Assembly (NCBI GenBank): GCA_950097015.1
Contig: CATNEN010000038.1
Location: 24,552,001 to 24,616,000, forward strand
DNA: 64,000 nt
DNA from: Macrostomum hystrix
Taxonomy: Eukaryota; Animalia; Platyhelminthes
Direction: 5' to 3'
The notes beneath the pieces are model-generated. The model saw only the letters and a program-made list of their open reading frames with translations, ran no database searches and had not been told where the DNA came from. The first letter of the stretch is position 1. Each line of letters begins with the position of its first letter. Of this stretch, positions 1 through 64,000 are shown piece by piece. The translations under genes and the position numbers were made by a program.

Positions 1-496
1 TATGACCACTGATATTATCTATGACCATCAAATCCAGTTGATGACTAGTTTTCGTGTTCTAGCTATGTTAAATTTAATACGTGCTGTAGTATATTTCAAT
101 TTTCAATTTGATGTATGTCTAATGCGACCTAGTTCTCTATAAACATCATAAAATACGACAGATGACTAACAACGCAAGATAGTGTTTGATAGTTTTGTTA
201 TCTCGTCAATTTAACTAGAATATGTGTCCGCAGAAAAAGTTCAACTGATTGCCCCCAAACAGTGTTTCTTCTCTCCCATCTCTGATGGTAAAGACAGCAA
301 TTATTCCCCCCAACACGCGAACCCCTGAATGTTCCAGGGCTAAACGGCAATCAGAGGATATTGTTTATGTCGTTCCACACCTGAAGCTTGAGAAAATTGC
401 TTCAGGTTTCCCGTCAGATGGCTAAGCCTTTGGGCGACGGAAAACTGACAATTTCTGAAATCATCAGAGCGCATACCTTCCAAACCTTCAACACTT

Positions 497-1107
497 ACTC
501 TGTCTAACACATGGCTGCTCTGTCTAACACATGGCTGCTCTGTCTAACACCTAACTGCTCTGTCTAACACCTGGCTGCTCTGTCTAACACATAGCTGCTC
601 TGTCTAACACCTAACTGCTCTGTCTAACACCTGGCTGCTCTGTCTAACACCTGGCTGCTCTGTCTAACACCTAACTGCTCTGTCTAACACCTGGCTGCTC
701 TGTCTAACAACTATCTGCTCTGTCTAACACCTGGTGATCAAGGTCTTCTTAAAGACAGGGTGTCCAACAGACAGGGTGTCCAACAAACAGGGTGTCTAAA
801 AGACAGTGTCTAACAGAAATGGTGTCTTAAAGACAGGGTGTCCAACAGACAGGGTGTCTAAAAGACAGGGTGTCCAACAGACAGGGTGTCCAACAGACAG
901 AGTGTCCAACAGACAGGGTGTCTAAAAGACAGTGTGTCTAACAGAAATGGTGTCTTAAAGACAGGGTGTCCAACAGACAGAATATATGAGACACAGGGTG
1001 TCTAACAGACAGAATATATGAGACACAGGGTGTCTAACAGACAGAATATATGAGACACAGGGTGTCTAACAGACAGAATATATGAGACACAGGGTGTCTA
1101 ACAGACT
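497..1107. repeat. Two adjacent minisatellites upstream of Hmx: 20-bp CTGCTCTGTCTAACACCTGG, then AGACAGGGTGTCYAAC-based units
   Basis: Tandem units read directly at ~497-735 and ~752-1107. Confidence 0.9.
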
Positions 1108-1485
1108 TGTACAACTTTTCCAACAAATACTTTGCGCAGCTGTGACGCAAGCCTTAGATTTGTTCGATTATGCTTGCTGACGCACTAAATATTGATGGTG
1201 GGAGGATTCTGGTGCAATCATCCAGGTATTACTGAGCAATTCAACACAAACAGTTGTTCCAATAATTATTGAGCAATTCGGACTGCTCAATTGATTGGCA
1301 AATCGAGTCTAGGAATCAGTTGGAGATTGGGCAGAGATTGGGTGGGAGACTGCCTCAGCTGACCAATACCTTTGAGGGTACAGGTAGTGAGTCTTCCAGG
1401 CCAGTTTTGCGATCAAATAAATCCACTCGGAGCTATCCAGCAGAACAGAAGAAAATAATTTGCTACAAACTGAAACTGAAAAACA

Positions 1486-3665
1486 ATGCAAGCCAACTCT
1501 ACCAGCAACTGTGGTACTGGAGGCGGTCAGTCTGCTAAGAAATTGGCGTTCAGCATTAGTCGAATTCTGAATCTACCGACTAATAATGAGCAGCAACTGT
1601 CTGTTAACACGCCGACAATAGAGCATCAACCTTCAGGGACGTCTGCGCCATCAACTTCGCTTCTGGCCTGGCTGTCTCAGCTGCCGAATCACGCTGTCAC
1701 AGTCCAGCATTCACTAACTGGCATAGGTGGGTGAGCTTGAGCAGGACTTAGAATTTTAGGGATTTCAGATAAAAATGACTAGTTGATGTACAATTGAAGT
1801 TCATGATTCGCACTACCAACCCTAACCCTAACCCTAACCCTAACCCTAAACCTATCCATTGTAGAAGCGTACAACAACACCGCACATTCTGCGGTCGAAT
1901 ACTGCGATTACAATACTGGCTTGCCTATGTCCCAGCAGCAGCAGCAGCTGCAGCAGCTAGAGGTAAGCTATGGACAAAAGCTATGAGGTGTCAGTGAACT
2001 TTTACATGCCCCCATGCCTTTTCCAGTACACCACACACCTGTCTGACACACACTGTCTAGTAAAGGTTTAAACTGTCCAGTACACCAGGGTCACAGTGTC
2101 CAGTACACCAGGGTCACACTGTCCAGTACACCAGGGTCACACTGGCCAGTACACCAGGGTCACACTGTCCAGTACACCACACGCCTGTCTAACACACACT
2201 GTCTAGTAAAGGTTTAAACTGTCCAGTACACCAGGGTCACACTGTCCAGTACACCAGGGTCACACTGTCCAGTACACCAGGGTCACACTGGCCAGTACAC
2301 CAGGGTCACACTGTCCAGCACACCAGGGTCACACTGTCCAACACACCAGAGTCACAGTATCCAGTACACCAGGGTCACACTGTCCAACACACCAGAGTCA
2401 CAGTATCCAGTACACCAGGGTCACACTGTCCAGTACACCAGGGTCACAGTGTCCAGTACACCAGGGTCACAGTGTCCAGTACACCTGCAGGGTCACACTG
2501 TCCAGTACACCAGGGTCACACTGGCCAGTACACCAGGGTCACACTGTCCAGCACACCAGGGTCACACTGTCCAACACACCAGAGTCACAGTATCCAGTAC
2601 ACCAGGGTCACACTGTCCAACACACCAGAGTCACAGTATCCAGTACACCAGGGTCACACTGTCCAGTACACCAGGTTCACAGTGTCCAGTACACCAGGGT
2701 CACAGTGTCCAGTACACCAGGGTCACACTGTCCAGTACACCAGGGTCACACTGTCCAGTACACCAGGGTCACAGTGTCCAGTACACCAGGGTCACACTGT
2801 CCAGTACACCAGGGTCACAGTGTCCAGTACACCAGGGTCACAGTGTCCAGTACACCTGCAGGGTCACACTGTCCAGTACACCAGGTTCACAGTGTCCAGT
2901 ACACCAGGGTCACACTGTCCAGTACACCAGGGTCACACTGTCCAGCACACCAGGGTCACACTGTCCAGCACACCAGGTGACCATCGTTATCAGTTTTTTC
3001 TAAGTACCTCCAAACTTCCGTAGCAGCAGCAGCTGCATCGGCAACAGTCTGAAAGCGTCGAAGAGACAATGCAAGATAACTGCAGTGACGTCAGCGTCGA
3101 GGACACTGATGGTCGCAACTTCGAAGGCAACGAGCCGAGGTCCGGAGCCGCTGGCGCTGCCAGCGCGGCGACAAGTTCAGTCAACCACCAAAGGCAGCCG
3201 CCATCTTCGCGGAAGAAAAAGACTCGTACAGTGTTCTCGAGGTCGCAGGTGTACCAACTGGAGGCCACCTTCGATCTGAAGCGCTATTTGTCCAGCTCCG
3301 AGAGGTGCGGCCTGGCGCACTCTCTGCAGCTGACTGAGACGCAGGTGAAAATCTGGTTTCAAAACAGGCGTAACAAATGGAAGCGCCAGTTAGCCACAGA
3401 TATGGAGGCTGCCAGTCAGTTGGCCGTAAACTTTGTAGCAGCTCAGAGATCGCTACAGATTCCAACTATGCCGATGATTAGTTTTCATCATCAGAATCGT
3501 TCGCAGCAGCAGCAGCAGCAGCAGCAGCAAGAGCTTGAATCGGACGTAGCCGAAAATGAAAATAAGATCGCTAAAGGCAGCAGTAACGGCGGCAGCAGCA
3601 GCGGCGTTAGTCGCGAAGGCGCCAAATTTTGCAGCAGCAGTGGCAGCGGCAGTACTCACAATTAA
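1486..3665 (+). CDS. Hmx: Hmx/NK5-family homeobox transcription factor, 3 exons, ~326 aa
   Basis: Exons 1486-1726, 1865-1962, 3024-3665 (GT-AG, phases 1 and 0, 981 nt). N-terminal eh1/TN motif FSISRIL. Homeodomain [32 protein letters not shown]...[14 protein letters not shown] followed by the Hmx-type LATDMEAA motif. Confidence 0.92.
1818..1847 (-). repeat. Interstitial telomeric repeat (TTAGGG)5 in Hmx intron 1
   Basis: (AACCCT)5 on the + strand. Confidence 0.9.
2023..2977. repeat. 23-bp minisatellite CCAGTACACCAGGGTCACACTGT filling Hmx intron 2
   Basis: Tandem units; accounts for ORFs 2449, 2472 and 2705. Confidence 0.95.
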
Positions 3666-4581
3666 CAGTGACAATTAAAATACTGAATTGGCTCCACTCC
3701 ATTCTGACTACTTTTTGTGTTTAATAGAAGGAGAAATCTAAAAAATCCTAATTCACCTCACCGTTGTGTTTTTTCAGCCGTTTGTTTAATTAACACCCCA
3801 GAAAAATTGAGCACCTGAGGCTCTCCTGCCTGACACTCGCGTCTTAGAGTGCAACTTTAATTAGATCTTTTCTCACATTTACTAAGAGCCACTATAGTTA
3901 TCTAGACTACAGTTCGGAAGATGATCTGAAGAATTCTCATATTCCTTTGATTTTTTAAGACCAATTTTTCGTTTATTTGGTAGCTTTAATTTTTATTATT
4001 TTCCGGGTTTGATAACGAACTTTTGAGTTCAAACTTTTGCCGGATTTATTTCAGTGCAGAACTTTTTGCTTTTTAAGCATGATTTTTTGTTTTACTCCTT
4101 TTCAAATGCAATTTTCCTTCTGTTGCTCAGCACAACTTGTGAATACATTATTCGTTTTTTCTTTTGGATTGTTTTTTAATTGCTTTCTGTGTACTTTATC
4201 AGCAGTTTTCGTATCGTACAGTAAATTCAGTAAGTATTACGGTTTCTACAACTATTTGACTTTTCCAGCTTCTACGTTTGTGAAACACGGTTTACCTACT
4301 CAATAACAATATTCTTATTCACAAACAGATTTATATTTTCACAGAAGGTTTTCAAGTTGCTTTTCAATAAATGTGTATGTGCGTGCGTCCCCTCTTCACC
4401 GTGCTGCTTTGGTGACACAAAGCGACCTCATTATTGTTGAACTTCACGAATATCCCCAGTTTGTGAAATAAATGTAATGAGAAAAGAAACACTAAAACTA
4501 TCATATAACCTTCTTAGGCCTACTAAAATGCCTTATAACTAAATAATTTTCGCTAATCTCCGTTTGTTCTCCAAGGCCAAG

Positions 4582-4806
4582 GCTCACTCTGCCTAGCACT
4601 CCAAGCTCACTCTGCCTAGCACTCCAAGCTCACTCTGCCTAGCACTCCAAGCTAACTCTGCCTAGCACTCCAAGCTCACACTGCCTAGCACTCCAAGCTC
4701 ACTCTGCATAGCACTCCAAGCTCACTCTGCCTAGCACTCCAAGCTCACTCTGCCTAGCACTCCAAGCTCACACTGCCTAGCACTCCAGGGCCACACTGCC
4801 TAGCAC
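4582..4806. repeat. 23-bp minisatellite CTCTGCCTAGCACTCCAAGCTCA
   Basis: About 10 tandem units. Confidence 0.9.
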
Positions 4807-5182
4807 TGAAAGCAGTCAGGTCATAATTCCGTCAATCAGGCAGTAACTATAGCAGATTTTAAAAAATTAGCAAAGACTAGTCGATTGTCATTGCCGCAGC
4901 TGTTCGGCTTTGACGCAAGCATAAATTATTTGGAATAATTTTACCGATGCCAGCACCAACAATTAGTTCCATGCGTCTGAAATTGATTTTCTGTGCTTGC
5001 TTTAGCAGCCTGGACAAGGCCCAAATTGCACGTTAGCAATGATGATCATTGCAGCATCAGGTGCATTCGCTTTAATCGTCTAAACAACCTGGTCGAAACA
5101 GATGGTCGAATAGGGCTAGGAAGGAGATGAGATGAAAGAGAAAAAAGACCAGGGGGTAAGATTAGTGAAGAGAATAAGATAC

Positions 5183-5745
5183 AAGAGTGAGATTAGATTT
5201 GAGACTGGAGAGAAAAAGTTAAGACACACTAGTGAGATTAGAGATGAGACGGGAGAGAAGAAACTAAGACACACTAGTGAGATAAGAGATGAGACTGGAG
5301 AGAACGAGAGTGAGATTAGAGATGAGACGGGAGAGAAGAAACTAAGACACACTAGTGAGATAAGAGATGAGACTGGAGAGAACGAGAGTGAGATTAGAGA
5401 TGAGACGGGAGAGAAGAAACTAAGACACACTAGTGAGATAAGAGATGAGACTGGAGAGAACGAGAGTGAGATTAGAGATGAGACGGGAGAGAAGAAACTA
5501 AGACACACTAGTGAGATAAGAGATGAGACTGGAGAGAACGAGAGTGAGATTAGAGATGAGACGGGAGAGAAGAAACTAAGACACGCTAGTGAGATAAGAG
5601 ATGAGACTGGAGAGAACGAGAGTGAGATTAGAGATGAGACTGGAGAGAAGAGAATCTGAGTGAGATTAGAGATTAGATTAGAGGAAAGAGAACGGGAGTG
5701 AGATTAGAGAATATCACACATTAGTGAGATTAGAGATGAGACTGG
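5183..5745. repeat. Composite ~78-bp (33+45) purine-rich minisatellite
   Basis: Recurring AGTGAGATWAGAGATGAGACKGGAGAGAA core; accounts for ORFs 5116 and 5132. Confidence 0.9.
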
Positions 5746-6565
5746 CAGAGATAATAGCAAGAAGAATGGAGGGGATGAATTAAGAAAGAATATATTTATT
5801 TTCGCACAGAATTCACATTTAGAAGTTGTAAATAGATCCTAGACACTGAGGCGCGTCACTTTAACCCCCCAGGTGAGCTTGGCTGAAAGCTGACGACAGC
5901 TCACAATTTGCAGCCGTGCCAGTGACAGACTCCACTTAATCGACGAAGCCTTACAGACAGGGAGAGAAGAGGGAAAAACAGAATCGGATTTAAGCGGTTG
6001 GGACAACATTTAGCTACCTGGGGAGCTATAAACCCCACGCCCAAGCCATCAGTATCAGATTAAGTTAAGTCGTTTCGGGCGGGACATCTCAGCAGCATAA
6101 TTGAGGGGATGCCCAAACCCAAATTTTGTTCGAGTGCGTTCTTCAGCAGGGTCGCGACAGGAGAGACAGGTAAAAAAGGACCAAGAACTAGACTAGGCAC
6201 GGGCTGTTAAGCTTTTAATGATAAGGCGAACCTGCAGCGGCGGTGGGGTGGGCGCCGTGTTGGCAGCACTTATGACTAAATCGCAGCGATTTGGTAAAGC
6301 AGTCCCAGGAGGCGGAGCGACTTAGCCATAGCTTTAAGCTTCTTTCCAGAGAGCTCCGAAATGCTCCATTCTGCACCGCTTCTGGCATCATGGGAATCGG
6401 TCTGCCAGATTATAATAGCTGGCTAGCAGTGCCTGACCACTGCCATCACGGCTGCCGGTACATGTACAGGCCTGTGGCTGAGTGAGTTTTATAATAATAG
6501 TTAAAAACTAATTTTCAAGTCCACTGTTTGCCGCTTCGGTGATATAAAATGATTATGGCTTTTTT

Positions 6566-8002
6566 GGGCAGTCATTTCACACCTGTTATCTTCTGATTGG
6601 GCAGTCATTTCACACCTGTTATCTTCTGATTGGGCAGTCATTTCACACCTGTTATCTTCTGATTGGGCAGTCATTTCACACCTGTTATCTTCTGATTGGG
6701 CAGTCTTTTCACACCTGTTATCTTCTGATTGGGCAGTCATTTCACACCTGTTATCTTCTGATTGGGCAGTCATTTCACACCTGTTATCTTCTGATTGGGC
6801 AGTCATTTCACACCTGTTATCTTCTGATTGGGCAGTCATTTCACACCTGTTATCTTCTGATTGGGCAGTCATTTCACACCTGTTATCTTCTGATTGGGCA
6901 GTCATTTCATACCTGTTATCTTCTGATTTGGCAGTCTTTTGACACCTGTTATCTTCTGATTGGGCAGTCTTTTGACACCTGTTATCTTCTGATTGGGCAG
7001 TCATTTCACACCTGTTATCTTCTGATTGGGCAGTCATTTCACACCTGTTATCTTCTGATTGGGCAGTCATTTCACACCTGTTATCTTCTGATTGGGCAGT
7101 CATTTCACACCTGTTATCTTCTGATTGGGCAGTCATTTCACACCTGTTATCTTCTGATTGGGCAGTCATTTCACACCTGTTATCTTCTGATTGGGCAGTC
7201 TTTTCACACCTGTTATCTTCTGATTGGGCAGTCTTTTGACACCTGTTATCTTCTGATTGGGCAGTCTTTTGACACCTGTTATCTTCTGATTGGGCAGTCT
7301 TTTGACACCTGTTATCTTCTGATTGGGCAGTCTTTTGACACCTGTTATCTTCTGATTGGGCAGTCATTTCACACCTGTTATCTTCTGATTGGGCAGTCAT
7401 TTCACACCTGTTATCTTCTGATTGGGCAGTCATTTCACACCTGTTATCTTCTGATTGGGCAGTCATTTCACACCTGTTATCTTCTGATTGGGCAGTCATT
7501 TCACACCTGTTATCTTCTGATTGGGCAGTCATTTCACACCTGTTATCTTCTGATTGGGCAGTCATTTCACACCTGTTATCTTCTGATTGGGCAGTCATTT
7601 CACACCTGTTATCTTCTGATTGGGCAGTCATTTCACACCTGTTATCTTCTGATTGGGCAGTCTTTTGACACCTGTTATCTTCTGATTGGGCAGTCTTTTG
7701 ACACCTGTTATCTTCTGATTGGGCAGTCATTTCACACCTGTTATCTTCTGATTGGGCAGTCTTTTGACACCTGTTATCTTCTAATTGGGCAGTCTTTTGA
7801 CACCTGTTATCTTCTGATTGGGCAGTCTTTTGACACCTGTTATCTTCTGATTGGGCAGTTTTTTGACACCTGTTATCTTCTGATTGGGCAGTCTTTTGAC
7901 ACCTGTTATCTTCTGATTGGGCAGTTTTTTGACACCTGTTATCTTCTGATTGGGCAGTCTTTTGACACCTGTTATCTTCTGATTGGGCAGTCAATTCACA
8001 CC
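6566..8002. repeat. 33-bp minisatellite GGGCAGTCATTTCACACCTGTTATCTTCTGATT, ~43 copies
   Basis: Head-to-tail units with two main variants (CATTTCA and CTTTTGA); no spacers. Confidence 0.97.
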
Positions 8003-8259
8003 TTAATAATATAATAATAATAATTGCAGGAGGGCTGCGGGCAGTGGCACATCATTTGGTGACACTAGACCCGCAGCCTGAGCATACACTCACACAGGTG
8101 TGTATATCAGCCCTGACTTTCTCATCGTCAGGCAGTGTACACTTCAATATGCCTTGGAGGTTGGCCCTCAAGGGCGCAGATTGCACGACAAGCCCTCAAG
8201 CCTTCTCTCCGCGGCTGCGCCCCGGATGAATGTGGCCTCGGAGCGGGCACATCACCCCC
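8003..8259 (-). mobile_element. tRNA-derived SINE family B, internally deleted copy
   Basis: Reverse complement matches 61849-62218 (GGGGGTGA start, GAGGCCACATTC, CACTGCCTGACGA, GCGGGTCTAGTGTCACCAAATGATGTGC) and ends in an (ATT)n tail. Confidence 0.75.
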
Positions 8260-9029
8260 TATTAAGAGTTTGAAAATACAAAGCTTCTAATAATTTACGG
8301 ACTGGAAATAAAAACAGCAGTGCCTCGTAATCAATCAAAAACTCATCTAAAGCACTGATCAATAATGATGTATTGTAGTTTGAAAATTTTTCTTGAGCAC
8401 AAGAAAATGAACTTATTTAGAGGACTGAAATGAAGTCTGAACTAAACTGTCTGAAGCAACAGTTTCAAAATTATTGGCCAATGAACACTGATGTTACAAA
8501 CACATACAGCTATATACACAGGCAGTAATATACTCATACTAGTGAATTTCACCGATAAGAGTATTAGAGAATGAATCCATCCATTGTCTGCGCAAGGCAG
8601 TATTTTGATTGATTTTAGTGATATAATCATTAACAAAAATACTAGCTTGGCTAATTTAAGTAGTATTTAACGCGCTCACAAAAACTTACAGAAAAAAAGA
8701 AGAGAAGAGAATATTGAGCACACGTGAATATATATTGAAAGCGAAAATTGATTCTAATCAGCAATAAATTAATCCATAAATTGTTACTGCTGAATCATAG
8801 TTTATACACGAATAGGCAATTATATATAAAATATTAGAAGACTACATGAAGATCATAGATTTGTGAGATCATAGTAAAAACCATGACGAAATGTAAAGAT
8901 GTGCCAACAAATTTTCTATACGCAAACTATTTTTTAATAATAAATTATAGGACCAAAAAAACTTATCACGGGGTTCAATTCCTTTTATGCACGATTCACA
9001 CAACTTAGTATTTGGTATGGCATCTCAAA

Positions 9030-9221
9030 ATATGGGATCTGAACTCTAGATCATAGGATCTGAACTCTAGATCATGGGATCTGAACTCTAGATCATGGGA
9101 TCTGAGCTCTAGATCATGGGATCTGAACTCTAGATCATGGGATCTGAACTCTAGATCATGGGATCTGAACTCTAGATCATAGGATCTGAACTCTAGATTA
9201 TGGGATCTGAACTCTAGATCA
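9030..9221. repeat. 21-bp minisatellite GGGATCTGAACTCTAGATCAT just 3' of the MIOS stop
   Basis: About 9 tandem units. Confidence 0.9.
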
Positions 9222-9290
9222 TTAAATGTCCTTGAAAAATAATTAAAATTGAGCAGAGTACCGGCCAGTTCCAATATTTGAGTCCAGGAC

Positions 9291-12200
9291 TCAGGCGCAA
9301 TTGCACTTGCAGCCAGTCACGGGGCAGACGGCATTGCTACAAAACCATTCTCGCAGGTGCTGAGCATGACCGCCGTGTCGGCAGGACTGGCACCAGACGA
9401 ACCAGGAGGCCACAGGCGAGCCAGCCGCGGCGGAGTCGGGCACCTCGGCGCCAAGGTGCATGAGGCAGATTTCGCATCGAGGCAGAGCCTTCTTGCAGCT
9501 CATGCAGGCTGTGTTCTTGCTCTTCAGCATGGCAACGGCGCCCCCGGCCGCGGCCTCTCCAGATCCTCCACCGCCTCCGCCTCCACCACCACCGCCCGAC
9601 GGTCGCATGCGCTGAGGTACGGCACTTCCGCCGCCACCGACATTGCCGCCAATTTTAGGCGTCAACAGGTGATTAATGCGCTTGCCGCAGAATTTGCATT
9701 GCACCTGGATTGCGGGTGACGCAATGGGATTAAAACCCAACCTATCATTTGCCTGGCTACTCAATCACTTGCCTGCCTACTCAATCACTTGCCTGCCTAC
9801 TCAATCACTTGCCTGCCTACTCAATCACTTGCCTGCCTACTCAATCACTTGCCTGCCTACTCAATCACTTGCCTGCCTACTCAATCAATTGCCTGCCTAC
9901 TCAATCACTTGCCTGCCTACTCAATGACTTGCCTGCCTACTCAATGACTTGCCTGCCTGCTCAATGACTTGCCTGCCTACTCAATCACTTGCCTGCCTAC
10001 TCAATCACTTGCCTGCCTACTCAATCACTTGCCTGCCTACTCAATCACTTGCCTGCCTACTCAATCACTTGCCTGCCTACTCAATCACTTGCCTGCCTAC
10101 TCAATCACTTGCCTGCCTACTCAATCACTTGCCTGCCTACTCAATCACTAGCTTGCCTACTCAATCACTTGCCTGCCTACTCAATCACTTGCCTGCCTAC
10201 TCAATCACTAGCTTGCCTACTCAATCTGTAGCCTGCCTACTCAATCACTTGCCTGTCTACTCAATCTGTAGCTTGCCTACTCAATCTGTAGCTTGTATAC
10301 TCAATCTGTAGCTTGCCTATTCAATATGTAGCTTGTCTACTCAATAACTAGTATGCCTACTCAATCTGTAGCTAGCCCGCTTAATCCGCAGCCTCCCCAT
10401 CCAACCCCCAGCCTACACAGCCAATCCCCAGCCTACACAGCCAATCCCCAGCCTACACAGCCAATCCCCAGCCTACACAGCCAATCCCCAGCATACACAC
10501 CCAATCCCCAGCCTACACACCCAATCCCCAGCATACACACCCAATCCCCAGCATACACACCCAATCCCCAGCATACACACCCAATCCCCAGCCTACACAC
10601 CCAATCCCCAGCCTACACACCCAATCCCCAGCATACACACCCAATCCCCAGCATACACACCCAATCCCCAGCATACACACCCAATCCCCAGCCTACACAC
10701 CCAATCCCCAGCATACACACCCAATCCCCAGCATACACACCCAATCCCCAGCCTACACACCCAATCCCCAGCATACACGCCCAATCCCCAGCATACACAC
10801 CCAATCCCCAGCATACACACCCAATCCCCAGCATACACACCCAATCCCCAGCATACACACCCAATCCCCAGCATACACACCCAATCCCCAGCATACACAC
10901 CCAATCCCCAGCATACACACCCAATCCCCAGCCTACACACCTAATCCCCAGCCTACACACACAATCCCCAGCCCACCTGCACTGAAGTCTGATGTGAAGG
11001 CTGTTCCTGTCTAGGCAGTAGGCGTCGGACCATTAAATCGAAGAGCGCCCTCTGCTCAAACAGCTGCCAGGTGTTGAGCAACTCCCTGTAGACTGTCAAC
11101 CAGTGCTGAGCAGAGCCGCTAAGAGTTAGGCCGCAATGATGTCCGATGGCTACACAGAGAATTAAGGCGCTCTGCAAATCGCCAGATCTGTCTAAGAACG
11201 CCTGCAGTAAGGCCATTGTGTCGTCATTGAAATTCACTCCGGTTAATAACAGGGCCTCTAGCCTGCCCTGTCTTGTTAGCTTGCCATTTAGCCAGGTTAG
11301 GAATTCCATTAATAGCTTATCAGAGAAATAGATTGCAGCGAATGTGATCCTATCTTCCAGATCCATTTGCTTCTCTGCAATGCCGGCGGTGGGAAAACTA
11401 AAAACTATAAGCTTTTCGATTGAGCGATTTCTAAGCACCACGCTGAACTTTTGATATAACAAATACATCCCTAACTAATCTCTATTCTACAGCCGAATCT
11501 AATATTTTCTAAACTAATCCATAGTCTACTCACCATAATCCCTATTCTACTCACCATAATCCCTATTCTACTCACCATAATCCCTATTCTACCCACCATA
11601 ATCCCTATTCTACCCACCATAATCCCTATTCTACTCACCATAATCCCTATTTTACTCACCATAATCCCTATTCTACTCACCATAATCCCTAATCTACTCA
11701 CCATAATCCCTATTCTACCCACCATAATCCCTATTCTACCCACCATAATCCCTATTCTACTCACCATAATACCTAATCTACTCACCATAATCCCTATTCT
11801 ACCCACCATAATCCCTATTCTACTCACCATAATCCCTATCTTACTCACCATAATCCCTATTCTACTCACCATAATCCCTAATCTACTCTCCATAATCCCT
11901 AATCTACTCACCATAATACCTAGTCTACTCACCATAATACCTAGTCTACTCACCATAATACCTAATCTACTCACCATAATACCTAATCGACTTACCATAA
12001 TCCCTAATCTACTCACCATAATACCTAGTCTACTCACCATAATACCTAATCTACTTACCATAATCCCTAGTCCACTCACCATAATTCCAAATATATTTCC
12101 CCATAACACCTAGTCTACTCACCACAATACCTAGTCTACTCACCATAATCCCTTATCTATTTCGCGATAATCACTAATCTACTCACCATAATACCTAATC

Positions 12201-15200
12201 GACTTACCATAATACCTAGTCTACTCACCATAATACCTAATCTACTTACCATAATCCCTAGTCCACTCACCATAATTCCAAATATATTTCCCCATAACAC
12301 CTAGTCTACTCACCACAATACCTAGTCTACTCACCATAATCCCTTATCGATTTCGCGATAATCACTAATCTACTCACCATGATCCATAAATTCCCTATAA
12401 TCACTAATCTACTCTCCATAATCCACTCACTATTATCAGGCGAGTCCCAACCAACAATGCGCCTCATATTGGCCTCGGTGGGGCCGCCGGCGACAAACTG
12501 AAACATGACCCGCAGGTGCGGATAATCCTCCAGCTGATCGCTCAGATCCGGCACAATCGACGTGGGCAGTTTTGAATCTTGTCCCACGGCGCCAACGTCA
12601 GCGAAATCGCCGGACGCGTCGCTTAAAGCGCCGAGAAGAGCTGCGGAAACCAGTTTGAGACCGATCAACTGCTGCTGCTGCTGCTGCTGAGTTGAACAGC
12701 GCTCGCCAGCCTGGAGTAGAGCTAGGACTTCCGACACAGACTTCACAGTGAAAAGACGCAAGCAGGCCGCCCGTTCAAAGTGTCGACGATTTGTCGATGG
12801 CAGCTGCGCCGGCGAAGCATCGACCGACGGCAGCATCGACCAGCGGCAGAGCTCCAGGAGGCGATGCCGACCCGGCCGACGACGCCAGACGGCTAGAGGT
12901 CGCGGCAGGCCTGATGGCTCGGAGACCACAGTTGAAGCTTCGGGCAGGCGGCTGCGAGCGATGGCCAGGGCGCCGGCCGAGCGAAGCAGTTCAACGCTGT
13001 TTCCGACGACGCCGCTGGCCGATGGCATGGCGAGTTCGTTGATAAAAGCGAATGCCCGATTCAATTCAACATTCTCAACATTTTCATCTTCCAAGCATCC
13101 CGATGTCGACGATGACGAAGTTGTCGTCGTTGGTTTGAACGTCGGCGGTCCGTGAATGTCGTAGCCAGCCACTGCTCTGCGCCACATGCGCTCGCTGATT
13201 CGATCAATGCACGTCGACATCGTCGGATTCAACGCCGACGCTGCTGTTGTCGGCGCAGATAAAGCGGTCGTCGTATTCAACAGCCGAACGGCCGACTCGC
13301 CGTCCCAGTAGGCCAAGCCGGAGAGCCCAGCCTGGCAGGCCGACACTCGCTCGTGCACCGACGCCACTTCTAAGCGGCCGTCCGACGTTGCCATGACAGC
13401 CAACTGACGCTTGGGATGCCAGGCGAATCCTGACAGCGAAGCAAAACTGGCGGCGCCGCCGCCTGATAGGCCGTGCCGGATCTGCCGATCTGTGGCTGAT
13501 GCCAGATCGTCGGCATAGTCAACGCCGCGCTGACCCAGGCTATCTTGGTGCGTGACGTCGTGCAATGTCAGGTAGGCGCTGTCGGCTAGACTTACAGCCA
13601 GCCAGCCGTTTCTGAGTGAGGGAAAGTCAGGCGAGAGTGAGAGCGATTTGAGGGTGAAAATTATTTAAAGAACAAAATGCTTGAGAGTGACAACTGGGAA
13701 AAGTGACAGAAGTGGGAGTGACAGAAGTGAGAGTGACTATGGGGAAGAGTGACAACAGGGAAGAGTGAGAATGGGGACGAGTGACAATCAGGAAGAGTGA
13801 CAATGGGGATGAGTGACAATGGAAATGAGTGACGATGAGAAAGAGTCACAATCGGGATTAGTGACGATGGGAACGAGTGATGTTGGGGAAGAGTGACAAT
13901 GGGGACGAGTGACAATGGGGATGAGTGACAATGGGGAAGAGTGACAGAATTGAGAGTGACAAGCGGATCCGTCATGTACAATAATGACACAATAGAGCAG
14001 GTGTATAATCGTATGTCTCACCTAGTACAACACCAGTGAACGCCTCTAACAGAGCGGGCCTCCTCGTAGCGATAAGTTGGCTTGTCGAATCGACGCAAGT
14101 CCCACAGGGCCACGTGTTTCTGCAAATAATCAACTAAAAAAATCAGGCCCCATAAGCAAACAAATGGATCAATCGTTTGAAATCAAGTCAAAATAAATCT
14201 AACGTCAGCGTAGGTAGCCAAACGGTTCGACTGAAATGGATCCTGGCAGACGCCGTAGATTTCCGATACACGACTGGACTCCTGCTCGAAAGCGCTGATT
14301 GGTTGATTGGCTGAAATAAGAGACGGCGTTGGTAAAGATAATGTGACCAGATATTATAATCAATGACTAGACACTATATATATGACACCAGACACAATAT
14401 ATATGACAAGACACAATATATATGACACCAGACACAATATCGATGACAAGACACTATATATATGACCAGACTCAATATCTATGACCAGACACAATCATCA
14501 ATGACAAGACACAATATCTATGACCAGACATTATCATCAATGACTAGACACAATATCTATGACCAGACATTATCATCAATGACTAGACACAATATCTATA
14601 ACCAGACACATTATCTATGACCAGACACAATATCTATGACCAGACACATTATCTATGACCAGACACAATATCTATAACCAGACACATTATCTATGACCAG
14701 ACACAATATCTATGACCAGACACATTATCTATGACCAGACACAATATCTATAACCAGACATTATCATCAATGACTAGACACAATATCTATAATCAGACAC
14801 ATTATCTATGACCAGACACAATATCTATAACCAGACATTATCATCAATGACTAGACACGATATCTATAACCAGACACATTATCTATGACCAGAAACAATA
14901 TATATGACCAGACATTATCATCAATGACTAGACACAATATCTATAACCAGACACATTATCTATGACCAGACACAATATCTATGACCAGACACAATATCTA
15001 TGACCAGACACAATATCTATAACACCAGACACAAAATCTATGACCAGACACAATATCTATGACCAGACACAATATCTATAACACCAGACACAATATCTAT
15101 GACCAGACACAATATCTATGACCAGACACAATATCTATAACACCAGACACAAAATCTATGACCAGACACAATATCTATGACCAGACACATTATCTATGAC

Positions 15201-18200
15201 CAGACACATTATCTATGACCAGACACATTGTGATGTTATTCAATGGACTCTTGAATGTTATTCAATGCGTTCACTCTGCACCACTTTGTATTATGGCTTT
15301 GCTACCATCGATTGTTTATGTCTGTCGGTTCTTAGTGCAAGCTGAGTTGTTTACCAGTGTCAGGCGTGGCTTGCGTGCTGGTTGAGGTGGCTGGCCCGCG
15401 GGGCCCAGCCGTGCCCTAAGCCCTAGGGTCAAATAGAACAGAGCGATAATATAAGGAGCCGCAACCTCCAACTGGCTCGCTACGATCTTGTGAATCAATT
15501 CTCGGCCAGCCTTCAGTCTTAAGTTATCACAAATGGCGACGAGTTCCACGCTAGGTGGAATCCCCGTGCTCTCCGCTAACACAGATATCGATGTATATCT
15601 GGAGAGACTAGATCACTACTTCACATGCAAAGATGTGAAAGAGGAGGCGAAGGTGGTCACACTTGTTACGGCAATCGGCGCGGAGGCCTACACGGTGCTA
15701 CGCAATCTGTGCCAGCCTGACAAGGTAGCGGACAAGACGCTGGACCAGCTGTCTGAGATTCTGCGCGACCACTATGCACCAAAGCCTTCAGTGCTGGCAG
15801 CTCGATTTCGTTTCCAGCGGCGCGTGCAGCAACCCGGCGAGAGTTTCACGGACTTTGTCGCTGGCTTGAAGGCCTTGTCCGCTCATTGCGCCTTCCAGAA
15901 CTCATTGGAGGAGCGGCTGCGCGACCAGCTTGTCTTCGGACTGTACAGCGACGCCTTCCGTGCGAAGCTCCTGGAGGAGGTGAATCCCACATTCAAATCG
16001 CTGCAGGAGAAAATGCTCCTCCTTGAGTCAACCGAGCGATCCTCGCAGGAGATGGCAAGTAAGCCGACTGCGGCCGTCGCCCAGTTGCGCACGCATGGAG
16101 GCAAGCGGAGCCAGCGCCGAGGTGCCACTCCAGCTGCACTCGGCGGCGACTCTCCACATCAACGAAGCGTCAAGGGCGGAAATAGCGGCAACTTCGGCAA
16201 AGGTGGAGACAACGGCCGAAAGGGTGGAACCTGCGCAAGCTGTGGTGGCGCCCACAGCCGTCAACTCTGCAAGCTGCGAGACGCAAAATGCCATTCATGC
16301 GGCAAGACGGGCCACATCCGCAAGGTCTGCCGCTCGCCCAAGCTGCAGCTTCTGCAGGAAACCTCGCCTTCGTCACCGGATGCCTCGTCGCAGATGCCGA
16401 TTTTCACCGTCCAGCCGCCCTGTGGCAGCTTAGGACCGACGGTGCAGCTACAAGTGAACGGGCGCCAGTGCCAGTTCATCATCGACACCGGCTCCGCTGT
16501 CACTCTATTGCCGCAGAATTTGCAGCGGAGGCTTCTGCCGCAGCTCCCACTGAAGCCATCAACCGCCGTCCTGCGCACCTTCACCGACGAACGATTTCGC
16601 CCCATCGGCCAGGCGGTGGTCACCGTCAACCACAATAGCCAGCAGCTGCAGCTCCCGCTGCTTGTCGTCACGCAGGGCGAATCGGCGCTGCTCGGACGGG
16701 ACTGGCTGGCTAAGCTGCGGCTGGACTGGCCGAGCATCATGGCGCAGGTCCACGCCGTGTCCGCGGACGAGAGCATCGGTGACCTCATCAAGGAGTTCGC
16801 GCCAGTCTTCGAAGACGGCCTCGGTGAGTTTCGGCACGGTCAGGTGCGGTTGCAAGTCTCCGATGACGCGCAGCCGAAGTTCTTCAAGGCCCGCCCGGTC
16901 CCCTACGCTCTTCGGGAGCGTGTTGACGCCGAGCTTCAGCGCATGGAGGCCAGCGGGATCATCACGGCCGTCAAGAACAGCTACTGGGCAGCGCCGATCG
17001 TACCGGTTGTTAAGAAGGATGGCAGCGTCCGGATCTGCGGCGACTACAAGCTGACCTACAACCAGGCGAGCCGGCCGGAGCACTATCCACTGCCGCGGAT
17101 AGAGGATCTCTTTGCGAAGCTCGGCGGCGGCTGCAAATGGTCCAAGCTGGACCTGTCCAACGCCTTCTTGCAGCTTCCGCTGGCCGAAGACAGCAAGGCG
17201 TTCCTCACCATCAATACGCCGCGAGGTCTTTTCCAAGTCAACCGCCTGCCTTTCGGTATCTCGAGCGCCAGCGCAATCTTCCAGCGGACGCTGGACACCC
17301 TGCTGGGAGACCTGGACGCCGTCCAAGTGTTCGTCGACGACATACTGGTCACCGGCCGCACTCTGCAGCAGCACAAGAAGAATCTCGCGCTGGCTCTGCA
17401 ACGCCTGCAGGGCGCCGGCCTTCGCCTGAACAAGAGCAAGTGCCAGTTCTTCAAGGACTCGGTCGAGTATCTTGGGCATCGCATCGACGCAAACGGCCTC
17501 AGCCCGCTGCCTGACCGAGTCGCCGCAGTCCAGGACGCACCTGCCCCGACGGACGTCAGCCAGCTGCGCTCGTTTCTTGGAATGCTGGCGCAGTACGGCA
17601 AATTCCTGCCGAATCTATCCACCGTGCTGGCGCCGCTGCATCAGCTCCTGGTCAAGAACACGCGCTGGTCCTGGGAACGGCCGCAGCAGCAAGCGTTCGC
17701 CGAGGCAAAGCGGCTGCTGCTTCGGTCCCCGGTGCTCGTGCACTACAGCCCGGACCTGCCGCTGCGATTGGAGTGCGACGCCTCTCCCTACGGCCTTGGC
17801 GTAGTGCTGACGCACCGCATCGGCGACAAGGACTGCGCGGTCGCCTTCGCTAGCCGGAGCCTGACCACGGCACAGCGCGGCTACTCGCAACTGGACAAGG
17901 AGGCGCTGGCCATCATGTTCGGCCTGGACCGCTTCCACCAGTTCCTCTATGGCCGCCGCTTCACCATCGTCACTGACCATCTGCCGCTGCTGGGGCTGCT
18001 AGGCGAGCGCAAGGGCATCCCGGCGCATGCGGCCGCCCGCATGCAGCGCTGGGCCATCCGCCTGGCGAGCTACGACTATGCGCTCGAGTTCCGGCCGACG
18101 GAGAAGCACGCTAACTGCGACTCGCTCTCGCGACTGCCGCTGCCGCAGCTGTTCGAGGAGGAGGCGGCCGTCAACTCGCTGCTACTCGACGAGGGGGCCG

Positions 18201-21200
18201 GATCGGCCGTCACGGCGCAGACGGTGGCGCGACACACGCGGACAGACGCATCGCTGGGCCGCGTGCTACGCTGCCTGCAGACTGGGGCGCCCATCGGCGC
18301 CGAGCTGAGCGACTACGCCCGGCGGCAGACGGAGCTGTCGGTTGACCAAGGCTGCGTGTTGTGGGGCGCCAGAGTCGTAGTACCAGCGGCGCTGCGCGAT
18401 CACGTGATCCAAGAGCTCCACCAGGCGCATCCAGGCACCAGCAGAATGCGCGCCCTAGCTCGCAGCTACGTCTGGTGGCCAGGAATCGACGGCGATTTGG
18501 AGGCTGCTACTAAGACCTGCAGGACCTGTCAGCTCAACCAGCCCGACCCGCCAAAGGCGCCCGTGCAGCCGTGGCCGTTCCCGTCGGAGCCGTGGGAGCG
18601 CCTGCATGTCGACTTCGCCGGGCCTGTCGACGGTCATGTGTACCTGGTGGTGGTGGACGCCCACAGCAAGTGGCCGGAGGTCGTGCGGATGCGCTGCACC
18701 ACAGCGGCAGCCACAATCGTGAGTCTGCGGGAGATCTTCGCCCGCCAAGGCATCCCGCGCACTCTGGTGTCCGACAACGGGCCGCAGTTCGCCTCCGCCG
18801 AGTTCGCCGAATTCACCCGAGCCAATGGCATTCGTCATGTGTTCTCGGCACCTTTCCATCCTGCCACGAATGGCCAAGCCGAGCGCTTCGTCCAAGTTCT
18901 AAAGCGGCATCTGCTCAAGAGCGGTCATTCTGATGCTGAGCTCCAGCGACTGCTGCTCGGCTACCGCAACACGCCGCACAGCGTCAGTGGCGTCGCTCCC
19001 AGCCAACTACTCATCGGCCGGCGGCTCCGATGCCGCCTGGATCTACTGGCACCGTCACTGGCCGACGACGTGCGACAGCGACAGGAGCAGCTGCTACCGA
19101 GCAGGAAGGCGGCGCGTGAGTTCCAAACCGGTGATCGTGTGCTCTTCCGCGACTTCAGCGCCGGTGCGAGAGCCGGCGACACGCCGCGCTGGGCGGAGGG
19201 CGTCATCAAGGGCGCTGGCAGCCGCAACTGCATCGTCGACTCACAGCGAGGTCAGCACATGCGGCATGCGGATCAGCTGGTTGCGGCCCGCGCTGACGGC
19301 TTCGACCTCGACATCGCTGATGCCGGCCAGCCGCTGACTGATGGCGGCGGTGACGCGACCCTGGGAACTGGCGGTGCGCGCGCCACTCCTGATACTGTCG
19401 CCAGCGGCGCCACCAGCGGTGAGGCGGCACCTGAACCCGCCGACGGACCGGAGAGCAACGCGCGTCGGGATGCCACGAATCCCCGGCGGTACCCTCTGAG
19501 AGCTCGTGGCCCACCTGAGAGACTGCAGCTGTGATGGGAGAAAACTGACTCAGAGGGGAGATGTGATGTTATTCAATAGACTCTTGAATGTTATTCAATG
19601 CATTCACTCTGCACCACTTTGTATTATGGCTTTGCTACCATCGATTGTTTATGTCTGTCGGTTCTTAGTGCAAGCTGAGTTGTTTACCAGTGTCAGGCGT
19701 GGCTTGCGTGCTGGTTGAGGTGGCTGGCCCGCGGGGCCCAGCCGTGCCCTAAGCCATAGGGTCAAATAGAACAGAGCGATAATATAAGGAGCCGCAACTT
19801 CCAACTGGCTCGCTACGATCTTGTGAATCAATTCTCGGCCAGCCTTCAGTCTTAAGTTATCACACACATTATCTATGACCAGACACAATATCTATGACCA
19901 GACACAATATCTATGACCAGAAACAATATATATGACCTGACACATTATCTATGACCAGAAACAATATATATGACCAGACATTATTATCAATGACTAGACA
20001 CAATATCTATAACCAGACACATTATCTATGACCAGACACATTATCTATGACCAGACACATTATCTATAACCAGACATTATCATCAATGACTAGACACAAT
20101 ATCTATAATCAGACACATTATCTATGACCAGACACAATATCTATAACCAGACATTATCATCAATGACTAGACACGATATCTATAACCAGACACATTATCT
20201 ATGACCAGAAACAATATATATGACCAGACATTATCATCAATGACTAGACACAATATCTATAACCAGACATTATCATCAATGACTAGACACAATATCTATA
20301 ACCAGACACATTATCTATGACCAGACACAATATCTATGACCAGACACATTATCTATGACCAGACACAATATCTATAACCAGACATTATCATCAATGACTA
20401 GACACAATATCTATAATCAGACACATTATCTATGACCAGACACAATATCTATAACCAGACATTATCATCAATGACTAGACACAATATCTATAACCAGACA
20501 CATTATCTATGACCAGACACAATATCTATGACCAGACACAATATCTATGACCAGACACAATATCTATGACCAGACACAATATATATAACACCAGACACAA
20601 AATCTATGACCAGACACAATATCTATGACCAGACACAATATCTATAACACCAGACACAAAATCTATGACCAGACACAATATCTATGACCAGACACAATAT
20701 CTATAACACCAGACACAATATCTATGACCAGACACAATATCTATGACCAGACACAATATCTATAACACCAGACACAAAATCTATGACCAGACACAATATC
20801 TATGACCAGACACAATATCTATGACCAGACACATTATCTATGACCAGACACATTATCTATGACCAGACACATTATCTATGACCAGACACATTATCGATGA
20901 CCAGACACATTATCTATGACCAGACACAATATCTATGACCAGACACAATATCTATGACCAGAAACAATATATATGACCAGACACATTATCTATGACCAGA
21001 AACAATATATATGACCAGAAATTATCATCAATGACTAGACACAATATCTATGACCAGACACAATATCTATAACCAGACACATTATCTATGACCAGACACA
21101 TTATCTATGACCAGACACATTATCTATGACCAGACACAATATCTATGACCAGACACAATATATATAACACCAGACACAAAATCTATGACCAGACACAATA

Positions 21201-23454
21201 TCTATGACCAGACACAATATCTATAACACCAGACACAAAATCTATGACCAGACACAATATCTATGACCAGACACAATATCTATAACACCAGACACAATAT
21301 CTATGACCAGACACAATATCTATGACCAGACACAATATCTATAACACCAGACACAAAATCTATGACCAGACACAATATCTATGACCAGACACAATATCTA
21401 TGACCAGACACATTATCTATGACCAGACACATTATCTATGACCAGACACATTATCTATGACCAGACACATTATCTATGACCAGACACATTATCTATGACC
21501 AGACACAATATCTATGACCAGACACAATATCTATGACCAGACACATTATCTATGACCAGACACATTATCTATGACCAGACACATTATCTATGACCAGACA
21601 CAATATCTATGACCAGACACAATATCTATGACCAGAAACAATATATATGACCAGACACATTATCTATGACCAGAAACAATATATATGACCAGAAATTATC
21701 ATCAATGACTAGACACAATATCTATGACCAGACACAATATCTATAACCAGACACATTATCTATGACCAGACACATTATCTATGACCAGACACATTATCTA
21801 TGACCAGACACATTATCTATGACCAGACACAATATCTATGACCAGACACATTATCTATGACCAGACACATTATCTATGACCAGACACAATATCTATGACC
21901 AGACACATTATCTATGACCAGACACAATATCTATGACCAGACACAATATCTATAACACCAGACACAATATCTATGACCAGACACATTATCTATGACCAGA
22001 CACAATATCTATGACCAGACACAATCAGTAAATTGGGAATGATCAGTTTTACATGCTCACATGAGCACTGCTCCAGATCGTACACCCTCAAATGCTTAGT
22101 GGCGGTTCCGCAGACGAAATTCTTTTCGCTAATCCAAGCAAAGGACGCCACAGACTCGTTGCCGGATGCTTCCAGCACAGTTTTAGGCGATCCCAATTGT
22201 GCGCTATGAATATCCCACAATAGCAGTACAGGCTCTGTCCTGCTCAATTTGCTATCTCTGAATCCGCCGCCGTATGCCAACATATTGCGGCGGCGCTGAT
22301 TCCAACGCAGAAAAGGCGGAGATCGACCGGTGTGCTGCTGCTGCTGCTGTTGCTGTTGTTGCGGCAGCAACTGCTGCTGTTGTTGCTGCTGTTGTAGGAG
22401 AAGATTCTGCTGTTGCTGCTGCTGTTGCAGCTGAGCTGATATTGACAAACTGCCGCCAGAAATGGCACCATAGTTAATCAGCTTGCCAGAATTTGCTGAA
22501 TTGGCAAAAGCAACAGACGATTGCTGCCGGCTAGTTAACAGGTAGCGATTGTGCAAGCCCTGAGGATCGTCTCCCATTGTGCAGCGAAGTTGAATCTGAT
22601 TAAATTAGACAGGAGATAAATCTCACGAATTATCTCACCCATGAGACTGATATCTCACCCATGAGACTCCAGGACCGAAATCTCACCCATGAGACTCCTG
22701 GATGGAAATCTCACCCAGATAATACTCCTGGACCGAAATCTCACTTATTAGACTCCTGGAACGAAATCTCACCCATGAGACTGCTGGGCCGAAATCTCAC
22801 AAAAAGACGCCTGGACCGAACTCTCACCCATGAGACTCCAGGAGCGAAATCTCACCCATGAGACTCCAGGAGCAAAATCTCTCCCATGAGACTCCTGGAC
22901 CGAAGTCTGCCCTATTAGACTCCAGGACAGAAATCTCACCCATAAGAATTCAAGGACCGAAATCTCACCAATGAGACTCATGGACCGAAATCTCACCCAT
23001 GAGACTAAAGGACCGAAATCTCACCCAGAGACTCCAGGACCGAAATCTCACCCATGAGACTCCTGGACCAAAATCTCACCCATGAGAATAAAGGACCGAA
23101 ATCTCACCCAGAGACTCCAGGAATGAAATCTCACACATGAGACTAAAGGACCGAAATCTCACCCATGAGAAGCCCAGGTAAAAGTTGCGAGCTCAAATTG
23201 CGCACCTTTCCAGTCGACAGGCTTACAGCCAGCAGTTCCGAGGCAGTCGATTCGCCGCTATTGGCCAATGGTTGCCAAGCAACCGTTTTCACCTTCTCGT
23301 CGCCAAACGGTACAACCAGCAATTCAGGCGGTTTCGGCTTCTCGCCGAATGGAGTTTGCAACGCCGCATCGGCGCTGTACAAACGCAGCTCGTTGCCTAG
23401 CAACAGGAGGAATCGATCATCCCGACAGGGAGACCAGTGCAGTTCGCAGTTCAT
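9291..23454 (-). CDS. MIOS: GATOR2 complex subunit MIOS (WD40, alpha-solenoid, C-terminal zinc-binding domain), 7 exons, ~993 aa
   Basis: Exons 23454-23206, 22595-22061, 14310-14204, 14119-14022, 13611-12431, 11374-10977, 9704-9291; phases consistent, 2982 nt. Motifs LHWSPCRDDRF, YGVCQDPF, VALWDLRRFDKP..WCCTRNG, DLEDRITFA, LPRCEICLMHLG..WFVWCQSCRHGGHAQHL..CPVTGCKCNC match the Mio/Sea4 family. Confidence 0.92.
9749..10975. repeat. Two abutting 20-bp minisatellites filling MIOS intron 6 (TCAATCACTTGCCTGCCTAC; CCAATCCCCAGCATACACAC)
   Basis: Arrays at ~9749-10372 and ~10400-10975; the second runs up to the splice donor. Confidence 0.95.
11470..12430. repeat. 21-bp minisatellite CTACTCACCATAATCCCTATT filling MIOS intron 5
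   Basis: Tandem units; the sense strand reads ATTATGGTGAGTAG in most units. Confidence 0.95.
13683..13961. repeat. Degenerate ~16-bp minisatellite GAGTGACAATGGGGAA in MIOS intron 4
   Basis: Repeated GAGTGAC core. Confidence 0.8.
15229..19864 (+). mobile_element. Full-length Ty3/gypsy (Mag-like) LTR retrotransposon, 4636 bp
   Basis: LTRs 15229-15531 and 19562-19864 (303 bp each, TGTGAT...ATCACA, 4 substitutions seen). 5-bp TSD CACAT (15224-15228, 19865-19869). PBS TGGCGACGAG at 15534. PPT AGAGGGGAGA at 19552-19561. Confidence 0.97.
15533..19534 (+). CDS. Single-ORF Gag-Pol polyprotein, 1333 aa
   Basis: Two CCHC knuckles (CASCGGAHSRQLC, CHSCGKTGHIRKVC), protease IDTGS, RT RICGDYK/RLPFGI/FVDD, RNase H CDASPYG/TDH, integrase HHCC and LHVDFAGP/SDNG/NGQAER in gypsy order. 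Confidence 0.96.
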   Translation: MATSSTLGGIPVLSANTDIDVYLERLDHYFTCKDVKEEAKVVTLVTAIGAEAYTVLRNLCQPDKVADKTLDQLSEILRDHYAPKPSVLAARFRFQRRVQQPGESFTDFVAGLKALSAHCAFQNSLEERLRDQLVFGLYSDAFRAKLLEEVNPTFKSLQEKMLLLESTERSSQEMASKPTAAVAQLRTHGGKRSQRRGATPAALGGDSPHQRSVKGGNSGNFGKGGDNGRKGGTCASCGGAHSRQLCKLRDAKCHSCGKTGHIRKVCRSPKLQLLQETSPSSPDASSQMPIFTVQPPCGSLGPTVQLQVNGRQCQFIIDTGSAVTLLPQNLQRRLLPQLPLKPSTAVLRTFTDERFRPIGQAVVTVNHNSQQLQLPLLVVTQGESALLGRDWLAKLRLDWPSIMAQVHAVSADESIGDLIKEFAPVFEDGLGEFRHGQVRLQVSDDAQPKFFKARPVPYALRERVDAELQRMEASGIITAVKNSYWAAPIVPVVKKDGSVRICGDYKLTYNQASRPEHYPLPRIEDLFAKLGGGCKWSKLDLSNAFLQLPLAEDSKAFLTINTPRGLFQVNRLPFGISSASAIFQRTLDTLLGDLDAVQVFVDDILVTGRTLQQHKKNLALALQRLQGAGLRLNKSKCQFFKDSVEYLGHRIDANGLSPLPDRVAAVQDAPAPTDVSQLRSFLGMLAQYGKFLPNLSTVLAPLHQLLVKNTRWSWERPQQQAFAEAKRLLLRSPVLVHYSPDLPLRLECDASPYGLGVVLTHRIGDKDCAVAFASRSLTTAQRGYSQLDKEALAIMFGLDRFHQFLYGRRFTIVTDHLPLLGLLGERKGIPAHAAARMQRWAIRLASYDYALEFRPTEKHANCDSLSRLPLPQLFEEEAAVNSLLLDEGAGSAVTAQTVARHTRTDASLGRVLRCLQTGAPIGAELSDYARRQTELSVDQGCVLWGARVVVPAALRDHVIQELHQAHPGTSRMRALARSYVWWPGIDGDLEAATKTCRTCQLNQPDPPKAPVQPWPFPSEPWERLHVDFAGPVDGHVYLVVVDAHSKWPEVVRMRCTTAAATIVSLREIFARQGIPRTLVSDNGPQFASAEFAEFTRANGIRHVFSAPFHPATNGQAERFVQVLKRHLLKSGHSDAELQRLLLGYRNTPHSVSGVAPSQLLIGRRLRCRLDLLAPSLADDVRQRQEQLLPSRKAAREFQTGDRVLFRDFSAGARAGDTPRWAEGVIKGAGSRNCIVDSQRGQHMRHADQLVAARADGFDLDIADAGQPLTDGGGDATLGTGGARATPDTVASGATSGEAAPEPADGPESNARRDATNPRRYPLRARGPPERLQL
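22618..23170. repeat. 28-bp minisatellite GAAATCTCACCCATGAGACTCCAGGACC in MIOS intron 1
   Basis: Degenerate tandem units. Confidence 0.9.
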
Positions 23455-23595
23455 TTATAGACGTCAACTGGCCTTCTAAATAGCGTTTCAAACAATGCTG
23501 CAAAGACAATGCATTTCGGCCCATTTTTTAAGATAAATCAGAGATTTATAAAGTGAATAACATGGAGATATAGGGACTTAGCAGCCTTAACTGGA

Positions 23596-23900
23596 GATCT
23601 GATGAGGTGAATGACTCAACCTGAGAATCTGATGAGGTGGATGACTCGACCTGAGGATCTGATGAGGTGGATGACTCGACCTGAGGGTCTGATGAGGTGG
23701 ATGACTCGACCTGAGGATCTGATGAGGTGGATGACTCGACCTGAGGATCTAATGAGGTGGATGACTCAACCTGAAGATCTGATGTGGTGGATGACTCAAC
23801 CTGAAGATCTGATGTGGTGGATGACTCAACCTGAAGATCTGATGAGGTGGATGACCCAACCTGAGAATCTAATGAGGTGGATGACTCGACCTGAGGATCT
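23596..23900. repeat. 30-bp minisatellite GATCTGATGAGGTGGATGACTCGACCTGAG upstream of the MIOS ATG
   Basis: About 10 tandem units. Confidence 0.92.
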
Positions 23901-25339
23901 AGGAGCACACGAAAAAATAACTAGAGAGAGAGAGAGAACCAATATTTAAAATCAGCATAATTTAAAGTGCCACATAATTTATTTTTTTTTCTTGAGCAAT
24001 TTTCTTTAAGCCTTGCTATTCTGCTACTAGTTTTAACATACCGAAAACAACAAACATTAAAATAGTAGAAGCTAAACTACAGTTACAGCTTCAAGCAATG
24101 ATAATAGAATCTACTGAATTAAAACTGAATCAAAGCAAAGTTTTAGTTCGCCGTTTAGGTTTAGACTAGCAAGTTTTGCCCGCCGAAGGGGGGGAGCAGA
24201 AATATTTTTCATTCGTCCAGTATATACTTTTTAGCGGCTGTATTTTCAGATTTTTTAAATCTACAATGATCCCCCAGTTGGCAATGATCCCCCAGTTGAC
24301 AATGATCCCCCAGTTGACAATGATCTGGATGTTGACAGTTGAAAACGAAAGAAATAATATTTATTCGCTCAAGTAAATAGTGCATGCATGTAACCATGGC
24401 AACAACAAAAATCAACGATTAAAAAATGATATTAGACACAAAAATGCCATCGAAATAGATTAAATACCCGATATTTCTAAAGCAAAATAAGACTATACAT
24501 ATACGCACTCACTGCAATTATTTAAAAGGTTTCAGCGCTTAAATATTTTATATGATATCAATCGTAAAAATTACGATTGATTAAGCGCTTAATTAAGGCA
24601 AATTAACACCTAGATAAATATAATGCTAATAAATATAGCGAATTTAGTGCAAAATATGTATGTTTTATTCCTTCATGCTAAAATCAGTTAAAATAAATTA
24701 GTTTTTGCCTAAGAAACTAGGAAGGTTTGGTAGCTTGAGAATGAATCTGAGATCTGAGTTAACGATTTAATCTGATAATCTTTAAAGTTAACGATTCAAT
24801 CTAAGAAAAAATGAAATTAACGATTTTATCTGAGGATCAGAGATGTGGAAGTCTTCTGTGATGTTGAAGGTTTAACCGTTGAGGGTTAAACTCAGCACAA
24901 ACCTACGACATAGTTAAAAGTGTGACAAAAAAAATTGTAATTACAAGGCAGTATAATTACGGTTGGTCTTAGCTGCAGCAAGCTGCAGCCGAAATACACC
25001 AAGGAAAATGTAAATCAGTGGATGATTCACGAGTATATAAAATGAAGTGAAAAAACATATTTGAGAGAGTTTAAATTTGCTCTAGAAAGCCAACCAAAAA
25101 ACGAAAAAAATATTTTTTATAAATCTGATTAATTGGCAGAAAATAGCATAGTAAAGATAATAAAAGATTAAATATGTTCGGTATAGATTCAGAGTAATGT
25201 ATTCTCTAATAAAATAATTTAAATACAAACACGACAAAAGCTAGACGTCAAACAATAGTAAAATATACTCGTAGTAGTATAGTAGTATACTCGTAGTATG
25301 TAACATTAAGCGACTAAATATGCTATTTTAGGACAAAGT

Positions 25340-25523
25340 AGGGTGGGTTAACAGTTTATGATGCGGTGATAGAACAGGTGGGTCAACAGGTGATGATGCG
25401 GTGATGGAACAGGTGGGTTAACAGGTGATGATGCGGTGATGGAACAGGTGGGTCTACAGGTGATGATGCGGGGAAGGAACAGGTGGGTCTACAGGTGATG
25501 ATGCGGGGAAGGAACAGGTGGGT
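25340..25523. repeat. 33-bp minisatellite downstream of TAPT1
   Basis: Repeated ACAGGTGATGATGCGG..GGAACAGGTGGGT. Confidence 0.85.
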
Positions 25524-25747
25524 CCATAGTTGGGTAAACAGTAGAAAGATCACGCTATTTTTCATGTTGAATATCTCGACGATGCCGATATTTTGTGATT
25601 CTGGAAGTTGTTTAATCGGAGAGAACAGAAAATTTTAGCCCGTGTTCTGGATATTCATGGCGTCTGGTATAACACTTTGATATACAGAAATAATGTGGGT
25701 ATGTGAAATACCCCGTGGTATTTCTACTGTTGACAGGCTGTTTCACG

Positions 25748-28043
25748 TCAAACAATAGCATTTGAGTACATCGAATATCGATCAACTGTCAGCGGCTCGC
25801 AGGAGCTCTCTGTCCGACGCCGGTGTCGCAACTCTGGCGTCTCGCCGACATCGCTGTGACGTCGTTCGTGGCCAGGATTGGCGACAGATTCGTGAACAGC
25901 AGCTGGCACTGACGGACTGTTGGAGTCTGGCTCGGCAGCAGCATTGGCGGCAGCTGAGGACAATAGTTCGCCACTGATGTCGGCGGCTGTTGCTAAGTCG
26001 CTGCAGCTGCGATAATTCCGTCTGAGCAGCTGCAGGCAGCCGTAATAGTCGTCTATGTTAAAATCTGTCGAACCGGTTCCGGCAACATCGCCTCCGGCTT
26101 CGTCAGCATTGGCGTCGCCTGACTGCTGCTGCTGCTGCTGCTGTTGCTGAGCAGTTAGAATAATCTGATCGGCATACGAGTGCAAGCATCGACCAACGGC
26201 TAGTTTAAGCAATACTAGAATAGGAAACACTAGTCCAGCTAGGCACAGGCCATTCAACCATCTGGCAACCTCAGGTAGAGCCTGGTAAATACTCATAGCA
26301 ACCAGTACAAACAGCGGCATGGGCGTTAATCCCATTCGACGATTGAGGCTTAGATACTGCCGGTGGGAACGCATTCTACGTAGGTCTAATGCTACTCGCA
26401 ATGAAAATGAACGATAAATGCTAGCCGGTAGTTCGTTAAATTTGGCAATGAAAGCGTGCTTGACAGCGTCAACAACGAGTTCGGTTAGTAGGACAATCAG
26501 AGCGTCCGGGCAGATGTCAACAAAGTGAGACAGCTCCCAGTTAACGGCGCGCATATTGCGCAATAGTACTATGAGTAGTAGCACAGCGCAGTGGAATCTT
26601 TCGCGTATATCGGCGCACGCCAATTGGAACATGTTCTCTTCGGCGAACTTGCGAAATACGCTGCCTTTTAATTCCACAAAATTATTCGACATTATGATAG
26701 TTAGAAGGGTGCGATTGTGAGAATTAAAGCCTACATTCAATGTTAAAGCTTGCAATAGCATCAGACAGCTGTGTAGAGTCACTACGACAACGCTTAGAGC
26801 CCAATTGAGTAGCAATAGCCAGTTGGATTCGTGAGGTTTGGCAATGGTGAATGCTAGGCCATCAAGCACGTCCTGACTAACAGCAGATAACAGCCTATCA
26901 GCGATCTCTAGCATGTTGAAGAATATGTATAGTTTAATCACTGACTGGCTGCGTATGAAGTGGTAAATAACGCTGGCGTCGGTTAGTTGTACAATTAGGC
27001 ACGTAGTCACTACTATTAGTAGGCCGTGCAGCAGATCCGACTTTTGAGAGTGCAGCAGGCTGAAAGATTTTGCAAAATATTAACAAATATAGAACAATCT
27101 AGAAAACATTAAAATGTCAAAATGTACCAACATATTTTGATATGATAGGCACTCAAAAAATGAAGGAAGAGGGAAAATGATCCCCAGCATTGAAGGAACA
27201 GGGAAAATGATCTCAAGCAATGAAGGAACAGAGAAAATGATCCCCAGCAATGAAGGAACAGGGAAAATGATCTCAAGCAATGAAGGAACAGAGAAAATGA
27301 TCCCCAGCAATGAAGGAACAGAGAAAATGATCCCCAGCAATGAAGGAACAGAGAAAATGATCCCCAGCAATGGAGGAACAGGGAAAATGATCCCCAGCAA
27401 TGAAGGAACAGAGAAAATGATCCCCAGCAATGAAGGAACAGAGAAAATGATCCCCAGCAATGAAGGAACAGAGAAAATGATCCCCAGCATTGAAGGAACA
27501 GAGAAAATGATCCCCAGCAATGAAGGAACAGAGAAAATGATCCCCAGCAATGAAGGAACAGAAAAAATGATCCCCAGCAATGAAGGAACAGAGAAAATAA
27601 TCCCCAGCAATGAAGGAACAGAGAAAATGATCCCCAGCAATGAAGGAACAGGGAAATTGATCCTATGCACAGAATTCCTAGAAAACTACAGCAGAAGTGT
27701 CATTCGCAACTTACCTAGCCTGTCCAGACAGAACGCGCCAACAAGCGTAGGCGCACCTCAAAGGCAGAACAGTGCACAAATGCAGGAGTGTGTCTAAACA
27801 GGTGAGAAGGCCAAATTGAATAAACCACTCCATGGCTAGTGGAATAGTCAGAAATGTGTACACTCGGTGTCGATGCGCTCGAAGCTTCTCGTCATCGTCT
27901 GGCCCGCCGTAGGCTGCTGTCACCTCGGCTCGAAGAGACGACCAAAAGCTGCGCCGAGGTGGCGGTGTCAGCAGAGGACCGCCAATGTGCTGCTGCTGCT
28001 GCTGCTGCTGCTGCAGCACAGGCTTGCTTGGCGAAAAGTGATG
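25748..28043 (-). CDS. TAPT1: TAPT1 / Emp65 (DUF747) multipass membrane protein; 5' exon unresolved
   Basis: Exons 28043-27715 and 27059-25748, phase-2 intron, 546 codons. Motifs RVYTFLTIP..FGLLTCLD..LPLR, YHFIRSQSVIKLYIFFNMLEIADRL, SNNFVELKGSVFRKF, DIRERFH, VDAVKHAFIAKFN. Candidate first exon 34823-34761 (phase 0, weak GTTGGA donor). Confidence 0.88.
27160..27663. repeat. 30-bp minisatellite TGATCCCCAGCAATGAAGGAACAGAGAAAA in the TAPT1 intron
   Basis: About 16 tandem units. Confidence 0.95.
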
Positions 28044-31000
28044 CTGCAATTTTAGTTCAAATATATACTTCAATGTTAATATCATCATTAATTTCTACAT
28101 ATTTCCTAGGTTGCATTACACAGTTGTTTTATTAATTTTCAGATGCATTTGTATAGGTAAGGGCAGCTGTACTTATTTGTTAAAGTCTGCCATAGATTAT
28201 ATAGTAGGATATACTCTTTCAGTTGGTAGGAGAAGCGCTGCATTTGAGTCTTCTCACAACTCCAAGAGGTTGTTTTTGACAAGCATCTTTTTCATACCCA
28301 TGACATGCCATTTTTAGCTCTATAATCTTAAAAAAAAATTTTGCACAAATTGGTGGCATAATTTTTTTTGTAACATTTTAATTATTAAATAAAAATAGTC
28401 CAACATAAAGTTCTATATCCAAAGCTTATCTGAGGTGTATCAGAGTGTTTCATATTTTAGGGTTGTTAGAGATCTATAATATGGCTTTATCCTGTGCGTA
28501 AAGTAACAGTCTCATGACTAAATGGTCATGGATTTAATTCCCAACTGTGCATTGAAATAATTGTCTTTTGGCAATGTACTTGACATTGCAAGTTAACAGC
28601 TCACCCCATGCTCTAGTCAGGAAGGCAACAGTTTGTTCAGAAAAAAATTGGCACACTGGTAATTTTCTGGTACACACAAGTGCACACCAACACAAGCTGG
28701 GATAAGCCTATGTAGACTACAGTGTTTGGTTTGGACAACAGTGTTTCACCATTGCTGGGATCATATAATGAAAGTTAATATAGACATTGGTATATAGAAA
28801 ACAACTATAGTATATTTGCTTGGTCCTATAACACATTCTACTCACTCATGTTACATTATACCTGCATAAAAAATTTCATATGTTTTTGGGGAATTTTATT
28901 ACAAAACTTATGAAAATCCTAAGTTTTGCTTTCTGTTTTATATTTTTTAACTCTTTGACTGTCTTTTAGAGATGGGTATGGTATAAGAAAAATGCTTAGA
29001 AATAGGGATTCTAAATCAAAAGAATGGGTTAGAATACCAGCTTTCATAGGCATAGGAACAATTTGATATATGGGGCACTTAAACTTCCAAAGTTTACAAA
29101 GGTCTAATTTTTCATGTTATTTATAATATTAAATTATCAATTCATGCAATGCAGAAAAAGTTAAAGTAAATTACCAAACAATAAAATTAAATAATAATAA
29201 TAAACTATATTTTTATTTTAAAATAAGGGGCAGAGTTAATAGTTTCTGGACATATCACCATCTGCTTTTTTGTTATATTAAACATTCATCATTCATGTTT
29301 CAGATTAGACACTTTATAATTTAGCAGAATTGACAAATCTTAAAGTTAAAGTTAGGTCAGTTGACTTGACTGATAGTTGTCAATACTTACTGTATACAGA
29401 AAACTGAGGGCAAACTTGGAGGGTTCTAGGAATTCACAAATGTTAAAATTAATTTTTTTAATTGATGTAATTTAATTTCATATCATAAAACAAAAGGAAA
29501 TAGAATCATTATAAGCCATATAGTTTGTTAGATGCTTGTAGACAGACTGGGGAAATCTAGTAGCCTAATGAAGTAGATAGCAAAGAAAATTACTAGGCTA
29601 GGCCTACTGATTATTGTGGTGGATAATTGAAAACTTAAAATATTTTATTTTTAATTTTGCATGAAGCAAAAGGACAACAATTAAACAAGATTACAACAAT
29701 AAGCTTGCTGGAATTGGTTGGACATGCACCCTACGAAAAAATCATAGAGATGACAGTGTCTACAAGTCTTGGTCACTATGTCATCAACCCTCTGAAACCC
29801 AGGACACTGTCACCCAGATTACAAAAAGCAGATGACAAAGTGTGCAGGAACCAAGTTATTTCCCCCACTGCCCCACTTCAAGAAGTGGGAGGCCATGGCC
29901 TCACTGTCCCTAGAATTGCTACACCCATGTTTAGTTTTGTTGAAAGTATTTTATGAGCTAACTAAGAGATAATTTACAGATCATTATTGAATATTGCAGT
30001 AGGCCTATACACAACTCACATTAGAATGAGTATGCTTAGGCCTTTAAACTATTATTGTCAAATATCGATCTTGATATTATTTAGGAAACAAATTCAAAGG
30101 GCTTCATTTTTTTAGCTAGATTATTTATACTTATGAGTCACTAAACTTTATACGCAATTGAAATATACTGAATTATTGTACATAATCATCTGTGCTCTCA
30201 TAGCAAAATGCCAAATGGCACTACAAGTCCTGCAAAAAGACTCCAATACAAAAAGACAGAAGCCAATTGAAAACGTTGATAATTTCACTTCTGATTAAAA
30301 TGTTTTTTTGCTAACTTTTATAATAATAATTCGACGTTCTTCTTAGCCTCAGAATACAGTGACACGGATACAGGACACGCAATTATAGCGAATCGCGCCA
30401 AATTAGATCAAAATTCTGCGATCATGATTTCTTAGAACAAAAAAGTTGGCTTTACGCCAAAACTCTAAAAAGTTTAAATTTTGGCTAAATTTTATGATTT
30501 ATTGGTAGTTGAATGAGGTCAACTATTTTGGCCTCTAACCAAAAAAATTATTGCAAGTGAGGCAGCGTAATAATTATCAAAACATTGTAAAGTCAAATTG
30601 GCGCGAAATAATGTTACCGTATAATTTTTGTTTAAATGGTTCCGTGTTTTAGTGGGGTACGCCACCCCAATGTGATCCTATAAATATAGAGGGAATTTTA
30701 GGAGAAAGACAACATGAGTTCCGCGCTCACTCGCGAGTTAAACAGTGTTTTACATATTATCGTTAAAAGTGTCTTACTCATTTCATACCTCCCTATTGAG
30801 ACAAAGCCAAGCTGTAATAGAACTAAAAAGGAGTTATTCAAATTGTGTAATTGACTGGGCAACTCTAGTCCATTGGTAACCTGATTAAGACTGGAAACTC
30901 AAATCAGTACGTATTGTAGCAAATTTACCAATAAAGTTTGTGCGTTATGACCAGTATTAATTAAGTGTCTTGCCGCTCGGACACACGTACATCGCTACCT

Positions 31001-31299
31001 ATAGATATAACAGACAACAAGAGGTCTTTCCTTTCAAAAGCTGATACTTAGAAGTCATTTATGAATAAATAAACCCACAGTTAAGATAATCCTACCAAAA
31101 ATTTACAAACTAAACCTTAAGTAATTAGAGATTAATAGAGGAAAAGCAAAAAGGTAAAAGGGCCCTACCACACAAGAAAATTATAATTCTCAAATTCTTC
31201 ATTCACAGTTTTATCGCTCAGGTTGCATCTTGCATGACCAAAAGTTGAGCTTGTCGATTCATTGATAATGTTCTAGAATTGTACCGACTGTAATGAATA

Positions 31300-32200
31300 G
31301 CAGTAGCAGAAGAGACCAAAAGCGATCAGTCTAAATTTTAGCGAAAGGTCCGAAATATGAGTGGGACAAGCTAAGCAATATTCGGCCTGTCAGCTGTGTG
31401 TCAATTTCATTGCAATCATCGGATCTGTCCGAATTGTCAGTAACTGTCTTGATCATCAACCTCTGGTGTTGGAATTTCTTTTTGTTCTTGGAAAGTGTCC
31501 TCCTGTGACTGCCGCAGTCTCAACATCATCGATCAAGTATCCTATAGCTATATATAGCCTTTTGATTGCAGCGAAATACCGAGCAATGTAACTCAAGTGT
31601 CTTCCATGTTTAGCAGTGCCAATTCCAAGCAAAAATTTGAAGTTCTTTGAACGCGGAGTATTTTGATAATCGATTCGAATGTTTGCAAGACTTCTGCGAA
31701 AGTGCAAGCTGGGACAGAAAATCTTAATTACAAATTTGCAAACGAACTCTAGCTGTCTTGATACATAAGGGCCGTGATCCTGCATCCACTACTACTACGT
31801 ATAGTATACTCTGCCCGCTGACAGATAGAATATTCTGTCAGCGAATGACTCGACCAGTGGACAACATGCTCACGAGCAGCAAGCGGCCTTTTTTTAAGTC
31901 CGTCAACATCAGTCACAGTCGTCTGTTCGAGACGTCATCGAAATGCATCAATTCAATTGCATATTTGATCGTCCGCAACACAACCACACGCGCACGGCTG
32001 ACCAATTGATGCAAAAAGAATCGACAATGCTCGCTTCAAGCTGCAATGTCAGGTTTTGGACAATCGATTGGACCATCGAAGGCCGCTAAACCACAAGTGG
32101 CTGCAGTGCATTGACCCGAAAGAGCTCGCAAGGGTAGATTTTCCAGCTTTTTTATTGTTGCCCACGACGACAGGCTCTATTTAATTATTGGTTAGAATTT
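31300..32200 (-). pseudogene. Possible heavily degraded hAT-type transposase relic
   Basis: Stop- and frameshift-broken fragments HCSHLWF and VTLLGISLQSK..AIGYLIDDV resemble hAT HCxAHxLNL and T..LS..LQ motifs. Weak; boundaries approximate. Confidence 0.3.
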
Positions 32201-35200
32201 AGTTAAAACAGGAGTTGAAAGATTAAAACTAATGTAAGTAATAACGTCTATTTGACGAAAAGACTGGGGCAGCTAGGTCACTAGTTCGAATTTATGAGTT
32301 ATGTACAATAGTTCTCACAAAAATACGTCTTTGCTCGACTAGGGGGGATTTTTCTGACAATACAAGCGTAAAGTCTGCTGGGAGTCCTAATATCCGCTCA
32401 AAAAGGGAATTTTCAGCTTTGCATTTGGTTAAAAAGATATAAGTATGGCTATGTTAATACATAGCCAGATATAAACTTGTCTGAGCCTCTATGCACTGTC
32501 ATGTGAGTACAGTGGAGTGGCAAATCATTGAAAACCGCGAACAAACTTTCGATCGATAATTATTTTCGAAGCCGAGAAAGAACAAAATCAGTTGCTTCTT
32601 TGTGGGTAGTTTCGCATTAATCTTGGACAGACTGCATTCATTGCTGGATATCTGCTTCGTAACCCTTAAGTGCGCGGACACGAGAGGAAATTGTGAACAG
32701 TCTTTAAATAGCTCGTAATTCGCATTTCGCCGGCTTGGTTTTTTAATTGGCCTTGTACGTGTAGCCTGCACAGCACTATATAAATCGAGGTGTGCAATCA
32801 TCTGCATCATGGTCGTTCGTTTCCGCTTTTATAATGATGTCGTCAAGATATATTAAATGTCAATCTCATATCGGCAAAAAAGGCGGAACACCTTAAGTTA
32901 AGCAAAGTTTTCCGGAGCTGTACGTGTCTTTATCCCAAACGGGACGACTATAATTCCATCTATAGATGTTCCTTGCGGATACGAAAAATAAGTTAAGTCT
33001 CGGTCTCTTCTGTCCTCCCTTGACTTAATTGCCAGTAGGCCGATGTCAGCTGTCGAGAGGCTGGTGAACACGTAATTTTCACTGAAAACACTGAAAACAC
33101 TGAAGAGTCAGCTAGGCTATCAAAATGATTCTTCGATTAATGACAGGGGACTGTAAGGCCGGATTAATATGTTAACCCTCCTATAATCCTTCTTGACCAG
33201 GACAATGACGAAGCCCAATCGGAATTGCATTAGCCCGAATGATATGTCGCGCCGGAGCGATACGGGGTGGCAATCCTTAATTGTCAACCAGAGTGCAATC
33301 GACATTACGTACGTGTAACTTTGTCCGACCAAACCTTTACATGTGTAAGTGTGACGTCAACTAACTCGAAGTCAGGCTCGATTTGTCCCGAGGCGGAACT
33401 GCAGTTTAACAGCTGTAGGGGCAGCTTGGTTTAACAGTGTGTAAAGTAATCCAGTGCAAATATGATTTCGGTGGCCCACTGATTTGGAGTGGAGCGAGAT
33501 TCGCAGTGAAGCAGATCACTTTAAGTTGATAAATAGCATATACACTGAAGTTATTTACAATTGTTTGACTAATTGAAAAAAGAACGAGCGGAGCGTGAGG
33601 AAGTGCCATACGATAGTTCCCCTGACAGCTATTACAGAAGTGACAGATCTGTCCCCATTTGGGAATGGGATGGACTCAATAATCTCATTAGCCACCTATA
33701 GCTATCATATAGATTACAAATAGTGCAAATAGGTTTAGAGTTGTGTATACATGGCCATAGTCATAGCTGTCAGCGTTAATATTCAAAGTCAAAGTCCTTA
33801 TCATAGTAATTTAGAAATAGTAATATAGTCAGTCAATCACGTTCAGTAGGAGTAGGAAGTAGGAGTCGGCTGGAGTAGGAAGATTTTGGTGCTATTTTCC
33901 ACAGATTTGGTCACCATGATTCTAAGAGTTGAAATGCAAATTATACGGTGCATCAAATAGAGCATAGAGCACCGCGAGAGGTCAAAAATTCATAGCAGAT
34001 GGAGGGGCAGGGTGAAGTCCGGATAATGGAGTATTGTAAAGACTGGAGAGAATCGGAAAAGACTAGAGAAAACCAGCGGACCATTATGAGATAAAAAGAT
34101 AAAAATAATATTATAATTTAAAAAGTAAAAAACAGAGGCAAACCCACAAACGCGGGCACGTAAAAGACTGAATTTTTTTAATACAGACTGACGATGAAAG
34201 AAAGACTAAGCATAGGTCTACTGGCGCAGACAGGGCCGCGGCCAGGTCAATACAATGGGCTCGAGATGTTGCAAATCCGAGAGATCTGAGGGAGAGAAGA
34301 CTGCACCCCCAAAAGGGAGCCCATGGCAACTAAACAATTAAGCAACTGTGGCTGGATAAATTGGACAAAGACGAAAGAAAAGAAAAGAAAAGTAGCTATA
34401 TCTCATTTAAAAAGACATTCTATCCCACCCAAAGCGATCTAACGCAACCAATGTAGTTCGCATTAAATGAACCTCCCCAATTTTAGAGCCAATTGTCTTG
34501 CATGGCAACCTATCGCATTGGGTTTACGTAAAAAACTATAGCGGGAAGTCCTGTAGTGCCCATAAGAAAAATATAGGAATCTATAACAAATTCTTGCGTT
34601 GCTAACAACACCACCTCAGGGAGAGGGGTGGAAAAATACAAAATGCTATTATAAAAGCAAAAGCACGCCCCAGAGAGACCGTAACTCCGAAAGTTATCGA
34701 CATCGTAAAAGAAAGATACACAGCTAAAAGCTTTTGTTTTTTTATTCTCTTTTGTCCAACGAATCCGATTGGATCACTGGAACGTGGCGATCTCAAAATA
34801 GGATCATGATGATTGTGAATCATGACAAATAACCCTCAGCCGACCGACTTGGAAAATCTCAATGAAGCCTAAACTGTAGAATTTTACAGTTTTACTATAT
34901 TTTTAAGCTATTAATTATAGTTAGGCCCTATAAAGCACTTTAGGCCATTTAAATCATTTAGACACTCTAAATCATCTATGCCCAAGCCCAAGGGCTGTAA
35001 ACTTATTTTTAGCGAAAAACAAAAAAGCGAATATCGACGTCATAAATTAACGTGTATTAGGCCACCCGACGGCAGAGGTCTAGACGGGGAAAAAGCTTAA
35101 AATATCTCCCGTCTAGCCTGGAAAAAGCTCGTCTGTTAAGCTTTCTTCTATGGACTAGACCGGAAAAAGCTCATCTGTTTTAACTAACTAGTACTTCAAT

Positions 35201-35919
35201 GCAGCAAGGCTAGAAATTAAGCGATTTATTGTGTTTTGTTTAACCTGTTAAAAATCCTAAATTTTGAAATACGACTTTGTTTTAAAGTGCTGTTTGAATA
35301 AAAACGAATTTAAAATTCATCAGCACGGGGCTGGCAGTATATGATTCATTATCAGGTTTGATGTTACTTGCAGAATTTACAAGCTAGTCAGTTGCTTTAA
35401 AGCTATACATAGATGTGACTTACATTGTATGGTGAAGTTGAAGATTGCTTTTTGTCGAATATGAATTTTCTTGTAATGTAACAGTAAAGCCACTATATTA
35501 CTACTTGCTAGATTAGAAAGTTGTAGTAACAGGTTACAGGAATTAACTATTAACTCAGGTTCTTTAGCTTTATGGGCTTTTTCTGATGTGAAACTTTTGT
35601 TAAGTAGAAATCAAGCTAGGCTATGCCTAGGCACGATATATTTTCTAAACATTTGATCTATTTATCCAATAATGTGCTGATAAATTATATAAATACTGTT
35701 TAGTTATAGCTTTTTTGTTATTATAAATGCTAGTTAGTAGTTATATAAAAAATTATATGGCACTCATTTGCATGAAGAAAATTTATTGAATTGTTCTAAA
35801 CTACCAAATAGCTTTTTATGTTATGATCTAGTCATATTTGTTAATTTAGAGACATTATCTATATTAGTATTAAATACATTTTACAATATAAAGTATAACA
35901 TATATATATACTATATTTA

Positions 35920-37430
35920 TCCAGTCCTCCTCGCTACCCAGCCCTCTAGTCCTCCTAGATATCCTGCCCCTAGCTGTCTAGTCCTAGCTAGCAATCTTGC
36001 CCCCCTAGCTGGCCAGTCCTAGTTAGCTATCCTGGCCCCTAGCTGTCCAGTCCTAGCTAGCTATCCTGCCCCCTAGCTGTCCAGTCCTAGCTAGCTATTG
36101 TGCCCAGTGCCCCCCTAACTGCCTAGTCCTAGCTAGCTATCCTGCCACCCCTAGCTAGCTATCCTGCCCACTAGCTGTCCAGTCCTTGCTAGAAATCTTG
36201 CCCCCCCCTAGCTGGCCAGTCCTAGCTAGCTATCCAGGCCCCCCCTAGCTAGCTATCCTGCCCACTAGCTGTCCAGTCCTAGCTAGCAATCTTGCCCCCC
36301 CTAGCTAGCAATCCTGCCCCCCTAGCTGTCCAGTCCTAGCTAGCTATCCTGCCCCCTAGCTGTCCAGTCCTAGCTAGCTATTGTGCCCAGTGCCCCCCAA
36401 CTGCCTAGTCCTAGCTAGCTATCCTGCCACCCCTAGCTAGCTATCCTGCCCACTAGCTGTCCAGTCCTAGCTAGAAATCTTGCCCCCCCTAGCTGGCCAG
36501 TCCTAGCTAGCTATCATGCCCCCCTAGCTAGCTATCCTGCCCCCCTAGCTAGCTATCCTGCCCCCCCTAGCTAGCTATCCTGCCCCCCTAGCTAGCTATC
36601 CTGCCCCCCTAGCTAGCTATCCTGCCCCCCTAGCTAGCTATCCTGCCCCCCTAGCTAGCTATCCTGCCCCCCTAGCTAGCTATCCTGCCCCCTAGCTGTC
36701 CAGTCCTAGCTAGCAATCTTGCCCCCCTAGCTGTCTAGTCCTAGCTAGCTATCCTGCCCCCTAGCTGGCCAGTCCTAGCTAGCAATCCTGGCCCCTAGCT
36801 GGCCAGTCCTAGCTAGCTATCCTGGCCCCTAGCTGTCCAGTCCTAGCTAGCTATCCTGCCCCCTAGCTGTCCAGTCCTAGCTAGCTATTGTGCCCAGTGC
36901 CCCCCTAACTGCCCAGTCCTAGCTAGCAATCCTGGCCCCTAGCTGGCCAGTCCTAGCTAGCTATCCTGGCCCCTAGCTGTCCAGTCCTAGCTCGCTATCC
37001 TGCCCCCTAGCTGTCCAGTCCTAGCTAGCTATTGTGCCCAGTGCCCCCCTAACTGCCTAGTCCTAGCTAGCTATCCTGCCCCCCTAGCTGTCCAGTCCTA
37101 GCTAGCTATCCTGCCCCATAGCTGTCCAGTCCTAGCTAGAAATCTTGCCACCCCCCTAGGTGGCCAGTCCTAGCTAGCTATCCTGCCCCCCTTAGCTAGC
37201 TATCCTGCCCCCCTAGCTAGCTATCCTGCCCCCCTAGCTAGCTATCCTGCCCCCCCTAGATAGCTATCCTGCCCCCCCTAGATAGCTATCCTGCCCCCTA
37301 GCTGTCCATTCCTAGCTAGCTTTTCTGCCCCCCTAGCTGTCCAGTCCTAGCTAGCTATCCTGCCCCCCCACTAGCTGTCTAGTCCTATCTTGCCTCCCTA
37401 GCTTTCTAGTCCTAGCTAGCTATCCAGTCC
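35920..37430. repeat. Left subterminal array (CTAGCTAGCTATCCTGCCCCC / CTAGCTGTCCAGTC modules)
   Basis: Modular tandem array mirrored at 48540-49400. Confidence 0.92.
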
Positions 37431-37784
37431 AGTCCAGTATTTATACAAGAATACTTTTTTTCTTTATAATTTATTATAAAGAATAATTTATTAAACTTGG
37501 TTTATGATTTTATATTGCTAACCGAGGCACTATTTCGAAGTGATTAAATAAGGCTATATATATTTGATTTCCTAAACTATTATATGACAAATGAGATACA
37601 ATTCATATTTCATTTAATTACTTAAATTAAGATAAATCTCCAGTTATGAGCAACCTGCCAACCTTACCAGGGTAGCTATACCAACCACTAGCTAGAAGGT
37701 TATATTTATATACTACAAGCTGTGGCCTATAAAGCTGGATTTAACGAAGTCATTTATTATGTTCCCTTTATATGACACGGACCC

Positions 37785-38095
37785 TGCTCTGCCCCTGCCC
37801 CTGCCCCTGTCCAACTTTCGCACTGCCCTTGTCTGGCCCCTACCCCACCCCTTGCCTCTACCGATGCCCTACCCCTGCCCTAGACCCAGCCTCAGCCGCT
37901 GCCCCTGCTCCAGCCCCGACCCCCTGTCCCTGCCCCTGCCCCAACCCCCTGTCCCTGCCCCTGCCCCAACCCCCTGCCCCTGCCCCAACCCCCTGTCCCT
38001 GCCCCTGCCCCAAACCCCCTGCCCCTGCCCAGTCCCATCCCCTGCCCAAACCCTGCAGTAGTCCTGCCCCTGCCCCACCACCAGCCCCTGCCCTG
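37785..38095. repeat. (CCCCTG)n-type C-rich repeat upstream of the transposase exons
   Basis: Repeated CCCCTGCCC; explains the Pro- and Gly-rich ORFs at 37759-38104. Confidence 0.85.
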
Positions 38096-38157
38096 CTGTA
38101 GCACTACTTTGTTCCTTTTTCCTTACTGTAGTTTTCTTATGCTTTATTTTATTTCAG

Positions 38158-41100
38158 TTTCCTCGTTCAGTAAATCTTGGCATCCGAGTATCGCGGCGCC
38201 GCGGCCGTGGTTCACTCTTTCTGCCCTATAATGTCGCTAGAGCCAACTTTAACCGGCAAACTACTCAAAGCAGTCAGGAATCCGCAGCTTCTCAGCATTC
38301 TGTAGCAGATCATGTATCAGATCATGCAGAAAGGGACTGGGACGTCGTAGATTCCGTGGCAGCATCACCAAAGTTGCAGCAGCCTCTACAGGACTGGGAG
38401 CGAGAAGAACCAGTTATTGAGCAGCAGTCGTCTGCTTGTCTAAAGCAATTTATTCTACAGCCGTGCTGCCGCTGCATGAATGATGGTTTCGTATATTGTA
38501 CTACATGCGCCAGCAAATTCTGCTCGGATTGTATGAAAGATACGCATGGCACCTTTCTGGTGCACAAATTTACCGAGTGGAATGTAAGTTGACTGTTCAT
38601 AACTTCATATGAAAGTGCATCTTCTTATGTCGTGGATGTGACTTTCGTTTACTCTTCAAACTCATTATAGGGAGAGATGTACCAAGACTCTACTCCTGCT
38701 GAGCGGCCTGTCATTCATTGCTGTGTTAATTCCCGAGAGGATTTACATAGTAGCACGTCTGCTAATGTATACGACCATCTTGGTCGTACGTAATTTTTAA
38801 CATTTGCTGTGTATTGCGATGGTGCTACCCGTATTAACATTGTTTTACGTATTTACATTCTGGGGCAATATCATTTTAGATCGCATCTTTGTGTCAGTTC
38901 ATCTTTGTGCGGAATGTTCTATTAACGATGCTATGCTTATTGCGGGCTACTTTCCTGTTACAAAAGTTAGTTCCGACAAATTCATTCACAAGAGACTTCT
39001 GGATATGCTCGATTGTCTCACATCCGACGGAAAGATGTCACTTCTACGAGCTGTGCGCTGCTTGCTTACGTTTGATAATATCACTGAGGGTCGACAGCGC
39101 GTAAGTTATAAAAAACTTGTATCTTCTAGTCCTATATACTAAAAATGGGATAGTATCTTAAAATATAAATATGGTTAAGTATAGAGCGTTTTACCAACAA
39201 ACTCAAAGCCGATAACAATTGGAAAAACATTTTCGTTTCCAGACATGGCTGCATTTATACGATGCTCTTCGTCGAAACGATGTGCTTAAAAGATATAGGC
39301 AACTTCTTCGCGATGTGCTTCCTTGGCCGACCGGTTGCTTGTTGTGTCCAGATGCTGTGAGTAATAACTTGCTACTGTTTTTCGAAATTGAGCAGGTTTT
39401 CCTTAGGAAAGACGATAGACGAAGTGCACATTGTGTCTAAAATTTGCTACCCCAGCTACGGTGTCTAATTTCTAAATTGCTGCTCTTAATTAGATCACTG
39501 TTGAAATTTACTAAAATGCAAGCATTCGCATGTATACACGAATCAATAATTGTTGTAAAATTTAAATCGCGGATCCGTCAAATTATTCAGAACACTCCAG
39601 GTTCGTTGCCGTCCACAACAATCGTCACAGGAGATGGGTGCATGGGTTTGCGTCACAGACGCCGGGCTGGTCAGCAGCTGTGTCCATCACCACTCGATGG
39701 TCGTCTTCCGGCACCTTTTATTCATGTTGATGTCGATCCCAAGGAAGCTGGCGAAGATACTGCTTCGTGTTCGAATTTTCAAGCTGGCTCAGTCACTCGG
39801 AGAATTTCTTCAAGAGCCCTTGATGTTAACGGACTCTTCATGCTCTCCTGTCGCCACTCAATTATAGTTTCATGCGCTGACATCCGATCGCCAGGAGAAC
39901 GCCTTGTATACGCTGAACAATGTCTTCGATACTTCTTGGAAGCAAGTGGCGTAAATGGGGTAGTCATCTTTGTCTATGACATTGCCTGCAAGATGTTCCG
40001 TCGATTGCAGCAGATCGCGGCTGACTATCCATATGTAACCATTGTTCCTGCTGTAAACGCCTTTCATGCATTCGCTCACAAGACATCCTGCCGAGTATGT
40101 ATTTTGTGTCTCATTTATAAATTTCGTATTACATTTGTTCGTACCAAAACAAGAAAGAAAATAGTTTTGATTGTACATTATATTTTTTGCCACATATCAT
40201 TCCTATTATTTCATATTTCAGCTAAAAAACTCAGTTAGATTCGTTGAAGGCTGCGGCCTAACCGATGGCGAACACTGTGAGAGGTTGAATTCATCGTTCC
40301 GACCATACGGCCCACAGTTAAAGGAGATGCGCATTGACCACCGCACTTACACTCTAGCTCATTACATTTGGCGTTCGAATGTCAGTCACTTACTGGAATG
40401 TGGTCAGTGTTTGATTTTTTGTCCTTTTACTTTAATGCTATCTCTCTGTTCTCTGTCGCATATTTTCTCAGTTTAAAGGTTGAAAATGTATATATCCTCA
40501 ACTTTTGACAGCAAATGTATTAAAAATGGATGTCATTTATTCAGTTATTCGATGGCGGTTATCATTTATGGGCGCCGATTTATTGAAAGAATTTTTTTCA
40601 ACTTCCTCCACTCCAGGGAAATGGCTGCAAAACAGACTTCGTTTGCTGCGCAGGCACTCGGCGTCTCTGACCAGTCTCTTGCAGAAATTGCTTCCAGAAG
40701 GTAACACACTGCCTTAATTGCGGTTGTCTCGCGTGAGTAAAGCAATAAAACAGTCGTGCAATGAAATCATATTTTTCAGATCGTGAGCCGCACCAGCTAT
40801 TTCTACGAGGACAGCTGCACCTTCAGGAGTATTTAGTTGAAGAAGAATCCTCTCCGCTGACTCCATTAGAGCGCCTTCGGTGCGGAGCTGTTGAGCGGCT
40901 GCGCTTGTATGCAAGCCTTCGCCAATGCAGTGCACAAAGCGACGCCAAGGTGTACATCGCGCGATTGTCTGTTGTTCAGCGCGAAATGGCGGCCATTTGG
41001 TCCAAGGATCTGCCACAATTTTCACGGGAACCTCTGGCCACATATTACAATCCAACGGCCGATGTCTACTGCGGCGTGTCTCTATCTGAACCTGCTGCAC

Positions 41101-41312
41101 GGTATCGTCTTCTCATGATCGAAGCTTCGTCTCTATTTTCCCGAATAGGTGAGGAGAAAAATCTGATCCGCGAAGAAGCTTCGCGTCTGCAGTTACGGCT
41201 CTATCAAGAAATCGAGTCGTTACAAGGCAAAACAGGCTTGCTTTCCCATTGTCGCCATGTCCTTGAAGACCTGCGGTTTCAATGCGTTGATGTGATCGCA
41301 CAAATGCATTGA
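38158..41312 (+). CDS. CxC-domain KDZ transposase, at least 8 exons, at least 725 aa (start exon not found)
   Basis: Exons 38158-38583, 38671-38785, 38880-39100, 39243-39356, 39591-40094, 40222-40402, 40617-40700, 40780-41312 splice in phase with no stop. Cys clusters CCRC..CTTC..FCSDC..H..H..WNG, CAEC..GYFP, CLLC. KDZ motifs GDG, CSNFQA, SCRH, GE, YDIAC, FHAFAH..C, GCGLTDGEHCER. Confidence 0.85.
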
Positions 41313-41899
41313 TTTTACGGTGTCGTGCAAGATAAAAGTTTTTTTCTTTCTGTTATTTTCTAACTCATTTAACTGCAACAGAAGAAATTTTTTCGATGTG
41401 TTATTGGTGTGCACAATTACTTCCTACAGTTCCCATTTATATTGTTGCAGTACAATCTTCCTTAATACGGAAAATTGTATTTCTTGTATTTCTTGCTGAC
41501 TGTGGATTTACATCAAAACAACTTTGTGAATCTACTCACTAGCGCGCTATTTTATTACTTTTGTTTTCAGTGCTGCGATTTAGTTAATAATAATTGTTAC
41601 TTTGAGCACAATTCTTATGCCACAGTGGCGAGAGAAGCGAGAATTCGCGTCCATTTTGAAAATTGATTGGATATGGTCGCAGTTACTTTGCTAAAAAGTA
41701 ACAACAAACCAAATGTCAAACCCTAAAAGGCAGTGTTAATGCGCCTTCGTTTTTTTCATAATTCTGCTTAACTACTAGCAGTAGCCGATCTACCATGAAT
41801 ATCGGAATTGACACGTAAATGCATATTTGCCTAGTCTCATTCACTGTAATTAAGCTGTGGAGTTCGACTATACCGTACCTTTTTGCATGCTAGTTAGGC

Positions 41900-42050
41900 A
41901 AGTTTGCAAGCAATTTCTGCAATTTCTGCTGGGTTGGACATCTCAATCGGACAGAACCAATGCGACTGTGAATGGTCAGCGCGGTCAGAACCTCAGCATC
42001 TGCCTGGCCATCTCACCTGCAGTCGGTCTTGTGCACTACAGAGTGTTAGG
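41900..42050 (+). pseudogene. IS630/Tc1-like (DDE_3) transposase fragment nested in the KDZ element
   Basis: GQRGQNLSICLAISPAVGLV resembles [19 protein letters not shown] of the element at 54231. Confidence 0.6.
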
Positions 42051-42958
42051 GTAAGCAAAAGCCTGGAGGCGTACGGACACTTTGCAGACAATAATGATCG
42101 AAATAACGGATAATAAAAGTGTCGAGTGAGCAGACGGCCACTCGGACTCCATCGAACGTAACGTAAATAACCGAAGACGCTCGAGCAATGAGAACAACCA
42201 GGTGAAATAATAAACGCGGAAAGTCGAATCTTACCGGGAGCTCATAAATCGCGTCTCGGGCTAGTAGTGCAGGTCGTGCACGCGCTGACTGCTCAGTATT
42301 ATTGGCAATCCTCTGCTCTGTGCCTGCGCTCACCGCAATGCACTGTGTGGTTCTTCTAAGTGTCAAAATCTGATCTTAGGTAATCGATTTGATTCGTCGG
42401 AGTAAGAGACCGCGCGTCAAACCAAGTTTTCCGGAGCAATTAAGCAGGGTAGGGCGGTCGAGAGCGCGTTATGGCATGGCGAGCGGAGCGCACAAATAAA
42501 TAGTGGCGGGGAGGGGCGAGAGAATCAGAGCAGGGGCGGGGCCGGGCTGCGCCCTCCAGCCAATGACATTGCCAGGGGGTGGCAGACGCAAAATTGGCTC
42601 GCACCAGCCTCGCATCCATGGAGGTGAGAAGGGGAGGAGTGGGGCTTAGCCACCCCGAGTTGGGTGTTGGGGTTGGGGCAGGCTGCAGTAGAGCCGAGAG
42701 GCGAAGAAGAGAATTAGAGCGTCGAGAAAATAAGTGTTTGCAGCCAATCAGCGGCCTGCCTGGCTAAGCCGAGGGCCAGACAAACCGGAGAACCGGATTG
42801 GGCTGGTGGGGGTAATTGCAAATACACTGGGCAAGGGGTTGAGACACAAAAGTACATGTACGGGAGGAACGCAGGAAGGGCGGCACGAAGCGCCGCTCGA
42901 CACCTGCGTCCTGGTGCTTGCTGCTGCAGACTGTAGTGAGCCAGTCGAGCAAAGCTAA

Positions 42959-43352
42959 TTGGCCGAGTATGGCGGGTGTGGCAGAAGGTTTGAGCCTTGT
43001 GACAGCCTCAGTGGTCTTCTGAGCAGTGTGTGTTATTGCATTATCGTGATGGAGAATGAAGGGCTTGGTGTCTCTGTGACGCTTGTTTTGAATGTCATGC
43101 ATCCTTCAGTACATGTACATGTAGCGATCAGAATTGATGCTTGTGTCAGGCTCCTGCATAAGCTCGATCGTAAGGGGTCCAGTGCGGTCGCAGAACAAGT
43201 GTCATGCGCATTGCCTTCTAGAAATGCCTCTCGACGAGCTTTCATGGGTGCATGGATCCGAACCTTTGATTCCCCAAACTTTTAGCTTCTTCTCGAAGAG
43301 TAGAAGTGGCTTCTCAAAGTAGTCAACGGCAAAACTTTTTAACCCCCTCGTA
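42959..43352 (-). mobile_element. Mariner relic nested in the KDZ element
   Basis: FILHHDNAITHTAQKT is the mariner second-Asp motif; TIR-like end TA-CGAGGGGGTTAAAAAG on the - strand at ~43352. Confidence 0.65.
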
Positions 43353-45317
43353 TGCAGTATACATGTAGCTTCAGACTATAGTCTTTGAAAGCAAATGAAG
43401 TCTAGAATTGAAGTTTCTCAGTTTTCTTGCTCTTGGTTTTGGTACCGGGTTCGGGTGTAGATGTCCGGGTCGGGTTCGAGGTTCGGGGTTGGGTGTTCGG
43501 GTTCGGGTTTTCGGGTCGGGTTTTGGTACCGGGTTCAGGTTTCCGGTGTTTTTATTATTATCAGTTTTATTTAAGTATTGCCTTATTACGTGATAAAGCG
43601 TCTTTCGAAATCGCGCCATTTCAAAAATATTTTTTTCTTAAACTGAACTGGCGTAATTTGCACTGCACTAATGAATTAATAATCGTGATGCCTTAGTCAT
43701 TCTAATGTATATAAATCATTCTACGAATTTTAGGCCTTGAATTATAATACATACATATAGATATACATATTTCTAAAGTCTAAACAGCTCATCCTAATTC
43801 TGCATTATGTCTTTAAATGGTCTTTAATTATGTTTTCTTTTTACTTCGTTAGCTATGTAATCCCACGTCAGCAACTTAAATCTGAATTTTTAACATACAA
43901 ACCTGCCTGAGGCTTTCAGGAGTAGAGGGTAAAGTGAAGAGTACGACTGTCCGAGGAGTCGAGTAGTGTAGTGATAGTGGGGGAGAAGAGTTAACAATAG
44001 AAAAGTAGAAAAAGGAAAAGGCGGTATTTTAAGACAAGTACTCTTCTTAGCCATCACTCCAAGTCCAGGAGATAGTCGGGTAAAGTTCGGGGTCGGGTCG
44101 GTTTTTGGGTCCGGGTCGGGTTCCGGGTTCGGGGTTTACCCCAAGTCTGGTCGCCCGGTTTTGCCGAAGGCGGCATTTCATTTTTTCATATCCTTTTATG
44201 CTTATGAGTAGTGTAACATCCCTTTTACTAATGGTCCTCGTGCCAAAGTTTACAGCTCATGGTTGTTTGTGTATCAAGGAACGCATCATCAGCATGATTC
44301 TAGGTGTTGGTCGGCTAAGCCAGCGGTACAGAACTCACCTTAGGAATTTACCTTCTCTTTACCTAATTTCATGGAAAATGTAAAAAAATCTGACTGCTCG
44401 AAAACCGACATCTCGAGAACAGATGTGCAGACAAAACCTCCGATCTTATAAATAACGGACGGACGAATAAGATGCAGCCGTGAGTATCGATAAAGTATAT
44501 TATTAAAAGGAAGAATAAGCGTTTACTGTTTTAATGCCCCTACTATTTTTGTAAGCAACTATTTTAGTATACGATTGTCACTAAAAGTTCCCCACGTAAA
44601 TGTTTTTATCTTCTAAGCACTTCCCTAAATCCCAATATCCTAAAATCGAATCTGTACAATCTACCCTAAAACTAACCTACTACCAGTGCTAGGCTATGAT
44701 ATCAGAGTTATCCCTTAATATCTGTTAAAAGCTACGCTTTGATATTGTCAGTGTTACACTATTGGACATTGAAAAGTGTTCACATGAGCAAGTGAGCAAT
44801 TTCTCCCTCCTATCACAACTTGCGCAATTGAAACCTGCGCGTGTCCACCCTGAATAACTCACTCATCCCAACTAGTGATCCATTTCCCTCTCCGCAGTAT
44901 TGTAACTTGCGCAATTCGCACAACGCGCAAGGTGCTAAGCCTTTGGTTGGGGTGAGGGAGAGTTGGATTATTAAAGCTGCCGCTGCCCAGTATACTCGTT
45001 TACGATCCGTGCAGTTGGTCGACAATTTGGCCGGTCGCATACGACCATCCGTGGCACATGTACTGCTATCCGCCGCCTCTCAATCTGCCTCGACAGTTTT
45101 TTAGTTTGTACTTGAAAGAAGTGGAAAACAGGAAGCATTTTTTTTAATTCTCTTCAGCTGCACATTCTGTTCAAACATTGATAACATAAATTGCGTGCCT
45201 TGTCTAGGTCACGAAAACAATATTGCCGTTTTAATTTTTGGTGGTGGATTCAAAAGTGCAAGACTTTGTGTGCACTCGCACTACGATGATAATAATATTT
45301 TTAATAATAATCGATTA

Positions 45318-45455
45318 CGCCTGTCCCAATCTTGCCACATGTGCATCCGACAGCACAGCTGGCAGCTACTGCGCGGCGCACCTGAAGGCTGCGAACGGCT
45401 GTTCAGTCCATGGACTGAGGGGACCCGGCACCCACCCTCAATTACCACCCACCGC
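45318..45455 (-). mobile_element. SINE family A 3' fragment
   Basis: Matches 61700-61830 and 63820-63950 (CCGACAGCACAGC..GTTCAGTCCATGGACT..CACCCTCAATTACC). Confidence 0.7.
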
Positions 45456-45641
45456 ACCCACCCGAAACGAGCAAAATTAATCAGTAAAAACAAAAAGTTC
45501 TACATAGCTCGTACAAATCATCAAATCACAAATTATCTAATACAAAACAGCAAGACCATGTTTCAAAGCACTCAAACTACTTTGCAGTAAAATATATATT
45601 GCGAAATAACTTTGTGCTGCGCGCCATGTTAAGAAGCATAA

Positions 45642-48320
45642 TTAATCAGCAAGAACAAAAAGTTCTCCATCTTCATACAAAACATTATTAGCTAAATCCC
45701 CATCCCTTGTCGGCCCACCGCTTTCAGGCCCGCCGCTTCTAGGCCCGCTGGAGTTCGGCCCGCCGCCTCTAGGCCCGCCGCTTCCTGGTCCACCGGAGTT
45801 CGGCCCACCGCTTTCAGGCCCGCTGGAGTTCGGCCCGCCGCCTCTAGGCCCGCTGGAGTTCGGCCCGCCGCTTCTAGGCCCGCTGGAGTTCGGCCCACCG
45901 CTTTTAGGCCCGCTGGAGTTCGGCCCGCCGCCACTAGGCCCACCGCCTCTAGGCCCGCTGGAGTTCGGCCCGCCGCCACTAGGCCCACCGCTTCTAGGCC
46001 CGCTGGAGTTCGGCCCGCCGCCACTAGGCCCACCGCTTCTAGGCCCGCTGGAGTTCGGCCCGCCGCCTCTAGGCCCGCTGGAGTTCGGCCCGCCGCCTCT
46101 AGGCCCGCTGGAGTTCGGCCCGACGCCACTAGGCCCACCGCCTCTAGGCCCGCTGGAGTTCGGCCCGCCGCTTCTAGGCCCGCTGGAGTTCGGCCCGCCG
46201 CTTCTAGGCCCGCTGGAGTTCGGCCCACCGCTTCTAGGCCCGCTGGAGTTCGGCCCGCCGCCACTAGGCCCACCGCTTCTAGGCCCGCTGGAGTTCGGCC
46301 CGCCGCCACTAGGCCCACCGCTTCTAGGCCCGCTGGAGTTCGGCCCGCCGCCTCTAGGCCCGCTGGAGTTCGGCCCGCCGCCTCTAGGCCCGCTGGAGTT
46401 CGGCCCGACGCCACTAGGCCCACCGCCTCTAGGCCCGCTGGAGTTCGGCCCGCCGCTTCTAGGCCCGCTGGAGTTCGGCCCGCCGCTTCTAGGCCCGCTG
46501 GAGTTCGGCCCACCGCTTCTAGGCCTGCTGGAGTTCGGCCCGCCGCCACTAGGCCCACCGCCTCTAGGCCCGCTGGAGTTCGGCCCGCCGCCACTAGGCC
46601 CACCGCTTCTAGGCCCGCTGGAGTTCGGCCCACCGCTTCTAGGCCCGCTGGAGTTCGGCCCGCCGCCACTAGGCCCACCGCCTCTAGGCCCACTGGAGCT
46701 CGGCACACCGAAGTGCGGACCGCCGGAGCTCGGCCAGTCAAGGTCTTCTGATTGGTCGATATGGTCTTCGTTGCCTTCGGGTTCGCTTACGTCGATTGGA
46801 ACTGGAGAGAAATAAAGAAATTAAACAAAACGGCTAGTTTAAATTGAGTCATGATTTTAAAATAAGGATAAATCAGTCAGTGAATAAACGGAAACAGCTA
46901 GACGATATTTCAAAGCACTCAAACTTCTCTGCACTAATTAAAATCACCTTTATCGTATAAATCGGTAAAGTAAAGCAGTGTAAATAACGAAATAACTTCA
47001 TATTGTGCGCTAAACTAAGAAGTAAGTTTAGTTTATTAGTTAGTTTAGTTTAGTTTAGTTTAGTTTAGTTAGTAAGTAAGTAAGTTTAGCTAAGTAAGAA
47101 GTAAGAACTAAAACTAAGACCTGATCTTGATGGATGGAATACGATAGGGCTCGAAAGTGCCGCTTTAATAGACTCCATTGTCATCCATGTAGGATCGCAT
47201 AACCATGGTTCGAATTGGCCAATTATAGGCAACTTCTTCCATTGGACGCGGCCATGAAACCCTGCTGCATCTAAAATGTTAACAATCCAAAAAATGTGGC
47301 AACTTTTGTCACGTTTTGTCTATTTAACTATAATATAATCCCTAATAAAAGTAGTTTCCTATTACAATCTTACTGCTGACACATCTTAATTACCAATAAG
47401 ATTATTCATAGCCACATTGAACGCTAAAATAAATTTGATCTTCTCTAGGATCTGTCTATGCCCAAAAACCAGCTAGAGAAAAATAACTTACTATATGCAT
47501 CCTGAGCCTGCTTGCGAAGGGCCTTTCTCAAACCCATTATGCTTTTTTTAGGCGGATTTTTCAAATGGCCGATAAGCTTCTAAAAATAGTTTTAAACAGA
47601 GCATTATTAATTAATCAAGAGTAAGCGTAGGTCATTAACCAATGAGACGTGGCTCATACCTCTGACACTTGCCGCGCCAATGGATGAAGTTCTACATCTT
47701 CTGGGCTGCATGAAAAGTATGGTGGCTTATCCTGACGGGCCACAATTAAAAAAAATCTCCACGATGGGTCCTTGCGAAGCTAAACTTTTCGATAGGTGTG
47801 ATAGCAAATTAAAAAGGTGTGGTAGCGATAAAAAGTGAGTCCGCCAAGCAAAAAAATGCAGTTTACCATTTTCTCTATCGTTGAGAGCTTGGGGGCAGTC
47901 TGTGCTGCCTTTGCAGCGAGCCGCTGTCTTTCCGAGCCACAGAGAGACTTGAATCTGGCTGCCAACTCCTTCTGTTGATCTGAAAATAGAAAAGTAACAG
48001 TATAAATATATCATGCACCTTTATTACCTTTACTGTACATTCGGGATTTTGCTTTATAACAACCAATTAAAAAAATTGAGCAATTAGCTACAGTATAAAC
48101 GACTTGTCAGCTTCATGGATATGCTAAATAACTAAAATCACATCATTAAACATGTACATATACACATCCGTTTCAAGAAAAAAATGAAAAAAATGCATGA
48201 ACTTATTCTTATATTACTTACACAATTAAAAAGGATTAAGAAAGCACATACAATGAAGAATACTATCTTACCGAATCGTTTATTTTCCTGCAAAAAGGAT
48301 GAATACGCAGTGTGAACCAT
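45642..48320 (-). CDS. Transposon-borne HMG-box protein with a Gly/Ser/Pro low-complexity tail, 6 exons, ~559 aa
   Basis: Exons 48320-48272, 47979-47867, 47779-47660, 47579-47492, 47270-47121, 46801-45642, phases 1,0,0,1,1, 1680 nt, no stops. N-terminus [41 protein letters not shown] fits the HMG-box helix pattern. Confidence 0.72.
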
Positions 48321-48539
48321 CTGCAAAAGTTAAAACGAAAAACCAGCAGGTTACAGATACTAATAACAAAACAGGTTGCAGAATTAAAAGGTACTGCAGA
48401 GCTAGGACTGATAAATAAGATAAGAAAGCAAAAGGATAAGGAATCGAATGAAGTACAGGGTACTTGGCAGGATAGCTGAAAGGACTAGAGAGCAAGGAGG
48501 CAGCGTAGCTGGGAGGAAAGGAAGGTGGCGTAGGACTAG

Positions 48540-49400
48540 ACAGCTATGGGGAAAGGATAGCTAGGGGGGCAGGATAGCTAGCTAGGGGGGGGCAGGATAG
48601 CTAGCTAGGGGGGCAGGATAGCTAGCTAGGACTGGCCAGCTAGGGGGGGGCAAGATGGCTAGCTAGGACTGGACAGCTAGGGGGGCAGGATAGCTAGCTA
48701 GGGGGGCAGGACAGCGAGCTAGGACTGGCCAGCTAGGGGGGGGCAAGATGGCTAGCTAGGACTGGACAGCTAGGGGGCAGGATAGCTAGCTAGGGGGGCA
48801 GGATAGCTAGCTAGGACTGGCCAGCTGGGGGGGGGGGGCAAAATGGCTAGCTAGGACTGGACAGCTAGGGGGCAGGATAGCTAGCTAGGGGTGGCAGGAT
48901 AGCTAGCTAGGACTGGCCAGCTAGGGGGGACAAGATTGCTAGCTAGGACTGGACAGCTAGGGGGGGCAAGACTGCTAGCTAGGACTGGACAGCTAGGGGG
49001 CAGGATAGCTAGCTAGGACTGGCCAGCTAGGGGGGACAAGATTGCTAGCTAGGACTGGACAGCTAGGGGGGGGCAAGACTGCTAGCTAGGACTGGACAGC
49101 TAGGGGGCAGGATAGCTAGCTAGGACTGGCCAGCTAGGGGGGGCAAGACTGCTAGCTAGGACTGGCAAGCTAAGTGGGCAGGAAAGCAAGCTAGGACTGG
49201 ACAGCTAGGGGGCAGGATAGCTAGCTAGGGGGGGCAGGATAGCTAGCTAGGGGGGGGCAGGATAGCTAGCTAGGACTGGACATCTAGGGGGCAGGATAGC
49301 TAGCTAGGACTGGCCAGCTAGGGGGGCAAGATTGTTAGCTAGGACTGGACAGCTAGGGGCAGGATATCTAGGACTAGAGGGCTGGGTAGCTAGGAGGACA
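48540..49400. repeat. Right subterminal array, inverted counterpart of 35920-37430
   Basis: GGGGGCAGGATAGCTAGCTAG and GACTGGACAGCTAG modules. Confidence 0.92.
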
Positions 49401-51594
49401 GGATATATATGGTATATATATGTTATACTTTATATTGCAAAATGTATTTTAATACTAAAATAGATAATGTCTCTAAATTAACAAATATGACTAGATCATA
49501 ACATAAAAAGCTATTTGGTATTTTAGAACAATTCAATAAATTTTCTCCATGCAAATGAGTGCCTATATTAAACTACTAACTAGCATATATAATAACAAAA
49601 AAGCTATAACTAAGCAGTATTTATCAGCCCATTATTGGATAAATAGATCAAATGCTTAGAGGGCTGGGTAACTAAGAGGACTGGACAGCTAGCATTTATA
49701 TATATAAACTAGCATTAATAATAACAAAAGGTTCTAACTATGCAGTTTTTATCAGCACATTATTGGATAAATAGATCAAATGTTTAGAAAATATATCGTG
49801 CCTAGGCATAGCCTAGCTTGATTTCTACTTAACAAAAGTTTCACATCAGAAAAAGCCCATAAAGCTAAAGAACCTGAGTTAATAGTTAATTCCTGTAACC
49901 TGTTACTACAACTTTCTAATCTAGCAAGTAGTAATATAGTGGCTTTACTGTTACATTACAAGAAAATTCATATTCGACAAAAAGCAATCTTCAACTTCAC
50001 CATACAATGTAAGTCACATCTATGTATAGCTTTAAAGCAACTGACTAGCTTGTAAATTCTGCAAGTAACATCAAACCTGATAATGAATCATATACTGCCA
50101 GCCCCGTGCTGATGAATTTTAAATTCGTTTTTATTCAAACAGCACTTTAAAACAAAGTCGTATTTCAAAATTTAGGATTTTTAACAGGTTAAACAAAACA
50201 CAATAAATCGCTTAATTTCTAGCCTTGCTGCATTGAAGTACTAGTTAGTTAAAACAGATGAGCTTTTTCCGGTCTAGTCCATAGAAGAAAGCTTAACAGA
50301 CGAGCTTTTTCCAGGCTAGACGGGAGATATTTTAAGCTTTTTCCCCGTCTAGACCTCTGCCGTCGGGTGATTAGGCCTAGGCCCTACCGTTATGACTCTG
50401 CATTCATAGATGTAGCAATTAAATAAATAAATATATATATATTTAATTTTGTCCAAAATAATCTTTTTCCAATCAAGTCCACTGTTAGTCCAGAACTTTG
50501 TCCAATATCGGCTAGGCCTAGTCATAGATCAACACAATTTAGCTAGGCCTAGCTGTTATCAATTATTTTATTTGCCTAATGGCTAGGCCCCCTAGCTAGA
50601 CCTAAGTAAAATATACATTAGGCCTATCCTAGGCCTATGTACTTTGCCTTGCCTAGCATAGCTAGGGTAATGTATCATCAACTGAACAGTGTATCTTCAA
50701 AACTGAACAAGAATTTTGACCTCTTCCTTGGTCTCCTGCAAGACAGAAACAAGCTATCGTGTTTCACAGAACAACTAATTTGAGAGTTGAAGAAATTATC
50801 TACAAGCTGAGGCATGATGTGCAATGAAGCATTAAGAGGAAAGAAAGATATTGATGTTTCAGTAGAAATTTTTACTGCAAAAGCATACTTTTTAACCAAC
50901 TTTTTTTCAGTATGTACTTTAGACAAAGATTGTATGTGGTTGCTTGCCAATTAAATGACCATAAATGTAGTTATTTATAGAGCATGAAAAATGCTTTCAA
51001 ATTACATAATTCATGATAGTTCACTTCTTAAAATAAGATTAAACCACTCACTCAAATTGTAAAACCAAACATCAAATTCTCTGTTTGGTTTGAAGATACA
51101 TGAAAATCATTGTTTGGTTTTAGATAAAAAGCAGGAAAAACTTTTTTCTATTTGATAAAATTGCAAAAGCAGATACTTTTTAGAAAGATGTAACTGTTTT
51201 CTATAACTTGGCTTTTGATTTATCATCATATCTTAAATAGAAAATCTGTAGGCCTAGCTTAGGTTTGAAGTTAAAAAAATACACATTCTTGTTTGGTTGA
51301 TGATACATTACCCTAGCTATCCAGCCATTCTAGATAAGAAACTTGTTTGGTAGCTAGCTAAGCCTGATCACTTTAATCATTATTTATCAATTTTGGCCAA
51401 CCTAGATATGTCAATAAAAGCAAGATGTTTAATGTGCTATTCCCCTATAGTATGATATAACAGATTTTGGCTAGCTATGGCTATATCTAGCCTAAATAGG
51501 CTTAGCAATTGGCTCATTTTGATTTGTTTATTCTATTCAATTTGATCTAAGATTATTCATCAAAGCACTAGACCTACCTACTTAGGGCCTAATA

Positions 51595-52588
51595 CGAGGG
51601 GTGTCCCAAAAGTTCCCGGAATGTCCAAGGTAGCTCTTCAACAGAGCCATGAAATTTCATGCCCATGGTCTCAAATGAAAGGAAATTTTGTCACAAAGAA
51701 AACAATGTTAAAATCATGTTCATATCTTTTTCTATTCAGGAGCTGCAGCAAGAAACATGCGCGAAGGTCAAGGGTAGTGTTACACAAGCTCAATAATCTA
51801 TGGAAATGATATGAAGTGTGAGGAGGCGGGGAACCCAGCAGGCTGAGATCTTTGAGAGACCCAGATTGTTGACAATTATTCGATGGATAGTCGACTTGGC
51901 AATACCCAATTGATCAGAGATCTCTCAAATAGTCAAGCAGGCATCCAAGTCCAGCAGGGCCTCGATCCATTGATGGGATGTCTCGCCACCCAATGTGCAC
52001 GGACAACCAGAGCGTGGCTGATCATTCACAGCAGATTGGCCATCTTTAAAGCATTCAATCCATCCATAAATGGCAGTTTTTTTCAGGCTGTTCTCACTGT
52101 GGATAGAGAATAAGTGGTCAGAAATCTTGGCTCCACTCCATCCTACTGACCAAAGGGCAAAAACTTGACTTCACTGACTTTCAAGGCTCTGAAGAGAACT
52201 TGCAAAAAATTCAAGTTGAAAGACAGCGCTTGGTACAAATTATCTGCACTCCTGTAAAAGCTCAGATAAGCTTTATGAGCATTTCTGTTTTTTTCCATAG
52301 ACACTGCCACGTCTTTCTGACACCTCAGTAGCAATAATTCAAAATGAAAATATCCAAAAATGGAGATGAAAAATCATTGCCATAAAGTTTTGAGCTTGTG
52401 TAACACTACCCCTGACCTTCGCGCATGTTTCTTGCTGCAGCTCCTGAATAGAAAAAGATATGAACATGATTCTAACTTTGTTTTCTTTGTGAAAAAATTT
52501 CCTTTCATTTGACACCATGGGCATGAAATTTCATGGCTCCGTTGAAGAGCTACCTTGGACATTCTGGGAACTTTTGGGACACCCCTCA
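51595..52588 (-). mobile_element. Non-autonomous mariner derivative with ~215-bp TIRs
   Basis: TA-CGAGGGGTGTCCCAAAAGTTCC...GGAACTTTTGGGACACCCCTCA-TA. Internal stop-containing N-terminal transposase WIECFKDG..DQPRSG..STIHRI..LGLSKISACWVPRLLT. Confidence 0.88.
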
Positions 52589-52822
52589 TAGTTTATAACT
52601 TTTAAGTTGGTGATACTGTGTTAAAACAAAATCTGATCACATCCCAGCTGCAGTCTATTAGGCCAAGGCAGATATTTGAATCAGAGTCTGTTTATTTATG
52701 TCAGAGTTAGAATAGACTAAGTCAATGATACACAATGGTTAATAATGCAGTTAGCTACAAAGTTTTCATTACATCAAATTAAGCTTCATTTCCAGTGATA
52801 CATCAGTCAAAAGAAAAAAATC

Positions 52823-55800
52823 ATGGCTGGTGCTTGTGATCGAACTCTGCCAATATTTAGCATGGGTGATGGCACCCTATCAGTACCAATGTCTCTCCAT
52901 GCTAAAAACAGGCAACGCCTTTGTGAGAGACTACGTACTGATGCTGCTTATGTTGCTATGCCAAGCATTGTGCTTCTACAAGGTGAAACTGAGCTGCCGC
53001 GAAATGGCACTGATGTGACCTACATGTTTCACCAGGACTCATTCTTTCACTGGGCATTTGGCGTGCTTGAACCAGACTGCTACGGAGCTATTGACGTGGC
53101 CACTGGCCGCAGCTATATATTTATGCCCCGCCTACCAGAAGATTATGCCGTCTGGATGGGCCGGTTGCAGACCCCCATAGAATTCCAACGGAAGTATGAT
53201 GTTGATGAGGTGAAAAAAACAGCTATTTTTATGTGTATTTAGGAATATTCTCACCCAATAGGATATCATCTGACATCCTAAAGCTCAGCTGACACCCTTG
53301 AATCTCATCTGACACCATTGAGTACCTTTTGACATCCTTGACTCTCATCTGAGATCCTCAAATCTCTTCTGACATCCTTGAATCTCAGCTGACATCCTTG
53401 AATCTCATCTGACACCCTTGAATCTCATCTGACATCCTTGAATCTTATCTGACACCCTTGTATCTCATCTGACATCCTTGAATCTTATCTGACACCATTG
53501 AATAACTTTTGAAATCCATAAATAGTTTATGAAAAACCTTCCGAATTCCAAAGTTTAGCTTCTGACACCAACTCAATATTTACTGACACTATTTCTGACT
53601 TGGAAACTAATTGTGTTCCTTAACATCAGGTGCACTATGTAGACGAGATGGCTCAAGTTCTAGCCAATCTAGGCCACTCTGACGGCTCCTCAAATCGTCC
53701 AACTCTTCTAACACTGTCCGGCGTCAATTCGGATAGTCGACTGCGAACTCGCGAAGCCGCATTCGATGGCATCGGCGATTTTCCGGTGAATCGCGATCTA
53801 CTCTACAAAGTAATCTGCGACTGCCGGCTGTACAAGACCGAAGAAGAGCTGGCCGTGCTTCGCTATGCCAATAGAATTAGTAGCGACGCTCACAAGCGAG
53901 TGATGCGAGCTGTTCGACCTGGCTGGAGAGAGTACCAAGCCGAGGCCACATTCCAGCACTACTGCTATCACATTGGCGGTATGAGACACGTGGCTTACAC
54001 CTGCATCGGAGCATCCGGTTGTAACTGCGCCGTACTGCATTACGGCCACGCTGGGGCGCCTAATGAGCGACTAATTAACGACGGAGATATGTGCCTGTTT
54101 GATATGGGCGGCGAATACTATGGCTATGCTAGCGATATCACCTGCAGCTTTCCGGTTAATGGAAAATTTACTGCCAATCAGAAGCTTGTCTATGAGGTTA
54201 ATTAATTTTGTGTTTCTGCCTTCTTCCTAGTATAGCTTTTGAATGCCGATGGGCATTCAAACTCAGCCAGCCCATCTTGTCACTGCGTTTTTTTTACTGA
54301 AGCTGCTAATTTTTACCATAGACATGCATTTTAAGACCAAGCTATCTCAGCTTGGGACGAGCAATCTCAGCCAACATATAAGTTCTATGTTATTCTGTCT
54401 ATAGTTTTGTTAACATTTTTTAAACAGTCTATTTACAAGAGAAAAACAGGGTAACAGAAAACAGAGTATGGGATGGGATATACAGAGCAAACTTTGAAAA
54501 TGGCTACCAGAGATGATCAGTTAACAGGCTATTTCAGTTTAGTTGAAAGGTACCTCCTGGATGCATTGTGGGAAGCTCCGGTTGCAGTGAATTTCCCACC
54601 TGGCTACCTTCATTGGCGTCACAACTTGCAAAGAGTCTCGGCCCACTCGCTCCAGCAGAAAAATGCGCCATTCCACGCAGGTGACTCCATCAGGTCGGCC
54701 ACCAGCTTCTTCCTCCACCAGTGCGGGGTCAGCGAGCTGCAGCTTGATCGAAGCCTTCACTGCACTATGAGCCATCTCACACGGGTTGAGAAACGGCGAG
54801 TAAGCGGGCAGCAGCTGAATTTCAAACTGATGGCGGTGCTGCTCCGGCACTGTCACACCACGATGAAAGCTTGGACCATCGCAGACTATGAAGACTCTGG
54901 CGTTGCCGATTTCCGGGATGACTTGCTCCACGAGGTCATTGATGAATTGTTGAAACCTCTCCTTTGTCTGGCCTCCTCTGAAAAACTCACTCTTCACCAA
55001 CCCAAGTGCAGATGACACGGCCAGACAGATGGAAAGATTTGGACCCCTCTGTGTTGGGCAACGCCGTCTCACTGGATGACCCCGTCGCGACCTTCCCTGT
55101 GATCTGCGCGTCCAGAGGTTGTACCCCGTCTCGTCTATAGAACTTATATGTTGGCTGAGATTGATCGTCCCGAGCTGAGATAGCTTGGTCTTAAAATGCA
55201 TGTCTATGGTAAAAATTAGCAGCTTCAGTAAAAAGAACCGCAGTGACAAGATGGGCTGGCTGAGTTTGAATGCCCATTCGCTGAGATAGCCTGACAAAAG
55301 CTATATCTTGTCAGCTGTATAGTATTAATTATGCAATTTTGTAGGATTAATTATACAAATTTGGGATCAATTGGGTGTAATTAGAGACAAATTAGGTAGA
55401 TGTGGGATTAATTAGGTAGATGCGGGATCAATTAGGTAGATGTGGGATCAATTAGGTAGATGTGGGATCAATTAGGTAGATGTGGGATCAATTAGGTAGA
55501 TGCGGGATTAATTAGGTATATTTGGGATTGGATAGGTAATATAGCTTTTGTAGTTGTAAACTAGTAATATAAGAAAGGCTATGTGGATATTATTTGAGAA
55601 CTGTAGCTGCATGTCTGATATGCAACTCAGGCCGTACTGGACGCCAATCGGGCCGTTCTTGCCGCCTTCCGTCCCGGCGCCTCCTGGCCCGAGCTGCATC
55701 TGCTGGCTCTGCGTGTCATCCTGCGCCACCTGGTTGCTATGGGCATTCTGCACGGCGACCTGGACGAAATGATGGCAGCCAAATTAGGCGCCGTTTTTAT

Positions 55801-56909
55801 GCCTCACGGCCTAGGCCACCTGATGGGCCTGGATGTTCACGACGTTGGCGGCTATCCGAATGGCGGCTCTCGCTCCCCCGATCCCAATTTGAGATCGCTG
55901 CGCACTTTGCGCACCCTTGAGACCGGCATGGTGCTCACTATTGAGCCCGGATTGTACTTTCAGGTAAATTTTACTATTTTGCTTTAGGTTGACACGATCG
56001 AGATGCAGGGAGCTACAGGTCGTTTGAAGGCTCAGTTTGTTGGCAGGCTTTAGTTCAGGGGCCGGAAAACTTATTTGCTAGCCGGCCAACGAGACAGGGG
56101 GGTGATGAGAGAGCGAAGAGATAAGACAGGGGAGAGATGAAACAGGATACTATAGTTGTCAACGGTAACGGTCCGGATTTGGAAGCTTCGAGGGCCGCAT
56201 CGGACCTGTGGGCCGGAGTTTGCCTACCCCTGCTCTAGTTGTACTGTTGTTAGTTAATTACTATTAAAATAAATAATTGGTTACACCTGCCCCATTTGGG
56301 TCAGATTTGTCTGTTCAGTCCATGGACTGGCGAAGGACGCGACACCCGCCCAACCTCAAATAAATTCGCTGATGCAGGCACCTATTGAACAGCTGGGTGA
56401 ACTGAAGCAACGCAGAGTTAAGTGTCTGTCTTACTAAAGGACACTAATTGTTCCAGAATCTAGTGTACTCGGGAATCGAACCCCACGCCTACAATAACAA
56501 GACGCAAGTCCCAAGCCTTATTCGATGCATTGGGGCTACAGCCGCTTATGTCAGGAGTTGCAGTAGAGACAGGTTTCTCAGAAAGACACTGGTTCCAACC
56601 AGCCAATACGCAGTTTACACTCTGAATGCACATGTTGGAGGTAAATTTGTATTCGCCACTCACCTTCAGGATGCTCTGCTAGACCGTGCCCTGGCCAATC
56701 CGGACCAGGCTCGCTTCATCAATGCCGATCGGCTAGCCGAATTCCGCGGCACTGGCGGTGTGCGCATCGAGGACGACGTAGTGGTGACCGCAGACGGCGC
56801 TGAACTTATGACCGACGTGCCTCGCACTGTTGAAGAAATCGAGGCCTTCATGACCAGCCGCTTTAGCGACGATCTCGCCAGTGGTATTGAAGGAAAACAA
56901 GCTCCTTGA
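52823..56909 (+). CDS. PEPD: Xaa-Pro dipeptidase (prolidase, peptidase M24B), 4 exons, ~508 aa
   Basis: Exons 52823-53209, 53630-54196, 55631-55963, 56670-56909 (all phase 0, 1527 nt). Motifs [74 protein letters not shown]. Confidence 0.95.
53265..53515. repeat. 20-bp minisatellite GAATCTCATCTGACATCCTT in PEPD intron 1
   Basis: Degenerate tandem units. Confidence 0.85.
54231..55305 (-). mobile_element. IS630/Tc1-superfamily deletion derivative with ~155-bp TIRs in PEPD intron 2
   Basis: TATAGCTTTTG...CAAAAGCTATA ends. Inverted blocks ~54231-54387 and ~55137-55305. Catalytic domain [33 protein letters not shown] with no DNA-binding N-terminus. Confidence 0.85.
55335..55520. repeat. 20-bp minisatellite ATTAGGTAGATGTGGGATCA in PEPD intron 2
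   Basis: Tandem units. Confidence 0.85.
56056..56232. mobile_element. hAT (Charlie-like) MITE in PEPD intron 3
   Basis: CAGGGG...CCCCTG termini; 8-bp TSD CTTTAGTT / CTCTAGTT with one mismatch. Confidence 0.7.
56265..56520 (-). mobile_element. SINE family A (tRNA head plus CORE-like domain)
   Basis: The - strand has B-box GGTTCGATTCCC, then GTGTCCTTTAGTAAGACAGACACTTAACTCTGCGTTGCTTCAGTTCACCCAGCTG, 3' end GGGCAGGTGTAA and an AT-rich tail. Confidence 0.7.
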
Positions 56910-57709
56910 CATTGAGCCTTGTTGTAGATCGGATAATCGACTGTTTACTTTCAATCCTTAAAAAATAAAAATCGATTTAACCATTTTTAACTCGGTAAAA
57001 AATTAAGCAAAAAGGGCTGATTAAAATTTCTTTTTTTGTAGCCTTCATGCTAACGATAAAATTTTTATTGATCATTTTCTCATTTTCAATTTGAGCCATT
57101 TTTTATCTACTCGTATATTCATTCGTATCATTTTGACTGAAAAAAAGTGTTGATTTTTCACTATAATAGTATTTATAGCAGTATTTTAATTTCTGTATAA
57201 AATTTGGTTAATGTTTTAAATCTATCATGTCATGCTACCAAAAAGTTGCCATGATTTTCAGTCTTATCTTTTACGTCTTCTAACGCTTCCGGTGTTTTTA
57301 TGATTTTGATCGAATAACTATTTATTAAAAAGATTTATCAATTGAATTTTCATTAATTATTATTAATAAAATGATAAATTATTTTGTTCCAGCCTTGATT
57401 TGTTCCACCTGTTTACGACCACGAGCTTGTCAGTTATGTAGCTTCTTGACAGTGCGCCGAAATTTAGTTTAGTTTTTAGTTTAGGTTAAGGCTTCTTGTT
57501 TGTATAGATTATAGGCATATTGAATAAAATGAACGAATATATAGCAACAAAACGTAGTAAATTATCGAGTCATAGATTTTGAATCAGGTATAATCGATAA
57601 AACTTTAATCGCTAAAACTTTATTTGTAGCTTATGTGTATATTTGCATACTATTAGTCTCCCGTCTATCATTCTCAACTTCATTTATTTTCAGCATTCGA
57701 CAGTTTATT

Positions 57710-60700
57710 ATGTCACAAATTGCAAGGACCCTAGTCTGCATAACAATGGTGTGCTCAATGATTGCGTCAGCTGGTTCTCTACAACCATTTAGTCAGATGC
57801 CGCAGTTTGTCTTTAATCGGCTAATAAAACTACTCTTTTTACAGTCCGACGTCTGGGAGGCTGGTATGCCAGATTCATTTGCCATTCTCAGTTCTGGCAG
57901 CGAGATGACTCTACGCATTCGACTAGCTGACAATTTGAGTGCCGGGTTTAGAAGAATATTAGTTTTCAGGTTTGTTTAACTAAGTTTTAAAATAAATGTT
58001 GACTCGAGTAGTCTCGTTAGAGAATATGCATTATCATTTAAGATCAGTTGATGTCCACATTTTCCAACAGATGTCCTAATAAATCAATAGACGATCATAT
58101 AGACATGGACAGTTTGGAAGCAACCATAGTTAGCGAACAATGCTCTGGCGTTGGTAACATGGCGTTCAGCATTAGAAAACCGCAGACAATAACTTCCTCT
58201 CCATTGGCGGACGATTTTACACTGACTATGTCAACCAGTCGGGTGTCTTATCGTGATGTGCTACGCCGTTATCTGCTTCTTAGAATCATCATTGAATATT
58301 CTAACGGTGAAACATTGCAGTCCAATAGTCTGTCGGTGTGGAATCTGGATCCATTGTCTGATTATCCGCCTTGTCCGCCAATTGTTCCAGCCTATTCTAG
58401 GCGCAGTTTTATAACCCAAGCCGGTATTGAATTCTTAATTGGTCGCAGCTTTGGTCCCGGCGGACTCACCAGCCTGCAATTTATTGACCCCGGCATCATC
58501 GCAATCTTATCCGAGGCGCCAAAATTTTTTATTTCCAAAATAAATTTAGGCGCCATTTTAAATTTCGACTGCGGCGGTTGCTACAACGTGCAGCCCAGCA
58601 CAATGTTTACTAGTTACGGTTCCAGATTCGATCGTAGGCATGTTCTTCTACAAAAATTGACACGTCTAAATTTGCAAACTGGCAAACTTTGGTATTCAAA
58701 GTGTCGACTGACTAATGAGATCTATACACTCTATGAGAGTAAATTTCCATCTAGTATTGGTCTATGCCTAGTAACTTCAGTTACTGGCCAAATGCAGCCG
58801 TGTTACCAGGTTAGCCAAATCCGGTCTATACTGGAAAATGCAACAGATTTCAGCTATGCGAATTGTTTGACTCCGTCTAAGATGGAATGCGACGTTGTGC
58901 CAGATTCTAAGTCTGACATCGCAGTGTATGCCGGCACAGGTTATGCCTCTCTAGTCTGTCCGATTATTTGCGACGATGCCACAATTGCTTATCGTTTCTA
59001 TATCAACGATAGGTTATTGATTCCGCCAATAACATCAGATTGGGATGTCGATAACGATGCTGGAGGTGTTCGTATAGCCAGGTCTGGCAATGTCATCGAA
59101 TTAGACCCGGCAAACGCTCAGTCGGGTGTTTATCGATGCGAAGCCGGTTCCAGGTGAATGAATCAAGCCCAAATATAATTTATCCGCTATGTATCGAAAC
59201 ATTCGTAATATTTAGTAATCATTATTTCGATAGATATCAGTCGAATTTTTACTAAAACAGTCGATGCTTTTTTAGATCGTTCAACTTTAGTGTTCGAGTT
59301 ATTACAGCGCCAAGATTTGCTACTTCTGCTGCCGCTCCGTCTTCTCACCCATTGCCGCTGAAAGTGTTCGCGGTGGAAGGTGAGACAATGAGTTACACCT
59401 GCGCTGTAGCCTACTCTGGTCTGCAGTCGGTTGTACTTCGGCCTGTGTTTTATCTGCCGTCTAATGTCTGGAATGCAACCTCATCTCACACAGCTGTCAG
59501 TTGGACTAGGCACAATTTGGATAGCTTTGAACAGCTTCTTGGCATTGCGCCGTCACCGCTGATTGTTAGACTCAATTCTACTGCGAATGCCTACAATCGG
59601 TATGAGGCTGGACATGAGTTTAATGTGCTAGAATGTTGTTACCGCTAGATTTGACTCGTCTTGCTCAAAGAAACTGATTTGAGCGACCCTTTCGGTTGAG
59701 AATCAAACTCTCGACTTGTCAGTCAGAAGTGCAAAAGTTCTAATGATTATACTTAAATCAGGTTAATTATTTTTACAGTTCAAGAACAGATGTTATGAAT
59801 AGTACTAATAAAAATTGCATAAGGACTGCAGGCAATGGCACATCAATTTATAGTTACACTAGACACAGCCAGCAAAGAGGTATTTCTTCCTATTTCGCTG
59901 ACTGCTGAGCACATGCGCTCACAGGTGTGTACATCTGTCCAAACTTTCTCATCGTCAGGCAGTGTACAATTTTGCTGTGCCTTGGAGATTAGACCTCGCC
60001 GCAGCGACCTTGATCCACTCACGCCAGGCTGTTGTGACTCTCAACTTTCAGATCCATTCTAACACTGACCACTATTGTAAAATCGACGCCGGCATTGGTT
60101 GCTAAGCAACGACCAATATTCGGGCATCGTTTCGTTTGCGAATCCGGCGTCACTTCGCCAGACGAAGTGTCCAATATATTTGGCTTCTCGTCTTTGTCAT
60201 CATCAGTGTCTGATCTTAGCTGGGCGACCCAGTCTCGCTCGGATATTGTTCATCTGCAGAGACCTAATCGCGACAGTTTCATAGCGGATTTAGAATCAAA
60301 CAGCTGCTCTAAACAGCGTTGTCACCTGGGTCTGGGGGCTACCTTTAAATTTGGGCTCAGCTCAAATTACGCAGCCTATTTGAAGTCATCCGGAGTTGAA
60401 ATTGTGGCCTATTTGAGGCTAGATAGCTTTTTATTAACAGATGTGTCAGCTCTAATGCGTCCCAATGTGTCCAAACTAACAGTGGCAGATGCGTCATCGT
60501 ACGCCATCACCTACGAGATATTACCGTTCGACAATAGCCATAGTTACAGTGTAGAGGCTCGCGGCATTTTAGAAAACCACACGAAACTAACTTCCGTGTT
60601 TAATTTTCGCTATAGCAACAGAGGGCAGATGCTTGGTCTGAGTATTGATAAGAGTCGCTACGGCCGGCCCCTTGTGTCTCTTGGAAGTTTAGATTGTCGG

Positions 60701-62510
60701 GCTGATCCACTGTGCTTCTATTCAACCGCTTTCGACGACTCTAGCCCGGATGGATCTCTGAATTTTCTTAATGTCGCTCTGCAATTTAAGTAAGTAGGCT
60801 TGCAACTGTTACCTGTTTACTGATTGTATCCTATTCCGTTAGGCAAATATTTTTCCCGTTTGTTTGCAAACTATAACGAGGAGGTTCTAGTCTTGTGGTT
60901 AGAGCGTCGGACTCACGACTTCAAGGTCGGGGGTTCGATTCCCGGCTCCACTGGAACGATTTGAGTCCCCAAGAAAGGCACTTAACTCTGCATTTGTTCA
61001 GTTCAGCATGCTTTTTAATGGTTATTTTAAATTTCAGCATTAGCTGGGGTAATTGAGGGTGGTTGTCTCTCCCGCGTCTCATCTCTCCTGTGTCTCTTTA
61101 TCCCCTGTCACCTTTTCTCTGTCTCATCTCTGCCGTGTATCATCTCTCCCGCGTCTCATCTCTCCTGTGTCTCATCTTCCCCTGTCACATTTTCTCTGTC
61201 TCATCTCTCTCATTCGTAGTCCAGTTTTTGGAGCTTCGAAATTCTGATCAAGAGGTAGTCAGATTGTTAGCTATATAATAAGTATCTAATTTGATTAACT
61301 GTATTCTTAATCGATTTCAATGCATTTTCAGGTCGCCTAGTCAACACGCCACAGTGGCATTGGCAGTGGCCAGTGTGTCTTATTTCGTAGCCGTCATCGC
61401 AGTGTGCACATTTGTCATCTTATTCTTGGCTATCCTTCTAGTCTACCTTGCCAAAAGGTCGCCGACTGGAACCTACCATCTAGAAGAGAAAGAGGTAAGC
61501 CTCGGACACAAGCCAAAAGCTGAGGCTAGGGAAGAAAAATTCAAAGAATTCCATAGGCCCGAGTCGACCTCGATACCAATTAGTGGTTACGCCAACTTCG
61601 CTTTCTCAGGTAAGCAGATACGAGTGTATTTATTTAAATCGATTTGGTTCAAAACAGTAAAGCATTCATAATTATAGTTAATATAATTATAATTTATTAC
61701 ACCTGCCCCAATTGGGTCAGATGTGCAGCCGACAGCACAGCCGCAGCTGTTGCGCGGCGCATTTGAAGGCTGCGTACAGCTGTTCAGTCCATGGACTTAA
61801 CGGGGACGCCACACCCACCCTTAATTACCTTAGCTAATGCTGGTGCCTGGGGGTGAGTGGCAGAGCGGTTAGCGCATTTGCCTCTCGCACCGAGGGCCCT
61901 GAGCTCGATTCCGCGGCGAGGCCACATTCATTTGAGGCCCAGCCGCGGAGAGAAGGCTTGGGGGCTTGTCGTGCAATTTACGCCCTTCAGGGCCAACTTC
62001 CGGTGTAAGTGAAAGTGTACACTGCCTGACGATAAGAAATTCAGGACAGATGTACACACCTGTGTGAGTGTGTGCGTGCGTACAGTGCGTATCTATACGG
62101 TGAGTGTGTACTCAGGAGTCAGCGGAATGGGCAGAATTGCCTCCTCGCTGGCTGCGGGTCTAGTGTCACCAAATGATGTGCTATTGTCCGCAGCCCTCCA
62201 GCAATTATTTTTATTTTTATGCTGGTACCTATTTAACATCTACTGAAGCAATACAGAGTTAAGTGTCTTGCTAAAGGTCACAAATTGTTTCTGTAGATTT
62301 TGGGAATCGAAACCCCGACCTTCAAGTCGTAAGCTCAATGCTCTAACAACTTGGCTAAAACTACTAAATCTACAAAAAATAAATTTAGCATGTTCGTGAC
62401 ATTTACTTAAAGTAGCATGTATAAAAATGTATTCAATTGTTAATTTTGCAGCTAGCACTGGTCAAATCAGCTACGCTGCTCTCCAGAGCACAAGAGAATC
62501 CGATCTCTAA
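57710..62510 (+). CDS. Uncharacterised type I membrane protein with Ig-like domains, 6 exons, ~913 aa
   Basis: Exons 57710-57969, 58071-59153, 59276-59599, 60052-60789, 61332-61609, 62452-62510 (phases 2,2,2,2,1; 2742 nt). Signal-peptide-like N-terminus, Ig strands ASLVCP..SGVYRCEA and GETMSYTC, one TM helix, tail ends ISYAALQSTRESDL. Confidence 0.72.
59800..60000 (-). mobile_element. SINE family B degenerate copy (intronic)
   Basis: GGCACATCA..ACACTAGAC and CACAGGTGTGTA..CTTTCTCATCGTCAGGCAGTGTACA match 8024-8160. Confidence 0.7.
60880..61005 (+). mobile_element. SINE family A 5' part (tRNA-like head)
   Basis: TGGTTAGAGCGTCGGAC..GGTTCGATTCCC followed by GGCACTTAACTCTGCATTTGTTCAGTTCA. Confidence 0.65.
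61690..62355 (-). mobile_element. SINE family A copy interrupted by a family B insertion
   Basis: 3' half 61690-61848 and head plus CORE-like part 62219-62355 are joined by the duplicated ATGCTGGTRCCT. Confidence 0.75.
61849..62218 (+). mobile_element. Full-length tRNA-derived SINE family B
   Basis: A-box TGGCAGAGCGG, B-box-like GCTCGATTCC, TTATT tail, 12-bp TSD ATGCTGGTGCCT (61837-61848) / ATGCTGGTACCT (62219-62230). Confidence 0.8.
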
Positions 62511-62974
62511 ATATTGGCCCGTGGACTTGCAAAAAGCTACACCTTGTGTTTGCTTTATGCATGCTATTTTTGCTATTAGGTGTTTTCTGATAAAATTTTG
62601 CAGAAACTATTCGTGTGAAATTTTGACCAAGCATTTATTAATATAATTTTATTTTTAAAGTCCAACGGAATAATTTTCTTCTGCACCATGCGCCAAACAG
62701 ATTTTTTAAGCAAATTCAATTTTATTCCCGGTGCATTTTTATAAGTTTGACACATTCTGCTTAATTAAATTATCAATAAATTTTGCTCCAAGTATTTGTA
62801 AACACTCTCGATATTTTAGACTTTTTCTCCTTACAAATATATAATTTTTTGAATACGCTCGTAGATGTATTTTGTCACTAAAAGTGTGCATGTTAATTGA
62901 CTTAAAAATGATGTCGGATTCAGCGTCACAGTTTTCCTGACCATGAGTTTCTAAAAACGCGCAGAATTCCGTTT

Positions 62975-63218
62975 TAATTGATATTGCGTGTCACGCGGCC
63001 TCGAGTTGCTAAAAATAGAACTGTACAGTGAGACGAAAGAATTCTCGTCTCACTTTGATAACGCAGAATTCCCCTGGCACGTTGGTATCGCGTGATACTC
63101 GACCTCGAGTTACTAAAAATAGAACTGTACAGTGAGACGAAAGAAAGAATAACGCAGAATTCCCCTGGCACGTTGGTATCGCGTGATACTCGACCTCGAG
63201 TTACTAAAAATAGAACTG
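62975..63218. repeat. ~90-105-bp tandem repeat, about 2.5-3 copies
   Basis: CTCGAGTTRCTAAAAATAGAACTG occurs three times; ATAACGCAGAATTCCCCTGGCACGTTGG twice. Confidence 0.8.
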
Positions 63219-63794
63219 AATTAAATACACAAATAATATTATTGTAATATTTCTTGATTTCGCGTGATTTACATCTCAGATCTTTGCATTGTTGACTAGA
63301 ATCTCTTTACAGACAATTGTTCCGTATTAAATGAAACTTATTACATTCACACAGTTTGTTTGTATTTGCAAGTGCTTCACAAAAGCGTTTGTCTGTTTAA
63401 ACTTCACCTTGCTAAATAATTGCGCAAGCATTCCATCAATGTTTCAAATCATATTTTCCATTTTCCATCAAATCAAGTCATCTCTGTCACGCCTGTAACT
63501 TTACATCTTTGTACTTTTGTTTCTTTTTGCGTTTTTAACCCTAAAACCTGCATTGTTTATATTTGAATAAAACTTAAAATTCTTTGCCCCGAAATTCATC
63601 ATAAAAAATAGTTAATTTGTTACGAATTTGTTTTTAATTATCGTAAAAAAATTTTTCGACAGTGGCTGTTAAGCTCTTAACTTGTTTATTTATTTCAAGA
63701 CTGGTAACCCGCCTCCATGGCCTTATATTCTTGTCTGTCTAACGTTAGTAACGCTTGTCTGGACATTATTACTACTTAGATTAGACAATTCAGT

Positions 63795-64000
63795 AGTAGT
63801 AATAATAATAATTGATTGCACCTGCCCCATTTGGGTCAGCTGTGCAGCCGACAGCACAGCCGCAGCTATTGCGTGGCACATTGTAGGCTGCATACAATTG
63901 TAGACTGTCAGGCATTCCAATTGACACGGCTGCCAACCACCCTCAATTACCCCAGCTGATGCAGGCACCAATTAAACAGCTGTATGAACTGAAGCAATGT
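63795..64000 (-). mobile_element. SINE family A copy cut by the window end
   Basis: CACCTGCCCCATTTGGGTCAG..GCAGCCGACAGCACAGCC..GAACTGAAGCAA with a (TAA)n tail. Confidence 0.7.

Follow-up and report, generated by a model that had tools for sequence, protein, structure and literature searches.

A complete, recently active and probably autonomous KDZ-class DNA transposon of Macrostomum hystrix with a conserved orphan partner gene

The element at positions 35063-50369 of the window (the whole 64,000-nt stretch of the Macrostomum hystrix contig CATNEN010000038.1 that was analysed) is 15.3 kb long and is very likely a complete DNA transposon of the KDZ class, recently active and probably autonomous. 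As the initial annotation had outlined, it carries two multi-exon genes that point inward, gene 1 on the + strand and gene 2 on the - strand, between matched ends. The terminal inverted repeats (TIRs) are perfect: the left repeat (35063-35684, +), which begins CACCCGACGGCA, and the right repeat (49748-50369, -) are 622 nt each and 100% complementary across that length. They are flanked by the 7-bp target-site duplication (TSD) ATTAGGC, also noted initially and present on both sides (35056-35062 and 50370-50376). Inward of the TIRs the arms continue with weaker inverted similarity and with inverted tandem arrays, the left array (35948-37425, +) being built from a unit of ~34 nt, AGTCCTAGCTAGCTATCCTGCCCCCTAGCTGTCC, and the right array (48558-49371, -) from inverted copies of the same unit. 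Close to the tips, the motif CTAG(A/C)C-N1-2-GG(G)AAAAAG occurs three times at the left end (35080-35169, +) and, in mirror image, three times at the right end (50263-50352, -), with identical placement at 18, 51 and 93 nt from each tip and no match in the remaining 48.7 kb of the window. The motif is retained in short derivatives of the element and, at position 18, in a diverged sister family, with which the outermost 12 nt of the tip are also shared; the three copies are candidate transposase-binding sites. The spacer between the genes (41313-45641) shows no conservation with the sister family; within it lie fixed pieces of other repeats (43435-44136 and 45286-45449) and a mariner-like remnant (42767-43105, -).

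Six full-length copies make up the family; they lie at unrelated sites, are collinear from end to end and are at least 99.85% identical over 8.2 kb. The 1-12 substitutions per 8.17 kb that separate the copies bear out the earlier suggestion of a recent insertion. The sister family lies on a different contig (C39:4610101-4628264), has 963-bp perfect TIRs and the 7-bp TSD ATTATAG, and carries the same gene pair in the same arrangement, the transposase on the + strand and gene 2 on the - strand. Perfect 7-bp TSDs, all different, are found at all seven full-length elements (the six copies and the sister) and at three MITEs, while a matching eighth base is present in just 3/6 copies. These MITE-like derivatives, 350-440 bp in length, keep the terminal motifs and lack the ~34-nt arrays, and because of this the arrays appear dispensable for mobility. 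In the genome as a whole at least 59 KDZ-like places were found, the other families sharing 30-40% identity; a third KDZ relative with 58% identity, on contig C1, was set aside as a partial relic with neither ends nor gene 2.

Gene 1 (38158-41312, +) is described by a model of eight exons and 725 codons, built from conservation with the sister family and splice signals alone. Exon 1 (38158-38583) starts directly at the acceptor TTTCAG and holds a B-box-like Cys/His cluster; it is followed by exon 2 (38671-38785), conserved with the sister family and bounded by GT..AG, exon 3 (38880-39100), exon 4 (39243-39356), exon 5 (39591-40094), exon 6 (40222-40402), exon 7 (40617-40700) and exon 8 (40780-41312), which includes the stop codon. 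The proposed identity of the product as a KDZ transposase is upheld by matches to PF18758 above the cut-off of 26.6 bits on two adjacent exons, exon 5 (66.5 bits, E 3.5e-18; domain positions 3-164) and exon 6 (37.2 bits, E 3.4e-9; positions 165-216), which together span positions 3-216 of the 217 in the model, and exon 5 also matched KDZ clusters in the ESM Atlas. A protein homology search with the KDZ exon gave no scored match in the 146-464 aa band. No match to the CxC families (Pfam CxC1-CxC6) was obtained at E<=1 in an exon-by-exon search, which may miss one, and the same kind of search returned neither CxC4 nor SWIM on any transposase exon; the Cys/His cluster of exon 1 gave a weak B-box match (E 7e-4, 20.1 bits against a cut-off of 27). 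The 725-codon frame is intact in 6/6 copies, with 0-2 amino-acid differences, and judged by its sequence the element looks autonomous, as had been proposed.

Exon 1 of the transposase has no in-frame ATG in either family, and in the sister family it likewise begins at the acceptor. The spliced leader of the host ends in AUG at its 3' end (PMC8629364), and spliced-leader genes ending in ...TTGCATG, followed by GTAAG, are present in the M. hystrix genome. This raises the possibility that the host spliced leader is added to both mRNAs of the element, with its terminal AUG in frame with both acceptors, and would thereby supply the start codon that the transposase otherwise lacks. No spliced leader was seen on either acceptor in the contigs, one of which joins the gene 2 acceptor to a remote exon. 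A loose contig end at 48320 was considered as a spliced leader and rejected: it is 107 nt long, does not end in AUG, and corresponds to a four-copy genomic exon followed by a GTAAGC donor.

Gene 2 (48320-45642, -) has six exons and 559 codons. Its ATG, at 48320, stands directly after the acceptor TTGCAG within exon 1 (48272-48540), whose upstream leader is covered by contigs to at least 48540; these extend at least 220 nt 5' of the start codon, up to the inner boundary of the right-arm repeat array (48540-48558), and run on beyond the aligned part. Exon 2 (47867-47979), exon 3 (47660-47779), exon 4 (47492-47579), exon 5 (47121-47270; joints 46801>47121 and 47270>47492) and exon 6 (45642-46801) follow, and the six exons of the initial outline are matched exactly by five CT..AC (that is, GT..AG) joints seen in contigs from three public runs, in which introns 1 and 5 are uncovered. 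The splice junctions yield a single open frame of 559 codons. Exon 6 contains a tandem repeat of 15 nt (five codons) that codes for a Gly/Pro/Ser/Asn-rich tract of variable length, after which come a C-terminal tail that is conserved and the stop codon. The protein appears to consist of a conserved head of ~170 residues, a length-variable Gly/Pro/Ser repeat tract and the conserved tail. The claim of a separate second gene is sustained, since gene 2 is expressed, spliced and conserved: its intron positions and phases are identical between the two families, and pN of 0.28 against pS of 0.79 indicates purifying selection, even at a divergence where the DNA of the families is no longer alignable in the gene 2 region. 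The C-terminal tail is likewise preserved, and the repeat tract of the sister family is built from an unrelated unit. Among the copies, exon 4 has a run of A7 here and of A6 in three others, a difference that could be an artefact of the assembly, and gene 2 of one copy has received a LINE insertion; gene 2 is in this way disrupted in up to 4/6 copies and is therefore not needed in cis.

The identification of gene 2 as an HMG-box gene, made initially, was not borne out. Pfam searches of its exons up to E<=10 gave nothing relevant and no HMG_box, a six-frame genome scan with the same family (PF00505, criterion >=25.4 bits for a ~70-residue three-helix box) recovered 46 boxes, including intron-split half boxes, with none in any element copy, and a local HMM built from 20 of the genome's own HMG boxes and run with filters off scored only 5.8, 3.6 and 2 bits on gene 2 exons. 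An identity as GTF2I/TFII-I was not supported either, PF02946 (cut-off 27 bits) having no matches genome-wide at E<=10. Sequence searches of the PDB with exons 5 and 2 and with exon-5 and exon-3 profiles gave no match beyond chance ones to talin and IL-9, a protein homology search with region 1-40 of exon 6 gave no match, and neither did the ESM Atlas offer a usable one for exon 5. When the exon-5 profile was run exhaustively with HMMER against 1.84 billion representatives, it gave one match, P0001, judged spurious: it is a 7-fold internally repetitive protein and the matched part is a 15-residue stretch. AlphaFold modelled exon 5 alone poorly (pLDDT 54), with no Foldseek match to the PDB at E<=0.001, and gene-2 exon profiles run across the genome found no relatives outside the two families. 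By its sequence gene 2 is an orphan whose Gly/Pro/Ser repeat tail varies, and it is not demonstrably an HMG box. Because these exon-level searches found no domain, fold or homologue outside the M. hystrix genome, any role assigned to it draws on conservation and analogy.

In the mechanism proposed here, transcription of both genes would start in the arms, and the transposase would bind the conserved 12-nt tip of each end, together with the three motifs of 15-16 nt that lie in its outer ~110 nt, and the element would then be cut and pasted with a 7-bp staggered cut of the target. The gene 2 protein would act in trans as a family-specific accessory factor, most likely a DNA- or transposase-binding cofactor with a role like that of MURB of MuDR, TnpA of En/Spm or the Myb-like protein of PIF/Harbinger. 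In its fullest form, offered tentatively, this makes the flatworm Kyakuja-like KDZ element an obligate two-component system, in which the gene 2 protein would combine a DNA-binding head, either degenerate HMG-like or novel, with a disordered tract encoded by the repeat, and would be a new class of cofactor that recognises the end motifs or arrays, is required for transpososome assembly and is co-expressed with the transposase through the trans-splicing of a leader that supplies the start codon.

It is also conceivable, if somewhat doubtful, that gene 2 plays no part in transposition and is passenger cargo, an orphan acquired by the ancestor of both families and kept for some other benefit to element or host (anti-silencing or chromatin targeting, for instance), or just a hitch-hiker like the extra ORFs of the Cryptococcus KDZ elements, whose function is unknown. 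Extra ORFs without domains are usual in KDZ elements, no DNA-binding domain was found in gene 2, the MITEs are mobile without any gene, and it is gene 2 that is broken or possibly frameshifted among these young copies, whose transposase frames are all intact. However, simple hitch-hiking leaves unexplained the low pN against a saturated pS, the identical intron phases and the conserved tail; furthermore, no host paralogue was found as a source, and the position and convergent orientation of gene 2 are conserved. An accessory role in trans is the preferred reading.

A different objection concerns the transposase itself: the frame may lack its true N-terminus and start, so that the element is no longer autonomous and its copies are mobilised by another KDZ family. 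In favour of this are the conserved start without an ATG, a length of 725 codons where KDZ transposases often exceed 1100 residues, the CxC and SWIM domains not recognised by Pfam, and the many KDZ-like places in the genome. Nevertheless, this is unlikely: the frame has been kept almost unchanged in six copies, the sister family preserves the start of exon 1 at the acceptor, the host spliced leader offers an in-frame AUG, and other KDZ families, at 30-40% identity, are unlikely to recognise these ends. That gene 2 begins with a true, divergent HMG box bending DNA at the element ends is likewise improbable, for although exon 2 of both families (5.8 and 3.6 bits) beats all 200 composition-matched shuffles, and exons 1 and 2 are collinear with helix 1 (model positions 6-17) and helices 2-3 (33-56), these scores are far below the 40-50 bits of true half boxes and the Pfam cut-off, the linker has 4 residues in place of the ~15 of HMG boxes (11 too short), neither the basic strand at the N-terminus nor the end of helix 3 is present, and the PDB and genome searches described above speak against it.

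Few DNA transposons have been studied as little as the KDZ elements, and functional work on them has been almost entirely fungal. The family described here provides a clean example from an animal, and a very young one, whose ends are defined and which has candidate binding motifs, non-autonomous derivatives and an intact transposase, in a genus with transgenesis tools, and a partner gene kept by selection in two families makes the need for a KDZ cofactor directly testable. It also extends the Kyakuja-type signature to animals and to long-TIR elements, and is a likely case of a transposase taking its start codon from a host spliced leader.

The Kyakuja signature consists of a 7-bp TSD and 5'-CA..TG-3' termini, whereas the TSDs of Zisupton and Dileera are 8 bp (PMC12730594). 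The element has both the 7-bp TSD and the CA..TG ends, and so matches Kyakuja rather than Zisupton, to which it had initially been linked; CxC4 and SWIM, the other marks of Zisupton, were not matched exon by exon. It fits a Kyakuja affinity, as placed by the insertion signature alone. With the fungal Kyakuja elements it shares the KDZ domain, TSD length, termini, large size and the carriage of a further gene; unlike it, those are reported without TIRs and carry a TET/JBP dioxygenase as passenger, whereas the M. hystrix families live in an animal and have perfect TIRs of 622-963 bp and a partner gene that is an orphan. A multi-gene KDZ layout, initially thought undescribed, is not new: extra ORFs without known domains occur in Cryptococcus KDZ1-3 and KDZx1 (bioRxiv 10.1101/2024.08.15.608186), and extra genes are also carried by fungal TET+ families and by the giant KDZ elements of Ectocarpus and Chlamydomonas. 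The Zisupton/Dileera elements, including Cryptococcus KDZ, resemble the present one in the KDZ domain, a multi-exon transposase and domain-less extra ORFs; their TIRs likewise run to hundreds of bp (236 bp in KDZ1) and their size is 6-11 kb, but they differ in their 8-bp TSDs and in CxC1 or CxC4 and SWIM, which were not detected here, and cross-family conservation of their extra ORFs is not reported.

Outside the KDZ class, En/Spm (CACTA), with TnpA and TnpD, and PIF/Harbinger, with ORF1, have a second protein that binds reiterated subterminal motifs. The second gene and the reiterated motifs at both ends recall these systems, although gene 2 lacks a Myb/SANT or any other recognised DNA-binding domain, and the MITEs here keep the terminal motifs and not the 34-nt arrays. 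MuDR of maize, a member of the MULE superfamily with a 9-bp TSD and ~215-bp TIRs of shown promoter activity, has two convergent genes, mudrA and mudrB, one beginning near each long TIR, of which one encodes the transposase and the other an accessory protein that is confined to the family and lacks a clear domain. The convergent layout of transposase and second gene is shared between MuDR and the M. hystrix element, while the transposase superfamily of MuDR is unrelated.

The element at 35063-50369 carries two convergent genes, a KDZ transposase gene on the left (gene 1, + strand) and a second gene on the right (gene 2, - strand), between TIRs of 622 nt that are 100% complementary (35063-35684 and 49748-50369). 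The direct repeat ATTAGGC brackets the element at 35056-35062 and 50370-50376. Inward of the perfect TIRs the inverted similarity goes on at 96-97%, with gaps, and in each arm one and the same unit of ~34 nt, AGTCCTAGCTAGCTATCCTGCCCCCTAGCTGTCC, is repeated in tandem, at 35948-37425 on the left and, in inverted orientation, at 48558-49371 on the right. The foldback-like arms, the 622-bp TIRs and the ATTAGGC duplication described in the initial annotation are thus real. The genome-wide TIR search for copies and TSDs that it had proposed, run against the genome that the window comes from (220 Mb in 42 contigs), recovered six full-length copies of the family, all of which begin CACCCGACGGCA and finish TGCCGTCGGGTG and each of which has its own perfect 7-bp TSD (ATTAGGC, TTTTTTT, AATTGAT, AATTTGC, AATAATT and GTGGGGC). 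Given that the eighth base matches in only three of the six copies, the TSD is 7 bp and not 8 bp in length. The copies are collinear end to end, differ pairwise by only 1-12 substitutions across the 8.17-kb non-repetitive body and vary in length within the tandem arrays. A partial copy lies at C1:15941057-15942081 and C1:15948543-15948593; it retains gene-2 exon 3 (100% identity), the end of gene-2 exon 5 in three tandem copies 314 bp apart, and a TIR tip 6.5 kb off.

Short elements of 346-441 bp share the ends of the element, with perfect 7-bp TSDs in three and agreement at 5/7 and 6/7 TSD positions in two further ones, and are older MITE-like derivatives. A motif of 15-16 nt, CTAG(A/C)C-N1-2-GG(G)AAAAAG (CTAGAC..GGAAAAAG), occurs three times in each element end, 18, 51 and 93 nt from the tip. 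The MITEs retain it, as does, at position 18, a diverged two-gene KDZ relative on contig C39 (the sister family), and it has no match in the remaining 48.7 kb of the window. These motif copies are the most likely candidate sites for transposase binding. The make-up of the MITEs shows that mobility needs no more than the first ~100-140 nt of each end, the 34-nt arrays being dispensable.

The KDZ identity originally assigned to gene 1 is borne out: Pfam KDZ (PF18758) matches two adjoining + strand exons (E 3.5e-18 and 3.4e-9) that jointly span model positions 3-216 of 217, and the ESM Atlas neighbours of the transposase are KDZ clusters. The gene model was built against the sister family from tblastx-conserved coding blocks and frame-keeping GT..AG introns, and this conservation, together with splice signals, places eight + strand exons at 38158-38583, 38671-38785, 38880-39100, 39243-39356, 39591-40094, 40222-40402, 40617-40700 and 40780-41312. 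Intron positions agree between the two families, and the predicted transposase is a single open frame of 725 codons with 0-2 amino-acid differences across the six copies. The conserved coding sequence of each family begins right after a TTTCAG acceptor, and in neither is there an in-frame ATG at the conserved start or upstream of it. The spliced leader (SL) of Macrostomum lignano has the 3' end ...TTGCATG (PMC8629364), and the genome studied here holds 19 exact copies of the SL gene and a variant array of roughly 70, ending ...GCATG|GTAAG. The 19 genes, on contigs C15, C17 and C42 at a spacing of about 11.6 kb, end GACTCAATTTATTGCATG|GTAAG, which is the M. lignano SL 3' end; the variants, at C39:12.67-12.75 Mb with a spacing of 927 bp, end GACTCTCTTTTTTGCATG|GTAAG. 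These SL genes agree with a Macrostomum flatworm as the source of the genome. Joined in silico at 38157|38158, the SL puts its AUG in the transposase frame (AUG-UUU-CCU-CGU), and we infer that the host SL would provide the transposase start codon. A third related KDZ transposase is a partial relic at C1:10850927-10852750, with exons 3-7 at 50-85% amino-acid identity and neither element ends nor gene 2 within 13 kb.

The structure of gene 2 was obtained by aligning contigs of four public runs to 46700-48540 (1,841 letters), which identified five CT..AC joints (GT..AG on the minus strand) from three runs of one study: 46801>47121, 47270>47492, 47579>47660, 47779>47867 and 47979>48272. Introns 1 and 5 are without contig coverage across 124-248 nt, and contigs from a diverged copy cover part of the shorter introns. 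Although the runs are not recorded as RNA, the contigs are spliced and the data are therefore RNA-derived; searches with gene-2 exons found no processed copy of the gene in the genome. On the minus strand, exon 1 (48320-48272) has its ATG at 48320, right after a TTGCAG acceptor, exons 2-5 are set by the contig joints at 47979-47867, 47779-47660, 47579-47492 and 47270-47121, and exon 6 runs from the joint at 46801 to 45642. Joined, they form a single open frame of 559 codons with canonical splice sites, in agreement with the six exons first outlined. Contigs reach 220 nt 5' of the ATG and beyond 48540, the inner edge of the right-arm array, which would fit a transcription start within the right arm. 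One contig links the acceptor at 48320 to a remote exon (C1:2782217-2782246; C11:247919-247948), an exon present four times in the genome, with a GTAAGC donor immediately after it at C1:2782217 and C11:247919. Given that the copy on contig C11 lies ~25 kb upstream of C11b, another copy of the element, and in matching orientation, this contig is likely a chimeric read-through transcript from a host exon to gene 2. The window copy and one of the others, C1b, have an intact gene 2. Three copies have A6 for A7 in exon 4, which either shifts the frame or is an assembly error in a homopolymer. In copy C1a exon 6, the repeat exon, is broken by a non-LTR retrotransposon of 6,411 bp, whose ORF of 1207 codons encodes RT (RVT_1) and RNase H. 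Within the family the repeat tract varies from 385 to 505 codons, in frame throughout.

A genome search with the KDZ exon and gene-2 exons 3 and 5 found the sister element at C39:4610101-4628264 (18,164 bp, TSD ATTATAG), with perfect 963-bp TIRs, the transposase on + and gene 2 on -; the element tip is common to both families, its 12 nt being identical. All five N-terminal gene-2 exons are kept, their order unchanged and their amino-acid identity 44-70%, with identical intron positions and phases, and blastn detects no DNA similarity between the families across these exons. Because pN is 0.28 against a saturated pS of 0.79 over 171 codons, the comparison shows purifying selection on gene 2 since the two families split. 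The last exon is low-complexity in both, with unrelated repeat units (15 nt in the window family, 18 nt in the sister), and the C-terminal tails are alike, one reading ..WENGELIVVAI. The 4.3-kb spacer between the genes shows no conservation between families by tblastx and carries fixed fragments of other dispersed repeats. A short open frame in the spacer (42767-43105, -), fixed in the six copies, has a mariner-like motif, ILHHDNAITHTA, and no Pfam match.

Given the conservation of gene 2, its fixed place in the element and the analogy with known two-protein systems (MURB of MuDR, TnpA of En/Spm and the Myb-like protein of PIF/Harbinger), it is inferred that the gene-2 protein may act in trans as a cofactor. 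Gene 2 could equally be cargo that selection keeps for some other function.

As to what gene 2 encodes, the HMG box named in the initial annotation failed every formal test: a Pfam search of the exons, one by one, gave no match even at E<=10, and a six-frame whole-genome scan with PF00505 found 46 places, intron-split half boxes included, none of them in any element copy. In a filter-free test with an HMM from 20 HMG boxes of the same genome, exon 2 scored 5.8 bits (window family) and 3.6 bits (sister), exon 1 reached about 2 bits, and the score of true half boxes was 40-50 bits. The exon-2 scores of both families are above 200/200 shuffles, and the gene-2 pieces align collinearly with helix 1 and then helices 2-3 of the HMG box, a faint likeness at the head of gene 2. 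The linker between these pieces is 4 residues, as against about 15 in HMG boxes, the end of helix 3 is absent from the alignment, and it is very unlikely that gene 2 carries a true HMG box. A GTF2I-repeat identity likewise finds no support: PF02946 is without a match in the genome at E<=10, and PDB searches with exon profiles found nothing. The predicted fold of exon 5 alone is too poor to use (pLDDT 54), and a fold search with it gave no match. Neither among 1.84 billion representative proteins nor in the ESM Atlas did exon-level searches find a homologue outside this genome; as judged from these sequences, gene 2 is an orphan confined to the two element families.

Elsewhere in the window, an intact 1333-codon Gypsy-type pol ORF (15533-19531, +; protease, RT, RNase H and integrase) lies in a block of 63% GC and is bracketed by tandem arrays of one 19-nt unit at 14359-15227 and 19864-22025. 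Long minisatellites with 19-33-nt units and strong strand skew are unusually dense across 1-28000, for example at 6564-8003 (33 nt x 44) and 19864-22025 (19 nt x 112). A large host-gene exon with DUF747 (eukaryotic membrane protein, E 1e-88) lies at 25751-27010 (-), and a Tc1/mariner-type DDE_3 transposase ORF (E 1.5e-17) at 54542-55297 (-), about 4 kb past the right end of the element.

The observed features of the initial annotation (TIRs, TSD and two genes) stand and its interpretation does so in part: the HMG identity, and the view that such a layout was undescribed for KDZ elements, are not borne out. The multi-gene KDZ layout as such is not new, given the published examples from Cryptococcus, fungal TET+ families, Ectocarpus and Chlamydomonas. 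No paper on flatworm KDZ elements came up in the literature search, nor any that describes a partner gene kept across KDZ families. Giant KDZ elements with accessory genes are present in Ectocarpus and Chlamydomonas, and the fungal TET+ families are multi-gene KDZ elements (PMC12730594). Cryptococcus KDZ1 is 10.9 kb long, has three genes and TIRs of 236 bp, and is flanked by an 8-bp TSD, and KDZ2, KDZ3 and KDZx1 are further multi-gene elements of that genus (bioRxiv 10.1101/2024.08.15.608186). The TSDs of Zisupton and Dileera are 8 bp, and Kyakuja is reported to have 7-bp TSDs, CA..TG termini and no TIRs (Kojima 2025, PMC12730594). The window element is like Kyakuja in its 7-bp TSD and CA..TG termini, whereas of the two only the window element has long TIRs.
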